Shown piece by piece: positions 1-64,000 of a DNA stretch of 64,000 nucleotides (within the stretch, counting starts at the first letter, position 1; each line of letters starts with the position of its first letter). The stretch is from an uncultured Burkholderiales bacterium (GTDB lineage: Bacteria; Pseudomonadota; Gammaproteobacteria; Burkholderiales; JAEUOS01): NCBI GenBank assembly GCA_964443245.1, contig CAYUEG010000001.1:34526-98525 (forward strand), written 5' to 3'. Under the pieces are notes generated by a model. The model searched no databases. It saw only the letters and a program-made list of their open reading frames with translations, and was not told the DNA's origin. The position numbers and the translations under genes were made by a program.

Positions 1-207
1 GCCGATGCCAAGCGCCGGCGCAAGCGGGTGCCACTGCTGGTAGCCAATCTGGCGCAGGCTGCGTTTGGCGCTGACGAAAACGAGATCGTGCTGCTTGACG
101 ACGCAGGGAACCACCCGCTGCCGCGCGCACCCAAGGGGCTGCTGGCCCGACAGATCGTGGCGGCCATCGCCCGTAGCCTCGCCCCTGCCGTGCCACGCAG
201 CGCATGA
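1..207 (+). CDS. coaBC: 3' end of phosphopantothenoylcysteine decarboxylase/phosphopantothenate-cysteine ligase (partial, runs off the window)
   Basis: Frame 1 is open from base 1 to TGA 205-207. The translation ...RVPLLVANLAQAAFGADENEIVLLDDAGNHPLPRAPKGLLARQIVAAIARSL resembles the CoaBC/Dfp C-terminus. ATGA overlap with the next gene. Confidence 0.55.
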   Translation, partial: ADAKRRRKRVPLLVANLAQAAFGADENEIVLLDDAGNHPLPRAPKGLLARQIVAAIARSLAPAVPRSA

Positions 208-1244
208 AGCTCTCGGTACTCGATCAGTCCCCCGTCATCAGTGGCAGCAGTGCTGCCGACGCAATTGCCGCCACGCTGGACCTGGCTCAGGCCGCGGAAA
301 CCCTTGGCTACCAACGCTTCTGGCTTGCCGAGCATCATGGGCTGCACAGCCTTGCCGACCCGTGCCCGGAGATTTTGCTCGCCCGCATCGGCAGCCTGAC
401 CAAGACGATCCGCATTGGCACCGGGGGCATTCTGCTGCCTTACTACGCGCCATTCAAGGTGGCCGAGCAGTTTCGCATGCTCGAAACGTTGTTTCCGAAC
501 CGGCTGGACCTGGGCGTAGGACGCGCTCCGGGTGGTGACCTGAAAACGGCCCGGGCCGTGAGCGGCTGGACAACCGGTGGCCAGTATGATGCCGCCGAAC
601 GGTTTGCCCAGCAGGTGGCCGAACTGGTTGGACTGCTGGACGGTGCCCTGCCCCCTGATCATCCATACGCCGAAGTGGCCTTGCAACCGGATGGCGCCAC
701 CGCACCGCAGATCTGGATTCTCGGCTCCTCCGACTATGGTGGGGCGCTGGCGGCGCACATGGGGTTGCGATTTGCCTTCGCCCATTTCATCAATGCCTTC
801 GGCGGACAACCCGTCGCCACAGCCTATCGCGAGCAGTTCCAGTCTGCACCGCACGCTGCCAACAGTCGCGGTGCCGTCACACCTGTGCCTCACCATGCGC
901 TTGCCGTATTCGCGATCTGCGCAGAAACCGAAGCCGAAGCGGAGGCCTATGCTAAGGCCGTTGACGTACGACGTCTGCAGATGGCGTATGGCCTGAATGC
1001 GCCGATTCCTTCGCTGGGTGATGCTGCCGCGCGCCTGGCGCATTTGTCGGAGCGGGATCGCGCCATCATCGAGGCGGAACGGCCGCGCTCCATCATCGGT
1101 ACTCCGGGCATGGTGGCCGATCGCATCAGCGAACTGGCCGAGCTGTTTGCTGCAGACGAAGTCGTGGTGTTGAGCGTCGCGCCCGATTACGGCGTGCGAC
1201 TCAAATCCTATGAACTGCTCGCCGAGGCCTTGGGCACCACTTGA
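204..1244 (+). CDS. LLM-class (luciferase-like) flavin-dependent oxidoreductase
   Basis: 346 aa. The N-terminus MKLSVLDQSPV...AETLGYQRFWLAEHH and overall layout are typical of the luciferase-like monooxygenase family. ATG at 204. Confidence 0.8.
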   Translation: MKLSVLDQSPVISGSSAADAIAATLDLAQAAETLGYQRFWLAEHHGLHSLADPCPEILLARIGSLTKTIRIGTGGILLPYYAPFKVAEQFRMLETLFPNRLDLGVGRAPGGDLKTARAVSGWTTGGQYDAAERFAQQVAELVGLLDGALPPDHPYAEVALQPDGATAPQIWILGSSDYGGALAAHMGLRFAFAHFINAFGGQPVATAYREQFQSAPHAANSRGAVTPVPHHALAVFAICAETEAEAEAYAKAVDVRRLQMAYGLNAPIPSLGDAAARLAHLSERDRAIIEAERPRSIIGTPGMVADRISELAELFAADEVVVLSVAPDYGVRLKSYELLAEALGTT

Positions 1245-1284
1245 AGCAGCAACCCTTTCAACCACTCGCCAAGCCGCCCGGACC

Positions 1285-2820
1285 ATGACAGCCGCCATTT
1301 GCTTCGGCAACAGAATCATTCCGCCTTCCGAAATCGAAGCAGGTGCTGAGCAGTGCGCTGGCGGCCTTGCTCAGTTGGGCGTTGGCACGGACGATGTGGT
1401 GGCCATCATGCTGCGCAACTCGCCCGCTTTTGTTCAATTGATGCTGGCGGCGCGGCGCATCGGGGCCTACCACTGCCCCATCAACTGGCACTTCAAGGCT
1501 GCTGAGGCCGCCCACATCCTGCGCGACTCGGGCGCCAAAGTCCTGTTCATTCATGCCGACTTGTTGCCACAGATCGAAGCCGGGTTGCCAGCAAGCTTGC
1601 CTGTTGTCCTTGTTCGACCGGACGACACGCTGATTCAGGCGTTCAATCTGGACTCTGCGGCCTGGTCCGCCGACGCAGTTTCCTGGGAGGCGTGGCTTGG
1701 AGCGCAGCCCCGCCACAGCGGCAGCCCCCAGATTCCGCGCGGCAACATGGCTTACACCTCCGGTACCACCGGCCTGCCAAAAGGCGTGCGACGTCTGCCG
1801 CCTCCTCCCGAAAAGGCGCCCGCGGCCGCGGCAGCACTGGCGGCGCTCAACCTGGAAATCAACGGGATCGGACCAGGGATGCGCACATTGGTCTCCGCAC
1901 CGCTGTACCACAGTGCTCCGAACGCCTATTCCCTGTTTTCGACAATTGCTGGCGAGCTGGTTGTGCTTGAACCGCGCTTCGACGCCGAACGCACATTGGC
2001 ACTCATTGAAGCGCATCAACTGGCCCAGGCGTATCTGGTTCCAACCATGTTTGTGCGCATGCTGCGGCTCCCCTCAGCGATCCGCAGCCGCCACAAACTC
2101 ACCTCGATGCGGTTTGTCGCCTCCACCGGATCACCCTGCGCACCAGACGTCAAACGCGCCATGATCGAATGGTGGGGACCGGTGATCCATGAGAGCTATG
2201 CCTCCAGCGAAGCCGGCTACATCACCCATATCTCTTCTGAAGAATGGCTGCGCAAGCCCGGCTCGGCCGGCCGGCCGGCTTCCGGCGCCATCGTGCGCAT
2301 CATGGACGAGAACGGCAATTCGCTCCCCAGCGGAGAGGTCGGACTGATCTATGTTCGCCAGCCCGCCTACTCGGATTTCTCCTACAACCACCAGGCCGAT
2401 GCGCGCAAGGCGCTGGAGCGCGACGGGCTCTGGAGTGTCGGCGACATGGGGTATCTGGATGCAGACGGCTACCTGTTCATCAGCGACCGCAAGTCCGACA
2501 TGGTGATTTCAGGCGGAGTCAACATCTATCCGGCCGAAATTGAAGCCACCCTGATCAACATGGAAGGCGTGGCCGATTGCGCCGTCTTCGGCATCCCTGA
2601 TGAGGAATTTGGCGAAGCGCTGGCTGCCGCAGTACAAGTGCATGACGGTGTCGCACTGGATCAATCAGCCGTACGACAGTTCATCGCCAGCCGCATGGCC
2701 AGTTACAAGGTGCCCAAGATTGTCACCTTTCATGCTGCCTTGCCGCGCGAAGAGAGTGGCAAGATTTTCAAACGACGTTTGCGTGCGCCCTACTGGGAGA
2801 ATACGCAACGCAAGATCTGA
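1285..2820 (+). CDS. AMP-dependent acyl-CoA synthetase/ligase
   Basis: AMP-binding signature YTSGTTGLPKGV, and GDMGYLDADGYLFISDRKSDMVISGGVNIYPAEIE. I chose the internal ATG at 1285; the ORF-track start at 1210 overlaps the upstream gene. Confidence 0.85.
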   Translation: MTAAICFGNRIIPPSEIEAGAEQCAGGLAQLGVGTDDVVAIMLRNSPAFVQLMLAARRIGAYHCPINWHFKAAEAAHILRDSGAKVLFIHADLLPQIEAGLPASLPVVLVRPDDTLIQAFNLDSAAWSADAVSWEAWLGAQPRHSGSPQIPRGNMAYTSGTTGLPKGVRRLPPPPEKAPAAAAALAALNLEINGIGPGMRTLVSAPLYHSAPNAYSLFSTIAGELVVLEPRFDAERTLALIEAHQLAQAYLVPTMFVRMLRLPSAIRSRHKLTSMRFVASTGSPCAPDVKRAMIEWWGPVIHESYASSEAGYITHISSEEWLRKPGSAGRPASGAIVRIMDENGNSLPSGEVGLIYVRQPAYSDFSYNHQADARKALERDGLWSVGDMGYLDADGYLFISDRKSDMVISGGVNIYPAEIEATLINMEGVADCAVFGIPDEEFGEALAAAVQVHDGVALDQSAVRQFIASRMASYKVPKIVTFHAALPREESGKIFKRRLRAPYWENTQRKI

Positions 2821-2941
2821 CGTTGGGGGCTTGGTGCACTCCTTTCACTGGCAGTTCCACAGCACTTTCTTCTCATTTCCATGATCAGAGAAGGCGAGCT
2901 CGCTCCCGTTTGATCAAAACCACCACAGGAACAGCATCGAC

Positions 2942-4714
2942 ATGCCAGCCGTCGACTCCACGATCACTTATCGTCTGTTTTGTAGCGATCCGCGCGCGCA
3001 TCTGTTTCGCGTCGTCCTCACCGTGCACCATCCGGACCCGGCCGGCTGCGTGCTGTCGCTCCCGGCCTGGATTCCGGGAAGCTACATGATTCGCGAATTC
3101 GCCCGCAACATCGGGCCCATTCGCGCACGAAGCGGGCGGCGCAGCGTCGCATTGACGAAGGTCGATAAGCACACTTGGCATGCCGCCGCGTGCGACGGCG
3201 CCCTGGAGGTGGAATACGAAGTCTATGCCTGGGACCTCTCCGTACGTTCCGCACACCTGGACGAGAGCCATGCATTCTTTAACGGTTCGAGTGTGTTTCT
3301 GAGCGTCCATGGCCATGAGCAGGCGCGCCACCTCGTGCAATTGGTACGGCCGGCCGGAAGACGGTATGCCAATTGGGCTGTCGCTACAACGCTTGCGAGA
3401 GCGCCGGCCACACGAGATCGCGGCTTTGGCAGCTATTACGCCAACAGCTACGATGAACTGATCGACCATCCGGTCGAAATGGGCCAGTTCACGTGGGCCA
3501 CGTTTGAAGCCTGTGGCGTGCCCCATGCCGTCGCCATCACCGGACTGCACGATTGCGATACCCAACGCCTGTGTGCCGATCTGAAAAAGGTGTGCGAAAC
3601 GCAGATCCGCTTCTTCCATGGGCCGCAAGCGTCACATCAATCCCCACCATTCTCGCGCTATCTGTTCCTCGTCATGGCGGTGGGCGAGGGGTATGGTGGG
3701 CTGGAACATCGCAGCTCGACGGCGCTCCTGTGCTCCCGCAATGATCTGCCTTTTCCCTCAATGGGCGCTGCAACGGAGGCCTATCGCGGTTTTCTCGGCT
3801 TATGCAGCCATGAGTATTTTCATGCGTGGAATGTCAAGCAACTGAAGCCGGCCGTCTTTGCGCCGTACGATCTGACGCGCGAGAACTACACGCGTCTGCT
3901 GTGGGCCTTTGAAGGCATTACCAGCTATTACGATGACGTCATGCTGTTACGGGCGGGGGTGATCTCCAGACAGGAATATCTGGACACGCTGGCGCGTGCG
4001 ATACGCGGGGTGCTACGCGGCGCTGGCAGACTCAAGCAATCGGTGGCCGAATCCAGTTTTGACGCCTGGATCAAGTACTACCGGCAGGACGAGAACGCTC
4101 CCAATTCGGTGGTGAGCTACTACACCAAGGGCGCATTGGTCGCCCTGTGCATCGACCTGATGCTGCGGCAGGCCTCGGATGGCAGGCGGTCACTGGATGA
4201 TGTGATGCGCAAGCTGTGGCGCGAGCATGGCGCAACTGGCCAGGGAGTGCCGGAAGCGGGCGTCGAATCAGCGGTACTGGACGTAGCGACTCCCGGGTTG
4301 CGCCGTCGCATGGCGCGGTTTCTCCGCGATGCCGTTCATGGCACGACCGAGTTGCCCCTCAAAGCGCTATTGAAAACGGCGGGTTTTGATCTGCGCGTCT
4401 CACCGGGGGTAGCAAATGCGCTCGGCGCGCGCACAGCCCGCAGTGCCGGCGGCGTCAAGCTGACCCACGTGCTTGACCAAGGTGCAGCGCAGCGCGCCGG
4501 CCTTTCGGCGGGCGACGAAGTCATTGCCTTGAATGGAATCCGGGTCAGCGCCGACACCTTCGAGGGCTTGCTCGCCCGTCTGCCGAAACAGGCTCGGATC
4601 GACGTGCACGCATTCCGGCGCGACGAACTCATCACGCGGGTGCTCACGCCAAGCGAAGGCGAAATCGAGGTCTCGCTGAAGCCTGTTGAGGCTGTGGGTA
4701 CCTCTAGAGATTGA
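2942..4714 (+). CDS. M61 family metallopeptidase with C-terminal PDZ domain
   Basis: 590 aa. HExxH zinc motif within CSHEYFHAWNVK, and a PDZ-like GLSAGDEVIALNG near the C-terminus. Confidence 0.8.
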   Translation: MPAVDSTITYRLFCSDPRAHLFRVVLTVHHPDPAGCVLSLPAWIPGSYMIREFARNIGPIRARSGRRSVALTKVDKHTWHAAACDGALEVEYEVYAWDLSVRSAHLDESHAFFNGSSVFLSVHGHEQARHLVQLVRPAGRRYANWAVATTLARAPATRDRGFGSYYANSYDELIDHPVEMGQFTWATFEACGVPHAVAITGLHDCDTQRLCADLKKVCETQIRFFHGPQASHQSPPFSRYLFLVMAVGEGYGGLEHRSSTALLCSRNDLPFPSMGAATEAYRGFLGLCSHEYFHAWNVKQLKPAVFAPYDLTRENYTRLLWAFEGITSYYDDVMLLRAGVISRQEYLDTLARAIRGVLRGAGRLKQSVAESSFDAWIKYYRQDENAPNSVVSYYTKGALVALCIDLMLRQASDGRRSLDDVMRKLWREHGATGQGVPEAGVESAVLDVATPGLRRRMARFLRDAVHGTTELPLKALLKTAGFDLRVSPGVANALGARTARSAGGVKLTHVLDQGAAQRAGLSAGDEVIALNGIRVSADTFEGLLARLPKQARIDVHAFRRDELITRVLTPSEGEIEVSLKPVEAVGTSRD

Positions 4715-6296
4715 CGCCCGGTATCCGCGACAGATCCACTTCGTCAATCTGCTCCGGGTTGAGAAACTCTTCGGCGTACTTGAGGTAAACCTTTTCCCGG
4801 ATGAACACATCGAAGAGATCCGGGTCCACATGGCCGTTGAGCTTGAACTTTCCGAGAATCTCGAGCGATTCGGTAAGCGTCTTGCCCTTCTTGTAGGGTC
4901 GATCGCGTGCAGTCAGGGCCTCAAAAATGTCCGCAATTCCCATGACCCGTGCCTGCACGCTCATCTGGTCGCGCTTCAAGCCCTTCGGATAACCCTTGCC
5001 ATCCATGCGCTCGTGGTGGCCTCCGGCATACTCCGGAACATTCTTCAGGTGCTTTGGCCAAGGCAGGGTCTCGAGCATCTTGATCGTGGCCACGATGTGG
5101 TTGTTGATCACTTCCCGTTCTTCTGCGGTGAGCGTACCTGCCCGTATCGTCAGGTTCTTCAGTTCGTCAGGTGAAAGAAAATCGCTCTCTGCGCCAGAAA
5201 CGTCGCGCCAGCGGTAGCCGGCAATGCGCTTGACGCGGGCAATGTCGTCTTCCTTCATGAACTCGCCACCGACATTGGCACGACGCAGGAACGCACGATC
5301 CTCCTCGATCAACTGCAGTTTTTCGTCAGCCGCCGCCCGGGTCATCTCGCCCTTGAGGACGGCAATTTCGATATCGCGCTTGAGCACTTCAAAACGCGTA
5401 TCGACCATATGTATCCGGTCGAATATGGTCTCCAGCTTGGTGGCCTTGTCAACCACATGCACCGGGGTCGTGACCTTGCCACAGTCGTGGAGCAGCCCGG
5501 CGATCTTGAGTTCGTAACGATCGCGGTCGGTCATCGTGAAGTCCTTGAGCGGACCCACGTCGGTATTGTTTACAGCCTCGGCCAGCATCATGGTCAGGCT
5601 GGGTACCCGCTGGCAATGCCCGCCGGTGTAGGGTGACTTCTCGTCAATGGCAGTGTTCATCACGTTGATGAACGACTCAAAGAGTTGCTCCAGCTGCAGA
5701 ATCAGGTTGCGATTGGTCAGTGCGATCGCCGCCTGCGAAGCCAGGCTCTCCGCCAATCGCTGATCAGCATCCGAAAAGGTCGTGACCTTGCCGGTCACCG
5801 GATCCAGACGGTTGAGTAACTGCAAAACACCGATGATCTCGTTCTCATGATCCCGCATGGGGATGGTGAGAAACGAAGTCGAGCGGTAGCCCGTCTTCTT
5901 GTCGAACGCGCGGGTGCCGGTGAAATCGAAGCCTTCCGCCGTATAGGCATCCGCAATGTTGACAGTATCACCCGTGAGGGCGGCATAGGCTGCCACCATG
6001 TTCCGGTTGGGCTTGCCATCATCCTCGTACAGCTTGATCGGATAAAACGTAATCGGACTTCCCGACGTGCCGCCGAGATGGATGTTCAACGAATCGTTGA
6101 GCAGGATTTCGAAGTTGAGTTTGTCACCATCGATGACCCGATACAGGGTACCGCCATCTGCCTGAGTGATGTGCTTCGCCGCTTGCAGAATCTTGTCAAG
6201 GAGCGCGTTGATATCACGCTCCTGCGACAGGGCCGCCCCCACCGCATTGAGTTGTTCAAGCCGCCTGAACAGCTCCTCGACTGAAACCGAAGTCAC
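4704..6296 (-). CDS. GAF domain-containing HD-GYP phosphodiesterase (predicted c-di-GMP hydrolase)
   Basis: N-terminal GAF (FDKKTGYRSTSFLTIPM...EIIGVLQLLN), an HD motif (LLHDCGK) and GGHHERMDGKGYPKG. GTG start at 6296 overlaps the upstream stop (GTGA). Confidence 0.85.
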   Translation of the reverse strand: MTSVSVEELFRRLEQLNAVGAALSQERDINALLDKILQAAKHITQADGGTLYRVIDGDKLNFEILLNDSLNIHLGGTSGSPITFYPIKLYEDDGKPNRNMVAAYAALTGDTVNIADAYTAEGFDFTGTRAFDKKTGYRSTSFLTIPMRDHENEIIGVLQLLNRLDPVTGKVTTFSDADQRLAESLASQAAIALTNRNLILQLEQLFESFINVMNTAIDEKSPYTGGHCQRVPSLTMMLAEAVNNTDVGPLKDFTMTDRDRYELKIAGLLHDCGKVTTPVHVVDKATKLETIFDRIHMVDTRFEVLKRDIEIAVLKGEMTRAAADEKLQLIEEDRAFLRRANVGGEFMKEDDIARVKRIAGYRWRDVSGAESDFLSPDELKNLTIRAGTLTAEEREVINNHIVATIKMLETLPWPKHLKNVPEYAGGHHERMDGKGYPKGLKRDQMSVQARVMGIADIFEALTARDRPYKKGKTLTESLEILGKFKLNGHVDPDLFDVFIREKVYLKYAEEFLNPEQIDEVDLSRIPGVNL

Positions 6297-8668
6297 TTGA
6301 TGCAGACTGCCCTAACTTGTTTGAGATCGGTCAGGCCCATCAGGACCTTCTCCATGCCATCCATCTTCAGCGTGTTCATGCCCTCTTCCACGGCAGCAGT
6401 GAACAAGGCGGCCACACGCGCCTTCTCCTGAATCATTTTCTTCAACACCTCGGTGGCGATCATCAACTCGTGCAAACCCGCGCGGCCGCGATACCCGGTG
6501 TTGGAGCACTTCTCGCAACCCTTGGGGCGATACAGGGTCAGCTTGCCATCCTTGCCGTACTCCTCAATCCAGCGATCGTAGAGCTTCTTGAATTGACCTT
6601 GGGGATCCGCTTTCCAGACCGGTGTCTTGACAAGTTCTTCCGCGTATTCGGTGATGAACTGCTTGAGTTCGGTTGCATCCGGATGGTAGGGCTCCTTGCA
6701 ATCCGAGCACAGGCGCTTGGCAAGACGCTGGGCCAGGATCCCCAGGAGCGCATCCCCGAAGTTGAAGGGGTCGCAGCCCATGTCGAGCAGGCGGATGACG
6801 GCCTCTGGCGCGCTGTTGGTGTGCAGCGTAGCGAACACCAGGTGGCCGGTGAGCGATGCTTCGATGCCGGTGTTGGTCGTCTCGGCATCGCGCATCTCAC
6901 CCACCATGATGATGTCCGGATCGGCGCGCAGGAAAGCCTTCATGACGACTGCGAAGTCGAGGCCTGCCTTCTTGTTTACCTGCACCTGGCGCAGGCCCTT
7001 TTGCGTAATCTCGACCGGATCCTCGGCAGTCCAGATCTTGGTGTCAACGGTGTTCAGAAAGCCGAGCACGGAGTGCAGTGTTGTGGTCTTGCCGGAACCG
7101 GTCGGGCCGCAAACAAAAAACAGCCCATACGGCTTGCTTACCGTCTTCTTGAGGTTCTCGCTGTTGTATTTGGTCAGCCCCAGCTTGTCGATCGGGATGG
7201 GTTCACCCGCGGCAAGGATACGCATGACCACGTCTTCGACACCACCCTGGGTCGGGATCGTCGCGACTCGCAGCTCGATATCGAGCGGGCCAAACTTCTT
7301 GAACTTGATCTTGCCGTCCTGCGGCTTGCGCTTTTCCGAAATGTCGAGATCGCACATGATCTTCAGACGTGCCGCAATGGCCGCACGATAGCTGGCGGGT
7401 ATCTCGATGTAGTTCATCAGAGAGCCGTCCTTGCGAAACCGGATCTCGGTCTTTGCCTTGCCAGGATAGGGCTCGATATGGATGTCCGACACACCCATGT
7501 TGTAGGCGTCGACAATGATCTTGTTGACCAGCTTGACGAGTTCATTGTCGGCCGCAGCATCGACGTCATCGGTGGAATTGCCGAGAGAATCCACCGCTTC
7601 ATCGTCCCCCATGCCAGACAGCAGGTCATCGATAGAGCTGGCATCCGCCACCTCGCCAAAGAAACTCGCGAGCGTCTGCTTGAACTCAATACGTGTCGTG
7701 ACGCGATAGGCAATCTTCATTGCCCGCGGAAACACGTTGTTGACGATGCGCGAACTCTTGACCCGCTCCGGATCAAGACACATCACCACAAGCCCTTCCT
7801 TGGCGTCGTCAATCGGAATCCATTCGCTGGACTCGACATAATCACGCTTCAGGTTCTTGAGCAGGTCCATCGGCTTGATGCGGTCTGCCTTGAACGGCTC
7901 ATAGGGCACACCAAAAAACTTTGACAGTCCTGCCCCGATGGCGGGAATCTTGACCTGAAATTCGGTGGTCAGTACCTCTTCGATATCGATGCCCTTGCGT
8001 CGTGCCGAACGCGTCGCCAGATCAAACTCCTGTGCCGACAGTACTGCATCCGCGACCAGATAGTCATACTTGGTTTTGACGGGCTGCGCCGATTTCTGCC
8101 GCTGACGAAAGGCAATCGCCAGAGTTTGGGTCAACCCGGCAACGCCCTCCTCTTCCAGTGCACTGAACGGCTGACCCGACTTGTTGTTGATGATCTGGAC
8201 AACACCAATCAATTCATTGGCCTGAGCGTCCACAATCGGTGCAACCAGCATCTGCTTGGTGCGGTAACCGGTTCGCTTGTCCACCTCCTGCAGAAAGCGC
8301 AAGTTTGGATTATGCGATTTCAGCTCTGCTTCGTCGTACACGTCCTTGATGTTGATGACTTTCTTGGACAAAGCCACATAACCGGCAATGCTCTGCTCGG
8401 CGATGGGCAGTTTCAAGTCCTTGAACGAATTCAGCCCCGTCTTGACCTTCGAAACAATCGAAGCCTTGTCCTCGCCCATCGAGTAGATTGTCAGGCGATC
8501 AGCATTGAACAGGGTGCAGATCTCCTGACTGACCTCCAACATGATCTCGTCGACGTTGTTGGTCGCATGGATCCGGTTGGTGACAGTCTGCAGGTTCTTC
8601 TGAAAATTCAGTTTCAGATTGACATCCGGCGCCTGCGCCGCCGGTTTCGGACTCAACACTGCGCTCAT
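6293..8668 (-). CDS. GspE/PilB-family secretion-type ATPase with N-terminal GAF domain
   Basis: Walker A GPTGSGKT (7085-7108), Walker B DPDIIMVGEMRD, His box GHLVFATLHTNSA, and a CSDC...CEKC zinc motif. T2SSE_N-like segment at aa ~200-310 and GAF at aa ~40-188 (VDKRTGYRTKQMLVAPI). ATG at 8668 preceded by GAGGTGG. Confidence 0.85.
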   Translation of the reverse strand: MSAVLSPKPAAQAPDVNLKLNFQKNLQTVTNRIHATNNVDEIMLEVSQEICTLFNADRLTIYSMGEDKASIVSKVKTGLNSFKDLKLPIAEQSIAGYVALSKKVINIKDVYDEAELKSHNPNLRFLQEVDKRTGYRTKQMLVAPIVDAQANELIGVVQIINNKSGQPFSALEEEGVAGLTQTLAIAFRQRQKSAQPVKTKYDYLVADAVLSAQEFDLATRSARRKGIDIEEVLTTEFQVKIPAIGAGLSKFFGVPYEPFKADRIKPMDLLKNLKRDYVESSEWIPIDDAKEGLVVMCLDPERVKSSRIVNNVFPRAMKIAYRVTTRIEFKQTLASFFGEVADASSIDDLLSGMGDDEAVDSLGNSTDDVDAAADNELVKLVNKIIVDAYNMGVSDIHIEPYPGKAKTEIRFRKDGSLMNYIEIPASYRAAIAARLKIMCDLDISEKRKPQDGKIKFKKFGPLDIELRVATIPTQGGVEDVVMRILAAGEPIPIDKLGLTKYNSENLKKTVSKPYGLFFVCGPTGSGKTTTLHSVLGFLNTVDTKIWTAEDPVEITQKGLRQVQVNKKAGLDFAVVMKAFLRADPDIIMVGEMRDAETTNTGIEASLTGHLVFATLHTNSAPEAVIRLLDMGCDPFNFGDALLGILAQRLAKRLCSDCKEPYHPDATELKQFITEYAEELVKTPVWKADPQGQFKKLYDRWIEEYGKDGKLTLYRPKGCEKCSNTGYRGRAGLHELMIATEVLKKMIQEKARVAALFTAAVEEGMNTLKMDGMEKVLMGLTDLKQVRAVCIK

Positions 8669-8708
8669 AACCACCTCACGCGATGACAGCTTTTCGTTTG
8701 ACCAAAAT

Positions 8709-9788
8709 TCATTGCGAAGGACCCCGTGAAGCCCAAAGTCCTCCCTCCAGAAGCGCTACCTTGAATCCACGATGCGCCAGCAAAAACGCTGCGGCCGCGC
8801 TTCGACGGCCGCTCTGGCAATACACCACATACTCCTTGCTCTTGTCCAGAACCGGAAACGCGTTGCGAATCTCTGCCAGCGGTACGTTGATTGCGGCCGA
8901 CAGGTGATCGTACTGGTATTCGGAAGGATAGCGGACGTCCAGCCACTGCGCACCCGCCGCCACTTTCTCTTTCCCCGCCTCCATGTGGACCCTGTTCAGC
9001 AATGGCTCCTTGAGCAGTGCAATGAAATCCTGTTTGGCGAGACGGAGCAGCACACCATCCAGCTTCATCGTCACCGTGGCATTGCGCTTCGCTTCGGACA
9101 CCAGTGCTTCCTCGCCAAACGCATCACCGCTCTTCAAATCCGCAAGGACTACCACGACACCGCCAACCAGACGCGTTACCTGCGCACGACCCGACTCGAT
9201 GACGTAATAATAGTCGCCTTCATCTCCCTCACGAATCACAACGTCGCCGGATTTGACCTCCACCCGAAAAAAACGATTCAGCAATTCGCCAATATGGGCC
9301 GATGGCAGGTTTCCGAACGCACCCGTCCTCAGGTTATTGACACTAAAGACCCCCGACATGACGTTCCAGGAGCTTGGCACCGGAGGTTCCGCAGCCGCGA
9401 GTGTCTTGAAACGGCCGGTTCGGGTAGCGTCAAACTTTGCCAGCTGATCCCAGGTCATCATGATGTCCAGCATGTCACTATCGATCCGGATCAATTCGAT
9501 CGCACTCAAAGCGCGGCCGCGCAAAATCGGTGTACTGCGGAACAAAGGATCACGCGCTGCCACGGAGCCCGCTTCAACAATCTCCTCTGATCCGTCTTCA
9601 AACACCAAAGCCACTTTGCCCGACAGGAGGTAGGAGACCTGATCCGCAGCAGATTTCATTCTGAAGGGATCTTGCCCTTCCGCCATGTTCTCGGTGTAAC
9701 ACAAGTCGGAGAATTCCTGAAGGCGAGCCTCCGACAACGCCGACAAGGGCTCAAATTGGCGGAGCAGCGCAGAAGAAATCGAGCTCAT
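8709..9788 (-). CDS. Cyclic nucleotide-binding domain protein with C-terminal rhodanese domain
   Basis: Canonical CNB segment GDYYYVIESG...GDAFGEEALVSEAKRNATV, preceded by a degenerate CNB-like N-terminus. The rhodanese domain has an intact active-site loop CQSGRRS (Cys codon 8817-8819). Confidence 0.8.
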   Translation of the reverse strand: MSSISSALLRQFEPLSALSEARLQEFSDLCYTENMAEGQDPFRMKSAADQVSYLLSGKVALVFEDGSEEIVEAGSVAARDPLFRSTPILRGRALSAIELIRIDSDMLDIMMTWDQLAKFDATRTGRFKTLAAAEPPVPSSWNVMSGVFSVNNLRTGAFGNLPSAHIGELLNRFFRVEVKSGDVVIREGDEGDYYYVIESGRAQVTRLVGGVVVVLADLKSGDAFGEEALVSEAKRNATVTMKLDGVLLRLAKQDFIALLKEPLLNRVHMEAGKEKVAAGAQWLDVRYPSEYQYDHLSAAINVPLAEIRNAFPVLDKSKEYVVYCQSGRRSAAAAFLLAHRGFKVALLEGGLWASRGPSQ

Positions 9789-9793
9789 GGCCG

Positions 9794-10561
9794 CTAGAAC
9801 TCGAAAATCTGGCCGTTTTGGAGCATGCGCGGTTTGTAGTCACCGGCAAACTCCTCGATCTCCTGCATCGTCAGTTCGATTTCACCCGGCTTCAAGTGGG
9901 TAATGAAGATTTCCGCACTGCGCTCCAGCTTTGCCAATTCCTCGGCGAGCAAGCTCGGGCACAGGTGCTTGGATGCAATCGCCAGTTGCTTCTCGCGATT
10001 GCAAAACGCGGTCTCAATGATCAAGTACTTCAAATTGGGAATCCGGTTGACCACTTTCCAGAGCGGATCGTTGGTAAAGGTATCCCCCGAAAACACCAGG
10101 CTATGCTTGCCGCTATTGATCTGGTAACCCACCGCGGGCACTGTGTGGTTCGCAGGAAGCACCGTCAGTTTGCGCCCATCAATGGCAAGGCTCTGGCCTT
10201 CCTTGATGGTCTGATAGCGCATGAACGGCTTTTCCGCTGTCGGAATGGCAGTGAAATCCGGCCAGACGTTCCAGTTGAAGATATGTTTCTTGAGCGTATC
10301 GAGCGTCTCCTCGATCGCATAGATCGTAAGAGGCTTGTCACGCATCGCGCCCACGGTATCGACAATAAACGGGATGGTCGCAATATGGTCCAGGTGCGAG
10401 TGCGTCAGAAAAATGTGGTCAATCATCGACATCTCCGTCAGGGAGAGGTCGGTAACACCGGTGCCTGCATCAATCAGGATGTCGTTGTCGATGCGCAATG
10501 AGGTCGTGCGGAGATGTTTGCCCCCGATCCCTCCGCTGCATCCAAGCACTTTGACCTTCAT
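9794..10561 (-). CDS. Class II 3',5'-cyclic-nucleotide phosphodiesterase (metallo-beta-lactamase fold)
   Basis: 255 aa. MKVKVLGCSGGIGG N-terminus and an HSHLDH (HxHxDH) metal motif, typical of the CpdP/PDE1-like class II cAMP phosphodiesterases. Confidence 0.75.
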   Translation of the reverse strand: MKVKVLGCSGGIGGKHLRTTSLRIDNDILIDAGTGVTDLSLTEMSMIDHIFLTHSHLDHIATIPFIVDTVGAMRDKPLTIYAIEETLDTLKKHIFNWNVWPDFTAIPTAEKPFMRYQTIKEGQSLAIDGRKLTVLPANHTVPAVGYQINSGKHSLVFSGDTFTNDPLWKVVNRIPNLKYLIIETAFCNREKQLAIASKHLCPSLLAEELAKLERSAEIFITHLKPGEIELTMQEIEEFAGDYKPRMLQNGQIFEF

Positions 10562-10583
10562 GTGCGAATCATCCCAGATTTCA

Positions 10584-12836
10584 TCACTTCTCGTCGAATG
10601 TGGTCACGCCGTCCCAATTCGCACCTGGCGGGTTCTTGCGGAACTGGGCCACGCGATCTGCATATTTCTGATACAGGTACGAATCCGGATTCATGCGCTG
10701 AAGGTTGAGCAGGTGCATGTCAAACTGATCCCAGGACTGGGCGCGGTAGGCCTTGAGGGCTTCACGCCAGATCTTGATCTCGTCCTTCAGTTCCTTGCTG
10801 GCTTCGGCCTCCAGGCAAAGGGGCTCGAAAATGGCCACAGGTTCGTTCTTCCCCTTCACCCGGATTCGATCCAGCTCACGATACAGCACATCGCGCACCA
10901 GCCTCTCGGTGTTCTCCCCCACCATGACGCCGACGCCGTACTCCTTGGTACGCCCCTCCAGTCGAGAAGCCAGATTAACGGCATCGCCCATTGCGGTGTA
11001 GGCCTTGCGTACTTTCGATCCCATGTCGCCGACGCGCACGACACCGGAGTTGAGGCCGATCCCGATCTTCAAATCCGGCCAACCCTTGGCGATGAACTTG
11101 GCACGCAGGTCCTCGCACGCCTTCTGCATTTCGAGCGCGCTCACAATGCCCTGCCGGGCATGCTCCGGGTCCGGAACCGGCGCACCCCAGAAAGCCATGA
11201 TGCAATCGCCTATGTACTTGTCCAGCGTGCCACGATGGCTCGAAATGATTGCCGACATGGTCGTCAGAAAATCATTGATGTAGAGCGCCAAGTCCGCCGC
11301 CGAAAGACTTTCGGAAATGGTCGTGAAGCCGCGTACATCCGAAAACAGGATCGTCAACTCGGCTTCTGCCGGCTGCATGCTGTACTTTTCGGGATCCTTG
11401 GCCATCTCGTCAACCAGTTCTGGAGGCACGTATTGGCCAAACAGCTCGGTAAACTGCCTCTTGCTGCGACTCTCCACGAAGTAGCCATAAGCCATATTCA
11501 ATGTGAATAACCCGGCAGTCATCAATAACGAGGCTGCAAGCGGAATCACAGTGTCTGCCTGGGTATAGATCACATAGTTGAGTGCAATGATCAACAGCAT
11601 AGCCACCACTGCCACCAGGGTTGCACGCAACGGGGACAGAAATGGCATGAGCATTGCCAGGGTAATGCCACCAATCAGGAGCAGTACCACCTCTGCTCCA
11701 ACGGTAAAGGCAGGCCGTTGTTTGAAGTTTTGGGACAACATGCCGGAGAGGAGGTTGGCGTGGATCTCTACCCCAGGATAGGCTTCACCCACAGGCGTGG
11801 AGCGCAAATCCAGCAGGCCTGGTGCGGTAGTGCCCCAAATGGCGATCTTCCCTCTCAGATCTTCCTTACGCGCCTTGCCTTCCCAAATGTCTCCCAATGA
11901 CACATAACGAAAGCTGTTGGCTGTGGGCCCACCGCGCCCCCGATAGGGCACCAGGGCACTCACGGTCTTGTCGACCGGTATCGTGAATGTCCGATTGGCA
12001 GCATTCAATTCCAGCCATTCCATCCCGCTGTAATTCTTGGATAGAAAGCGTTCCGGTGGATAACCCGGCTGCACCTTGGGCGATCCCAAGAGCGTGCGGA
12101 ACATGGCAAGGGAAAGGGACTCGTAGTACTCGCCGCGATACTCGGAGAGCATGGGAACCCTGCGCACCACGCCATCATGATCGACAATCGGGTTGAACAG
12201 GCCTGCAGAGTAAGCCGCCTTTTGCAGCGCCGGCAGGTTGCCGCCGTGCCCATTCCACTGGAACCAGTCAATGTTGCGTCCCTTGAAGGAACCGGCCGGC
12301 ATCACAGGGGCCGGGAGCGCGCCACTCTTTTCTGCATCCGCTTCACTCGACAAGTAATAGCCCAGCACCACAGGCTTGCCGGCAATCGATTTCGCAAACT
12401 GATCATCGAAATCCAGGCTGGGACGCAATTGCTGCAACTTGGCCTGGAACTCGGGCACACCTTGCAATTCGGTCTTTGCGAGCGCCTCGAGTGTTGCGAT
12501 GCCAGAACTGGTATCAGGTTCGGCAAATACGACGTCGAAGCCCACCATCGCAACGCCGTAATCGTCCTTGCCGTCACCCATGATCTTGTTCATGAGTTTG
12601 GCCATTTTGTCGCGATTCCACGGCCAACGGCCCAACTTACCCAAACTCTTCTCGTCAATATCAAGAATGACGATTCTGTCATCAAGCTTGGACGGCATCG
12701 TCAACTTCATGCGCGCATCGTAGATGATGGCGTCGAGCTGACTGATGAAGCGGATATTGAAAATCTCGGCTGCATGGGCGAGAAACACCAGCAGCACTGC
12801 AATCCCTAAGCTGATTCGGACGATGTGCTGCTTCAA
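10584..12836 (-). CDS. CHASE2 sensor-containing class III adenylate/guanylate cyclase (predicted adenylate cyclase)
   Basis: N-terminal TM helix, a CHASE2-like periplasmic region, then a TM bundle. Cyclase core FSDVRGFT...LDKYIGDCIMAFWG...YTAMGDAVNLASRLE. TTG start at 12836 preceded by GGGAGG 5 nt upstream. Confidence 0.85.
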   Translation of the reverse strand: MKQHIVRISLGIAVLLVFLAHAAEIFNIRFISQLDAIIYDARMKLTMPSKLDDRIVILDIDEKSLGKLGRWPWNRDKMAKLMNKIMGDGKDDYGVAMVGFDVVFAEPDTSSGIATLEALAKTELQGVPEFQAKLQQLRPSLDFDDQFAKSIAGKPVVLGYYLSSEADAEKSGALPAPVMPAGSFKGRNIDWFQWNGHGGNLPALQKAAYSAGLFNPIVDHDGVVRRVPMLSEYRGEYYESLSLAMFRTLLGSPKVQPGYPPERFLSKNYSGMEWLELNAANRTFTIPVDKTVSALVPYRGRGGPTANSFRYVSLGDIWEGKARKEDLRGKIAIWGTTAPGLLDLRSTPVGEAYPGVEIHANLLSGMLSQNFKQRPAFTVGAEVVLLLIGGITLAMLMPFLSPLRATLVAVVAMLLIIALNYVIYTQADTVIPLAASLLMTAGLFTLNMAYGYFVESRSKRQFTELFGQYVPPELVDEMAKDPEKYSMQPAEAELTILFSDVRGFTTISESLSAADLALYINDFLTTMSAIISSHRGTLDKYIGDCIMAFWGAPVPDPEHARQGIVSALEMQKACEDLRAKFIAKGWPDLKIGIGLNSGVVRVGDMGSKVRKAYTAMGDAVNLASRLEGRTKEYGVGVMVGENTERLVRDVLYRELDRIRVKGKNEPVAIFEPLCLEAEASKELKDEIKIWREALKAYRAQSWDQFDMHLLNLQRMNPDSYLYQKYADRVAQFRKNPPGANWDGVTTFDEK

Positions 12837-12894
12837 GCCTGCCTCCCGTCAAGGTCTCCCACGCTGCCCCTCCCGAGGCTCTGCGGACGGGAGT

Positions 12895-13635
12895 CTACTT
12901 GTAGAAAAACTCCATCTTGGTGCCCGCGATCTCGATCACGTCGTGGTCGTTCAGTGGATGCGCCTGGGCGTCAAGCGCCTTGCCATTGACGACCGGGAAG
13001 GTCGCACCTTCCACGTGGGTGATGAAAAAGCCCTGCGGGCGGCGAGTGATGACGGCCACTTGCACACCCGGTTTGCCCAAGGTTGTCAGTGCCTTGGTGA
13101 GCACAAGTTCCTTGCCCACATTTGCACCCGACAACAGCTGGATTGCCCCCTGTTTCGCGGGCGCAGCGGCCGGGGCCGGGGCAGCAGCTGCCGCCGGGGC
13201 AGCCGCTGCGGCAGCCGGGCCTTTGACCGTACGGTCGTCATCGGCCTTGGCAGCCACCGGCGCGGCAGCAGCTGGGGCCGGCTTCGGCATCGAACCAGGA
13301 CGCAACACCATCGTCTTTTCGAAATCGGCAGCAGCAGCAGCCTTTGGCGCCTCATTGATGTATTTGAGCTTGTATTTGCCCAACTCAATGACGTCATTGG
13401 GTTGCAGGAAATGCTTCTTGATCGGCTGGCCGTTAACCAATGTTCCATTGGTCGACCCCAAGTCCTCCAGGAATGAGTCGTTGAGGATCGTCACGATGAC
13501 CGCATGCTCGCCAGAGACAGCCAGATTGTCGATCTGGATGTCATTGTGCGGCTTGCGGCCGATCGTGGTGCGCTCCTTGCTCAGGGTAATTTCCTTGAGC
13601 ACCAAGCCATCCATGCTGAGAATTAGCTTTGCCAT
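12895..13635 (-). CDS. FHA domain protein (N-terminal canonical FHA, Ala/Pro-rich linker, C-terminal FHA-like domain)
   Basis: TIGRKPHNDIQIDNLAVSGEHAVI...GSTNGTLVNG is a canonical FHA core. The second beta-rich domain ends ...DHDVIEIAGTKMEFFYK. Confidence 0.8.
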   Translation of the reverse strand: MAKLILSMDGLVLKEITLSKERTTIGRKPHNDIQIDNLAVSGEHAVIVTILNDSFLEDLGSTNGTLVNGQPIKKHFLQPNDVIELGKYKLKYINEAPKAAAAADFEKTMVLRPGSMPKPAPAAAAPVAAKADDDRTVKGPAAAAAAPAAAAAPAPAAAPAKQGAIQLLSGANVGKELVLTKALTTLGKPGVQVAVITRRPQGFFITHVEGATFPVVNGKALDAQAHPLNDHDVIEIAGTKMEFFYK

Positions 13636-13685
13636 AGCCCGATCCTTTTCTCTTTCACTTGTTATTGCATTTTGTTACAGCCAGT

Positions 13686-14516
13686 TTACTTGAACCATCC
13701 CAAGAACTTGCCAAACATCCCTTTTGCAGCCGGGTATTCCTTCAAAATCTTGACGAGTAGCACGGATACGTTATCACGCCCGCCATTGTCGTTAGCCATC
13801 TGTACAAGCTGCTGCGCGGCCAGATTCAGATTTCCACCGAGCGACTCCAATGCCAGGCCGATTTCAGGGTCTTCCACCATGTCGGACAAGCCGTCCGAGC
13901 AGAGCAGATAGATATCCCCGGGTTGGGTGTCGTAGTCGTGAATTTCAGGTTCTACCGTCGGGTCAATGCCGAGGGCGCGCGTGACCAGATTCTTGTTCTG
14001 GGAATGCTTCGCCTCTTCTTCCGTGATCATGCCGCTGTCAATCTGCTCCTGCAGCAATGAATGGTCCCGTGTAACCTGCGAGAGGACACCATCACGCATT
14101 CGGTAAAGACGTGAATCGCCGATATGTGCAACCGTCATCCGGTTATCGTAAAAGACAGCCATCACCAGCGTGGTGCCCATCCCTGAGTATTGCGGTTGCG
14201 ACTGGGACGCTGAATAAATTGACGTATTCGCCTTGGTGATCTGCTCGCGCAACATCCGCGCCGCCATGGTTCCCGCCTCCGCCCCCTGAGGGTCGGGTTC
14301 AAAGGGTGCATGCTGCGCCATGGCGGCCTGCAGTTCCGTCATCAGCACTGTTGTTGCCATACCGCTGGCGACTTCACCAGCGTTGTAACCGCCCATGCCA
14401 TCGGCCAGAATCGCCAACCCGTGGCGTACATCGTTCGCTATCGAGTCCTCGTTATGAGACCGCACCATACCCGGATCGGTATGGCCGACGATCTCGATCG
14501 CGTCAGAAAGGCTCAT
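13686..14516 (-). CDS. PP2C-family Ser/Thr protein phosphatase (Stp1-like)
   Basis: Motifs RSHNEDS, ADGMGG, SDGLSD and GGRDNVSVLLV. Confidence 0.9.
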   Translation of the reverse strand: MSLSDAIEIVGHTDPGMVRSHNEDSIANDVRHGLAILADGMGGYNAGEVASGMATTVLMTELQAAMAQHAPFEPDPQGAEAGTMAARMLREQITKANTSIYSASQSQPQYSGMGTTLVMAVFYDNRMTVAHIGDSRLYRMRDGVLSQVTRDHSLLQEQIDSGMITEEEAKHSQNKNLVTRALGIDPTVEPEIHDYDTQPGDIYLLCSDGLSDMVEDPEIGLALESLGGNLNLAAQQLVQMANDNGGRDNVSVLLVKILKEYPAAKGMFGKFLGWFK

Positions 14517-14524
14517 GCTCGATC

Positions 14525-17341
14525 CTATAGGGAGATGTCTACGTCGTCATCCTTGCCAGCAGGTTTGGCACCTGCGGGTTTGGCGGCAGCACCACCCGCG
14601 GGAAGGATGACCGTCTTGTCGGCGTCTGACGTCGCGGCAGGCGCTGCCTGCATCTGCACGGTCCCGCCGGCGTGCGGATTCGGCGCAACCGGAGCCGCAG
14701 GAGCAGCAGGCTTGGGAGTCACGGGCCGCGCCGCCGGAATGTTCATGCCGGTTGACGATGCAGGATTCTCACCGAAGGGCCGGAGCGCGGCCGCGAACTC
14801 TTCGCCAGTCTGAAAGCGTTCATCGGCGTCCTTTGCCATGGCGCGCTTGAGCACCTCTGCAAGTCCTTCAGGCACGTCCGGATTCAACGTGCGAACGTCT
14901 GCAGGTTCTTCATTCGCAATCTTGAACATCAACTGGGCCATCGAATCGCCAACAAACGGCAACCTGCCGGTCAGCATCTGGTAAATGCTGACGGCAAGGG
15001 AGAACAAATCGGAACGCCCATCGACCTTCTTGCCCGAGAGTTGTTCGGGCGACATGTAAGACGGCGTACCGAGCACCATCCCGGTCTTGGTCTTGGACGA
15101 GTCTGTGACCCGTGCGATACCGAAATCAGCGACCTTCGGGTTATCGCCCTCAAGGTCATACATGATGTTCGCCGGCTTGATGTCGCGGTGCACGACATTC
15201 TGGCGATGTGCGTATCCGAGTGCATCAGCGACTCTCGCAAAGATCGAGACCACGCGCGGAATTGGCAACAGCGATTCCGGCTTGGTGTAGGGCACCAAAT
15301 CCTGCCCTTTGAGCAATTCCATGGCGATGTAGCACAGGTCGTGCTCGTCGCCAGTGTCGTAAATGGTGACAATGTTCTGGTGATTGAGGCGGCCGGCGGT
15401 CTCTGCCTCGCGGAAGAAGCGCTCCTTTGCTTCCGCCAGTTCGTCTGCTTCGAACTCCTGGGAGAGCGCCATCGTCTTGATGGCAACCGAGCGACCGATC
15501 TTCGGATCCTTGCCGAGATAGACCACGCCCATGGCACCCTTGCCGAGTTCCTTCTCGATCTGGTACCTGCCCAGCATGGGCTTCTCGCCCTGACCGGTCG
15601 CATCCAGGATGCTCGCATTGCTGCGACCGCTGGCACCGCCCAGAATCACCGTTTCAGAAAGGTTCTTGGCACGGGCGATCTTCTGCTCCAGATCCTTGTA
15701 CTTCGGATCGTAGCCGTGCATGTGTTCATACACGGCCTGAGCCTTGTTGAATTGCCGCTTCCGCTCGAAATCGAGCGCCAGGTTGTACAGGTTGTCCATC
15801 AAGGCGCCGTCAAATGGCACTTTGCGAAACTTGTCAAACGCAATATCAAGCTGACCCTGCCCCTGAAACGCCAGACCCAGCATGCGGTTTGACTCAGCAG
15901 ACTCAACATCGGACTTCTGCTTGCCGGCCTCCGTCACGATGAAGCGTTTGGTGGTGAGCAAAAGATGACCAACGAGCAACAGCGTGGCCGGCACCATCAG
16001 CTGGATCCACATGCCTGCGGACGTCATCAGCAGAAAATGGACTACGAGCAAACCCGCAAGCAATCCAAGCGTGATCAGTCCGGCAGGCTTGGCTTTCAGT
16101 TTTGGCAGCATCCCGATCAGGTAGGCAGCGATCAGAATGAATATCAGGAGCTCAACCCAGATCGCCCAGGTCGGCGCGACAAAAAAGTGCTCGGAAAGGA
16201 TACTGGACACGGAGTGTGCCATTTTCTCCACCGGGGTCATCGCGGCCGAGATCGGCGTCGGAAAACTGGTACCGACACCCGCCGCCGTGGGGCCGATCAG
16301 CACAATCTTGCCAGCGTAGTTCTCCGCCTTGATCTTCCCTGACAGCACGTCATAGAAGGAATCCAGCTGGAAGGCCTTTTTGCCGTCCCGATCCTTGTAG
16401 TAGTACGTGTACATCTGGTTCAGGGGATCTGTGGTAATGGCAAGCTTGCCGAGCTTGAGCTGCTCGCCCCAATTTACCTTGATGTCGGAAATACCGAGAT
16501 TGAGGCTCTTGGCAGCGATCATCACCGAGTAAGACGGGAAGTACCTGTCAAAGTACTGCACCACCAAGGGTTCGGTGCGTACGCCGCCATCGACGTCAGG
16601 CAAGTCGTTCAGATGTCCAAGACCCGCAGCTGCCGTACCCAATTGCTCAATCGGCAATTGAATGGCCGCAGAGGGAACCGCATTGCCCCCCTTGTCCTCA
16701 AACGAGCTCTTTTCGGTAAATTTCGGCAGGCTCTTGTCCGGCTTGCCGCGCGGGTCGCCCAGTGTAAACACCAGAGGCAACATGACATTGCCAGCCTTCG
16801 TGTAGCTTTCCGCAAGTCTGCGGTCGGTATTGAGCGCGACTTCGGCTTCCTTGAGCAAAGCACCGAATTGAGCCAGTTCCGCCGAACCCTGAACAGGTTG
16901 GGCCGCCGCTTCCACTGCAGGGGCCGACGTCACGGCCACTGCCCCGGGGACAGCGGGGGCCGCTTGGGCACCTGCCGGCTTTCCGCCGTACAGCTCGATC
17001 AACTTGTTGATGTAAACCAGACCGGGATCTTGCTGCGCTTCAAAGAAGAACACGGTGTTGCCGATAACCTTCACCTTTGCTCCGGCGAGCAAGTCGGTCA
17101 TTTTGGCGTGGATGTCACGACTCCAGGGCCAACGGCCAATATTGTTGATGCTCTGGTCGTCAATCGCGATGATCGCGATTTGCTTGTTCGGCTCCTTGGA
17201 AGAAGCCTTGACCCCAAGATCGTAGGCTTTGCGCTCAAGGCTTTGCAGCAGGTCACCACCGCGCAAGAACAAAAAAACGAGCGCGATGACCACCCCCAGA
17301 AACCAATCTGATTTCCAGAAATCCGACTTGATTTTCGCCAT
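14525..17341 (-). CDS. CHASE2 sensor-containing transmembrane Ser/Thr protein kinase
   Basis: N-terminal TM helix, CHASE2-like region, TM bundle and a TPR-like segment. C-terminal Hanks kinase: GKGAMGVVY, VAIK, HRDIKPAN, DFGIA, SPE. Pro/Ala-rich tail. ATG at 17341 preceded by GAGGAGGA; the ORF-track start at 17404 is less likely. Confidence 0.85.
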   Translation of the reverse strand: MAKIKSDFWKSDWFLGVVIALVFLFLRGGDLLQSLERKAYDLGVKASSKEPNKQIAIIAIDDQSINNIGRWPWSRDIHAKMTDLLAGAKVKVIGNTVFFFEAQQDPGLVYINKLIELYGGKPAGAQAAPAVPGAVAVTSAPAVEAAAQPVQGSAELAQFGALLKEAEVALNTDRRLAESYTKAGNVMLPLVFTLGDPRGKPDKSLPKFTEKSSFEDKGGNAVPSAAIQLPIEQLGTAAAGLGHLNDLPDVDGGVRTEPLVVQYFDRYFPSYSVMIAAKSLNLGISDIKVNWGEQLKLGKLAITTDPLNQMYTYYYKDRDGKKAFQLDSFYDVLSGKIKAENYAGKIVLIGPTAAGVGTSFPTPISAAMTPVEKMAHSVSSILSEHFFVAPTWAIWVELLIFILIAAYLIGMLPKLKAKPAGLITLGLLAGLLVVHFLLMTSAGMWIQLMVPATLLLVGHLLLTTKRFIVTEAGKQKSDVESAESNRMLGLAFQGQGQLDIAFDKFRKVPFDGALMDNLYNLALDFERKRQFNKAQAVYEHMHGYDPKYKDLEQKIARAKNLSETVILGGASGRSNASILDATGQGEKPMLGRYQIEKELGKGAMGVVYLGKDPKIGRSVAIKTMALSQEFEADELAEAKERFFREAETAGRLNHQNIVTIYDTGDEHDLCYIAMELLKGQDLVPYTKPESLLPIPRVVSIFARVADALGYAHRQNVVHRDIKPANIMYDLEGDNPKVADFGIARVTDSSKTKTGMVLGTPSYMSPEQLSGKKVDGRSDLFSLAVSIYQMLTGRLPFVGDSMAQLMFKIANEEPADVRTLNPDVPEGLAEVLKRAMAKDADERFQTGEEFAAALRPFGENPASSTGMNIPAARPVTPKPAAPAAPVAPNPHAGGTVQMQAAPAATSDADKTVILPAGGAAAKPAGAKPAGKDDDVDISL

Positions 17342-17517
17342 CGTGTCCTCCTCGCGCTTGTGTTTTTCTCGCGGAACGCGCCACTGCATCACTTCGGACT
17401 GCAACTACCTCGCCACGCCCTGATGAAGCCGCCAAACCGGCAAAGAGCAGGGCGTAACGCTCAAGATTCTACGGCAAAACTGGAAAAAAGAGGGAATTTC
17501 GCAAAATAAACAGCATG

Positions 17518-17547
17518 ATGATACGCATTCTTGTAGTTGACTATCAA
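17518..17547 (-). promoter_or_regulatory. Candidate sigma70 promoter for the eight-gene signalling operon
   Basis: On the minus strand: TTGATA (17542-17547), an 18-nt spacer, then TATCAT (17518-17523). It lies in the only AT-rich stretch between the terC terminator and the kinase start. Pattern match only. Confidence 0.3.
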
Positions 17548-17569
17548 GAGCGTTTTGCTGGCAAATGTG

Positions 17570-17613
17570 CAAAAACCCAACAAAATGGCGGTATCCGGCC
17601 AACCGATACCGCC
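17570..17613 (-). terminator. Rho-independent terminator downstream of terC
   Basis: 10-bp stem tggcggtatc/gataccgcca (17586-17613) with a 9-nt loop, followed on the minus strand by TTTTGTTGGGTTTTT. Confidence 0.7.
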
Positions 17614-17656
17614 ACAAAAGCAAATGCCCTGACCCTGCGACCCGGTGCCTGCAACC

Positions 17657-18343
17657 TTATGCCTTTTTGTGCGCCCGACCGGCAAGCCATTTGCCAACCA
17701 CCACCACCAGCACCGCGCAGCCGATTTTCAGGCCATAGGTGAGCACGTTATTGTCCTCAAAGTGCGCCTTGATTGCCACATCATGCGATATGGCGTCGCC
17801 CGCCACCCATCCAATCAGGGCCGCGCCAAGTGTGACAATCACCGGGAAACGCTCCATCAGCTTGATCATCAGCGTGCTGCCAAACACGACCAACGGGATG
17901 CTGATCCCCAGACCGATGATCAGTAACGTGAAATCTCCCTTGGCAGCCAGCGCCACGGCAATCACATTATCCAGACTCATCACAAGATCAGCGATCAGGA
18001 TGGTCCGGACGGCGACCATGAGGTTGCCGCCCTCCTTGGCATGGCCGTCGCCTTCCCCTTCGCCACCTTCCTCGCTGATAAGTTGGTAGCCGATCCATAG
18101 CAGCAGGAGACCACCGATGATCTGCAGGTAGGGCAACTTGAGCAGATAGGCTGCAATAAACGTGAGAACAATCCGCAGCACGACGGCAGCGCCGGATCCC
18201 CAGGCAATTGCCATTTTTTGCTGCTTGGGCGGCAGTGAGCGTGCCGCCAATGCGATGACGACGGCGTTGTCGCCAGAAAGAATGATGTTGATCCAGACAA
18301 TCTGACCCAGCGCGAGCCAGAATGCGGGGCTGTCAAAACTCAT
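17657..18343 (-). CDS. TerC-family integral membrane protein
   Basis: 228 aa, multi-TM. WINIILSGDNAVVIALAA and LVMSLDNVIAVALAA are the duplicated TerC-family signature. GGAGA SD. Confidence 0.8.
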   Translation of the reverse strand: MSFDSPAFWLALGQIVWINIILSGDNAVVIALAARSLPPKQQKMAIAWGSGAAVVLRIVLTFIAAYLLKLPYLQIIGGLLLLWIGYQLISEEGGEGEGDGHAKEGGNLMVAVRTILIADLVMSLDNVIAVALAAKGDFTLLIIGLGISIPLVVFGSTLMIKLMERFPVIVTLGAALIGWVAGDAISHDVAIKAHFEDNNVLTYGLKIGCAVLVVVVGKWLAGRAHKKA

Positions 18344-18370
18344 TTTTTTTCTCCGTTGTTTTTATGGAAA

Positions 18371-19267
18371 TCACTTCAGCGCCGCCAGCAGCAGTTTGCC
18401 CATTTCGGACGGGTTTTTGGTGGTCCGAATGCCACAGGCCTCCATGATGTCAAGCTTCGCCTGGGCCGTGTCGTCGCCCCCCGAAATCAACGCCCCCGCA
18501 TGGCCCATGCGCTTGCCTGGCGGGGCAGTGACACCGGCAATGAATCCGACCAGTGGCTTTTTCATGTTGTCCTTGGCCCAGCGCGCGGCGTTGACCTCAT
18601 CCGGGCCGCCGATCTCCCCGATCATGATGACCGCTTCGGTCTCCGGATCGTCGTTGAACAACTTGAGGACATCGATATGCTTCAAGCCGTTGATCGGATC
18701 GCCACCGATTCCCACAGCGCTTGACTGACCCAAACCCAAGCCGGTGACCTGGCCAACCGCCTCGTAGGTCAGCGTACCGGAGCGGCTGACGATGCCGATG
18801 CGCCCTTTACGGTGGATGTGGCCCGGCATGATGCCGATCTTGATCTCTTCGGGCGTAATCAAGCCTGGGCAATTCGGCCCAAGCAGGATGGTTTTCTTGC
18901 CACCCGCCGCTTCCTTGGCTTTCATGCGATTGCGAATCTCCAGCATGTCGCGCACCGGGATGCCTTCGGTGATGCAGATCGCGAGGTCAAGGTCTGCTTC
19001 ACAGGCTTCCCAGATGGCAGCCGCAGCCCCTGCCGGGGGTACATAAATCACACTTACCGTGGCACCGGTTGCAGCTTTGGCATCGCTGACCGTCGCGTAA
19101 ATCGGAATCCCCTCAAAGTCCTCACCCGCCTTTTTCGGATTGACGCCCGCTACAAAGCAATTCTTTCCGTTGGCGTAATCGCGGCAAGCACGGGTATGGA
19201 ACTGTCCGGTCTTGCCCGTTATCCCCTGGGTAATGACCTTGGTATCTTTGTTGATCAAAATGCTCAT
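18371..19267 (-). CDS. sucD: Succinyl-CoA synthetase alpha subunit
   Basis: MSILINKDTKVITQGITGKTGQFHT..., with the phosphohistidine loop SRSGTLTYE...GHAGA. Confidence 0.95.
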   Translation of the reverse strand: MSILINKDTKVITQGITGKTGQFHTRACRDYANGKNCFVAGVNPKKAGEDFEGIPIYATVSDAKAATGATVSVIYVPPAGAAAAIWEACEADLDLAICITEGIPVRDMLEIRNRMKAKEAAGGKKTILLGPNCPGLITPEEIKIGIMPGHIHRKGRIGIVSRSGTLTYEAVGQVTGLGLGQSSAVGIGGDPINGLKHIDVLKLFNDDPETEAVIMIGEIGGPDEVNAARWAKDNMKKPLVGFIAGVTAPPGKRMGHAGALISGGDDTAQAKLDIMEACGIRTTKNPSEMGKLLLAALK

Positions 19268-19304
19268 GATGGTTTCCTGTTAGGCCATGCTCACTGGGCG
19301 GGGA

Positions 19305-20465
19305 TCACTTGACGGCCGCAACCACTTTGGTCGCGGCTTCGGCCATGGTGTCAGCGCTGATGATGGGCAGACCTGAATCGGCCAGTATCTTCTTGCCCAA
19401 TTCCTCGTTGGTGCCCTTCATTCGGACAACCAGGGGAACAGACAGGCTCACCGCCTTGCAGGCTGCAACGACCCCTTCGGCAATCACGTCACAGCGCATG
19501 ATCCCACCGAAGATATTCACCAGAATTGCCTTCAGATTCGGGTTCTTGAGCATGATCTTGAACGCCTCGGTGACCTTTTCGGCCGTCGCCCCTCCTCCAA
19601 CGTCAAGAAAGTTCGCTGGCTCTCCACCAAACAACTTGATGGTGTCCATGGTTGCCATCGCCAATCCGGCACCATTGACCAGACAACCGATATTGCCATC
19701 GAGTTGAATGTAGGCAAGGTCAAACTTCGAAGCTTCAATCTCGGCCGGGTCTTCCTCATCCAGATCGCGATAGGCGGTGATTTCGGGGTGCCGAAACAAC
19801 GCGTTTGAATCAAAGTTGAACTTCGCATCCAGCGCCTTGATGCCGCCGTTGCCTTCCAGGATCAGGGGGTTGATCTCGGCCAGTGACGCGTCCGTGTCCA
19901 TGTAGGTCGCGTACAGCTTTTTGAGAACGTCCACCGCCTGCGCCTGAGAGCCTGGCGGAACGCCGATCCCCTTTGCCAGTTCACCGGCCTGGGAGTCCGT
20001 CAAGCCCGTAGCGGGATCCACAAACACCTTGATGATCTTCTCCGGCGTGTTGTGCGCCACTTCCTCAATGTCCATCCCGCCTTCACTGGAGGCCATCATC
20101 GCCACACGCTGCGTGCCGCGATCGGTGACCGCTGCGACGTAGTATTCCTTCTTGATGTCAGCGCCGTCTTCGATCAGGAGCCGCCTCACCTTCTGGCCCG
20201 AGGGCCCGGTCTGGTGAGTAACCAGTTGCATGCCAAGAATCTGGCTCGCTTTCTCCTTCACCTCCGCAATGGATTTGGCCACCTTGACGCCGCCGCCCTT
20301 GCCGCGTCCACCCGCGTGAATTTGCGCCTTGACCACCCAAACCGGCCCACCAAGCTGCTCCGCCGCCTTGACGGCCTCGTCAACCGAAAACGCCGGAATG
20401 CCTCGCGGCACCGGAACGCCGAACTTGCGCAAGATTTCCTTGCCTTGGTACTCGTGTATCTTCAA
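19305..20465 (-). CDS. sucC: Succinyl-CoA synthetase beta subunit
   Basis: (M)[21 protein letters not shown]... ATP-grasp N-terminus. TTG start codon with GAGGGGG 6 nt upstream. Confidence 0.95.
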
Positions 20466-20535
20466 AGCGACCCCCTCGTCTTCAACACGCCGGCACGAAG
20501 CATATCCGGCAACCCAGAAAAATCATTAGCAAAGA

Positions 20536-21120
20536 TCAACCTGCCACCGCTTGCTGCGGGCGGTACCAGAGCGGGTAAAACTGCCTCACACTGTCCCCAT
20601 CGCTTACGAGGGCGTGACAACGATCAAGCTGAAAAGGCTTTTCAGCCACGCCGTCCGTGCGAAGTGCGCTTACCCGTCCCGCAAACGCCTGAACTGCGGC
20701 AGTCGGCAAGATGGCAGCCAGTTCAGTCATGTGCGTGCATCCCCTGATCCCGCCAACCCGCTCCAGCGAGCGCTTGCGGAACCGATCAAGCAGATTCAGG
20801 CCGACCAACTGGGCATAACCCGACGAAGAACCTTCGCATGCACCAGGATAAGGCACCGCGCTGGTACCGGCAGCGACGGCGACAACATCCAGGTTCCGGT
20901 TGATGGTGAAACATAGCGTCATGTCATGGATCGGGCTGCCAGCCCTGCGCAAACCTGACACCAAATCCAGATCCTGATCCTTGACGTCCAGGAGGCGCGC
21001 CTCAAGATCAAACAGACCGTCGGTTCTTTCGAAGGCTTCAATCGTGATCGAGCGAGTATGCATCCGGCTGCGATGGGGCGGTGTGCTTTTCGCACCCGTC
21101 GTGGAGCTGACGGCGGTCAT
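20536..21120 (-). CDS. DUF2889-like conserved hypothetical protein
   Basis: HTRSITIEAFERTDGLFDLEARLLDVK and GCTHMTEL resemble my recollection of the DUF2889 family. The start is uncertain (ATG 21120, ATG 21063 or GTG 21159) and none has a convincing SD. Confidence 0.5.
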   Translation of the reverse strand: MTAVSSTTGAKSTPPHRSRMHTRSITIEAFERTDGLFDLEARLLDVKDQDLDLVSGLRRAGSPIHDMTLCFTINRNLDVVAVAAGTSAVPYPGACEGSSSGYAQLVGLNLLDRFRKRSLERVGGIRGCTHMTELAAILPTAAVQAFAGRVSALRTDGVAEKPFQLDRCHALVSDGDSVRQFYPLWYRPQQAVAG

Positions 21121-21225
21121 GATCGGAGAAATAGCGAGGCGGCGAGCTCCAGGAAGCACGCCCAGAGGCTATCGACAAAGACCTAAGATGTTAGCACAGG
21201 GGCTGTTTCGCCCTGCCCGCTCGGC

Positions 21226-21726
21226 TCAGCGACCGGTGGTCGGCTTGGCGCACGGGGGAACGACGGCGCGGATGGCGTCAGATCCAAATCCCCGGCTTTG
21301 CAGAAACCGCATTTGGCGGGCACGGCCAGCCGCGTCGCTGGCTGCTTCTCCGAACTTGCGGTTCCAAATCTCCCGGGCTCGGGCCACTTCGGAAGGACGC
21401 AACTGCGCCAGCACTGTGGACGCCAGTTCGCCATCAATACCTCTTGTGCGCAGTTCGCGTTCAACCGCCATGACGCCCATGCGCGCACCCTTCACGCGCG
21501 CCAAGCCGTGCGCCGTGCGCTCGTCGGAGAGCAGGTCGATGGAAGCCAGTTCGGCGAGGACTTCATCCACCATCTCGGTGTTCGGGCAGCGCCGCATCAA
21601 CTTGGCCCGCAATTCGGTCGTCGAGTGTTCACGCCGCGCCAGGTACGCCACGGCCTTCGCGCGGACATCGGCGGATGTCGTCAGCAATGGGGACGCGCCC
21701 TCGCGAGATGAGCGTCCCCATGCCAT
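21226..21726 (-). CDS. recX: Recombination regulator RecX
   Basis: VRAKAVAYLARREHSTTELRAKL...RFLQSRGF repeats typical of RecX, directly downstream of recA. I chose the internal ATG at 21726; the longer ORF would overlap recA. Confidence 0.85.
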   Translation of the reverse strand: MAWGRSSREGASPLLTTSADVRAKAVAYLARREHSTTELRAKLMRRCPNTEMVDEVLAELASIDLLSDERTAHGLARVKGARMGVMAVERELRTRGIDGELASTVLAQLRPSEVARAREIWNRKFGEAASDAAGRARQMRFLQSRGFGSDAIRAVVPPCAKPTTGR

Positions 21727-21755
21727 TCCGCTTGCCTCCAGGATAGACGGCGGAA

Positions 21756-22793
21756 CTACTCGTCTGACGCTGCACCTTGCGTCGAGATGCCGGCACGCAC
21801 ACCCAGTATCTCGCGTACCTTGGATTCGATCTCCGCCGCCACGACTGGATGCTCCTTGAGCCAATTGCGGGTATTGTCCTTGCCCTGGCCGATCCGCTCA
21901 CCGTTGTAGCTGTACCAGGCACCCGATTTTTCAACGACCTTGTGCTCCACGCCCAGCTCGATAATCTCCCCTTCGCGCGAGATGCCCTGTCCGTACAGGA
22001 TATCGAAATGCGCTTCACGGAAGGGTGGGGCCACCTTGTTCTTGACAACCTTCACTCGCGTCTCGTTGCCAACCACCTCTTCGCCATCCTTGATCGAACC
22101 GGTGCGACGGATGTCCAGGCGAACCGACGCATAGAACTTGAGCGCATTGCCGCCGGTGGTGGTTTCCGGATTGCCGAACATCACGCCAATCTTCATGCGA
22201 ATCTGGTTGATGAACACCACCAGGGTATTGGTGCGTTTGATATTTCCCGTCAACTTGCGCAGCGCCTGACTCATCAGGCGCGCCTGCAAACCCGGAAGCT
22301 GGTCGCCCATTTCCCCTTCGATTTCGGCCCGCGGGGTCAGCGCCGCGACCGAGTCGATGACAACCACGTCCACCGAGCCGGAGCGCACCAACATGTCGGC
22401 AATTTCCAGTGCTTGTTCGCCGGTGTCCGGCTGGGAAATGAGCAGATCACCCACGTTGACGCCCAGCTTCTGGGCGTAGGTCGGGTCCAGCGCGTGTTCG
22501 GCATCAATAAATGCGGCGGTGCCGCCCAGTTTCTGCATTTCGGCGATGACTTGCAGCGTCAGCGTGGTTTTTCCGGATGACTCTGGGCCGTAGATTTCCA
22601 CTACCCGGCCACGCGGCAACCCGCCAATGCCGAGTGCAATATCAAGCCCGAGCGACCCGGTGGAAACCACCTGGATGTCTTCCACGATGCCCTTGTCGCC
22701 GAGCTTCATGATGGACCCTTTGCCGAACTGCTTTTCGATCTGCGCCAGTGCTGCGCTCAAGGCCTTGGTTTTGTTTTCGTCCATTGCTTTCAT
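21756..22793 (-). CDS. recA: Recombinase RecA
   Basis: [15 protein letters not shown], Walker [13 protein letters not shown] at 22793 has AGGAGA 6 nt upstream; ATG at 22784 (MDENK...) is an alternative. Confidence 0.95.
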
Positions 22794-22935
22794 CCTGATT
22801 CTCCTGTGTAGACCCCGCTGCCGGGCAGATGCGCCACTCAAGTGACTGGTAGCTCTGGTTGGTTTGTCATCTCTGGTTGCCCCGAGCAGACGCGCCACTT
22901 CAACCGGCCAGAACTACTACTGTATCAATCATCAA

Positions 22936-22951
22936 GTGTACGTTTATACAG
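22936..22951 (-). promoter_or_regulatory. Candidate LexA (SOS) box upstream of recA
   Basis: The minus strand reads CTGTATAAACGTACAC, i.e. CTGT-N8-ACAG with one mismatch in the last base. It lies ~145 nt upstream of the recA start. Confidence 0.4.
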
Positions 22952-22955
22952 CACT

Positions 22956-23465
22956 CTATACAGGTTTTTTCAATTGCGCAAGCACTCCTTGCAAAGCATG
23001 CATCACGGAGGCCCTGCGCACAGCCTCGCGATCCCCTGAAAACCTTTTTGTTTCAACGGCTTGCGACAGATTGCCAGATGCCCACCCGAAGCACACCATG
23101 CCGACCGGCTTCTCGGCGGTCCCGCCGCTCGGGCCGGCAACCCCCGTAATCGAGAGGGCAATCTGCGCCCGGCTGTGACGCAAGGCACCGTCCGCCATCG
23201 CCCGCGCTACCTCTTCACTTACCGCGCCATGGCGCTCGATCAACTCTGCCGGTAAGCCCAGCATGTCGCGCTTGGCCTCGTTGGAATAGGTGACAAAGCC
23301 ACGCTCAAACCAGACGGAACTACCGGCAATGGCCGTCATGGTGGCAGCAACCCAGCCACCGGTACAGGATTCGGCCGTCGCCAGCATCCACTGGCGCTTT
23401 GCCAGCTGCGCACCGACCTCTGCGGCCAGGTTCTGCATTTGGTCGTCCCGCAGGTCATATTGCAT
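22956..23465 (-). CDS. pncC: CinA C-terminal domain protein / nicotinamide-nucleotide amidohydrolase
   Basis: 169 aa. LATAESCTGGW...GFVTYSNEAKRDMLGV is typical of the CinA/PncC domain. Confidence 0.85.
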   Translation of the reverse strand: MQYDLRDDQMQNLAAEVGAQLAKRQWMLATAESCTGGWVAATMTAIAGSSVWFERGFVTYSNEAKRDMLGLPAELIERHGAVSEEVARAMADGALRHSRAQIALSITGVAGPSGGTAEKPVGMVCFGWASGNLSQAVETKRFSGDREAVRRASVMHALQGVLAQLKKPV

Positions 23466-23474
23466 GCTGCCCCC

Positions 23475-23966
23475 TTACCATCCCGCGCTCAAACGCGCCC
23501 ACAGTGCCATCACCAACAGCGTATAGCCGGCTGCCAGAAGATCGTCAAACATCACGCCGAATCCTCCCTTCCATCGGGCATCAAAATGACGGATCGGCGC
23601 AGGCTTGATGATATCGAACGCGCGAAACAGCAGGAACCCCGCGAGCTGGCTGCTGAAGCTTGTGGGCGCAAAAGTGAGCACTAACCAAAAAGCCGCCACT
23701 TCGTCCCAGACAATGCCACCTGGATCTGCCACCCCCAGATGGCGGGAGGCCGCGTCACAAGCCCAGATGCCCAGCAAGAATGCCGCAGCCGGCAGCAGCA
23801 GTACGTTCACCCCGGACAAGCTCAGCGCACTCGTCAATGGCGCAAACGTTGCCCAGCCCAGCAACGTGCCCCACGTGCCGGGCGCAGGCCGGATAAGGCC
23901 GCTGCCCAAGCCAAACGCGATGATGCGCGCCGGGTGGCCCAGCATCCAGCGCACGGTCGGCTTCAT
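23475..23966 (-). CDS. pgpA: Phosphatidylglycerophosphatase A
   Basis: HPARIIAFGLGSGLIRPAPGTWGTL...DIIKPAPIR. ATG at 23966 overlaps the thiL stop (ATGA). Confidence 0.85.
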   Translation of the reverse strand: MKPTVRWMLGHPARIIAFGLGSGLIRPAPGTWGTLLGWATFAPLTSALSLSGVNVLLLPAAAFLLGIWACDAASRHLGVADPGGIVWDEVAAFWLVLTFAPTSFSSQLAGFLLFRAFDIIKPAPIRHFDARWKGGFGVMFDDLLAAGYTLLVMALWARLSAGW

Positions 23967-24976
23967 GGCGTGGCCCGAAAATGGTCGTACGCCAAAACCG
24001 TTGGTGCACAAGGCTTTCCATCGTTATCTACCACGAGAACCGCACCAGTAGCCGCTCTTGCGGCTGACATCCGGCCAATTCGGGTGACCCGTACTTGCGC
24101 AGCGTGGCCTGTGGCCAGCACGTCCGCTCGGCGATCGGGTGGCGCTGTAAAACACAACTCGTAGTCGTCCCCGCCGGCCAATGCACAGCGCCAACGCAAC
24201 GCTTCATCCTGTCGCGCCAACATGGGCTGGATCGGCACCGCATCCCGAATCAACTCGGCGTCCAGCCCACTGGCTACGGCAATGTGCGCCAGATCACCGA
24301 CCAGCCCGTCCGAGACATCCAGCATTGCCGTAGCGACCCCCCGCAAGGCGGCTCCCAGCGCCAGGCGCGGCAAGGGTTGCTCCAGACTTTGCACCGCTTC
24401 CCGCACTTCCTGCTCCGACAACGGTTGCGTTAGCGTCGACTCTCCCTTCAAGTGGGCAAGTCCGAGCGCGGCGCTACCGAGCTGGCCGGAAACCCAGATG
24501 TCATCGCCCGCATTCGCGCCATCACGGCGGATCGCCGTTCCTTGCGGAAGCTCACCAAAAACGGTCACGCACAGGGTCAAAGGTCCGCGCGTGGTGTCAC
24601 CGCCGATCAGTTCCACGCGGTGTTCGTCAGCGAGCCGAAAGAACCCCCGTGCAAACGACGCGATCCATGTCTCATCGGCATCCGGCATGGCCACGGCCAG
24701 GGTCGCGTAACGCGGCAGCGCACCCATGGCAGCCAGATCGGACAAATTCACCGCCAGGGTCTTGTGGCCCAACCGCTCCGGATCGGTATCAGGGAAGAAA
24801 TGCGTGCCTGAGACCAGCATGTCGGTCGATACCGCTAATTCCAGTCCCGGCGCCAACCCGATCAGCGCACAGTCATCGCCAATACCCAGTCGAGCACTCT
24901 GCGGACCGGGGCGAACCGCCCGTTTGAAGTACCGGGCAATGATGTCGAACTCGCCAGGCACTGATAGGTTCGACAA
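23963..24976 (-). CDS. thiL: Thiamine-monophosphate kinase
   Basis: GEFDIIARYF...GIGDDCAL...GGDTTRG AIR-synthase-like fold. The start is TTG 24976 or GTG 24961, unresolved. Confidence 0.85.
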   Translation of the reverse strand: MSNLSVPGEFDIIARYFKRAVRPGPQSARLGIGDDCALIGLAPGLELAVSTDMLVSGTHFFPDTDPERLGHKTLAVNLSDLAAMGALPRYATLAVAMPDADETWIASFARGFFRLADEHRVELIGGDTTRGPLTLCVTVFGELPQGTAIRRDGANAGDDIWVSGQLGSAALGLAHLKGESTLTQPLSEQEVREAVQSLEQPLPRLALGAALRGVATAMLDVSDGLVGDLAHIAVASGLDAELIRDAVPIQPMLARQDEALRWRCALAGGDDYELCFTAPPDRRADVLATGHAAQVRVTRIGRMSAARAATGAVLVVDNDGKPCAPTVLAYDHFRATP

Positions 24977-25007
24977 AAGCGGACTCGGCTACCAGGAGAG
25001 CGATTTG

Positions 25008-25457
25008 CTAGGCCCGCGCGGAGCGCTTGCCGCGATCATCGGCACCTTCGTGGGTGCGCAGCCCGGCCGCCAGCTTGTCGAGCACGCCGTTGACGAACTT
25101 GAACCCATCGGTACCGCCGAAGGTCTTGGCCAGCTCGACCGCCTCGTTGATCACAACCCTGTAGGGTATTTCGACATGATTCTTCAATTCATACGCAGCC
25201 AGCAAAAGGATGGCCCGTTCCACCGGGCTCAATCCCTCCACCGGCCGGTCCAGGCACGGACCAAGATCGGTGCGCAAGCTGGCAGCCTGCTCGATGGTTC
25301 CATGCAAGAGGGCGCGAAAATGCTTTTCGTCGGCCTGCTCAAAGCCCTTGGTCTGGGCCATGTCGTCGGCAATCAAGGTGGGGTCAGTGGCATTAATCTG
25401 CCACTGATACAGGCCCTGCATCGCGAACTCACGCGAGCGGCGTCGTGCACTTTTCAT
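25008..25457 (-). CDS. nusB: Transcription antitermination factor NusB
   Basis: [15 protein letters not shown]... NusB N-terminus. ATGA overlap with ribH. Confidence 0.9.
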
Positions 25458-25918
25458 TCGGCCAGATCATCCATCAACAGGGCCATTTCGACCGCGACGT
25501 TCGCAGCGTCCGCACCCTTGTCGAGCCGCGCGCGGGCCTGCGCTTCGTTTTCCACAGTCAGAATCGCATTGGCGATCGGAATGCGGTGCGCCAGTTGCAC
25601 TTGTGTGATGCCGCGCGCCGATTCGTTGCACACCAGTTCGAAATGGTAGGTCTCGCCGCGCATCACACAGCCAATCGCGACCAATGCGGAAAAATCTTCC
25701 GATTCGGCCAGCAGTTCCAGAGCCAGTGGCACTTCCAGCGCACCCGGCACCAAAACCACTTCGATGTCGTCTTCAGCGACGCCAAGAGCCTTCAATTGCG
25801 CCACGCAAGCCTCACGCAGCGCGTCACCGATGTGTGAATTGAAGCGGGCCTGGACAATGCCGATGCGCAGCCCCTCGCCCGAGAGCGCCTCATCGAACAT
25901 GGACTTTTCACCGCTCAT
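25454..25918 (-). CDS. ribH: 6,7-dimethyl-8-ribityllumazine synthase
   Basis: [10 protein letters not shown]...[10 protein letters not shown]...GETYHFELV. Confidence 0.9.
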
Positions 25919-27066
25919 GGCTGCTCCGGAGAAAGATAGCCTGTCACTTCCAGGTCAAACCCGGCCATGGAGGGCATTTTGCGCGGATTCGACAGAAGCC
26001 TCATGCGCCGCACACCGAGGTCACGCAGGATCTGGGCACCAATGCCATAGGTACGCAAATCCATCTTGACCTTGGGACGCACACCGGTATTCAAGTCCCG
26101 CATCTTTTCCACCAGGGCTTCGGCGGTCTCGCTGGTGTTCAGCAACACCAGTGCACCGCTGCCGTGCTTCTGCATCGTGTGCATCGCCGCATCCACGCTC
26201 CAGGAATGGGTGCCAGAACCGGTGTCGATCAAATCCATTACCGAAAGTGGCTCATGCACGCGTACCAGCGTTTCCGACTCGGGCGAAATCTTTCCGCAAA
26301 CCAGCGTCAGGTGCGATGCGCCGCTCGCGCGATCCCGATAGACGATCGCGCGGAACGGACCACGCGCGGTCACCACGTCACGTTCGCCGGCGCGCTCCAC
26401 CAGGCTTTCATTCTGGCTGCGATAGTGAATGAGGTCCGCGATGGTGCCCAGTTTCAAGCCATGCTCGCGTGAAAACTCCACCAGATCCGGCAGGCGTGCC
26501 ATGGTGCCGTCATCCTTGAGGATCTCGCAGATCACCGCCGCAGGCTCGGCCCCGGCAAGCTGTGCCAGGTCGCAGCCGGCCTCGGTATGGCCGGCGCGCA
26601 TCAGTACTCCCCCAGGCTGTGCCATCAGAGGGAAAATGTGGCCGGGCTGGACAATATCCTCAGCCTTCGCGCCGGGCGCCACGGCAGCCAGCACGGTGCG
26701 TGCGCGATCCGCCGCCGAGATGCCCGTGGTCACGCCCTCGGCCGCTTCAATCGACACTGTGAAATTGGTGCCGTGCTTGGTGCCGTTGTTCGACACCATC
26801 AAAGGCAGATTCAATTGCCGGCAGCGCGCTTCCGTCAGGGTAAGGCAGATCAGCCCGCGCCCAAACCTGGCCATGAAATTGATGGCTTCGGGCGTGGCGA
26901 ACTGCGCGGCCATCAACAGATCACCCTCGTTTTCGCGATCTTCATCGTCCACCACCACGACCATGCGCCCGGCAGCAAGCTCGGCGATGATCTCTGCACT
27001 GGAACTGATGGCCCCGGGCAAGTTGGAGGCGGACGGGCCTGACACCACCGCGAGACGCTGCGACAT
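25915..27066 (-). CDS. ribBA: Bifunctional 3,4-dihydroxy-2-butanone-4-phosphate synthase / GTP cyclohydrolase II
   Basis: [11 protein letters not shown]...HTEAGCDL (the DHBP synthase half) plus a C-terminal GCH-II-like half. ATGA overlap with ribH. Confidence 0.9.
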
Positions 27067-27369
27067 GGCGGTACCTTGGAGAAATCAAAGAGGGCGCAAG
27101 TTTACCGCAGTGCCCCCTCAACAATCGGACAGGCAGCTGGCTTTTGTCGGATGGTCTCGGGTTTCGAACCCGGAAGGCACATGTGTCCGGCAGGGTAGAT
27201 TCCCCTCCGCCAACCGGCCGGGCGGCCGACTCCGTTAAACTGCTGCCCTTGCCGTTGTTTATGCAGCACTCTTTCACTCGCACGACTTCGATTCTTTCCG
27301 CCACCCACTGAGTGCGCGGCAAGTACGGGACTGCATGGCGGAGTTGCCAGGCCCCACCATTTCGCTGCC

Positions 27370-28980
27370 ATGTCAGTCGCCACTGAAGTTGCCCGCCGCC
27401 GCACGTTTGCCATCATCTCCCATCCGGATGCCGGCAAAACCACATTGACAGAAAAGTTGCTGCTGTTTGGCGGCGCGATCTTCATCGCCGGCAGCGTAAA
27501 GGCGCGCAAGGCATCGCGCCATGCCACCTCCGACTGGATGGAGATCGAAAAGCAGCGCGGCATCTCGGTCGCTTCGTCGGTCATGCAGATTGAATACCGG
27601 GATTGCGTCATCAATCTGCTCGATACACCCGGCCACCAGGACTTCTCCGAAGACACCTATCGCGTGCTCACAGCCGTCGACGCCGCCTTGATGGTAATTG
27701 ATGCCGCCAACGGCGTCGAGGCACAGACCCTGCGCCTGATCGAGGTGTGCCGCGCGCGCAACACGCCGATCCTCACCTTCATCAACAAGATGGACCGCGA
27801 GGTCAAGGAACCGCTCGAACTGGTCGACGAAATCGAGAAGGTGCTGGGCATGCCCGCCTCCCCCTTCACCTGGCCGATCGGCATGGGCAAACGCTTTGGC
27901 GGCGTATTCGATCTCAAGCGGGATCGCATGCGTGTGTTCACCGCAGGCGAAGACCGCGTCGGGGATGACGACGGCGTGATCGAAGGCATCAACAATCCCG
28001 AGATCGCTGCACGCTACGGCGATGCCTTCGAGCAGGCCAAAAACGAGATCGAACTCATCACCGGCGCCTCGCCCGAGTTCGACCGCGAAGCGTTCGTTGC
28101 CGGCAAGCAGACGCCAGTGTTCTTCGGCTCGGCGATCAACAACTTCGGCGTGCGCGAAGTGCTCGACGCTCTGGTGGACCTCGCACCCGCGCCGATTGCG
28201 CGCACCGCGATTCAACGCAAGGTAGAGCCGACCGAGCCCAAATTCACCGGTGTGGTCTTCAAGATCCAGGCCAACATGGACCCGGCGCATCGTGACCGCA
28301 TTGCGTTTGTACGGATGTGTTCCGGCCGCTTCGAGCGCGGCATGAAACTGAAGATCTGCCGCACCGGCAAGGACATCCGGACCAATACGGTGGTCTCGTT
28401 CCTCTCGCAACGCCGTGAACTGGTGGAAGATGCCTATGCCGGAGACATCATCGGCATTCCCAACCATGGGCTATTGCAACTGGGCGATACGCTCACCGAG
28501 GGGGAGTTGCTGCAGTACACCGGCTTGCCATTCTTTGCCCCTGAATTGTTCCAGACGGTCGAGATGGTCGATCCGATGAAGAGCAAGCAGTTGCGCCAGG
28601 GGCTGGAGCAGCTGGGAGAAGAAGGCGCCATTCAGGTGTTTCGTCCGCTGGGTGGCGGCATGCTGTTGCTGGGCGCTGTTGGCACGCTGCAGTTCGAAGT
28701 CGTTGCGCATCGCCTGCAGCACGAATACGGTGCGGCGGCACGCATGGCGCCTTCCCGGTACCAGTTGGCGCGCTGGGTCACTGCGGATGATCCTGCCGAG
28801 CTCAAGCGCTTCATCGACGCGAATGCGCATCGCATTGCCTACGACGCTGTGGATGCCCCTACTTTGCTCGCCGCGCACCATACCGAGCTGAGGGCGGTCG
28901 AAGGCATGTGGGACAAGATCCACTTTCATGCCCTGCGTGAGCACGCCGGGCTGGTGTTCCAGAAACGCATTGACGGCTAA
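27370..28980 (+). CDS. prfC: Peptide chain release factor 3
   Basis: RRRTFAIISHPDAGKTTLTEKLL...DTPGHQDF GTPase motifs over the full 536 aa. Confidence 0.95.
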   Translation: MSVATEVARRRTFAIISHPDAGKTTLTEKLLLFGGAIFIAGSVKARKASRHATSDWMEIEKQRGISVASSVMQIEYRDCVINLLDTPGHQDFSEDTYRVLTAVDAALMVIDAANGVEAQTLRLIEVCRARNTPILTFINKMDREVKEPLELVDEIEKVLGMPASPFTWPIGMGKRFGGVFDLKRDRMRVFTAGEDRVGDDDGVIEGINNPEIAARYGDAFEQAKNEIELITGASPEFDREAFVAGKQTPVFFGSAINNFGVREVLDALVDLAPAPIARTAIQRKVEPTEPKFTGVVFKIQANMDPAHRDRIAFVRMCSGRFERGMKLKICRTGKDIRTNTVVSFLSQRRELVEDAYAGDIIGIPNHGLLQLGDTLTEGELLQYTGLPFFAPELFQTVEMVDPMKSKQLRQGLEQLGEEGAIQVFRPLGGGMLLLGAVGTLQFEVVAHRLQHEYGAAARMAPSRYQLARWVTADDPAELKRFIDANAHRIAYDAVDAPTLLAAHHTELRAVEGMWDKIHFHALREHAGLVFQKRIDG

Positions 28981-29055
28981 CCTCTCAACTTCAACCGCCG
29001 CGGAAAGAGCCTCCCTTAGACAGCAGAGACGAAGCCATACGCGATTGCGACAGAC

Positions 29056-29088
29056 GAAAAAAAGCCGGGCAATCTGCCCGGCTTTTTC
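29056..29088. terminator. Bidirectional rho-independent terminator (prfC and the convergent small gene)
   Basis: aaaaaaa-GCCGGGC-aatct-GCCCGGC-ttttt: a perfect 7-bp GC stem flanked by an A-run and a T-run. Confidence 0.8.
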
Positions 29089-29101
29089 ATGAAGGCCGAG
29101 A

Positions 29102-29455
29102 TTACTTCTTGGCGTCGGCTTTCGGTGCTTCGTCTTTCTTGGCTTCTGCTTTCGGTGCGTCTTTCTTCGCGTCCTTCTTAGCAGCCGCTTTCTCTTCTTT
29201 GGCTTTCTTGGCCGCAGCAGCCTTCTCTTCCTTGGCTTTCTTGGCGGCAGCAGCTTTCTCAGCCTTTTCCTTCTTCATTGCTTCAGCTTTGGCTTTTTTC
29301 TCTTCGGCCTTGGCATCGGCTTTCGGCGCGTCTTTCTTCGCTTCGGCTTTCGGGGCGTCAGCCTTGGGGGCATCGGCTTTTTTGTCTTGAGCGATGGCGG
29401 TGGTGCCAACAACGGCGAAGACGCCAGCGATCAGTACGGACAGGAGCTTGTTCAT
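29102..29455 (-). CDS. Small secreted Lys/Ala/Glu-rich low-complexity repeat protein (117 aa)
   Basis: Signal peptide MNKLLSVLIAGVFAVVGTTAIA|QD, followed by KADAP/KAEAKK/AAAAKKAKEEK repeats to the C-terminus. AAGGGA lies 6 nt upstream of ATG 29455. The 212-aa ORF-track version is an upstream extension. Confidence 0.65.
   Translation of the reverse strand: MNKLLSVLIAGVFAVVGTTAIAQDKKADAPKADAPKAEAKKDAPKADAKAEEKKAKAEAMKKEKAEKAAAAKKAKEEKAAAAKKAKEEKAAAKKDAKKDAPKAEAKKDEAPKADAKK
29159..29257 (-). repeat. Tandem ~33-nt coding repeat (AAAAKKAKEEK units) inside the small secreted gene
   Basis: The + strand shows gccgcagcagccttctcttccttggctttcttg repeated with minor variation. In frame, so a coding repeat. 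Confidence 0.7.
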
Positions 29456-29489
29456 GGTCATTCCCTTTAATGTGTTTGAAGATACTGCA

Positions 29490-29505
29490 TCAATTTGCAA
29501 ATTGA
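29490..29505. promoter_or_regulatory. Perfect 16-bp palindrome (candidate operator) upstream of the small secreted gene
   Basis: TCAATTTGCAAATTGA is its own reverse complement. It lies 35-50 nt upstream of ATG 29455 in an AT-rich stretch. Confidence 0.4.
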
Positions 29506-29651
29506 CCTCCTCGGTCATGTCAATTAACGCCGCCCGTGCTGGACGCGTTGACAGATTTTTTTCTTTTACTAAACAAACGGTTACACGAATTGGTCGGGGT
29601 TCGCACGAAATCCGGGTGCCCGAGCCGCAGAACGCACGAAGCCCTCGCAGG

Positions 29652-31895
29652 CTACCTCGTCGCCGTGGCAAGCCCGGGAGAGCGGATTTGTGCACCCCGC
29701 ACTTCAAATACGGCCTCATCCAGAACCTCGCCCGACGCACTCACCAGTCGCAGGCGATGCGTCCCGGGCATTGGAAACAATGAAACCGGGCGAGCGGAAT
29801 GGCCCACTGTCTTGCCATTGAGCTCCCAGATGCCGGCACTTTTTGTCGTGGCGCGCAGTTGCAGACGCTGATTGGCGGGAGGAATGTCCGGGTCCAGCGC
29901 AATCACTGAGCCGGGAACCGGCGCAACAATGCGAGCCTGGGCATTACCGGCCGGGCCCAACGCAGCGGAGCGAATCACCTCTCGTTCGGAGCCCGCGACG
30001 AACACCTCCCGACGCGCAGGCTCGATCGCCGGCTCATAGCGGATCTCCTGGGTGACCACGCCTGCGGGAATCGCCGGCGGCTCGCTGCGAATCCTTTTGT
30101 GCAGGTGGAGCATCACGTCCCGCCAGACCGGTGCCGCGCCCGATACGCCCGATACATCATGCATCGGGCTGCCGCTGGCGTTGCCGACCCACACACCCAC
30201 TGTATAGCGGCTCGAGTAGCCGATGGTCCAGTTGTCACGCATGTCCTTGCTGGTGCCGGTTTTCACCGCCGTCCAGAACGGCGTATCGAGCGCATTGCCC
30301 ATGCCGAATGCCACGCCGCGCGCCGCCTGATCGGCAAGAATGTCGCTCACCACATGGCTGGCTGCGGCCGACATCACACGGCGCGGCGCTCCCGCATGAC
30401 CTTGTCGCGTCAAGACGGGCGCCGACCATTGGCCGCCATTGGCCAGCACGCGATATGCGTTGGTGAGTGATAACAGGGTCACATCCGCACTCCCCAGCGC
30501 GAGACTGAAGCCGTAGTAATCACCGGACTCCTTGACACTCTCGAGACCCACAGCGCGCAGACGCTCGGTGAAGCGATCGGTCCCCACCATCACGAGCGTG
30601 CGCACGGCGGGAATGTTGAGCGAGCCGGCCAGGCTGGCGCGCACCGACACCGGGCCACGAAACGTCGCGGCGTAATTGCGCGGGATGTACAGGCCGTTAT
30701 CGGTTTTGAGCTGCACCGGCGAGTCATCCAGAATCGACGCGGCGGTCAGGCGCTGCTCTTCAATCGCCAGCGCATACAAGAACGGCTTCAGGGTCGAGCC
30801 GGCCTGGCGCAATGCCACGGCACCATCGACCGCCGCCGCCTGCGAAAGATCACCGCTTGAGCCGACGTAGGCGAGCACTTCACCGCTGGTGTTGTCGAGC
30901 ACCACGACGGCACCGTCTTCCACATTGCGGCCGGCCAGTTCCCCCAGGCGGGTACGCAGGGCGCGGCGTGCGACGGCCTGCACCGTCGCATCGAGCGAGC
31001 TGGGCACACGCTCGCCGGCACGGGTGAGGAGCTTGCGTGCAGCGTGCGGTGCCGCGTCGGTCGACGGAAAGCGCTCGTAGCCACGCGCCAGAATGCTCTT
31101 CACCTCGCCGGGCAACCCGTCGCACGAAGCGGCTGACGCGGGCCGCTTGCCGCCCATGCTGTCTTGCTGGGTCAGGAGCCAGCAGGCACGATCCGCGACG
31201 CGTTTGGCGTCCGCATTCGGCGCACGAATCAGCGTGGCGGCGATCGCCGCTTCGCGGCGGTCCAGCCCGTGCGGCGCCTTGCCGAACAATCCGTAGGACA
31301 TCGCCGATACGCCCTGCAGCTCCCCCCGAAACGCCACGAGATTAAGGTAGGCCTCGAGGATTTCACTTTTCTTCCAGGTCTTCTCGAGCGTCAGGGCGGC
31401 GCGCGCCTGCTGCACCTTTTGCGCAAAGCTGCGCCCCCCCTCGGCGCGTTTCAGCTCCGGGTCAATCAAGCCGGCAAGCTGCATGGTGAGCGTGCTCGCA
31501 CCGCGCATGTTGCGGTTGGCCACGTTGCCCACCGCTGCGTTCATGGCAGCAATCCAGTCCACGCCTTCGTGCTCGAAAAAGCGCTGATCTTCGGAGGCGA
31601 GCAACGCATCCTTGAGGGCTGGAGAGATGTCAGCCACCGCTGTCCATTCGAAGCGGCGCACGGTGTTGTCAAGGCGCACGCGCTGGAGCTCGCGGCCATT
31701 GCGGTCCAGCAGCCACGATTCAGACGAGCGCCATTCCTGTCTGACCTGCTTATAGGAGGGCAGATCCGCTGCAAGTGCTGCGCCTGAGAACAGCATCACG
31801 CCGAAAGCGGCTCCCACCAAGGCTTTCAGGCCGACATGCCGTGCAGAGGTCCGATTCATGGGCTTCTTCGGGCGAGTGACGTGCGGAATTCTCAT
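29652..31895 (-). CDS. pbpC: Penicillin-binding protein 1C
   Basis: Glycosyltransferase motif ASEDQRFFEHEGVD and transpeptidase motif AGSTLKP. ATG at 31895 overlaps the stop of the alpha-2-macroglobulin gene (ATGA). Confidence 0.85.
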   Translation of the reverse strand: MRIPHVTRPKKPMNRTSARHVGLKALVGAAFGVMLFSGAALAADLPSYKQVRQEWRSSESWLLDRNGRELQRVRLDNTVRRFEWTAVADISPALKDALLASEDQRFFEHEGVDWIAAMNAAVGNVANRNMRGASTLTMQLAGLIDPELKRAEGGRSFAQKVQQARAALTLEKTWKKSEILEAYLNLVAFRGELQGVSAMSYGLFGKAPHGLDRREAAIAATLIRAPNADAKRVADRACWLLTQQDSMGGKRPASAASCDGLPGEVKSILARGYERFPSTDAAPHAARKLLTRAGERVPSSLDATVQAVARRALRTRLGELAGRNVEDGAVVVLDNTSGEVLAYVGSSGDLSQAAAVDGAVALRQAGSTLKPFLYALAIEEQRLTAASILDDSPVQLKTDNGLYIPRNYAATFRGPVSVRASLAGSLNIPAVRTLVMVGTDRFTERLRAVGLESVKESGDYYGFSLALGSADVTLLSLTNAYRVLANGGQWSAPVLTRQGHAGAPRRVMSAAASHVVSDILADQAARGVAFGMGNALDTPFWTAVKTGTSKDMRDNWTIGYSSRYTVGVWVGNASGSPMHDVSGVSGAAPVWRDVMLHLHKRIRSEPPAIPAGVVTQEIRYEPAIEPARREVFVAGSEREVIRSAALGPAGNAQARIVAPVPGSVIALDPDIPPANQRLQLRATTKSAGIWELNGKTVGHSARPVSLFPMPGTHRLRLVSASGEVLDEAVFEVRGAQIRSPGLATATR

Positions 31896-34800
31896 GGCAG
31901 CACCTTCATCCTGGCGTTCGGCGTCACCCCAAACATCTCGGGGGCGTACATCGCTTCCACGCGGGTCGGCGGCAGCGAGAACTCGCCATCCTGGTTGAGG
32001 CGCATGGTGTACTCGACCATCCACTTGCCCTTGGGCGCGTATTCGTAATACGACCGGAACGCTTCAAAGCTGCGCTCTTCATAGGCAGGCCAGGCGTCAC
32101 CTGCCTTGCGCTCACCCTGCTGGGCGACTGCCGAATCGCGCGCAAATCCGGCACCCAGAATCGTGGCCCCGGCGGGAATCGGATCCGCGACTACAACCCA
32201 AGTCATGTCGGCCGATGAATCGACCTCAAGCTTGACGCGCAACACATCGCCACGCGTGAATGCCCCTTTGGTCTTTTGCTCGACAAAACTCACGCTCTTG
32301 TTGATGCGATAGCCGGCCGCAAAGGGCGCCTTGAGCGGGATCGCCGCGAGGCTCTGGATCGTGAGCCACGGCTTGCCTGCCCCTTCATGCGTGACCTTGA
32401 GGCTGCCCTCGGCGGTGTTGTTGGCGCGCGGCCACGGCAGGTTGAGCAACCCTCCCGCCGGCTGGCTGGCCCAAGCGAGGGACTGATTGGCCCGGGCTTC
32501 GCCCTTTTCTTCGGTGACGGCACGGGTGGTACCGGCAACGCGTTCGCTCTCGAACTTGGCCGCAAACTTGTCGAGCGCGAGACTACCCCACAGGTTGGCG
32601 GTGGTCGTCGCCCACGCACCCTTTTGCTGGCGCATCACCAGGCCGCTCACCAGGCGCGGCATGTCATCGCGCCACGACGGGCGATCCACCACGGCGGCAA
32701 TCAGTCGCGCGGCATTCACATCGCCTCCCACCATCAGCCACCACCAGTAGTCATCACGCTCGGTCGAGAACACCAGCTTGGTACCCTGCATCGAGAGGCG
32801 GGCGCGCAAAATTTGTTCGGCATTCGCCATGTGGTCATCGCGCTTCGGAATGCCGGGCACGCGTTGCAGGATTTGCAACCAGTCGATCACCGCATGGGTC
32901 GGCCAGAGATTGGGCTGGATGGTGAGTGACTCGGTCAGCTTGGGCGTGGCCTTGCCGGTGCGCGACAAGGCTTCAATGGCAGCGAGCTTGCGCGCATCAA
33001 GATCCTTGGTGGGCGACCAGAAATTGCGCTGGATGCGCCCTTCGACAAATGCCACCAGTGCGCCTTCCATACGCTGCCGTGCATTGTCGGGAATTGCGAA
33101 GCCAGCCTCGTGCGTCACCGCCAGCAGATACGCGGTCAAGGTGTCGCTGCCACGCCCCCCCGGGAAATAGGCTGCCAGACCGTCGTCATCCAGGTAGTTG
33201 GGCATGGCATTGGCCACCGGCTCCCACAGCGCCTTATCGCGCAGGCCGATTGACTTGGAGGTCTTTTGCTCCAGGCAGATGAACGGGTACTGCTCGAAGT
33301 AGCGGCGCACGCCGTCGAGCGAGCCCGACAGTTTCGGTTGCAGTGCCACGCGCAGGCCGCCGCGCAGCACGTCACCATCCTTGATCGCATCGGTCGGAGC
33401 CGCCACCTGCAACGCGAAAAGTTTGTCGAGTTGCAGCAACGTGGCCTGTTGCACCGTCACGGGAACAGCCGGCACCACTTTTTGTGCGGCCTTCATGGCG
33501 TCCCGTGCAGGTTTACCCGAGGCCTTTTCGATGGCTTCGATGGTCCAGGCGAGACCTGTGGCGTTGGCGGGGACCGTCACCGGCCAGAACACCTCTTGCG
33601 CGGCACCCGCGGGTACGCTGACTTCCTGTGCTGGTGGTGCGGCATCCAGCCCCTCAACCTTGGCGTTGACCATCACGCGCATCGGCCGCGTGGTGGTATT
33701 GCGCACGGTGACGCCGGCACGGAACTGGTCACCTTCGCGCACCAGCGGCGGCAGGCCGGGCAAGAGCTGCAGGTCTTTGGTGGCGCGCACGGTGACATCG
33801 CCGGTACCGAACAGACCGGGCTCGCCATCGGCCACCGCGACAATGCGGAAGCTGGTCAGTGCATCGTTGAGCGGTACATCAATGAGAGCTTCGCCTTTCT
33901 CATCCAGGCGCACATCGGGCTTCCACACCAGGAGGGTGTCGAACAGTTCACGTGTCGGGGCACGCCCGCCACCGCCGCCGGGCGCCACGGCCTTCTTGCC
34001 AAAGTGGCGCCGGCCGATCACCTGCATCTGCGCGGTCGCCGTATCGACAAAGTAGCTGCGCCGCTTGACCATGGCTTCAAGAATGTTCCAGCTACCGTTG
34101 GGCATGAGTTCCAACAGGGCCTGATCAACTGCAGCCAATGCGACTTCCGTGCCTTTGGGGGCTGGCTTGCCATCCGGCCCTTTGACACTGACCTTCACCT
34201 TGACTGTTTCGCGCGTCTGGTACACCGGCTTGTCGGCCGCTACGCTGACCTTGAGCTCATAAGCAGCCGTGCCCACCTGCACTTCGGCGATGCCGAACTT
34301 GAACGCCGGTTTGGCCAGGTCGACCAGCGCAGTCGGCTGGCCCTTGTTGTAAAGGTCGCTCCAATCTTTGCGCTCGTTCCACCAGTCGAGCGGCGAACGC
34401 CAACCCCATTGCAGGAAGGAATACCACGGCACATCGCGCACCCGGCCGCGCACCGCCAGCACCGAGATGAATGCATTGGGTGCGTAGCCAGCCTTGATCG
34501 GTACGCTGATGACCGGGTCCTTGCCGGATACCGGCACCACCAGCGTTTCGATCACGCCTTCCCGCTCGATGGCCACCCAGGCGGTGGCACTACGGAACGG
34601 CATGCGCACCTGAAATTTGGCGGTGTCGCCCGGGGCATAACGCTTCTTCTCGGGCAGTACATCCATGCGGTCGGCGTTCTCGCCGCCAAACCACCACTCA
34701 CTGCCCGACACCCAGATCGACGTCGATGCGCGCGACAAATTGCCGCCGGCATCTTCCGCTTGCGCGGTCAGGGTGACATTGCCGGATTCGGCCAGCGTGG

Positions 34801-37750
34801 CCTCGCACAACAGCAGGCCGCGCGCATCGCTCTTGCCGGAGCACAGCGTGCCGAGATCTTTTTCTTCGGTCTTGTTGTCGTAGGTATAGAAACCACCGAC
34901 GGTGCGCTTGCGCGTCGATATCGTGGTCCTGAGCGCGCCTGTCACCTTGACCGGTGCACCGGCTTTCGGCTTGCCGGCCAGATCGAGCACCAGTACCTGA
35001 AGCCGCGCCACCTTCTTGACCTGTACCCAGCTCTCCGACTTGATGCCGGCGATCACGGCCGAGGGCCACAGGGCAGCCGTGCCGCGCAGGGTCTGCTCCT
35101 CGCCGTTTGGATCGCGGTAAGTCATCTCGGTGAGGAGTTCGCGCGGGCGGTCGGATTTGGGCAGATTCTTGGCGACAAACTTCGCCGTGCCATCCGGACC
35201 CAGCTTGAGCTGGTTTTTGTCGGCCACCAGCTTGTCGGCGTCCGGTGTCTGCGGCGCATCGGTCGCCGCGTCGACCTCGGTCATCCCCTCCGCCCTGTCG
35301 CCGGCCAGACCAAAAGTGAACTCCTCGTAATCGGGAAAGTTCACCTCGCGCCCGCGCACCACTGCCGTCACTTTGACCGGGTGGCCGGGAGCCGGGCCGC
35401 CGGAGAGATACGAGAGCGCCAGATTGAATGGCACTTCGCTGGCTTTGACCTGCGGCTCCTTGGGCGGTGTCACCGCCCCCTGCATGACCGGCAGGCGAAA
35501 CTCGGCAACCCGGAAACTGCCGGTCTGCAACGATTGCCCGCCACGCTGGCCGCGCGCGCTGCTGGTCAGCGTGACGCTGTATTCGCCAAGCTTGGCATCC
35601 GCCGGGATTTTCCAGGCATGCGCCGCAGAGCCGCGCCCACCAAAGCTGAGCGGCAACTGGTAGTCCGTACCACTGCCCAGATGGGAAATGGTCACGCCGG
35701 TCGGCAAGCTGTCTGCCGGCACCGGCGCAAAGCCGGTCAGCGTTTCCGAACGCACGAAATGCTTCATCGACACCGTTTCACCGGCACGGAACAGCGGGCG
35801 GTCAAACACCGTGTGGGCGGCGATGCTCGACTGCCCGTCGTAGCCCTGGCTGACATTGAAGCGCCACGGCTCGATGCCGTTTTGCCAGTCGGACTGGGTG
35901 AACGAAAGATCCTCGCCCTTGCGGGCCGAGACAAACCAGGCGGGCGAGCCGTCGTTGCACGCGGCTTCGCGCCGCAGCGAGCGCGTCACCATGGCGACGC
36001 CGTTCTGGTCGGTCTTGCCTGACCACGCTTCGTTGCCGGCGCAATCGGAAATGCGCAAACGCGCATCAGCGACCGGTTTGGCGGTATCAAGGGCTGTCAC
36101 CCACACGGCACTGACGTCGCGCCCCATCTTGATGTGCACGGCCATGTTGGTCACCAGGGCGCCGGCCCTCACGTACATGGGTTTGGGTTTGCCAAGCAGG
36201 GCTGCGCCTAGGCGCTCGCTTTCCAGTTCCACCACGTGGAAGCCCGGTTCCGGCAGGGGAATGCCGATCACTTCAAACGCCTTGCCGCCGGCCGGAGCCG
36301 GCAAGGTTGTACTTTTGACGCCAGTCTCGCGCGTCAACAGCGGGGCTTCGCGAAACTTGTATTCGTCATTCGATCCCTGACGCAGACGCCGCATCCACGC
36401 AATGATTTGCGTGTCTTCGGTGATGCGCACGCGCTGCATCGGTGCACCGGGCTTTGCCGGCTTGGCTCCTGCAGGCCCGACCGCCGGGCTGTCCCCCGCC
36501 TTGACGCTCACCGTCGACTGCTTGAGCTGGGGTTCGACATTGCGGATCGTCACCGGCAGCACCGGCTGCGCCCATTCGATGATGCCGAAGTTGGCAGCAA
36601 ACTTCGCCAGCGGTGCGCCCTCGCCGGTGCGACTCTTGAGCGGGAAGCTCGATGCATTGACTGGCACACGTCCGGTGTCGTCCGTAAACTTCGCCGGCAG
36701 CACAACGGTAATCTCCGAAGACTCCGGAAAAGGCGCATTGAAGGTCACACGCTCGACGCCGGCCTCGTTATCGTCCTGTGACCAGGCCGGCTTCTTGTCG
36801 CCAGCGGCCGTCTTGATGCGAATGCCGTCCGCCAAACTGCGTGACACCGTCCCGACGAACTGCAAGCTCATGGCCTGGTAAGGCGAGCAGGCCGCATTGG
36901 CGTTGTCACGTGCGCAGGTGAACGTGACCTTGAACTCGGGCCGCACCTTGAACTTGAGCGGCTGGTCAAGGCTGGTGGCCACGCGTTGTTTGGGGTCGGC
37001 CGCACTGGTTGTGATCCCTTTGCCCCACACCAGCGTCACATTGGCGCCAGCGGGCAGGCGCTGTTTGCATTTGAGCAGGAGATTCCTGTCGTCCGCAGCC
37101 TCCTTCTCGCGCTTGAGCGCCTTGAAGAACGCCTGCCGCTCGCGGCCACCGGTGATGGCGACCGGAATCCGCTCGCCCACGCCTTCCGCCACGCACCAGA
37201 CCTTTTCCAGAACACTGGCCTCATTGGCAGCCCCGTTCAGGCGCAGGATGAAGGTCTGGTCTTCATCAATCGAAGGATGTCCCGAGTACGGCTGGCTGGA
37301 CAGCACCGCCGGGCCGCCGGTCGAAAACGTGAACTGCGCGTTCCCGGTCATCGCACCACCGGACAATGAACGCACTTCGGGCTTGAGCTTGAAGCTGCAT
37401 TTGACGCCGGGCGGCAGGTCACGCGAGAAATCGAACACCCAGGCCCGGCCGTCGAGCCAGCGTCCCTGTCCGGTCTCGCTGCATTCGATGGCAAAAGGCA
37501 CCGGCGCCGAATTCTTCAACCCGGGATCACCGAACTTGACCATCTCTTCCGAAAAGCGCACTGCCACCTGGCGTACCGAGCGAATTTCGCCTTGCGGGGA
37601 GAAACGCTCAACGGTTGCCGCGTGCACTGCAGTGCCTGGCACGGCCAGGTTGGCGCACAGGGAAATACCAAGGAGAATAGCTCCCACCAACAGTTTCCCG
37701 TGCCCTCTATCCACCACTTGCATACCCGCATCATCATGCACTGCTGCCAT
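31892..37750 (-). CDS. Bacterial alpha-2-macroglobulin family protein (YfhM-like, ~1952 aa)
   Basis: Thioester motif in YPFICLEQKTS, very large beta-rich repeats, and pairing with pbpC. ATG at 37750 has GGAGG 5 nt upstream. The N-terminal hydrophobic segment LLVGAILLGISLCANLAV is a signal or lipoprotein-like sequence with an atypical lipobox. Confidence 0.85.
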   Translation of the reverse strand: MAAVHDDAGMQVVDRGHGKLLVGAILLGISLCANLAVPGTAVHAATVERFSPQGEIRSVRQVAVRFSEEMVKFGDPGLKNSAPVPFAIECSETGQGRWLDGRAWVFDFSRDLPPGVKCSFKLKPEVRSLSGGAMTGNAQFTFSTGGPAVLSSQPYSGHPSIDEDQTFILRLNGAANEASVLEKVWCVAEGVGERIPVAITGGRERQAFFKALKREKEAADDRNLLLKCKQRLPAGANVTLVWGKGITTSAADPKQRVATSLDQPLKFKVRPEFKVTFTCARDNANAACSPYQAMSLQFVGTVSRSLADGIRIKTAAGDKKPAWSQDDNEAGVERVTFNAPFPESSEITVVLPAKFTDDTGRVPVNASSFPLKSRTGEGAPLAKFAANFGIIEWAQPVLPVTIRNVEPQLKQSTVSVKAGDSPAVGPAGAKPAKPGAPMQRVRITEDTQIIAWMRRLRQGSNDEYKFREAPLLTRETGVKSTTLPAPAGGKAFEVIGIPLPEPGFHVVELESERLGAALLGKPKPMYVRAGALVTNMAVHIKMGRDVSAVWVTALDTAKPVADARLRISDCAGNEAWSGKTDQNGVAMVTRSLRREAACNDGSPAWFVSARKGEDLSFTQSDWQNGIEPWRFNVSQGYDGQSSIAAHTVFDRPLFRAGETVSMKHFVRSETLTGFAPVPADSLPTGVTISHLGSGTDYQLPLSFGGRGSAAHAWKIPADAKLGEYSVTLTSSARGQRGGQSLQTGSFRVAEFRLPVMQGAVTPPKEPQVKASEVPFNLALSYLSGGPAPGHPVKVTAVVRGREVNFPDYEEFTFGLAGDRAEGMTEVDAATDAPQTPDADKLVADKNQLKLGPDGTAKFVAKNLPKSDRPRELLTEMTYRDPNGEEQTLRGTAALWPSAVIAGIKSESWVQVKKVARLQVLVLDLAGKPKAGAPVKVTGALRTTISTRKRTVGGFYTYDNKTEEKDLGTLCSGKSDARGLLLCEATLAESGNVTLTAQAEDAGGNLSRASTSIWVSGSEWWFGGENADRMDVLPEKKRYAPGDTAKFQVRMPFRSATAWVAIEREGVIETLVVPVSGKDPVISVPIKAGYAPNAFISVLAVRGRVRDVPWYSFLQWGWRSPLDWWNERKDWSDLYNKGQPTALVDLAKPAFKFGIAEVQVGTAAYELKVSVAADKPVYQTRETVKVKVSVKGPDGKPAPKGTEVALAAVDQALLELMPNGSWNILEAMVKRRSYFVDTATAQMQVIGRRHFGKKAVAPGGGGGRAPTRELFDTLLVWKPDVRLDEKGEALIDVPLNDALTSFRIVAVADGEPGLFGTGDVTVRATKDLQLLPGLPPLVREGDQFRAGVTVRNTTTRPMRVMVNAKVEGLDAAPPAQEVSVPAGAAQEVFWPVTVPANATGLAWTIEAIEKASGKPARDAMKAAQKVVPAVPVTVQQATLLQLDKLFALQVAAPTDAIKDGDVLRGGLRVALQPKLSGSLDGVRRYFEQYPFICLEQKTSKSIGLRDKALWEPVANAMPNYLDDDGLAAYFPGGRGSDTLTAYLLAVTHEAGFAIPDNARQRMEGALVAFVEGRIQRNFWSPTKDLDARKLAAIEALSRTGKATPKLTESLTIQPNLWPTHAVIDWLQILQRVPGIPKRDDHMANAEQILRARLSMQGTKLVFSTERDDYWWWLMVGGDVNAARLIAAVVDRPSWRDDMPRLVSGLVMRQQKGAWATTTANLWGSLALDKFAAKFESERVAGTTRAVTEEKGEARANQSLAWASQPAGGLLNLPWPRANNTAEGSLKVTHEGAGKPWLTIQSLAAIPLKAPFAAGYRINKSVSFVEQKTKGAFTRGDVLRVKLEVDSSADMTWVVVADPIPAGATILGAGFARDSAVAQQGERKAGDAWPAYEERSFEAFRSYYEYAPKGKWMVEYTMRLNQDGEFSLPPTRVEAMYAPEMFGVTPNARMKVLP

Positions 37751-37908
37751 GCCACCCTCCAGAAAGCCCTTCTTGCCGCGTGGTGCACATCGTGGCACAG
37801 GAAAGGCAGCCAGTACAGATTGGCCATGATGATCAATTCTGGCAACAATCGGGCAAGTGCCCTAGCTCGGCGATCAACTACGCCTCTTGTCGCTGCTAAA
37901 CTGGCAAC

Positions 37909-38490
37909 ATGATTGGCCGCCTCACCGGAACCCTCCTGGAGAAGAACCCGCCGCATGTGCTGGTTGATTGTGCCGGCGTCGGTTACGAGGTTGATGTGCC
38001 CATGTCCACACTCTACGGTTTGCCGGAAGCTGGCGCCAAAGTGATGCTGTTCACGCAGCTGATCGTGCGCGAGGATGCGCACCTGCTGTACGGCTTTGGC
38101 ACCACGCAGGAACGCGAAGCCTTCCGCCAGCTGACCAAGATTTCCGGCGTCGGCCCGCGTACGGCGCTGGCGGTGCTTTCGGGCATGTCAGTCGCGGAAC
38201 TCGCCCAAGCCATCACCATGCAGGAAGCCGGGCGCCTCACCAAGGTGCCAGGCATCGGCAAGAAAACCGCCGAGCGGCTTCTTCTGGAACTCAAAGGCAA
38301 GCTGGGCGCCGACCTGTCCAGCGTGATCGACGTGAACCGGCCCGCCCCGGCGGGCAACGATGTTCTCAATGCCCTGCTGGCGTTGGGCTACAGCGACAAG
38401 GAAGCCCTGCTGGCGATCAAGCAGATGCCGGAGGGGTTGTCTGTGTCCGAAGGCATTCGGCACGCGCTCAAATCCCTCTCGAAAGCATGA
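37909..38490 (+). CDS. ruvA: Holliday junction DNA helicase RuvA
   Basis: [28 protein letters not shown]...[14 protein letters not shown]. Confidence 0.95.
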
Positions 38491-38526
38491 GCGCCGGGCT
38501 CGCCCTTTGCGTAGCAGTCTTCCGCC

Positions 38527-39588
38527 ATGGCCATTGAACCCGACCGTCTCTCCACCGTGCCGGGCCCGGAGCGCGTGATTTCGGCCGCACCGGTATCGAA
38601 ACAGGAAGAAGCGTTCGAGCGTGCCTTGCGCCCCAAGGTGCTGGACGAGTACGTGGGCCAGGAGAAAGTCCGGGAGAAGCTCTCCATCTTCATTTCGGCT
38701 GCCCGCAAACGCCAGGAAGCGCTCGACCATGTGCTGCTGTTCGGCCCGCCCGGGCTGGGCAAGACAACCCTCGCGCACATCATTGCGCACGAAATGGGCG
38801 TCAACCTGCGGCAAACCTCAGGCCCGGTGCTGGAGCGTGCGGGCGACCTCGCTGCCCTCCTGACCAATCTGGAAGCCAACGACGTCCTGTTCATTGACGA
38901 GATCCACCGGCTCTCGCCGGTCGTCGAAGAGATCCTCTACCCGGCGCTGGAGGATTTCAAGATCGACATCATGATCGGCGAGGGGCCGGCGGCGCGCTCG
39001 GTCAAGCTGGATCTGCAACCGTTTACCCTGATCGGCGCGACCACCCGGGCCGGCATGCTGACCAACCCCCTGCGCGACCGCTTTGGCATCGTCGAGCGTC
39101 TGGAGTTTTACAGCCCCGAAGAGTTGTCGCGCATCGTCAAACGCTCTGCCAGCTTGCTCAATGTCGAAGCGGAAGCTTCCGGCACACTTGAAATCGCACG
39201 TCGTTCCCGCGGTACCCCGCGCATCGCCAATCGCCTGCTCCGGCGGGTACGCGATTACACCGAGGTCAAGGCGGACGGCAAGGTGAGCCGTGAAACCGCT
39301 GATCTGGCCTTGAAGATGCTCGACGTCGACGCGATCGGGCTGGACATGATGGACCGCAAACTCCTGATGGCGATCATCGACAAGTTTTCCGGTGGGCCGG
39401 TCGGATTGGATAACGTGGCTGCTGCGATCGGCGAAGAGGCGGATACCATTGAGGACGTCCTCGAGCCGTATCTGATCCAGCAAGGCTACCTGCAGCGCAC
39501 GCCACGAGGCCGGATGGCCACCACCCTCGCCTACCGCCATTTCGGCATCACTGCACCGGCCGCCACCCCGAATCAGGACTTGTTCTGA
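38527..39588 (+). CDS. ruvB: Holliday junction DNA helicase RuvB
   Basis: [15 protein letters not shown]...[11 protein letters not shown]...DEIHRL. Confidence 0.95.
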
Positions 39589-40772
39589 TGACCGGAGAGG
39601 GAGGCAGCTTCGAGCAGCCCGCCTTTGAGCAACCCTCTGCCGCTGCGCTGGCCGAACAGCGCTTCGCCCGGCAACTCTGGGCCGCCACGCCACGCACGCC
39701 GGTCACGTACTCCCTGGTCGCCATCAACATTGCCGTGTTCGTGGCCACGCTGATCTCCGGCGCCAGCCTGATGGGGGGAGGTTCCAGCGAGGTATTGCTC
39801 AAATGGGGCGCCAACTTCGGCCCCCTCACCAAAGATGGCGAATGGTGGCGCCTGGGCGCCGCGATGTTTCTGCACCTGGGCGTGTTTCATGTCGCACTCA
39901 ACATGTGGGCGCTGTGGGATGGCGGGCAGCTGACGGAGCGGCTGTACGGCAGCCTGCACTTCACCTGGCTGTACCTCGCTGCCGGCCTCGCGGGATCACT
40001 TGCCAGCCTGGCATGGCACGGCGACGACACCCTGAGCGTGGGCGCATCGGGAGCCGTATTCGGCGTCTATGGTGCGCTGCTGGCCTACGCGCTGCGCTTC
40101 AAGGGAGAACTGCCGGCGCGCACGCTCAAGGCCCTGGCCGTCAATGCCGGCATCATGATCGTGGTGAGCGTCGGCTATGGCTTTGCCAAATCAGGTATCG
40201 ACAATGCGGCCCACATGGGTGGCCTGGTAACTGGCTTGGTGGTCGGTCTGGCCAGCGCCCGGCCGCTGGAAGCCCAGCGCCGGAGCGCCGCGTGGTGGAG
40301 CCTGCCGCTCGGCTGCGTGGCTGCCGGACTCCTTGTCGGCGGATTGTTCTCGCAAGTCGGGCCCCCGCTCTACTCATACCGGCAGCAGGTTGAAGCGGAG
40401 GCTGCGCTGAAGCGCTTTTCCGCCAGTGAAGCTGCGCTCGTCAAGCAGGTCAACGACATTTTGAGTCAAACCCGTTCCACCACCAATGCCGAGGTGGCGC
40501 GCAGACTGAGGCTCGAAGCCTTGCCACGCTGGCAGGCCGCGGAAGCGGAGTTGGCCCAGCTGCGCCTGTCACCCAAAGCGCCTGCCGCAGTATCGCTGGA
40601 CTTGATGCAGCGCTACACCCGGGAGCGCCGGGCCTGGATCGAGGCAGTGGCCCGATACAGCGAAACCGGCGCTGCGGATGCGAAGGCCAGCATAGATCGC
40701 CTCAATCGCGAACTTGCCCAGACCCACGAGGATATTCGCCTGCTTGGTCAGGCCATCGCCAGAGGGAAGTAG
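39588..40772 (+). CDS. Rhomboid-family intramembrane serine protease with a helical C-terminal extension
   Basis: WWRLGAAMFLHLGVFHVALNM, catalytic GASGAVFG and AAHMGG. A ~130-aa helical tail. The start overlaps the ruvB stop (TGATG). Confidence 0.8.
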   Translation: MTGEGGSFEQPAFEQPSAAALAEQRFARQLWAATPRTPVTYSLVAINIAVFVATLISGASLMGGGSSEVLLKWGANFGPLTKDGEWWRLGAAMFLHLGVFHVALNMWALWDGGQLTERLYGSLHFTWLYLAAGLAGSLASLAWHGDDTLSVGASGAVFGVYGALLAYALRFKGELPARTLKALAVNAGIMIVVSVGYGFAKSGIDNAAHMGGLVTGLVVGLASARPLEAQRRSAAWWSLPLGCVAAGLLVGGLFSQVGPPLYSYRQQVEAEAALKRFSASEAALVKQVNDILSQTRSTTNAEVARRLRLEALPRWQAAEAELAQLRLSPKAPAAVSLDLMQRYTRERRAWIEAVARYSETGAADAKASIDRLNRELAQTHEDIRLLGQAIARGK

Positions 40773-40827
40773 GCGCGGTTGCAAGAGTGCGGTCGGATAA
40801 AATACGCGTTGCCGCACGGAGTACACG

Positions 40828-41274
40828 ATCATTCACAGCAAGCCCGAACCTGCCGTCTCCAGGCCTGCACCGCCAGGCCCGGCCTTCTCATGGCCGTGCC
40901 GCATCTACTATGAGGACACCGACATGTCCGGGGTTGTCTACCATGCGGGCTACCTGAGATTCTTCGAACGGGCGCGAACCGAATGGTTGCGCGCCATGGG
41001 CGGACAACAGGCAGCACTCAAGGACGAACTGGGCATCGTGTTTGCCGTGCGCCACATGAAGATCGATTTTGTCAAACCGGCACGGATTGATGATTTGATT
41101 GACGTGACGGTTGCGGTCGCCAATGCCGGGCGCGTGTCGTTTACACTTGACCAGTCTGCGTTGCGCGGCGGTGAATTAATCGCCGCCGCCAGCGTCAAGG
41201 TGGCTTGCCTCAACGCTGCGACCTTCACGCCCGTCCCCATTCCCGGACTTCTCCTCGAAAACATCCACGCATGA
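40828..41274 (+). CDS. ybgC: Tol-Pal-associated acyl-CoA thioesterase YbgC (start codon unresolved)
   Basis: FSWPCRIYYEDTDMSGVVYHAGYLRFFERARTEWLR matches the YbgC/4HBT N-terminus. The frame is open from 40801 but has no ATG, GTG or TTG before the YYEDTD motif. GGAG at 40818-40821 precedes ATC 40828 and ATT 40831. The first ATG (40924) would delete the catalytic Asp region. Confidence 0.7.
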   Translation: MIHSKPEPAVSRPAPPGPAFSWPCRIYYEDTDMSGVVYHAGYLRFFERARTEWLRAMGGQQAALKDELGIVFAVRHMKIDFVKPARIDDLIDVTVAVANAGRVSFTLDQSALRGGELIAAASVKVACLNAATFTPVPIPGLLLENIHA

Positions 41275-41948
41275 CCGTTACCCAAGACCTCTCGATCCTG
41301 TCGCTGATCACCAACGCCAGCGTACCGGTTCAGGCCGTCATGACACTGCTGCTGGTGGTGTCCCTGATGAGCTGGACCTACATCTTCAGGAAATGGTTCG
41401 TGCTCAAGAAAGCGGCACAGCAGACCGAGCAGTTTGAGCGGGACTTCTGGTCCGGCAATGATTTGAATGCGCTCTATCAGTCTGCGGCCAACGATCGCCA
41501 CGGCGCCGGCAGCCTGGAACGCATTTTCGAGGCTGGCATGCGCGAGTTCATGAAGCTCAAGGCATCGCAACGTGCCGACGCTGCCGTGCAACTGGAAGGG
41601 GCACGCCGCGCCATGCGGGCCGCTTACCAGCGCGAAATGGACTTCCTGGAATCCCATCTGGCGTTTCTCGCCTCGGCCGGATCGGTATCGCCCTACGTCG
41701 GCCTGTTCGGTACCGTGTGGGGCATCATGAATTCATTCCGTGGCCTGGCCAATGTGCAACAAGCCACGCTCGCCAGCGTAGCGCCCGGCATCGCCGAGGC
41801 GCTGGTGGCAACCGCGATTGGCCTGTTCGCCGCCATCCCGGCCGTCGTCGCCTACAACCGCTACTCGCACGACATTGACCGCCTCGCCAATCGCTTCGAG
41901 AGTTTCATCGAGGAATTCTCGAACATCCTGCAAAGGCAGACGCGCTAA
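41271..41948 (+). CDS. tolQ: Tol-Pal system protein TolQ
   Basis: MotA/TolQ/ExbB family: SVSPYVGLFGTVWGIM...GIAEALVATAIGL. ATGA overlap with ybgC. Confidence 0.9.
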   Translation: MTVTQDLSILSLITNASVPVQAVMTLLLVVSLMSWTYIFRKWFVLKKAAQQTEQFERDFWSGNDLNALYQSAANDRHGAGSLERIFEAGMREFMKLKASQRADAAVQLEGARRAMRAAYQREMDFLESHLAFLASAGSVSPYVGLFGTVWGIMNSFRGLANVQQATLASVAPGIAEALVATAIGLFAAIPAVVAYNRYSHDIDRLANRFESFIEEFSNILQRQTR

Positions 41949-41950
41949 CC

Positions 41951-42385
41951 ATGGCCGGTACCATGTCCCGTCGCGGCAGCCGTCGCCGCATGATGAACGA
42001 GATCAACGTCGTGCCTTACATCGATGTGATGCTGGTGCTGCTGGTGATCTTCATGGTGACGGCACCGCTCGTCACACCGGGGCAAATCGAGTTGCCGTCG
42101 GTGGCCAAGTCATCCAACGCGCCGACCCAGCCAGTCGAAGTGATCATCAACGCAGATGGCGAATTGCGTCTGCGCGAGCGTGGCGCCGCCCAGCTCGACA
42201 AGCCAGCCGATCGTGCAGAGATTGTCCGCTACGCACGTGCGCGCCAGACCGAAAAGCCCGACATTCCGATCGTGATATCGGCGGATCGCAATGTCAAGTA
42301 CGAAGCCGTGCTGGGCGTGATGGACGAACTGCAAAAGGCCGACGTCAAGCGCATCGGCCTTTCCGTCAAGCCCGCCACAAAGTAG
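41951..42385 (+). CDS. tolR: Tol-Pal system protein TolR
   Basis: ExbD/TolR: MNEINVVPYIDVMLVLLVIFMVTAP. Confidence 0.9.
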   Translation: MAGTMSRRGSRRRMMNEINVVPYIDVMLVLLVIFMVTAPLVTPGQIELPSVAKSSNAPTQPVEVIINADGELRLRERGAAQLDKPADRAEIVRYARARQTEKPDIPIVISADRNVKYEAVLGVMDELQKADVKRIGLSVKPATK

Positions 42386-42403
42386 TGTTTACATAGTATT
42401 TGC

Positions 42404-43141
42404 ATGACTGCCAGCGCTCTCCACCTGCCATACGCCCCTGGCGCCCAGGGTGCGGGCACGCTGCGCTCCTTTGCGTTGGCGCTGGCGGTGCACTGTGCGC
42501 TGTTCGCTTTTCTGTACTTCGGGGTACGCTGGCAAAGCCAGCCGCCGGAGAGCATTGCGGCCGAGCTCTGGGTGCCTGCACAAGTGGCGCCGGCACCCCG
42601 CATCGAAGCACCGAAAGTAGAGCCCGCCCCGGAGCCCAAACCGGTGCCGGTAGTCAAGGAGGAGCCCAAGGAAATCCCGAAGCCGGCGGCCAAGCCTGAC
42701 ATTGCCATCAAGGAGGAGAAAAAGAAACCCGAGCCCAAGAAGGAGGCCGTGCCCGCTGCGCCGGACCCGATCAAGGAAGCCCTGCAGCGCGAAGAGCTTC
42801 AGCGCAAGGCGCAACAGGACAGCCTGGCGCAAGCTGCGGCACGCGAGGCCTCTGCAGCCGCGGCCAAGTCGCGGCGCGACTGGGAAGCGCAGATTGCGGC
42901 CAAAGTTCGCTCGCGCGTTCGCCTACCCGATAATCTGACCGGCAATCCGGAGGCAGTATTCGAGGTGACGCTTCTCCCCAACATGGAGGTGTTGACCGTC
43001 AAGTTGGTGAGGCCCAGTGGCGTGCCGGCTTACGATGAAGCGGCCGAGCGCGCGATCAACGCAGCGTCGCCCTTTCCGCCCCCCCCTGCCGGCGTCGAGC
43101 CCGGACGTGTCCTGCGCCTGCCATTCCGTCCAAAGACTTAA
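42404..43141 (+). CDS. tolA: Tol-Pal system protein TolA
   Basis: N-terminal TM helix, a Lys/Glu/Pro/Ala-rich spacer and a TonB/TolA-like C-terminal domain, in the expected position within tolQRAB. Confidence 0.8.
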   Translation: MTASALHLPYAPGAQGAGTLRSFALALAVHCALFAFLYFGVRWQSQPPESIAAELWVPAQVAPAPRIEAPKVEPAPEPKPVPVVKEEPKEIPKPAAKPDIAIKEEKKKPEPKKEAVPAAPDPIKEALQREELQRKAQQDSLAQAAAREASAAAAKSRRDWEAQIAAKVRSRVRLPDNLTGNPEAVFEVTLLPNMEVLTVKLVRPSGVPAYDEAAERAINAASPFPPPPAGVEPGRVLRLPFRPKT

Positions 43142-43142
43142 A

Positions 43143-44435
43143 ATGCTGGCCATGACCCTCTTCCTTCGCCGTTTTCTTGCGGGTGCCCTCCTGACCCTGG
43201 CCTGGGCCGCATCTTCTTCGCACGCCCAGACCACGATTGAAATCATTGGCGGCGGCTCGCAGCAGTATCCGATCGCGGTCACCAATTTTCCCGGTGAGGC
43301 CGCGCTGCCTCACGTGGTTTCCCAGATCGTCCGTGATGACTTGAACCGCAGTGGGCTGTTCAAGCTGGTCGATGCCTCCAACCAGCCGGTACCGGCAGAC
43401 GCCACCCAGGTTCGATTTCCCGACTGGAAGGCACGCGGCGCCGAGTTTCTCGCCTTTGGCAGGATCGTCCCGGCCGCAGACGGCCGGATTGTGGCCCGTG
43501 TGCAATTGGTGGATGTCGCAAAGCAGCAGGAACTTGCCAATTTTTCCTACGCGCTCACGACCCAGCAGGCCCGCGCGACTGCCCACCGCATCGCCGATGA
43601 CATCTACGAGAAGATCACGGGCGAGAAGGGCTTCTTCAACACCAAGATTGCGTATGTCAAAAAAGCGGGAGCCCGCTTTGACCTGATCGTTGCCGACAGC
43701 GATGGCCAGAACGAGCAATCGGCACTGACCTCGCGTGAGCCGATCATTTCACCGCGCTGGTCGCCGGATGGCACGCGGCTGGCCTATGTGTCCTTCGAAA
43801 ACAAGAAGCCGCAGATATGGGTGCACGAGATCTATACCAGCAAACGCACGCTGGTGGCCAATTTCCGTGGCAGCAATAGTGCGCCGGCGTGGTCACCTGA
43901 CGGCTCCACCATCGCCATGGCACTGACACTGACCGGCGGCACACAGATTTACACGGTACCCGCCGCCGGGGGTGAGCCGCGTCGGTTGACCAACTCCAGC
44001 GGAATCGATACGGAACCGACTTACGCACCGGATGGCTCAATCTACTTTACTTCGGACCGTGGCGGCGGACCACAGATCTACCGCATGGCCGCTGGCGGTG
44101 GGGAGGCACGCCGCATTACCTTCAAGGGCAGCTACAACGTCAGCCCGCGAGTCAGCCCCGATGGCAAGACATTGGCCTATGTCACGCGAACCAGTGGCCA
44201 GTTCCAGGTAGCCACGCAAAGCCTCGAGACGCAGGGACAGGAAATCACCCTGACGGATACGGTAAAGGACGAAAGTCCGAGCTTTTCGCCGAATGGGCGC
44301 ATGATTCTTTACGCCACTGAAATTGGCGGACGCGGTGTACTCGCCACCGTATCCAAGGACGGCCTGGTCAAGCAGCGCATCTCGGTAACCGCCGCCGACG
44401 CGCGTGAGCCTGCCTGGGGTCCGTTTGCAAAGTAG
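43143..44435 (+). CDS. tolB: Tol-Pal system beta-propeller protein TolB
   Basis: Signal peptide ...AASSSHA|QT, and repeated SPxWSPDG / PxxSPDG propeller blades. Confidence 0.9.
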   Translation: MLAMTLFLRRFLAGALLTLAWAASSSHAQTTIEIIGGGSQQYPIAVTNFPGEAALPHVVSQIVRDDLNRSGLFKLVDASNQPVPADATQVRFPDWKARGAEFLAFGRIVPAADGRIVARVQLVDVAKQQELANFSYALTTQQARATAHRIADDIYEKITGEKGFFNTKIAYVKKAGARFDLIVADSDGQNEQSALTSREPIISPRWSPDGTRLAYVSFENKKPQIWVHEIYTSKRTLVANFRGSNSAPAWSPDGSTIAMALTLTGGTQIYTVPAAGGEPRRLTNSSGIDTEPTYAPDGSIYFTSDRGGGPQIYRMAAGGGEARRITFKGSYNVSPRVSPDGKTLAYVTRTSGQFQVATQSLETQGQEITLTDTVKDESPSFSPNGRMILYATEIGGRGVLATVSKDGLVKQRISVTAADAREPAWGPFAK

Positions 44436-44479
44436 TTGGTCCGACCGTTTCATCCACCAAGAACAACCAGGAGAACTCC

Positions 44480-45010
44480 ATGAAAAGCCCCTTGATTGCC
44501 GCGATTGTTGCAGCGTTGCTCGTCGCCGCCTGCTCATCCGCCCCGACGCAGCCCCCCGTCGAAATCAAGGACGCCGGGAGTGGCAGCACACCCACCCCGC
44601 CAAAGCCGGAAGCGCCGCCCGCCAGTACCGGCCAGATCAAGCCGGTCGATGCCACGGTGCGGGACGAGTTCAACCCGCTCAAGGAGTACAGCATCTACTT
44701 CGAGCTCGACAAGTACGATGTGTCGGACAAGTATCTGGCCACGGTACGCGCCCACGCCAACTACATGCAGAAGAATCCGGCGCAGCGTGCCTCAGTACAG
44801 GGCAACACGGACGAGCGCGGCAGCCGCGAGTACAACCTTTCACTCGGCCAAAAGCGGGCAGAGGCGGTCAAACGACTGCTCGTCACCATGGGAGCCAGGG
44901 AATCCCAGATTGAAGCGGTCAGTTTTGGCGAGGAAAAGCCCAAAGCGCCGGGCCGTGACGAAGCAGCGTGGGCAGAGAATCGCCGCGCTGACATCACTTA
45001 CTCGCGCTAA
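44480..45010 (+). CDS. pal: Peptidoglycan-associated lipoprotein Pal
   Basis: Lipobox LLVAAC and an OmpA-like domain (GNTDERGSREYNLSLGQKRAEAV). Confidence 0.9.
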   Translation: MKSPLIAAIVAALLVAACSSAPTQPPVEIKDAGSGSTPTPPKPEAPPASTGQIKPVDATVRDEFNPLKEYSIYFELDKYDVSDKYLATVRAHANYMQKNPAQRASVQGNTDERGSREYNLSLGQKRAEAVKRLLVTMGARESQIEAVSFGEEKPKAPGRDEAAWAENRRADITYSR

Positions 45011-45076
45011 CGCTTCATCTTCGATCACCTTCGTCGGGATTGTTTGCAGGATCCTTCCTCTACGAGATTCTTCCTT

Positions 45077-45916
45077 ATGGCACCACGATCCACCTTTCTC
45101 GCTCGCCCGCCGGCGCGCCCGTTTGGGGCATCGCTACCAGTTGTTTTGGCGATAGCTTGCCTTGCCGTCACACCGGCCCATGCCCAGCTGTTCAAGGATG
45201 ATGAACTTCACAAGAGAACCGGGCAGTTGGAAGCGCAGCGCAGCGCAGATCTGCGTCGGATCGAGGCGCAGGAGAATCGCGCGACCACGCTGGAAAATCG
45301 CGCCACGGCCCAAGAGGGACGCGCTGAGCAGCAGGCCAAGGTCTTGGTCGATCTGACGCAGCAGATCGAGGCCTTGCGCGGCGAGATTGCCAGATTGCGT
45401 GGGCAGATCGAGGTGCTCACCAACGACATCGAGAATGCCCAGAAACGGCAGCGGGACTTTTACACCGATCTGGATGCACGCTTGCGCAAGGTGGAGCCAC
45501 CGCCGCCGCCCACACCTGGCGAGAAGCCGAAGCCGCCGACGGCTGAAGAGCAGAAAAGTTACGACAACGGCCTCAACCTGGTCAAGACCAGCAATTTCAA
45601 GGCGGCGCTTGATGCCTTTGGCGCCTTCCTGCGCCTCTACCCCAACAGCCAGTTGACGCCTTCGGCGCAATACTGGATCGGCAATTCGCACTTTGCGCTG
45701 CGCGACTTCAAGGCCGCCATTGCTGCCCAGCAACGCGTGGTGGAACTCTGGCCCGATGACCCCAAAGCGCCGGATGCCCTGCTCAATATTTCCTCCGCCC
45801 ACACCGAAATGAAGGACATCAGATCGGCGCGTGCCGTGATTGAAGATCTGATCAAGCGCTATCCCCAGAGCGACGCCGCCAAGACCGGCGCCGATCGCCT
45901 CAAGCGCCTGCGGTAG
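45077..45916 (+). CDS. cpoB: Cell division coordinator CpoB (YbgF)
   Basis: Signal peptide, coiled-coil (RLRGQIEVLTNDIENAQKRQ) and a TPR-like C-terminus. Last gene of the tol-pal cluster. Confidence 0.85.
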   Translation: MAPRSTFLARPPARPFGASLPVVLAIACLAVTPAHAQLFKDDELHKRTGQLEAQRSADLRRIEAQENRATTLENRATAQEGRAEQQAKVLVDLTQQIEALRGEIARLRGQIEVLTNDIENAQKRQRDFYTDLDARLRKVEPPPPPTPGEKPKPPTAEEQKSYDNGLNLVKTSNFKAALDAFGAFLRLYPNSQLTPSAQYWIGNSHFALRDFKAAIAAQQRVVELWPDDPKAPDALLNISSAHTEMKDIRSARAVIEDLIKRYPQSDAAKTGADRLKRLR

Positions 45917-45926
45917 TCGTGCACAG

Positions 45927-47042
45927 ATGAACGAGGCTGCCGTCGCGACACTCGCCTCCACCGTCGTGTGGAGTGGTTTTGGTTTGGCATTCGTGTTTGG
46001 CGTGGTCGCCCAGCGTTCGAATTTCTGCACCATGGGCGCGGTGTCAGACATCGTCAACATGGGGGACTGGACCCGCATGCGCATGTGGCTGACAGCCATC
46101 GCGGTGGCGATTCTCGGCACTCACGCGCTGGCAGTGAGCGGCGCGATTGACCTTTCCAAATCCATTTACACCGGGCCCAACCTGAACTGGCTCTCCCACA
46201 TAGTCGGTGGGCTGGCATTTGGTTTTGGCATGACATTGGCCTCCGGCTGCGGCAGCAAGACATTGCTGCGTATCGGAGGCGGCAGCCTGAAATCGGTAGT
46301 CGTGTTTCTGGCGCTCGGTATTGCCGCCTACATGACGCTCAAAGGCTTGTTTGGCGTCTGGCGCGTAAGCATGCTTGATCCCGTGCGTATCACGCTTGCC
46401 GGATCGCAAGACCTTCCGGCGATCCTCGCGCGCGCCGGGCTCGGCGGCAAGGCCACGCTGCAGATGGTTGTACCAGCCCTGATCGGCGGTAGCCTGCTCG
46501 CATTCGCCCTGGCATCGCGCGAGTTCCGCACACTTGAATCGCTTGGCTCTGCACTGGTAGTTGGGCTGGTGATCGTGGGTGGTTGGTATGTGTCGGGCAA
46601 GATCGGGTACATCGCCGAAGACCCAAAGACACTAGAGGAGGCCTTTCTGGCCACTAATTCGGGGCGCATGGAATCACTTTCCTACGTAGCGCCGATCGCC
46701 TATACACTGGAATGGCTGATGCTTTACAGCGACAAGAGCAAGGTCGTCTCGTTCGGTATCGCTTCGGTGTTTGGTCTCATCGCCGGCTCGTTCGCCTATT
46801 CCATGCTCAGCAAAACCTTCCGCTGGGAGGGGTTCCGCGATGCCGAAGACACGGCGAATCACCTGGTTGGAGGCGCCTTGATGGGCTTTGGCGGTGTCAC
46901 TGCCCTGGGTTGTACCGTAGGGCAGGGACTAAGCGGCGTTTCGACCCTCGCGGTCGGCTCCGTGCTGACGCTTGCCGCGATCGTCGCCGGCTCCTGGGCG
47001 GCATTCCAGTACCAGATCTGGCGTCTCGAAAAAACAGGCTGA
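45927..47042 (+). CDS. YeeE/YedE family inner-membrane protein (putative thiosulfate/sulfur-compound transporter)
   Basis: 371 aa, polytopic, with two conserved Cys-containing half-repeats (QRSNFCTMGA; ALGCTVGQG). Confidence 0.75.
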   Translation: MNEAAVATLASTVVWSGFGLAFVFGVVAQRSNFCTMGAVSDIVNMGDWTRMRMWLTAIAVAILGTHALAVSGAIDLSKSIYTGPNLNWLSHIVGGLAFGFGMTLASGCGSKTLLRIGGGSLKSVVVFLALGIAAYMTLKGLFGVWRVSMLDPVRITLAGSQDLPAILARAGLGGKATLQMVVPALIGGSLLAFALASREFRTLESLGSALVVGLVIVGGWYVSGKIGYIAEDPKTLEEAFLATNSGRMESLSYVAPIAYTLEWLMLYSDKSKVVSFGIASVFGLIAGSFAYSMLSKTFRWEGFRDAEDTANHLVGGALMGFGGVTALGCTVGQGLSGVSTLAVGSVLTLAAIVAGSWAAFQYQIWRLEKTG

Positions 47043-47091
47043 TGGGCGCGGTTATTTCTCAGCGATTTTCAAGGCCAACCCTTCTCAGCCA

Positions 47092-47121
47092 TTGACTGGC
47101 GAGCCCGAACTACGATATAAT
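47092..47121 (+). promoter_or_regulatory. Sigma70-type promoter of tRNA-Lys
   Basis: TTGACT (47092-47097), an 18-nt spacer, then TATAAT (47116-47121), ending 12 nt before the mature tRNA 5' end. Confidence 0.65.
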
Positions 47122-47133
47122 TTTTGGCTCTTT

Positions 47134-47209
47134 GGGTCGTTAGCTCAGTTGGTAGAGCAGCGGACTTTTAATCCGTTGGTCGTTGGTTCGAATCCAACAC
47201 GGCCTACCA
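47134..47209 (+). tRNA. tRNA-Lys (anticodon TTT)
   Basis: 76 nt: GGGTCGTTAGCTCAGTTGGTAGAGC D-arm, anticodon loop cTTTTAa, T-arm GGTTCGAATCC, and an encoded CCA. Confidence 0.95.
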
Positions 47210-47230
47210 AGATTTCCCCTCTCGGGGAGC

Positions 47231-47262
47231 AAAAAGGGTCCAGGTTTCCTGGGCCCTTTTTG
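47231..47262. terminator. Bidirectional rho-independent terminator (tRNA-Lys and chpA)
   Basis: aaaaa-GGGTCCAGG-ttt-CCTGGGCCC-ttttt: a 9-bp stem with one G-T pair, flanked by an A-run and a T-run. Confidence 0.75.
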
Positions 47263-47368
47263 TTTGTCTTGGACCTTCCACCTTGATCACCGGGTCACCT
47301 CGTTACCGCCTCAGCCTCCACTCGCTAGGACGAAAGCGGGGCTCTCGACACCTTCAGCTTCGATGGGT

Positions 47369-50300
47369 TCAGGCGACCACGACGGTATCGTCAGCGCGGT
47401 TCTTGACCAGATACGCAATGTGCTCAAGCAACTCTTCCTCCTGATAAGGTTTGCCGAGGAACACGTTGACGCCAATTTCCATCGCGTAATTGCGATGCTT
47501 GTCCGCCGTGCGTGAGGTAATCATGATCACCGGGATACGCTTGAGCTTGTCATTGCCGCGCACATTGCGGGTCAGATCGAAACCGTCCATCCGTGGCATT
47601 TCAACATCAACCAGCATCACGTCGGGGCGCAACTCTTCCAGTTGTTCGAGCGCATCGATACCGTCCTTCGCAGTCAGCACCTGGTAATCCTCGCGCGCCA
47701 ACAGACGCGAAGTGATCTTGCGCACCGTCAGGGAGTCATCCACCACCATCACCGTCGGCCTCGTCGATACAGGCATTGGCGCGGCGATGGTCGGCGCAAC
47801 GGATGCGGGCGCAACCTCTGCGCCACCGGCATTGGCTGCATCCTGACTTGTCGCTGCAGATGCCGCAGACATGAGGGAAAGCGCAACCGGGTTCAGGATC
47901 AGGATGATCTGGCCGCTACCCAGAACCGTCGCCCCAGCTACGCCGGAAACGCGTGCCAGTTGCGGGCCGATATTCTTGACTACCGCCTCCTGGTTACCCA
48001 GCATCTCGTCGACGTGGATCGCCGCACGCTGGGTGCCCGAACGCAGCAACAGAATCGGCGTGAAGCGCTGCAACTCGGCTGCTTGTGCAGGATCCCCCAA
48101 CAAGCGCGGCAGATAATTGAGCGGGTAGGAACGCCCCAACCACTCGACATTCCCGGCAGCATAACTGCGTTCCAGCTCGTCGGCCTTGATTTGCCGAACC
48201 TGCTCGACCATTGCAGCGGGCACCGCAAACGTTCTGGATCCGGCACGAATCAGCACCACCTGGGTCACGGCCAACGTCAGCGGCAGGTAGATCGTGAAAC
48301 GTGACCCCTTGCCCGGGGTGAAATCCACCTCCACCCGGCCACCCAGGGCCGTGACCTCCGCCCTGACCACGTCCATGCCGACACCACGGCCCGCCACTTC
48401 ACTCACTTCAGCAGCCGTGGAAAAGCCGGCGGCAAAGATGAACTCGGCGATTTGCTGATCCGTCAGGGCATCACCTTCCTGCATCAGACCATTGGCGATC
48501 GCCTTGGCACGGATGCGTGCAACATTCAAGCCCTGGCCGTCATCTTCGAACACCAGCACGAACTCATTGCCTTCCTGCCGTGCCGACAGGCCGATCTGAC
48601 CAATCTCTTCCTTGCCGGCTGCGGTACGCGCCTGTGGCGTCTCCAGGCCGTGCGCAATCGCATTGCGCAACAGATGCTCAAAAGGCCCGGTCATCCGCTC
48701 AAGCACCGAGCGGTCAATTTCGGTCTGGGTCCCCTTGATATCCAGGTTGGCACGTTTGCCCAGTTCCTTGGCGGTTTGGCGCACCACCCGATACAGCCGC
48801 TCGGCAACGTTGTTGAACGGCACCATGCGCACGCGCATCAGGTCGTTCTGCAAGTCTCGCGACAACCGGCTCTGAGAGAGCAGCGCCGCATCGGCTTCGT
48901 CAAGGTTGCGCAGGAGATTTTGCTGCACCGTCGCCACATCGTTGACCGACTCGGCCATCGAACGGGTGATCTCCTGCAGGCGAGAAAAGCGGTCGAACTC
49001 AAGCGGATCAAAGGCGCCGTGCTTTTCCTCCACCTCCCGCTTGCGCGACTGCATCTGCGTCTCGGCCGCAATTTCCACCTCTCGCAATTGCGCGCGCAAC
49101 TTGATCAGGTTGTCTGTCAAGTCCTTGAGGCTGGTCTTGACCGCGCGCATCTCCCCCTCGATCCGGCTACGCGCAATCGCCACTTCACCTGCCTCGTTGA
49201 CCAGACGATCGATCACGTCTGCACGGACGCGCAACATCGCCTTCGCGTCTTCGGCCGCCTTGGCCGAAGCGGTCGCCGCATGCACCGGCGCCGCCGCAGC
49301 AGCTGCGGCGGCCTCGACGATGGGGGCAGCTGCGTCAAACGCACGCACCAGCTTGGAAGCATCATCTTCCGAAATGGCCTCGCGACTGGCCTGTGCCATG
49401 GTCGCCTTGTCCGCCGGATCGTAATTGCGCAACCGCTCCATCAGCATGGTGGTGCGGTCGTAAGACGAAAACAGTCCTTCAAAAATTGCGGGCGGAATCT
49501 GCGGCAGGCCCAGCGCATTCTCGACCCGCGTTTCCATGCTGTGGGTCAGCTGGCCCAAGGCCATTGCCCCAGCCATGCGCGCCGAGCCCTTGAGCGTGTG
49601 CAGGGAACGCTGCAATGCCTTGGCGTCGCCACCTTCGGCCCACGCCCTCAGCTCTTCGCCAATGCGCGGCATCAGCTCGTTCGCCTCTTCCATGAAAATG
49701 GGCAAAAGCTGCTCATCAATGTCGTCGTCAAGACGCTCCTGACGCCGCTCGCTGGTGTCAAAGCCACGCGCCTGCAACTCCTCGTCGGAAAGCGGCTGGT
49801 TGGCTGGCTGTTCCGCCGCTGCCGGTTCTCCCTGCGGGGGAGTATCGCGCCGCGCAAGCTGCTCGAAGGCAGCGGTGGCAAGTGCGCCGGTTGCGGCTGC
49901 CAGAATCGTGCGATCTCCCAACCCAGGCTCCGCCGCCACCGGAACCGCCGCCACCGGAGCCGCTGGCGCCACCGCGTCGATAAACGCCAATGGCGGAGGG
50001 GTGTCGTCGGGTGTTGCGTCCGGTATCGGTGCCGCCTCTGCCAGCGGCAGGGACAGGCTTTCAATGTGAAAGGAAGCATCGGTCTCGACCGGCTGATCCG
50101 CCACGGGTTCGGACGGCAACGCACTCGGCGCAGCAGCGAGCGCTCCCATGTCGAGGGTAAAGTCGTTCGACGGGGAGGGCAATACCGTCGGTTCAGCTTG
50201 CTGCTGTACCGTCTCAGCAAGCGCCCCAAAATCGATCTGCAGGCCTTCCGCACCCGAAGAGGGCGCCACCGAAGCCTCCGGGAGAGGAGGTTCGATCGGC

Positions 50301-53300
50301 GCCCCGGGAGCAGTGGCCATCGGCAACTCAAAGCTTGCCAATAGCGGCTCGGGAGCCTCTTCGGCCACACTCGACAACTCGGCACGACGCAGTTCAAGCA
50401 GCTTCTGCAGCTCGGGATGCGTCGGCGGCTCGCGCAACTCGCGCACTGCCTGCACCATGCTCTCAAGCGCATCAACGCTACGCCCTGCAAGCACGGAATC
50501 CGCCTCGGACAGCGCAAGCCTTGCGCCCTTGGCAGCCACCAGCATCAATTCGAATGCACGTCCAAGCTCGTTGAGTTTGGCGAAATTGACCGTGCCGGCA
50601 ATGCCGGCCAGCGTATGGGCAGCACGTACGAATTCATCACGTGGCGGCTGCGGCTCCTCTGCCAGTGAAGCCAGTTCCCGGCGCATGGTGGCGAGATGAG
50701 AGGCTGCCTCATCCACAAAGATGTTGTACAGCGCGGGACTGACACGAATGTCGCCGATCACGATGCTCTTGTCGAACGGCACCGCCGGCGCCGATGCCGG
50801 TTCTTCTGCAGCGCTCGTGCCCAATGTCAGCGCAGGCGCAGCGTCCTCAATCAGCAGGGTCATCGGTTGTGGCGCTTCCTCGATGACCGGGATTGCCACG
50901 TTCAGTGCAAGTTCTGGCTCCACCGGCGTTACCGGTTCCACCGGAAGCGCAGGCGCAACCGCTGGCGGGGCAGCGGGAGCTGCCGCGGCCGTCGGGGCCG
51001 CTCCCGACTGTACCTGCTGCGCAGCCGCGATCAGCTGGCGCCCGTCGATGCTGGAGGCACCCTTTGCCACCAGGTCACCCACCCAGCGAACGAACAGCGC
51101 ATGGGCCGATTCGATCAGATCAAGAAGCGTGGAGTTGACCGGCTTGGACTCCTGCAACCATTGATTCATGGTTTGCTCGATGCTCCAGGCCGCTTCGCCA
51201 AAACGCATCAGGCCGACCATGCGACCGCTTCCCTTGAGGGTATGGAAGCCACGCCGAACGGTGGTCAGATTTTCCTTGTGCCCCGGATCAGCCTTGACCT
51301 TGGCAACGTGGTCCGCGATGGTCTGCAGCACCTCCTCTGCTTCCTCGAGGAAAATGGCCAGCAACTCGGCGTCCACTGCCTCTTCGGGAAGCGGCGGTGG
51401 CTCTTCCGCTACGACAACGGGTGCGGCAACAGGCTCGACAGCCGGGGCGGCGGGAGCTGGCGCAAGTCGGGCGCCGGCCGGCGCGATCTTCGCCATCACC
51501 TGTTCCAGATCGGCCATCGCAGCTGCGTCCGCGCCTTGGCCCAAACTGCCAAGAGCCTGCGCAGCCAGTTTGCGCAGGGCAGGATCATCGACCAGATCGG
51601 CGTCGCTCTTTACCGCCTCGAGGCTCGCCTTCAGTTCGGCAGACAGCACCGCATCCTGAGGTTGCAGCCGCCAGGCATCAAAAATGGCGCGCGCGTCACG
51701 CTTTTCCTGCTCCAGCTCTGCTTCTACCGTCTGCGTTGGAGCTTCGCGCGGTTCAGCCGACTTTTTTTCCGGAGCGTCCGCCCCCTCCTCCAAACCTGCG
51801 ACAGAACCGGGTTCATGACCATCCTTGGCGTCACCATCTGAGCCGCTCCGCGACCCGGGCGCAGCAGGATGCATGATCTGATCGAAGTCCGGCGCACCGT
51901 GCTGCAAGGCTTCGACATAAAAGCCCAGTGCGCTCATGACCTGGGCAACTTTCTCGAAATCCTCTGCCGCCGGCGCGTAGTCGGCCTGAGCGAAGCGGGC
52001 TATGTCCGCCTGGCAGCCAGCCAGTGCAGCCACCGCCTTGTCCGACCCGAGGATTGTCAGCGCACCCAGTACCTGACGAATCTGGGTATCCAGCGCGGGA
52101 AGTTCGGTACGCTTGCCGGCGTCACGGAAAAATCCGTCGAGCGTCGTTTCGATGCTGCCCAGGTTGCTCTTGATCTCACTGACGACCTGCGCCATCAACA
52201 GGCGCTCCTGCGCCTTGCGCGTCATCTCGTCGAGCAGTGGAACAGCGGCGGCTTCGGACACCTGGCCCGCCAGGCTCGCCTTGAGCCGAGCCCCCATCGC
52301 CGCCACCTGGGCGGTGAATTCCTCATTGAGCCGCGAAAAGTTGTCGGCGGCATTCTCGGCCAGCAACAGTGCGGTAGCCGTTTCGAGCGCAATCGATTCG
52401 GTCACGCTGCCGGGATTTTCCGAAATCCAGACCGTGACAGTCGAAATGGCATTTGCCAGGCGGGCAAACTCGGGATGCCCCAGCGCAGCTGTCTTTTCCT
52501 TGAGCAAAGTGGCCTGATCGCGAAAGCCGGACAGCTCGTGCGTCTGGCCGGCAGAGAACTTGTTCCATTTGTCCTTCGCACCGGCGAGAATCTCGCGGAT
52601 GGTGCGCAAATGGATCTCCTTCGGATCTGACTGCGTTCTGTCCTGAATCTTTTCGGGTACGGCCCCTTCCAGGTGATAGAACTTGCGCAACTCCTTGACG
52701 GAGCCGGTGTCAGCCCTGCTCTTGGCGACAAAATACAGCGCATCGCGCATCAGTCGCTCGGCAACGTTCTGCGAGCCTTCCATCAGCCGCTTCATCTGCA
52801 GGTCGATCCGCGCGCAAAGACGCTTGGCCTCCAGCGGCGCCGCATCGCCGGCGTCCTGCAGTGTCTCGGTAAAACCGATGGTGATCCACCAGAAAGCGCG
52901 ATGCTGCGGCAGCGCCTGGGTGCGTTCGATCGCTCGCACCGACTCAAGCATGTCTTTCAGGGCTGCCGAATCGCCATGATTGCGCAGCCACCGCAACAAC
53001 CCGCCCTGGAAGCGACGGCGCTGCGACAGCACATGCTCCTTCATGTCCGCCGGCAGATCCGTGACCTCGCGTTTCGGTGGGCGCGCTGAAAGATCGGGGA
53101 AAAACAAATCCGACTCGGCGATCCGCTCGGCACCACTCACCTGCATGACACGACGGTAGGCCGGGAACAGGCGCACCGGCTGGTGCGGCGCACCCTCCAC
53201 CAGCTCGTTCAGATACTCGGTCAGCGCAACGAAAGCTTCCTTGAGGGCTCCTGCAGCGGCCTGGTCAAACACCACCTCACCTGATTCAAGCCGCAACAGC

Positions 53301-53524
53301 AACGCTTCGCTGTTCTCGGTAAGGCGCGTCAAGCCATCCAGGCCGACGATCTCCAGCGCGCCATGAGCCTGGTGCAAATGCGTGCGGCAAATCTTCAGGT
53401 GCGTCGATCCACCCGCCTCGGCCAGCTGGGCGTCAAGCGCCTCCGCGGCCTTCGCAAGCGCCTGCTCGATCTCACTCTTGACCCAGGTCAGCGGCCCTAT
53501 GTCGAATTCTGCGGCAGCACCCAT
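47369..53524 (-). CDS. chpA: ChpA/PilL-type multi-Hpt CheA hybrid histidine kinase with C-terminal receiver
   Basis: At least four Hpt-like motifs (THLHQAHGALEIVG, FHTLKGSGRMVG, AAHTLAGIAGTV, SLHTLKGSARMAG), a HATPase core (GRGVGMDVV), a CheW-like domain and a REC domain (VMVVDDSLTVR...DVEMPRMDG). ATG at 53524 has GAGGGA 7 nt upstream. Confidence 0.9.
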   Translation of the reverse strand: MGAAAEFDIGPLTWVKSEIEQALAKAAEALDAQLAEAGGSTHLKICRTHLHQAHGALEIVGLDGLTRLTENSEALLLRLESGEVVFDQAAAGALKEAFVALTEYLNELVEGAPHQPVRLFPAYRRVMQVSGAERIAESDLFFPDLSARPPKREVTDLPADMKEHVLSQRRRFQGGLLRWLRNHGDSAALKDMLESVRAIERTQALPQHRAFWWITIGFTETLQDAGDAAPLEAKRLCARIDLQMKRLMEGSQNVAERLMRDALYFVAKSRADTGSVKELRKFYHLEGAVPEKIQDRTQSDPKEIHLRTIREILAGAKDKWNKFSAGQTHELSGFRDQATLLKEKTAALGHPEFARLANAISTVTVWISENPGSVTESIALETATALLLAENAADNFSRLNEEFTAQVAAMGARLKASLAGQVSEAAAVPLLDEMTRKAQERLLMAQVVSEIKSNLGSIETTLDGFFRDAGKRTELPALDTQIRQVLGALTILGSDKAVAALAGCQADIARFAQADYAPAAEDFEKVAQVMSALGFYVEALQHGAPDFDQIMHPAAPGSRSGSDGDAKDGHEPGSVAGLEEGADAPEKKSAEPREAPTQTVEAELEQEKRDARAIFDAWRLQPQDAVLSAELKASLEAVKSDADLVDDPALRKLAAQALGSLGQGADAAAMADLEQVMAKIAPAGARLAPAPAAPAVEPVAAPVVVAEEPPPLPEEAVDAELLAIFLEEAEEVLQTIADHVAKVKADPGHKENLTTVRRGFHTLKGSGRMVGLMRFGEAAWSIEQTMNQWLQESKPVNSTLLDLIESAHALFVRWVGDLVAKGASSIDGRQLIAAAQQVQSGAAPTAAAAPAAPPAVAPALPVEPVTPVEPELALNVAIPVIEEAPQPMTLLIEDAAPALTLGTSAAEEPASAPAVPFDKSIVIGDIRVSPALYNIFVDEAASHLATMRRELASLAEEPQPPRDEFVRAAHTLAGIAGTVNFAKLNELGRAFELMLVAAKGARLALSEADSVLAGRSVDALESMVQAVRELREPPTHPELQKLLELRRAELSSVAEEAPEPLLASFELPMATAPGAPIEPPLPEASVAPSSGAEGLQIDFGALAETVQQQAEPTVLPSPSNDFTLDMGALAAAPSALPSEPVADQPVETDASFHIESLSLPLAEAAPIPDATPDDTPPPLAFIDAVAPAAPVAAVPVAAEPGLGDRTILAAATGALATAAFEQLARRDTPPQGEPAAAEQPANQPLSDEELQARGFDTSERRQERLDDDIDEQLLPIFMEEANELMPRIGEELRAWAEGGDAKALQRSLHTLKGSARMAGAMALGQLTHSMETRVENALGLPQIPPAIFEGLFSSYDRTTMLMERLRNYDPADKATMAQASREAISEDDASKLVRAFDAAAPIVEAAAAAAAAPVHAATASAKAAEDAKAMLRVRADVIDRLVNEAGEVAIARSRIEGEMRAVKTSLKDLTDNLIKLRAQLREVEIAAETQMQSRKREVEEKHGAFDPLEFDRFSRLQEITRSMAESVNDVATVQQNLLRNLDEADAALLSQSRLSRDLQNDLMRVRMVPFNNVAERLYRVVRQTAKELGKRANLDIKGTQTEIDRSVLERMTGPFEHLLRNAIAHGLETPQARTAAGKEEIGQIGLSARQEGNEFVLVFEDDGQGLNVARIRAKAIANGLMQEGDALTDQQIAEFIFAAGFSTAAEVSEVAGRGVGMDVVRAEVTALGGRVEVDFTPGKGSRFTIYLPLTLAVTQVVLIRAGSRTFAVPAAMVEQVRQIKADELERSYAAGNVEWLGRSYPLNYLPRLLGDPAQAAELQRFTPILLLRSGTQRAAIHVDEMLGNQEAVVKNIGPQLARVSGVAGATVLGSGQIILILNPVALSLMSAASAATSQDAANAGGAEVAPASVAPTIAAPMPVSTRPTVMVVDDSLTVRKITSRLLAREDYQVLTAKDGIDALEQLEELRPDVMLVDVEMPRMDGFDLTRNVRGNDKLKRIPVIMITSRTADKHRNYAMEIGVNVFLGKPYQEEELLEHIAYLVKNRADDTVVVA

Positions 53525-53570
53525 GCGACTTTCCCTCAATCGTTCCCGTGCGGTTTCCAGGCCCGGAGAA

Positions 53571-55736
53571 TCAGGCGACCTTGAAGCCGGCCACTGATTG
53601 CTTCAGTTCCTGGGCCAGTGCCGCCAGTTGTCGCACCGACTCTGCGGTCTGCTTGGTACCTGCCGCCGTCTGTTCGTTGATCTTCAGGATGCCTTCAATG
53701 TTCTTTGCCACCGTACCAGCCGATTGTGCCTGGGTGGAGGTGGTGGTCGAAATATTGTCAATCAGGCCGGAAAGCTGCCGCGACACATCACCGATCTCTG
53801 ACAGTGCCTGCCCGGCAGCATCAGAAAGCTTGGCTCCTTCGACCACACCCTGAGTCGACTTTTCCATCGCTGATACGGCATCCTGGGTATCCGTTTGAAT
53901 CGTCTTGACGATGGCGCCGATCTGTTTGGTCGCTTCCGCCGAGCGTTCTGCCAGCCGCTGCACCTCCTCGGCCACCACCGTGAAGCCCCGTCCCGCTTCA
54001 CCTGCGGACGCCGCCTGGATCGCCGCATTGAGCGCCAGCACGTTGGTTTGTTCCGTGATGTCCGAGATCAGTTCGACGATCTCGCCAATTTCCTGGGAGG
54101 ACTCGCCCAGGCGCTTGATGCGTTTGGAAGTTTCCTGGATCTGCTCGCGAATCTCGTTCATGCCGGAGATCGAGTTCTGCACCGCGGCCATGCCCTTCTC
54201 GGCGGCCATCAGCGATTGCCGCGCCACGTCGGCGGACTGCTTGGCGCCCAGGGAAACCTGGCCAATGTCGCCTGCCATCTTGAGGACCGATTCTCCCGTC
54301 TGGCGAATCTCGGTGGACTGCTGCTCCTGCGCTGCAAGCAGTTGTGCCGAGGTTTGCTGGGCGCTCTCCGATGCCGACGATACCTGCGCCGTCGCCTGGT
54401 TGATGCGCAACACCACGTTGCGCAACTCTTCAATCGTGAAGTTCACCGAGTCCGCAATGGCGCCGGTGATGTCTTCAGTCACCGTCGCCTGCACAGTGAG
54501 GTCGCCGTCGGCCACCTCGGCAAGTTCGTTCATCAGCCGCAAAATGGCGGCCTGGTTGGCGTTGTTCAGTTCCTTCGCCGCCTCTTCCTGGCGTTGCGCC
54601 GCCTCCCGCCGGCGCTCGGCCTCCTGCTCGCGTGAACGCTGGTCGGCCCGATACACCAGCAGCAGGAGATAAATCACCCCTGCAGCCAGCAAACCGAGTA
54701 CGATCATCGCGCCGAAGTTGAAACTGCGCCCGTCCAGCTGCGCCTGATAGGCAGCGCCCAGATCGGCCAGCGCATCCTTGAGCTTCTCGTTGTCATTGAA
54801 CACCGCCTGTGCCGACTGCTTGGCACTCACCAGACGCTGCATGTTGCCCAGGATGCCTGCCACCGCCGCCTGATAGCCGGCGAATGCCTTTTCCGCTTCG
54901 GCCAGACGCTCCTTGATTTCGCCGTCCGACGCTGCAGACAGGCGCATGGTCTCGCTGCCTTTGGTCAGACCGTTGAGCAGATCCCGGAAGGTATTGGTGT
55001 CCTTGCCCAAAAGAAACGCAACTTCGGGGTCAATCGTGTCGCCAGCCACCAGCGCATTGGCGTTCTTGGCCATGCGCTGAGTCAGCATCACCAACTGGCC
55101 CGAGGCGGAAAGCTCACGCGCACCCGCCCCTCCCTGCAACTTCAGCGCAGAGATCTGTTCGGCCAACTCCAGCAACTGGGGATTGTTCACATTGATCGCG
55201 CGGATCGATTGCGCCAGAAGCGTGACGTTGCGCTGTTGTTGCAACACGATCGAAGCGTTGGCTTCAGTGCGGGTCCATTCCGCCTTCACCTTGTCGAGTA
55301 CAGGCAGCACTGGGCCCGGGGTAGAGATCTTGTTGTCCCCCTCGCCGGAAAGCGCCTGCAGGTTCAGGGCGATCTTGTCGCGGCTTTCCTGCAACTGCTT
55401 GAAGCCGACAGGATTGCCCTGCAAGGCATTGGGCACCGCCTTGGCAAGGCGCTGCGAGTGCATCAGCGTGTCACCCGTGACCGACACGCCTGCCGTCAGC
55501 TGATTGGCTTGATTGATGTCGATCGCGATGATGGCACCGAGGATCAGAATCACCGCCATCAACAGCGTGACCAGCGCAGCATATTGCTGCGCCAGCGGAA
55601 GCTTTCCGATGACTGGCACGCCCGTGCCACCCCCAGCCGCGCCCGCAGAGGCGCCCATGGTTGTGGTGGCTGCAGCAGCCGACTCTTTCGATTGCGAAGC
55701 CTTTTTGCCGAACGGTAACTTGAGATTCAACGCCAT
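53571..55736 (-). CDS. pilJ: PilJ-type methyl-accepting chemotaxis protein
   Basis: Large periplasmic domain between two TM helices, and the MCP signalling hairpin ([38 protein letters not shown]). Confidence 0.9.
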
Positions 55737-55762
55737 GATTCCTCCAACGCACGCGCAGTGCG

Positions 55763-56290
55763 CTAATTCCCAACATTCAAAAACTGCGAATCTTCGACCA
55801 GCCGCTCAAAATGCAATTCCTGCCACAGGCGCTCTTCACCGCCGGATGCGCCGGCCGCCTCTTTCCAGCGTTTGCCCGCCCACGCAGGCGCGTCGGCTTC
55901 CACCGCCTCGCTTTGCCCGGATGGGTTGCGCAGACCATGCATGCGGCCCACCAACAGCGCCGCATTGATTCCCAAGCGACTACCCGCCAGAACCAGGCGA
56001 TTGTCAGTACTGCGAGCGGTGGGTTCGCCGCCTGAAAATGCAGAAAAATCGACCACGCTGAACAAGCTGCCCCGAATATTGGCAACCCCAAGAAACCAGG
56101 GCTTTGTCAGCGGCACCGGCAACATTTCCGGTACAGGCAGGATCTCGCCCGCATCCTCCAGACCAATCAGCCAGAACCGCGACCCGCACTGCACCCCCAG
56201 CCGTGACGCACTTCCACCCTCGGTCCGCGCAGCAGAGATGCGCTGGGCGAGATCCTGCTGGAATTGCCTCAGGCTGAGCTTCGTTGCCAT
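55763..56290 (-). CDS. pilI: PilI, CheW-like coupling protein
   Basis: 175 aa CheW-fold protein between pilH and pilJ ([15 protein letters not shown]). Confidence 0.8.
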
Positions 56291-56319
56291 CGCGGACTGG
56301 GGTTCAGTATCTGCAGGAA

Positions 56320-56685
56320 TCAGCCAAGAGTCGCGATCTTGGCGAACAGCTCATCCGGATTGACGGGCTTGACCAGATAAGCCTTGGCGCCCTGGCGCTC
56401 ACCCCAGACCTTGTCGGTTTCCTGGTCCTTGGTGGTGCACATGAAAATCGGGATATGTGCCGTCTCGGCTGCCTTCGTGATCTGGCGCGTCGCCTGAAAG
56501 CCATTCAGACCCGGCATCACGACGTCCATCAGGATCAGATCCGGCAATTCCTTGGCAGCTTTGGCGACGCCTTCTTCACCATTCTCAGCCGTGATCACCG
56601 TGTAACCCTTCTTGGTCAGCACGTCTTGCAGAAAAAACCGTTCGGTGGGGGAGTCATCGACCACCATGACTTTCTTGATTGGCAT
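56320..56685 (-). CDS. pilH: PilH response regulator (single REC domain)
   Basis: VMVVDDSPTE...MDVVMPGLNGFQATRQITK...TTKDQETDKVWGERQGAKAYLVKP closely parallels Pseudomonas PilH. Confidence 0.9.
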   Translation of the reverse strand: MPIKKVMVVDDSPTERFFLQDVLTKKGYTVITAENGEEGVAKAAKELPDLILMDVVMPGLNGFQATRQITKAAETAHIPIFMCTTKDQETDKVWGERQGAKAYLVKPVNPDELFAKIATLG

Positions 56686-56742
56686 GATTCGTTCCTGTCT
56701 TATGGATCAAGTTGGTGAACTGTGTTGGAGAATCCGTGAAGG

Positions 56743-57141
56743 CTACTTCGCCGGCGCGTGCGCGCCCACTGTCTTGAGCAAGCTGTCTTTGGTGAACGGC
56801 TTGGTAAGGTATTCGTCGGAACCGACCATGCGGCCGCGGGCCCGGTCGAACAAACCATCCTTGGAGGAAAGCATGATCACCGGGGTGCCCGCGAAACGGG
56901 CGTTCTTCTTGATCAGTGCGCAAGTCTGGTAACCGTCCAGACGCGGCATCATGATGTCGCAGAAGACCACGTCAGGGGCGTGGTCCGCAATCTTGGAGAG
57001 GGCATCAAACCCGTCCTCGGCCAGAATGACCTGGCATCCGGCCTGCAGCAAGAATATCTCGGCGCTGCGCCGAATGGTGTTCGAATCATCGATCACCATG
57101 ACCTTCACACCCGCCAGATTCGCCCCGTCCGCCATCCCCAT
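56743..57141 (-). CDS. pilG: PilG response regulator (single REC domain)
   Basis: VKVMVIDDSNTIRRSAE...CDIMMPRLDGYQTCALIKKN...VIMLSSKDGLFD...GSDEYLTKPF closely parallels Pseudomonas PilG. The start is ATG 57141 or 57135; the ORF-track GTG at 57168 is less likely. Confidence 0.9.
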   Translation of the reverse strand: MGMADGANLAGVKVMVIDDSNTIRRSAEIFLLQAGCQVILAEDGFDALSKIADHAPDVVFCDIMMPRLDGYQTCALIKKNARFAGTPVIMLSSKDGLFDRARGRMVGSDEYLTKPFTKDSLLKTVGAHAPAK

Positions 57142-57221
57142 CGTCTCCGAATCTTCCGGCCGGCTCACCCACCTGGTCCAGCTGGGCCAGCGTAGCCGCA
57201 GTCTTAGATTTCTTTCGCCAA

Positions 57222-57249
57222 ATTATACGCCGTGATATGAATATGTCAT
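57222..57249 (-). promoter_or_regulatory. Candidate sigma70 promoter for pilG
   Basis: On the minus strand: ATGACA (57244-57249, overlapping the rubredoxin stop), a 16-nt spacer, then TATAAT (57222-57227). Confidence 0.45.
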
Positions 57250-57422
57250 ATCTCGGTCATTTCAAAATCTTCCTTGCGCGCACCGCATTCCGGGCAGGTC
57301 CAGTTGATGGGCACATCCTGCCACCGGGTACCGGGCGCCAAGCCCTCATCGGGCGCTCCCTGTTCCTCGTCGTAGACCCAGCCGCAAATCAGGCACATCC
57401 AGGTTTTATAGCCGTTATCCAT
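57246..57422 (-). CDS. Rubredoxin
   Basis: 58 aa with two CxxC pairs: WMCLICGWVYDE...WTCPECGARKEDFE. I chose the internal ATG at 57422. Confidence 0.9.
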   Translation of the reverse strand: MDNGYKTWMCLICGWVYDEEQGAPDEGLAPGTRWQDVPINWTCPECGARKEDFEMTEI

Positions 57423-57598
57423 ATTTTTTCGATTTTCGCTCTGAAAAACACTAATTTTCGATAGAATGTACATCATAGCATCGGTTTTGGTCTCCTGTTT
57501 TTGCCTCGCATGCGGCCCTTTTCAGCCAAACCGTTTCTGTTTTTCCTCTACCCGGCTGCTGCCATTCCGGCCATGCCGCAGACCCCTAGAATGCATTC

Positions 57599-58483
57599 AT
57601 GACCTCCGGCCCTCCCGGCGCCATCGCGTCCCCTCCGATTGTGCTGGTGTTCGCCGGTTCCGACCCAACTGGCGGCGCCGGTTTGCAGGCGGATCTGCTG
57701 ACGCTGGCCAGCCTGGGCTGCCATGCGCTGACCGTGGTCACCACCATCACCGTGCAGGATTCCGAGCGCGTTGCAGCGGCGGACCCCGTCGACGCCGCGT
57801 GGGTCGAGGATCAGGCGCGGCAAGTGCTGGAAGACATGCGCGTCGACGCCTTCAAGATTGGCCTGATCGGCAGCCCCGAAAACGCTGCCACGATCGCCGA
57901 GATCGTCTCGGACTACCCAGATATCCCACTGATCCTCGATCCGGTTCTGGCGGCCGGCAATGGCGACGAACTGGCTGGCCAGGAATTGATCACCGTGATG
58001 CGCGAACTGTTGCTGCCGCAAACCACGATCCTGACCCCCAACAGCCTCGAAGCGCGGCGTCTGGTTGCGCCCGACACCGAGGATGAAGCCCCTGAGCTGG
58101 ATGCCTGCGCTGAACGCCTCTTGCAGCTGGGCAGCGAGTTTGTGCTCATCACCGGCACCCACGAGAATACCTCGCAGGTGGTCAACAATCTGTATGGCCC
58201 CGTTCCGGGCGCGGACGGCGAAGACGCCGAATCGGCTGGCACCGTCGGCCTCGTACGCAGCGATGCATGGACCCGCCTGCCCGGCAGCTACCATGGCTCC
58301 GGGTGCACCTTGGCCTCCGCCATTGCCGCGCTCATCGCCAATGGGCAAGACGTGCCCGATGCCGTTCGCGAAGCACAGGAATACACCTGGAACGCGCTCA
58401 AGCATGGCTTTCGCCCTGGCATGGGCCAATACATTCCGGACCGCTTCTTCTGGGCCCGGCTCAAAGCCGGCGAGGAAGAATGA
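57599..58483 (+). CDS. thiD: Hydroxymethylpyrimidine/phosphomethylpyrimidine kinase
   Basis: IVLVFAGSDPTGGAGLQADLLT...GSGCTLASAIAA. Confidence 0.9.
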   Translation: MTSGPPGAIASPPIVLVFAGSDPTGGAGLQADLLTLASLGCHALTVVTTITVQDSERVAAADPVDAAWVEDQARQVLEDMRVDAFKIGLIGSPENAATIAEIVSDYPDIPLILDPVLAAGNGDELAGQELITVMRELLLPQTTILTPNSLEARRLVAPDTEDEAPELDACAERLLQLGSEFVLITGTHENTSQVVNNLYGPVPGADGEDAESAGTVGLVRSDAWTRLPGSYHGSGCTLASAIAALIANGQDVPDAVREAQEYTWNALKHGFRPGMGQYIPDRFFWARLKAGEEE

Positions 58484-59121
58484 TGTCATCCGCGCGCACG
58501 CGCATCGCCGGGCTATACGCGATCACGCCGGAAATCGACGATACCGGTGCCCTGTTATCGCTGGTGCGCGCAGCGCTTGAGGGTGGCGCCCGCATCGTCC
58601 AGTATCGCAACAAGCAGTCGAACGGCGCGCGCAGACTGGAGCATGCGCTCGGCCTTTCCGCGTTATGCGCGCACCTGGGTGCCACGTTCATCATCAATGA
58701 CGACGTCGCACTGGCACGGGAAGTCGATGCCGACGGCGTGCACCTGGGCAAGACGGACGGTGACCTCAGGGCCGCACGCAAACAACTCGGCCCGCGCAAA
58801 TTGCTGGGCGCCTCCTGCTACAACCAGGTTGAGCTGGCCCGCGATGCCGTGGCGCAAGGCGCAGACCATATCGCCTTCGGCAGCGTATTCGTCTCCTCCA
58901 CCAAACCAGGGGCCGTGCGCGCCGAACTGGCGCTCTTCGCACAAGCACGCGCATTGGGTGTGCCGATGGTGGCCATCGGCGGCATCACGCATGACAATGC
59001 GTCTGCCGTCGTGGCGGCGGGTGCCGATGCAGTTGCCGTCATTTCCGATTTGTTCAGCGCACCCGATGTCCGCGTGCGCGCCAAGCAATTTTCCTCCCTG
59101 TTTTTGCCCCGAACCCCATGA
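58480..59121 (+). CDS. thiE: Thiamine-phosphate synthase
   Basis: GLYAITPE...VQYRNK...GADGVHLG...IGGI. ATGA overlaps with thiD and with hemL. Confidence 0.9.
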
Positions 59122-60407
59122 CCACCCAAAAGACCAACGAAACCCTGTTTGCACGTGCCCAGAACATTGTTCCCGGCGGCGTCAACTCCCCCGTGCGCGC
59201 CTTCCGCTCGGTCGGCGGCACGCCGCGCTTCATCACCAGAGGAGCGGGCGCCTACGTGTGGGATGTCACCGGCAAGCGCTATATCGACTACGTTGGCTCG
59301 TGGGGGCCGCTGATTCTCGGCCATGCCCATCCCGCCGTGGTCAGGGCTGTGCAGGAGGCGGCAGTCAACGGCCTCTCCTACGGCATGCCCACCGAAGCGG
59401 AGATCGAGATCGCCGAGCTGGTGTGCAAGCTGGTGCCTTCGATGGAGCGCGTACGTTTTGTCAGTTCCGGAACCGAGGCCGCGATGACGGCCATCCGGCT
59501 GGCGCGCGGCGCCACTGGCCGTTCCAAGATCATCAAGTTTGAAGGCTGCTACCACGGCCACGCCGATTCGCTTCTGGTCAAGGCCGGCTCGGGTCTGCTC
59601 ACCTTCGGCAATCCCAGTTCCGCCGGCGTGCCGCCGGAAGTCACCCAGCACACGCTGGTGCTCGATTTCAACAACCCGCAGCAGCTGATCGACGCTTTCA
59701 AAACCCATGGCAAGGACATTGCATGCGTGATCGTCGAACCGGTGGCCGGCAACATGAACCTGGTGCCCGGCACGGCCGAGTTTCTCAACACCATGCGCTC
59801 GCTGTGCACACAGTACGGCGCCATGTGCGTATTCGACGAAGTGATGACCGGCTTTCGCGTGGCCTTGAACGGCGCGCAATCCCTGTACGGCATCACGCCC
59901 GATGTGACCGTGCTGGGCAAAGTGATTGGTGGCGGCATGCCGGTGGCGGCGCTGGGTGGTCGGCGTGAAGTCATGGAGCATCTCTCGCCATTGGGCAATG
60001 TCTACCAGGCCGGCACGCTTTCGGGCAATCCGGTTTCGGTGGCCGCCGGATTGGCGACGTTGAAGGAAATCCAGAAGCCCGGCTTTTACGAAGCGCTGTC
60101 GGCGCGCACCGCCGCTTTCGCGGAAGGGATCAATCAGGCTGCGAAGCGCACCCACCAAGGGTTTTCGGCCGCCGCCGTGGGCGGCATGTTCGGCATCTTT
60201 GCCAGCCCCAGGCCCCCGGCCAGCTACGCCGAGGTGATGCAGGCAGACAAGGAACGCTTCAACCGCTGGTTCCACCACATGCTGGACGCGGGGGTGCATC
60301 TGGCGCCATCCGCCTACGAAGCCGGTTTCGTCTCGGCCGCCCACACGGAAGAGGACATTGCCGCCACCCTCAAGGCGGCCGAGGCAGGATTCGCCGCACT
60401 TGGCTGA
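59118..60407 (+). CDS. hemL: Glutamate-1-semialdehyde 2,1-aminomutase
   Basis: [20 protein letters not shown]...[10 protein letters not shown]...LGKVIGGG. Confidence 0.95.
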
Positions 60408-60489
60408 GCATGCCTGACCGGAGCCGGGGCGGCTGCTGCCACGCCGCCCGTCGCTGCGGCGCGGGCGCGAGCCGTCCGCTTTCCGCCTC

Positions 60490-61998
60490 CTATACCAGGA
60501 ACAGCGTGGCCAGCCCGAGAAAAATGAAGAATCCCATGGTGTCGGTGGCGAAGGTCAGCAGCACCGACGAGCCAACCGCCGGGTCACGACCCATGCGATG
60601 CCGGATCAGCGGCACCACCATGCCGATGGTAGCGCCCACCAGCAGATTGAGCACCATCGCCGCCATCATCACCAGCCCCAGACTCAAGCGCATTGAAATC
60701 GCATAGGCAAAGAGGCCGGCAATCAGGCCCCCGCCGATGCCAATCAGGCAGGCTGTCGCCAGCTCCTTGGTCACCAGCCGGCGTACATTCGCACGGGTGA
60801 TCTGGCCCAGCGCCAGGGCGCGAATGATCAGCGTCATCGTCTGATTGCCGGAATTGCCGGCAATCCCCGCCACGATCGACATCAGGAAGGCCAGCATCAC
60901 GATCTGGCTTACCGTGCCTTCGAAGCGCGAGGCCACGTAGGAGGCCACGGCCGCCGTGATCAGGTTGAGGAACAGCCAGGGCGCGCGGTTCTTCACCGAC
61001 CGGCTGATCGGCGCAAAAATATCTTCTTCTTCCTTCAAGCCCGCCTGCGAGAGGGCTGCCTCGTCCTGGGATTCGCGGATGAAGTCCATCACTTCGTTCA
61101 CCGTCACCCGGCCGATCAGCTTGTTGTCGGCATCCACCACAGGCGCCGACACCAGGTCATACCGCTCGAACGCCTGTGCGGCCTCGTCCGCCTTGTCCCA
61201 CGGATTCAAGGTCAGCATGTCCGAGGTCATCACCTCGCTGACCAGGGTGTCTGCATCCGTGACGAGGAGCTTGTTGATCGGCAACGCGCCCTTCAGGGTC
61301 GCGTCGCGCCCGACCACGAACACCTGGTCAGTCAGGTCCGGCAGCTCATCAAGGCGCCGCAGGTAACGCAGCACCACTTCGAGCGTGACATCCTCGCGCA
61401 CCTCGACCATCTCGAAATCCATCAGCGCGCCCACCGCATCGTCCGGGTAGGACATCGCCGCGCGTAGTTGCTCGCGCTCTTCCTGGGAAAGGCCTTCGCG
61501 CACCTCCTCAATCACCTCGCGCGGCAGGTCCTCGGCAATATCTGCCAATTCGTCGGCATCGAGGGTCTCGGCCGCCGCCACCAGGTCTTCGCGATCCATC
61601 GAGTCGATCAGCGTCTCGCGCACCGAATCGGATACCTCGACCAGGATGTCGCCGTCGCGTTCGGCCGTCTTGATCAGACTCCACAGCACCAGCCGGTCGT
61701 CAAGCGGCAGGCCTTCGAGCACATAGGCGATGTCGGCCGGGTGGAGTTCCTCCAGCCGGCGGCTCAGTTCGTCCAGAATCGGCTGCACGGCCGGGTTGGG
61801 TGCCGCGTGTTCGATGCCCGCTTCCGCATCGCTTTCGGCCGCCGTGATCTCAATCAGCCGGTAGCGCGCCAACAGGCCCTGTGCCTCCTCAAGCGCTTCC
61901 TGCGCCTGGTCGGCTTCCATGGGCTCGGCCTTCGGCTCCACCCTGGATTCCGACAGGTCGGCAGCTTTGCTGGGTTCGAGGAGCTTGGGATCGGTCAT
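60490..61998 (-). CDS. mgtE: Magnesium transporter MgtE
   Basis: MgtE N-domain, tandem CBS domains and the TM domain (GNSGNQTMTL...ATDTMGFFIFLGLA). Confidence 0.9.
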   Translation of the reverse strand: MTDPKLLEPSKAADLSESRVEPKAEPMEADQAQEALEEAQGLLARYRLIEITAAESDAEAGIEHAAPNPAVQPILDELSRRLEELHPADIAYVLEGLPLDDRLVLWSLIKTAERDGDILVEVSDSVRETLIDSMDREDLVAAAETLDADELADIAEDLPREVIEEVREGLSQEEREQLRAAMSYPDDAVGALMDFEMVEVREDVTLEVVLRYLRRLDELPDLTDQVFVVGRDATLKGALPINKLLVTDADTLVSEVMTSDMLTLNPWDKADEAAQAFERYDLVSAPVVDADNKLIGRVTVNEVMDFIRESQDEAALSQAGLKEEEDIFAPISRSVKNRAPWLFLNLITAAVASYVASRFEGTVSQIVMLAFLMSIVAGIAGNSGNQTMTLIIRALALGQITRANVRRLVTKELATACLIGIGGGLIAGLFAYAISMRLSLGLVMMAAMVLNLLVGATIGMVVPLIRHRMGRDPAVGSSVLLTFATDTMGFFIFLGLATLFLV

Positions 61999-62082
61999 GG
62001 CGAGCGGGATTTTAGGCGCTTGCCCCCAGCCTGACCAATGAATTTTTCGTGACGCGCCCCGGAGTGGAAGCGTAATGGCAGT

Positions 62083-62802
62083 TCAGGGCGCCTCTACCTG
62101 GGCCATACGCTGCAGGATCACCGGGATGCGTTTGGCCAGGTAAGCCGAGTTGCGATTGCGATCATAAAACTGCGGGCGCGGCAGCATCGCTGCCAGTCGG
62201 GCCGCCTGTTCCGGCGACAACTGGGCCGCGCTGATGCCAAAGTAATGGCGCGATGCTGCTTCGGCGCCGAACACGCCAACTCCCCATTCGACCACGTTGA
62301 GGTAAATCTCGAGGATGCGATCCTTCTCCATCTGTGATTCGATCATCCAGGTGATGACGGCTTCCTGACCCTTGCGCAGGTAGCTGCGCTCCCCGGAAAG
62401 AAACAGGTTCTTGGCCAGCTGCTGGGTGATGGTCGATCCGCCCGCGACGACCTTGCCTTTCTTCTGGTTCTTCTTCAGCGCCTCTTCAATGCCTTTCCAG
62501 TCGAAACCCTCGTGGTCGACAAACGACGTGTCCTCGGCGGCAATCACGGCGAGCTTCAGGTGTTTCGAAATGCCGCGGTAGGGCACCCACTGGTGCTTCA
62601 GGCGCGCCGAAGCATCCTTCTGCCGCAATGCGGACAGGCGCTGCTCCATGAAGCTGGTCGAGGCCGGATTGTGGTCAATCCACCACCAGATGCGACCGTA
62701 CAGCGAAGCCTGCCAGACACAAAAGAGCAACAGGATCGCAAGCAGGCTCCAGAGCATGAAGCGCACCAGGCGTTGCCACCAGGTGCGGCGTGGTGCCTTC
62801 AT
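62083..62802 (-). CDS. mtgA: Monofunctional biosynthetic peptidoglycan transglycosylase
   Basis: N-terminal TM helix and GT51 motifs AAEDTSFVDHEGFD and GGSTITQQLAKN. Confidence 0.9.
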   Translation of the reverse strand: MKAPRRTWWQRLVRFMLWSLLAILLLFCVWQASLYGRIWWWIDHNPASTSFMEQRLSALRQKDASARLKHQWVPYRGISKHLKLAVIAAEDTSFVDHEGFDWKGIEEALKKNQKKGKVVAGGSTITQQLAKNLFLSGERSYLRKGQEAVITWMIESQMEKDRILEIYLNVVEWGVGVFGAEAASRHYFGISAAQLSPEQAARLAAMLPRPQFYDRNRNSAYLAKRIPVILQRMAQVEAP

Positions 62803-62869
62803 GCGTCCAAGCCAGGGCCGGAGTCGGGAAACGGCCGCAAAGCGTTGTGTCCCAACGGTTCTGGCATGG

Positions 62870-64000
62870 TCAGCCAGTCAGGGCGCGCATGCGCTTGGTG
62901 ATCGCCAGGTCGTCTGCCGGGTAGCGGCTGATGACTTCGGCCACCGCCTCGGCCGTGAGCGGCTCGGACACCAGGTAACCCTGAAACTCGTCGCAACCGT
63001 GCTCGCGCAGCGTCCTGAACTGCTCTTGCGTCTCGACACCTTCGGCCAGCACGGTCAGGTTCAAGGTCCTGCCCATTTGCACAATCGCATGCGCGATCGC
63101 CACATCATCGGCATCATGCTGGATGTCTCGGATGAACGTGCGATCGATCTTCAGCTTGTCGATGTGATAGCGCTTCAGGTAGCTGAGTGAGGAATAGCCG
63201 GTGCCGAAATCGTCGATCGACAGCTTGACGCCCATGGCGCGCAGCTTTTCGAACTTCTCACTGACCTGTGCGCTGCCCGAGAGCAGCACACCTTCGGTCA
63301 GCTCCACTTCCAGATACTTTCCTTCCAGACCACTCTGCCGCAATACCCGCTCCACATCGGCCACGATGTTGCCGTTCCTGAACTGCATCGGCGATACATT
63401 CACCGCCACCGGCAAGGGTGGCATGCCGGCGTCTTGCCAGGTCTTGTTCTGACGGCAGGCTTCGGCCAGCACCCAGCGGCCGATCGAGGCAATCAGGCCA
63501 CGTTCTTCGGCAAAACCGATGAAGTCATTGGGTGACGTCAGGCTGCCGTCCTCCCGGCGCCAGCGCACCAGGGCTTCCACACCGGTGAGCTGATTGGTGG
63601 CCATGCTGATTTGCGGCTGGTAATGGAGCACGAAATCGCCGCGGCGCACCGCCTCGCGCAACGCCGCCTCCTTCTCCAGGGCCTCGAACGCCGCCGTCGA
63701 AAGGGCCTCGGTAAAAAACTGATACTGCCCGCGTCCGCTCTGCTTGGCCAGGTACATCGCGCTGTCGGCATGGCGGATCAGCTCGCCCGGCGCTTCACCA
63801 TCGCGCGGGAAGATGCTGATGCCAAGTGAAGGAGATACCGCAACTTCATGCCCGTCGATCTGCAGCGGTTGCGCCACCGCAGCCAGGATCTTGGCAGCCA
63901 CCGCAGCCGCCGCATGGGGATCGTCCAGGCCCCCCAGCACCACGATGAACTCATCGCCGCCCTGCCGCGCCACCAGGTCCGAATCGCGCACCGAGGCTGC
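62870..64000 (-). CDS. GGDEF-EAL domain protein (C-terminal part; the gene continues beyond the window)
   Basis: RQGGDEFIVVL at the end of a GGDEF domain, followed by a complete EAL domain (EALVRW...DDFGTGYSSLSYLK). There is no in-frame stop up to base 64000. Confidence 0.85.
   Translation of the reverse strand, partial: AASVRDSDLVARQGGDEFIVVLGGLDDPHAAAAVAAKILAAVAQPLQIDGHEVAVSPSLGISIFPRDGEAPGELIRHADSAMYLAKQSGRGQYQFFTEALSTAAFEALEKEAALREAVRRGDFVLHYQPQISMATNQLTGVEALVRWRREDGSLTSPNDFIGFAEERGLIASIGRWVLAEACRQNKTWQDAGMPPLPVAVNVSPMQFRNGNIVADVERVLRQSGLEGKYLEVELTEGVLLSGSAQVSEKFEKLRAMGVKLSIDDFGTGYSSLSYLKRYHIDKLKIDRTFIRDIQHDADDVAIAHAIVQMGRTLNLTVLAEGVETQEQFRTLREHGCDEFQGYLVSEPLTAEAVAEVISRYPADDLAITKRMRALTG

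Follow-up and report, generated by a model that had tools for sequence, protein, structure and literature searches.

In most bacteria, cAMP is thought to act almost solely through transcription factors of the CRP type (reviewed in PMC11139211). An operon in the window, i.e., the whole stretch of 64,000 nucleotides analyzed here from an uncultured Burkholderiales bacterium, raises the question of what a cyclic nucleotide might do through a different kind of protein, in which two folds of the cyclic-nucleotide-binding (CNB) type are joined to a rhodanese domain, and whose gene lies beside those of a predicted adenylate cyclase and a phosphodiesterase (PDE). This CNB-rhodanese protein is not a member of the CRP/FNR family: no HTH_Crp match was found by Pfam, the C-terminus is occupied by the rhodanese, and the score against the CRP equivalog model is 21 bits versus 266. 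It is presented here as a candidate non-transcriptional cAMP effector. Features of the gene, the protein and the operon are collected in Table 1.

Table 1. Positions in the window of the CNB-rhodanese gene, its domains and motifs, and the neighboring operon genes.
Feature	Position	Strand	Basis
CDS of the CNB(degenerate)-CNB-rhodanese protein, 359 aa, ATG start	8709..9788	-	ORF list, translation
N-terminal degenerate CNB-fold domain, residues 1-125, long C-helix at its end	9414..9788	-	Pfam, AF2, Foldseek
Inter-domain linker, residues 126-157, predicted disordered	9318..9413	-	pLDDT, alignment
Canonical CNB domain (CNB-B), residues 158-266	8991..9317	-	Pfam, PDB sequence matches, conservation
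Hinge/lid helix of CNB-B, residues 252-266 (F255, L258, L259, E261-P262-L263-L264)	within 8991..9317	-	
Phosphate-binding cassette GDAFGEEALVSEAKRNATV (FGEEAL…R-N-A-T-V)	9072..9128	-	Translation
Single-domain rhodanese, residues 267-353	8730..8990	-	Pfam, nearest solved relatives
Rhodanese active-site loop C324-Q-S-G-R-R-S330 (CQSGRRS)	8799..8819	-	Translation
MBL-fold hydrolase with class-II cNMP phosphodiesterase signature (HSHLDH), 5 bp upstream	9794..10561	-	Pfam
CHASE2-class III nucleotide cyclase, predicted adenylate cyclase (class IIIb, Lys…Thr)	10584..12836	-	Pfam CHASE2, Guanylate_cyc
GAF-T2SSE_N-PilB/GspE-type ATPase, 34 bp downstream	6293..8674	-	Pfam, NCBIfam
GAF-HD-GYP phosphodiesterase	4704..6296	-	Pfam HD_5/GAF
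Upstream half of the operon (kinase, PP2C, FHA)	12895..17404	-	Pfam
FHA protein	12895-13635	-	Pfam
PP2C phosphatase	13686-14516	-	Pfam
CHASE2-Ser/Thr kinase	14525-17404	-	Pfam

Domain Organization of the CNB-Rhodanese Protein

Pfam and the translation agree on the open reading frame and on the three-domain anatomy given in the preliminary description, in which a degenerate CNB-fold domain is followed by a canonical CNB domain (CNB-B) and a single-domain rhodanese. In the full-length protein, the cNMP_binding match (E 6e-24) falls in two stretches, the better of which covers residues 176-260, and the Rhodanese match (E 1.8e-15) covers residues 277-351; no output domain besides the rhodanese was found in the Pfam scan. 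The protein is cytoplasmic and begins about 10 residues ahead of the first domain, with no N-terminal extension. An identical 359-aa protein is contained in public assemblies of an uncultured Burkholderiales lineage.

The first domain is a pseudo-CNB, and the earlier label of a degenerate CNB-like N-terminus is right because the fold is kept and the ligand contacts are lost. The N-terminal 141 aa alone give 20.4 bits against cNMP_binding (E 5e-4) and do not reach the Pfam gathering score of 27.5. When residues 1-127 were modeled separately by AlphaFold (AF2; pLDDT 84.9, pTM 0.74), the best 50 PDB matches found by Foldseek were CNB domains only (probability 1.00, TM 0.52-0.65), including those of GlxR, HCN2, PKG, PKA-R, SthK and PycTIR (8jsk). 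The Gly-Glu and Arg-x-Ala ligand contacts are absent from this domain (VAAR…GRALS in the query), and the segment equivalent to the phosphate-binding cassette (PBC) is poorly conserved, with V76 where Glu is expected. It is the fastest-evolving part of the protein: among 129 distant representatives, only P14, L18 and G57 are conserved family-wide, and T112-W113-D114 in the long C-helix is conserved in the clade. Cys30, once considered as a second conserved redox Cys, was rejected, since it is invariant in the close clade only and is lost across the wider family.

The following linker has invariant W141, S145, G146 and F148 in the close-clade alignment (nt 9345-9368), and pLDDT is below 50 over residues 119-157 in the full-length AlphaFold model. 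Because of this disordered linker and a pTM of 0.44, with low inter-domain confidence, the full-length model was not used for the geometry of the lid relative to the Cys loop. CNB-B alone gives 69 bits (Pfam cut-off 27.5), and the R-N-A cassette reported earlier is read in the translation as described, with the codon of Asn236 at 9081-9083 (-). By its residues, CNB-B is assigned to the ligand-competent type of PBC, as the Gly-Glu expected to hold the ribose 2′-OH and the Arg-x-Ala expected to hold the phosphate are both present. Its best PDB sequence matches are PKG, PKA-R, Epac, MsPat (4onu) and Bd1971 (6hq2), and its fold resembles those of PKG and PKA-R.

The rhodanese domain alone gives 61.5 bits (cut-off 22.2), and its nearest solved relatives are PspE (2jtq), TVG0868615 (3gk5) and the rhodanese domains of CoA-persulfide/disulfide reductases. 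The active loop and its Cys codon at 8817-8819 (-), both pointed out previously, are found at these positions. PspE is the best match in NCBIfam and, for this domain, also in the PDB, and PspE and GlpE share with it the fold and a catalytic Cys placed first in a six-residue cationic loop. The protein falls far short of both equivalog cut-offs (PspE, NF007627, 51.3 vs 102 bits; GlpE, NF001195, 23.5 vs 102 bits) and is a relative, not an orthologue; unlike PspE and GlpE, it resides in the cytoplasm and has a sensor attached. The loop of PspE, which we take to be CNAGRQS, corresponds to CQSGRRS here. Judging from its length of Cys plus five residues, the loop is of the sulfurtransferase type. The loop of Cdc25 and Acr2-type phosphatases and arsenate reductases has seven residues, C-X5-R, with CE[FY]SXXR in Cdc25, according to the part of Bordo and Bork (2002) quoted in PMC2887360. 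Here the loop is C-X4-R-S with Ser at +6, i.e., one residue short and without Arg at that position, and a Cdc25-like phosphatase serving the kinase/PP2C/FHA arm was accordingly rejected.

Conservation and Reuse of the Cassette

In all 81 relatives (49-94% identity), F224-G225-E226, R235-N236-A237 and C324-Q-[ST]-G-R-R-S are invariant. In the 129 distant representatives (34-54% identity), the PBC residues and the Cys loop are still 91-100% conserved (C324 98%, G327 95%, R329 91%, S330 97%), with about 95-98% as the overall figure for R-N-A and the Cys loop. Conserved positions of the rhodanese also include D284, R286, E290, P303 and R308. Of 145 rows in an alignment of the query with 144 cluster representatives, 137 have R-N-A. 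Hinge residues F255 and L258 are conserved, and E261-P262-L263-L264 is conserved in the close clade; in the window lineage, S297-A298 replaces the P-G of the family in the “LPGA” motif of the rhodanese. Conservation of the PBC and Cys-loop features is far beyond chance, and these patterns show strong purifying selection, which is strict on the sensor site and the catalytic Cys.

The family amounts to 1,185 clusters (50% identity, E<=1e-30), and the CNB-rhodanese pairing is widespread in Beta- and Gammaproteobacteria, where the usual annotations are “cyclic nucleotide-binding domain-containing protein” and “rhodanese-related sulfurtransferase.” The architecture is already on record in a domain census (Kannan et al., 2007, PMC2246266), which explicitly names a “Rhodanese homology domain” as a fusion partner of CNB domains in its “Other_bacterial” group. 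The earlier claim of an unusual effector class was thus overstated, as the combination had already been recorded and the family is large and routinely annotated. The mention in the census is of one line, and gives no family definition, R-N-A signature, operon context, giant fusions or function. No study of a CNB-rhodanese protein or of the eight-gene operon was found in the full-text literature covered, from which subscription journals are largely absent.

The CNB-CNB-rhodanese cassette is also reused as a unit in other proteins. In gammaproteobacterial proteins of 1,000-1,800 aa, the same cassette forms the cytoplasmic N-terminus and is followed by a coiled coil, one TM helix and an FGE-sulfatase domain. 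It is the sole recognizable cytoplasmic domain set of these giants and stands at one tip of the long coiled coil, with the FGE-sulfatase-type domain at the other, periplasmic end. One relative (P0234) has the order CNB-CNB-Rhod-FHA with the FHA domain at the C-terminus. Stand-alone gammaproteobacterial copies are distant from any cyclase or PDE.

Operon Context

The gap of 5 bp to the phosphodiesterase gene given in the preliminary description follows from the end of that ORF at 9794 and the ATG at 9788. The hydrolase matches PDEase_II (59.3 bits, cut-off 23.7) and Lactamase_B_2 of Pfam, and its best solved relative is yeast PDE1 (4ojv), the other matches being RNase Z or CPSF-like MBLs. Since pairs of MBL and rhodanese such as CstB and Blh exist, a persulfide dioxygenase paired with the rhodanese was considered for this gene, but is not supported in view of the PDEase_II score and the nearness of yeast PDE1; no ETHE1 or glyoxalase-II-type match above noise was found for it (GloB 25.9 vs 200.8 bits). 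The cyclase gene lies two genes upstream of CNB-rhodanese, and its product retains DK-IGD and Y-T-x-x-G in alignment to PaCyaB (3r5g) and CyaC (1wc0). On the downstream side, the start of the GAF-HD-GYP gene overlaps the stop of the ATPase gene by 4 nt, and the GAF domain of its product has its nearest relatives in the cNMP-binding GAFs of PDE5, CyaB2, PDE2 and PDE10, with the cGMP-binding PDE5 GAFs as the best matches. The operon is predicted to have, in this way, two further cNMP receptors, both of the GAF type and with obvious outputs. The operon contains no gene of sulfur metabolism, and none of its products is an obvious acceptor of persulfide. A strong terminator-like hairpin is seen at 8791-8812 (-), inside the CNB-rhodanese coding sequence. 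It was rejected as a terminator, since it arises from the GC-rich codons that encode G-R-R-S-A-A-A-A-F; the T-run after it is found in just 14 of 79 relatives, and terminator-like sites of this region are no commoner than expected from shuffling.

Co-occurrence with the seven other genes was counted in 80 betaproteobacterial genome loci, the denominators differing by gene. The PDE gene is directly upstream in 79/79 loci, and the cyclase gene is present in 70/72; the others are mostly present, namely GAF-ATPase (63/68), GAF-HD-GYP (51/54), kinase (48/55), PP2C (60/65) and FHA (62/67). CNB-rhodanese usually sits in the same eight-gene operon, whose order and position are vertically conserved in Burkholderiales, Rhodocyclaceae, Gallionellaceae and Nitrosomonadales. 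Iron oxidisers, methylotrophs and Rhodocyclaceae are among the hosts. A lineage-specific accidental fusion, the outcome that the preliminary description had counted against itself, is ruled out by synteny and motif conservation, because each of the 80 related loci has the fusion with perfect motifs, next to the same PDE and cyclase. As loci of the Methylophilaceae type keep only cyclase, PDE and CNB-Rhod, the last would be the core receptor.

Binding of cAMP by a passive buffer or sponge that shapes the kinetics of the signal, with the rhodanese in an unrelated housekeeping role, is an alternative already named, as a cNMP buffer, in the preliminary description. It would be in keeping with the close linkage to both synthase and hydrolase of the signal, and with CNB-rhodanese being the least conserved of the eight operon genes (median 54% identity). 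It is nevertheless very improbable, as it accounts neither for the Cys loop and the CNB site being conserved together almost universally nor for the presence of the complete cassette at the head of giant membrane proteins. A Pycsar-like anti-phage system made of cyclase and CNB effector is suggested by domain-level PADLOC matches (cyclase to PycC, 100 bits; CNB to PycTIR, 28 bits), and it is true that Pycsar effectors (PycTIR, PycTM) have a CNB that receives the product of a neighboring class-III-like cyclase, as proposed here. However, the TIR or TM killing domain, the pyrimidine cyclase and the variable defense context of Pycsar are not found; instead, a CHASE2 membrane sensor and Lys…Thr residues of the purine type are seen in the cyclase, and the operon is housekeeping-like and vertically conserved, with a dedicated PDE, a kinase and a phosphatase, unlike a defense island. 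This explanation is effectively refuted.

An adaptor deserves more weight, even if we think it rather unlikely. In this case the protein would be a non-catalytic, cAMP-dependent adaptor like PKA-R or CbpA of Pseudomonas aeruginosa and the rhodanese would be a docking surface, most obviously for the ever-adjacent PDE in a cAMP feedback, or else for the cyclase, the GAF-ATPase or the FHA/kinase arm. The constant adjacency to PDE at a 5-bp spacing consistent with translational coupling, the fusion with FHA in P0234, and the conserved W141…F148 in the disordered linker, which resembles an interaction motif, are in favor of it. In eukaryotes, the rhodanese domains of MAPK phosphatases and of USP8 serve as docking modules. 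On the other hand, the catalytic Cys is normally lost in docking rhodaneses, while Cys324 and the cationic loop are 91-98% conserved here, and the gammaproteobacterial cassettes have no neighboring PDE.

Predicted Ligand

The ligand of CNB-B is probably cAMP rather than cGMP, because the substrate residues of the cyclase are Lys…Thr, as in the adenylate cyclases PaCyaB and Spirulina CyaC, and not Glu…Gly as in Cya2. Of the two nucleotides named in the preliminary description, cAMP is accordingly retained as the likelier one, and cGMP becomes less likely. The position between Arg and Ala of the PBC touches the phosphate and, with syn purines, the base edge, as in PKG and HCN. All solved cAMP/cGMP receptors aligned here have Ser, Thr or Ala where this family has Asn236, so the ligand could differ. 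Retuning of the pocket by this Asn for cGMP, another cNMP or a related nucleotide is unlikely in our judgment, although it would fit the prevalence of Asn in the family and the resemblance of the co-operonic HD-GYP GAF to cGMP-binding GAFs. The adenylate-type cyclase, which lacks Glu…Gly/Cys, argues against such a change; furthermore, Asn after Arg is allowed by the canonical PBC motif R209[ANQV] (Kannan et al., 2007, PMC2246266), and the remaining cNMP contacts are canonical.

Proposed Mechanism

The explanation that we favor, with somewhat less than even confidence, is a cytoplasmic cAMP receptor whose hinge/lid helix gates Cys324, either for persulfide transfer or for Cys-dependent contacts with a partner. 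The nucleotide would be that of its own operon: the CHASE2 class IIIb cyclase would make it, the MBL/class-II-like phosphodiesterase would degrade it, and CNB-rhodanese would receive it. At CNB-B, the ribose would be held by Gly225 and Glu226 and the phosphate by Arg235 and Ala237; Asn236, which is specific to the family, may contact the phosphate or the base edge. Binding would then shift residues 252-266, which form the hinge/lid helix, in the manner of PKA-R, Epac and mycobacterial Pat, and, since this helix is predicted to enter the rhodanese with almost no linker, the shift may alter the exposure or reactivity of Cys324 in its cationic loop. Consequently, cAMP would control the loading of persulfide, its transfer to a target thiol, or a contact with a partner that depends on the Cys. 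The degenerate N-terminal CNB would act as a scaffold or docking module. In favor of this explanation, the closest relatives of the rhodanese are catalytically active persulfide carriers (PspE and the CoA-persulfide reductase rhodanese). The domain calls and folds, the conservation of PBC, Cys loop and hinge residues, the adjacent PDE and cyclase with its Lys…Thr, the cassette of the giants, and MsPat and Bd1971 as bacterial precedents likewise speak for it. Counting against it are the low inter-domain confidence of the full-length model, an operon with neither sulfur-metabolism gene nor evident persulfide acceptor, the stand-alone gammaproteobacterial copies far from cyclase and PDE, Asn236 in the PBC, the two predicted GAF-type receptors of the operon, and S297-A298 in the rhodanese of the window lineage.

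The signal may run in the opposite direction. Cys324 could sense sulfane sulfur, thiosulfate or redox state, and its persulfidation or oxidation could alter the cAMP affinity or the shape of the tandem CNBs, so that “cAMP AND thiol state” is reported to a partner. The invariant Cys loop and CNB site in a protein of 359 aa with no other output domain would suit such a coincidence detector, and at the coiled-coil tip of the giants, opposite the periplasmic FGE-sulfatase-type domain, the cassette could be an input head. We nevertheless regard it as rather unlikely: CNB domains are inputs in all characterized cases, and neither the operon nor the hosts suggest sulfur sensing; the two directions are inseparable on sequence alone.

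Returning to the gating of Cys324 by cAMP, a bolder form of it, more tentative than the gating itself, would make the cassette a new second-messenger effector class, namely a cAMP-gated persulfide relay in which a cAMP pulse leads to (de)persulfidation of a target Cys, with the invariant Asn in the PBC as its hallmark and with the same head reused on the giants. Cyclic-nucleotide signaling would thereby be connected to reactive-sulfur signaling. Candidate targets of such a relay are the co-operonic GAF-PilB-like ATPase, the HD-GYP enzyme and the cyclase/PDE pair.

Comparison With Known Systems

Tandem CNB-A/CNB-B of PKA-R and PKG has in common with this protein the two CNB folds, with canonical PBC and hinge/lid in the second domain here, and the best full-length structural matches, which are of this tandem type, span 250-300 alignment columns. 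Unlike in PKA-R and PKG, the first CNB here has no ligand site, the PBC is R-N-A instead of R-A-A or R-T-A, and there is no dimerisation/docking domain or kinase-inhibitor sequence; the two ligand-competent CNBs with an inhibitor or docking sequence that characterize this type of module are thus not found. In addition, the output of PKA-R is a released kinase and that of the present protein would be a covalently attached rhodanese. Closer in design are MsPat/Rv0998 and Bdellovibrio Bd1971 (CNB-EAL), bacterial proteins in which a CNB gates an enzyme within one polypeptide and which serve as the mechanistic template here. Their catalytic domain is GNAT (Pat) or EAL (Bd1971), whereas the present protein, known from sequence, has a rhodanese and an extra degenerate CNB. 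CbpA of P. aeruginosa reportedly has two CNB domains, of which the N-terminal one is degenerate and the C-terminal one functional, and no known enzymatic function; it lacks a rhodanese. It is a bacterial non-CRP cAMP-binding protein (Endoh and Engel, 2009, as cited in PMC11139211).

Significance

Only a few non-transcriptional cAMP effectors (Pat, Bd1971, CbpA) are known. The family described here is large and deeply conserved, and its betaproteobacterial members are linked to a cyclase and PDE of their own. Because the protein is small and soluble and offers clear point mutants (R235A, N236S/A, C324S), a direct test is feasible. Gating of the rhodanese by cAMP, if true, would connect cyclic-nucleotide signaling for the first time to persulfide (sulfane-sulfur) chemistry, and the cassette would give a handle on an eight-gene operon that combines kinase, phosphatase and FHA protein with cyclase, PDE and three cNMP receptors.

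Anatomy of CNB-Rhod

According to the preliminary description, CNB-Rhod consists of a degenerate cyclic nucleotide-binding (CNB) domain, a canonical one (CNB-B) and a rhodanese, and both Pfam and AlphaFold models bear this out. Pfam assigns cNMP_binding (E 6e-24, in two stretches) and Rhodanese (E 1.8e-15, residues 277-351) to the protein. Taken alone, the N-terminal 141 aa reach 20.4 bits for cNMP_binding, below the gathering score of 27.5; the middle segment scores 69 bits for the same family and the C-terminal one 61.5 bits for Rhodanese. Every domain is folded in the full-length model (pLDDT 73, pTM 0.44), in which residues 119-157 are disordered and relative domain orientation is unreliable, and in the PDB it most resembles the tandem CNB-A/B modules of PKG and PKA-R, the alignments spanning 250-300 columns. 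Residues 1-127, modelled separately, give a confident fold (pLDDT 84.9, pTM 0.74), and the 50 best PDB matches to that model are without exception CNB domains. Because of these segment scores, models and fold matches, the protein is read as pseudo-CNB, CNB and rhodanese, a tandem like that of PKA-R but with a dead first site. CbpA is said to be a comparable case.

The phosphate-binding cassette (PBC) and the Cys loop are found in the translation where they had been described, and the ORF coordinates confirm the short gap to the phosphodiesterase gene (see table). In CNB-B, all canonical contact residues are present, and a conserved hinge/lid helix (252-266) runs into the rhodanese almost directly. 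The rhodanese carries a six-residue Arg-rich loop typical of sulfurtransferases, and is closest in sequence to persulfide-carrying PspE and to the rhodanese domains of CoA-persulfide/disulfide reductases. The length of the Cys loop rules out that the protein acts as a Cdc25-type phosphatase. CNB-Rhod belongs to the CNB and rhodanese superfamilies, with a PspE/GlpE-like output domain, but it does not count as an equivalog of PspE (51 bits vs a cut-off of 102), GlpE (23.5 bits vs 102) or CRP, and it falls outside the Cdc25, PKA-R and Pycsar families. A Pycsar-like role in defence is extremely improbable; PADLOC matches are at the domain level only.

Features of the CNB-Rhod region, in window positions
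Feature	Position	Strand	Remarks
CNB-Rhod CDS	8709..9788	-	ATG start; 359 aa
PBC motif	9072-9128	-	translation GDAFGEEALVSEAKRNATV
Active loop CQSGRRS	8799-8819	-	translated; Cys324 codon 8817-8819
Upstream MBL-fold gene	9794-10561	-	5 bases between stop codon and CNB-Rhod ATG
Linker residues W141, S145, G146, F148	9345-9368	-	
S297-A298	8895-8900	-	
Terminator-like hairpin	8791-8812	-	8 bp stem, 7 GC pairs, then TTTTT; codons G327-L337
GAF-ATPase and GAF-HD-GYP genes	4704-8674	-	downstream of CNB-Rhod; ORFs overlap by 4 nt
Candidate promoter	17518-17547	-	TTGATA-18-TATCAT, 10/12

Some local features accompany this anatomy. The linker between the CNB domains is of low confidence and variable except for invariant W141, S145, G146 and F148, a motif that may serve for interaction or capping. 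T112-W113-D114, in the C-helix of the first domain, is invariant in the betaproteobacterial clade, not family-wide. S297-A298 stands in the window's lineage where relatives have P (67/81) and G (75/81) of the rhodanese "LPGA" motif; it is not a sequencing error, because S-A recurs in 9/10 sequences of the 90%-identity cluster and the remaining one has S-S. A strong terminator-like hairpin within the CDS was rejected as a terminator: the GC-rich codons for GRRSAAAAF explain the stem, and the T-run occurs in only 14/79 relatives.

Conservation of the fusion and its operon

In a word-indexed search, 5.8 billion proteins yielded 4,216 matches. Each of the best 120 combines the two Pfam domains of CNB-Rhod; their usual length is ~360 aa, their identity is 57-94%, and Burkholderiales metagenome bins are their main source. 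The eight operon proteins were mapped onto 80 betaproteobacterial loci (Burkholderiales, Rhodocyclaceae/Propionivibrio, Gallionellaceae/Sideroxyarcus, Nitrosomonadales and Methylophilaceae), counting for each gene the loci whose contig reaches far enough. In the same order and strand, the phosphodiesterase-like (PDE) gene is present in 79/79 and the CHASE2 cyclase in 70/72; the remaining five range from the CHASE2 kinase (48/55) through PP2C (60/65), FHA (62/67) and the GAF-ATPase (63/68) to GAF-HD-GYP (51/54). Among the 80 orthologues and the query, F224, G225, E226, R235, N236 and A237 of CNB-B, and D284, R286, E290, C324, Q325, R328, R329 and S330 of the rhodanese, are invariant (81/81). 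Such synteny and invariant motifs argue against a lineage-specific accident, a possibility raised beforehand; therefore, the cyclase/PDE module includes the fusion as an obligatory part under selection. CNB-Rhod also evolves faster than the other seven genes (median identity 54% vs 56-72%), with divergence concentrated in the N-terminal domain. A non-catalytic, cAMP-dependent adaptor, whose most plausible target of regulation would be the always-adjacent PDE, is a rather unlikely alternative.

Methylophilaceae-type loci retain only cyclase, PDE and CNB-Rhod. Surface-polysaccharide genes lie next to two of these reduced operons. In L061 (11132-16070 (+)), the neighbours are genes for an ABC-2 permease and a Wzt-type ABC ATPase, a sulfotransferase-like gene and a GT2 gene; in L072 (11092-13520 (-)), they encode a Wzy_C ligase together with an ABC ATPase. 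The proximity could be fortuitous, or it could point to the output pathway.

HMMER, run exhaustively against 1.84 billion cluster representatives, found 1,185 clusters at E<=1e-30. Across 129 full-cassette representatives (34-54% identity), universally conserved positions lie almost all in CNB-B (G181, G191, Y195, G200, V204, R206, A216, G221, F224, G225, E226, L229, R235, N236, A237, M241, F255, L258) and the rhodanese (D284, V285, R286, E290, N301, P303, L304, R308, C324, G327, R329, S330); P14, L18 and G57 are all that remains conserved in the N-terminal domain. In 145 aligned rows (144 cluster representatives and the query), the Cys loop is mostly C-x-[ST]-G-x-R-S with Cys324 almost always retained. 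Thus, the functional unit is "ligand site + hinge + Cys loop". A role of CNB-Rhod as a cAMP buffer is very doubtful.

The residue after the PBC Arg is Ser or Thr in all solved receptors aligned, yet Asn236 in CNB-Rhod; since the canonical motif …R209[ANQV] allows Asn (Kannan et al., 2007; PMC2246266), it is unusual but not disqualifying. R-N-A occurs in 137/145 rows, and by this alignment Asn236 is a family hallmark.

The nucleotide signal

The best alignments of the cyclase catalytic domain are to P. aeruginosa CyaB (3r5g) and Spirulina CyaC (1wc0). Like both of these, it has the substrate-defining pair of Lys (in GT-DK-IGD) and Thr (in Y-T-x-x-G); Synechocystis Cya2 (2w01) has Glu and Gly at the aligned positions. 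A Lys…Thr pair is characteristic of class IIIb adenylate cyclases, and Glu…Gly/Cys of guanylate cyclases. The upstream hydrolase has an HxHLDH signature and a Pfam PDEase_II match of 59 bits, with yeast PDE1 as its best solved relative, and for the GAF in the HD-GYP protein the nearest relatives are the cNMP-binding GAFs of PDE5, CyaB2, PDE2 and PDE10. Therefore, the operon looks like a self-contained cNMP module. It appears to comprise one synthase, one hydrolase and three predicted receptors (CNB-Rhod, GAF-ATPase and GAF-HD-GYP), and its nucleotide is most probably cAMP. A different ligand, a reading orthogonal to the others, is unlikely.

For MshEN, the downstream GAF-T2SSE_N-PilB/GspE-type ATPase scores 22.3 bits and so narrowly misses the cut-off (23.1); its vicinity contains no genes for pili or secretion. 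The CHASE2 kinase, PP2C and FHA arm is upstream in the operon. The region's best sigma-70-like match, ~115 bp upstream of the CHASE2-kinase start, is a candidate promoter of the whole operon, such sites being no more frequent in the region than shuffling predicts.

Cassettes outside the operon

Stand-alone proteins of 330-410 aa account for 51 of the 150 top cluster representatives, and another 59 (~40%) exceed 1,000 aa. The long proteins carry a complete cassette (query residues ~5-352, ~40% identity) at the extreme N-terminus. In the gammaproteobacterial giants (1,000-1,800 aa; P0155, P0157, P0160, P0162, P0279 and others; L081 10001-13633, L083 10001-15268), it is followed by 400-1,200 E/A/R/Q-rich residues (coiled coil), one hydrophobic TM helix ~300 residues from the end and a C-terminal FGE-sulfatase (SUMF1/EgtB/PvdO) domain, which from a hydropathy scan should be periplasmic, the cassette being cytoplasmic. 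The giants come from Gammaproteobacteria bins, Thiogranum included, where their neighbours are a conserved set of housekeeping genes; the ~10 kb fetched on either side contain neither a cyclase nor a PDE. The same genomes have a second, stand-alone CNB-Rhod gene (351-353 aa; L081 21677-22738, L083 22165-23220) ~7-8 kb downstream, beside DUF6763, HDOD and FIST genes, so the cassette operates outside the eight-gene operon too. Furthermore, one representative, P0234 (562 aa), has an FHA domain C-terminal to the cassette; this echoes the operon's FHA gene and hints at a "Rosetta-stone" link to the phospho-threonine (kinase/PP2C/FHA) arm.

A possible mechanism

The protein was proposed to be a cNMP-controlled sulfurtransferase or persulfide-signalling output. 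The intact CNB-B contacts and the sulfurtransferase-type Cys loop support this in part, and gating by cAMP is what we infer from them. cAMP binding would shift the CNB-B lid, as in PKA-R, Epac, MsPat and Bd1971, and the shift would alter access to Cys324, so that cAMP would govern the loading or transfer of persulfide, or else a contact that depends on the Cys. We favour this scheme only tentatively, at somewhat less than even chance; persulfide transfer as the specific gated output is possible but less likely. Less likely again, Cys324 would be a sulfur or redox input modulating the CNB unit.

The CNB-rhodanese combination received a one-line mention in a 2007 census (Kannan et al., PMC2246266), and such proteins are routinely auto-annotated. 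No experimental or dedicated computational study of CNB-rhodanese proteins or the operon was found in the literature searched, whose coverage leaves out most subscription journals. CNB-Rhod is a real, conserved and widespread predicted cAMP-receptor/rhodanese cassette, of the CNB-regulated enzyme kind, and in its working it is likened to the CNB-gated enzymes Pat and Bd1971.
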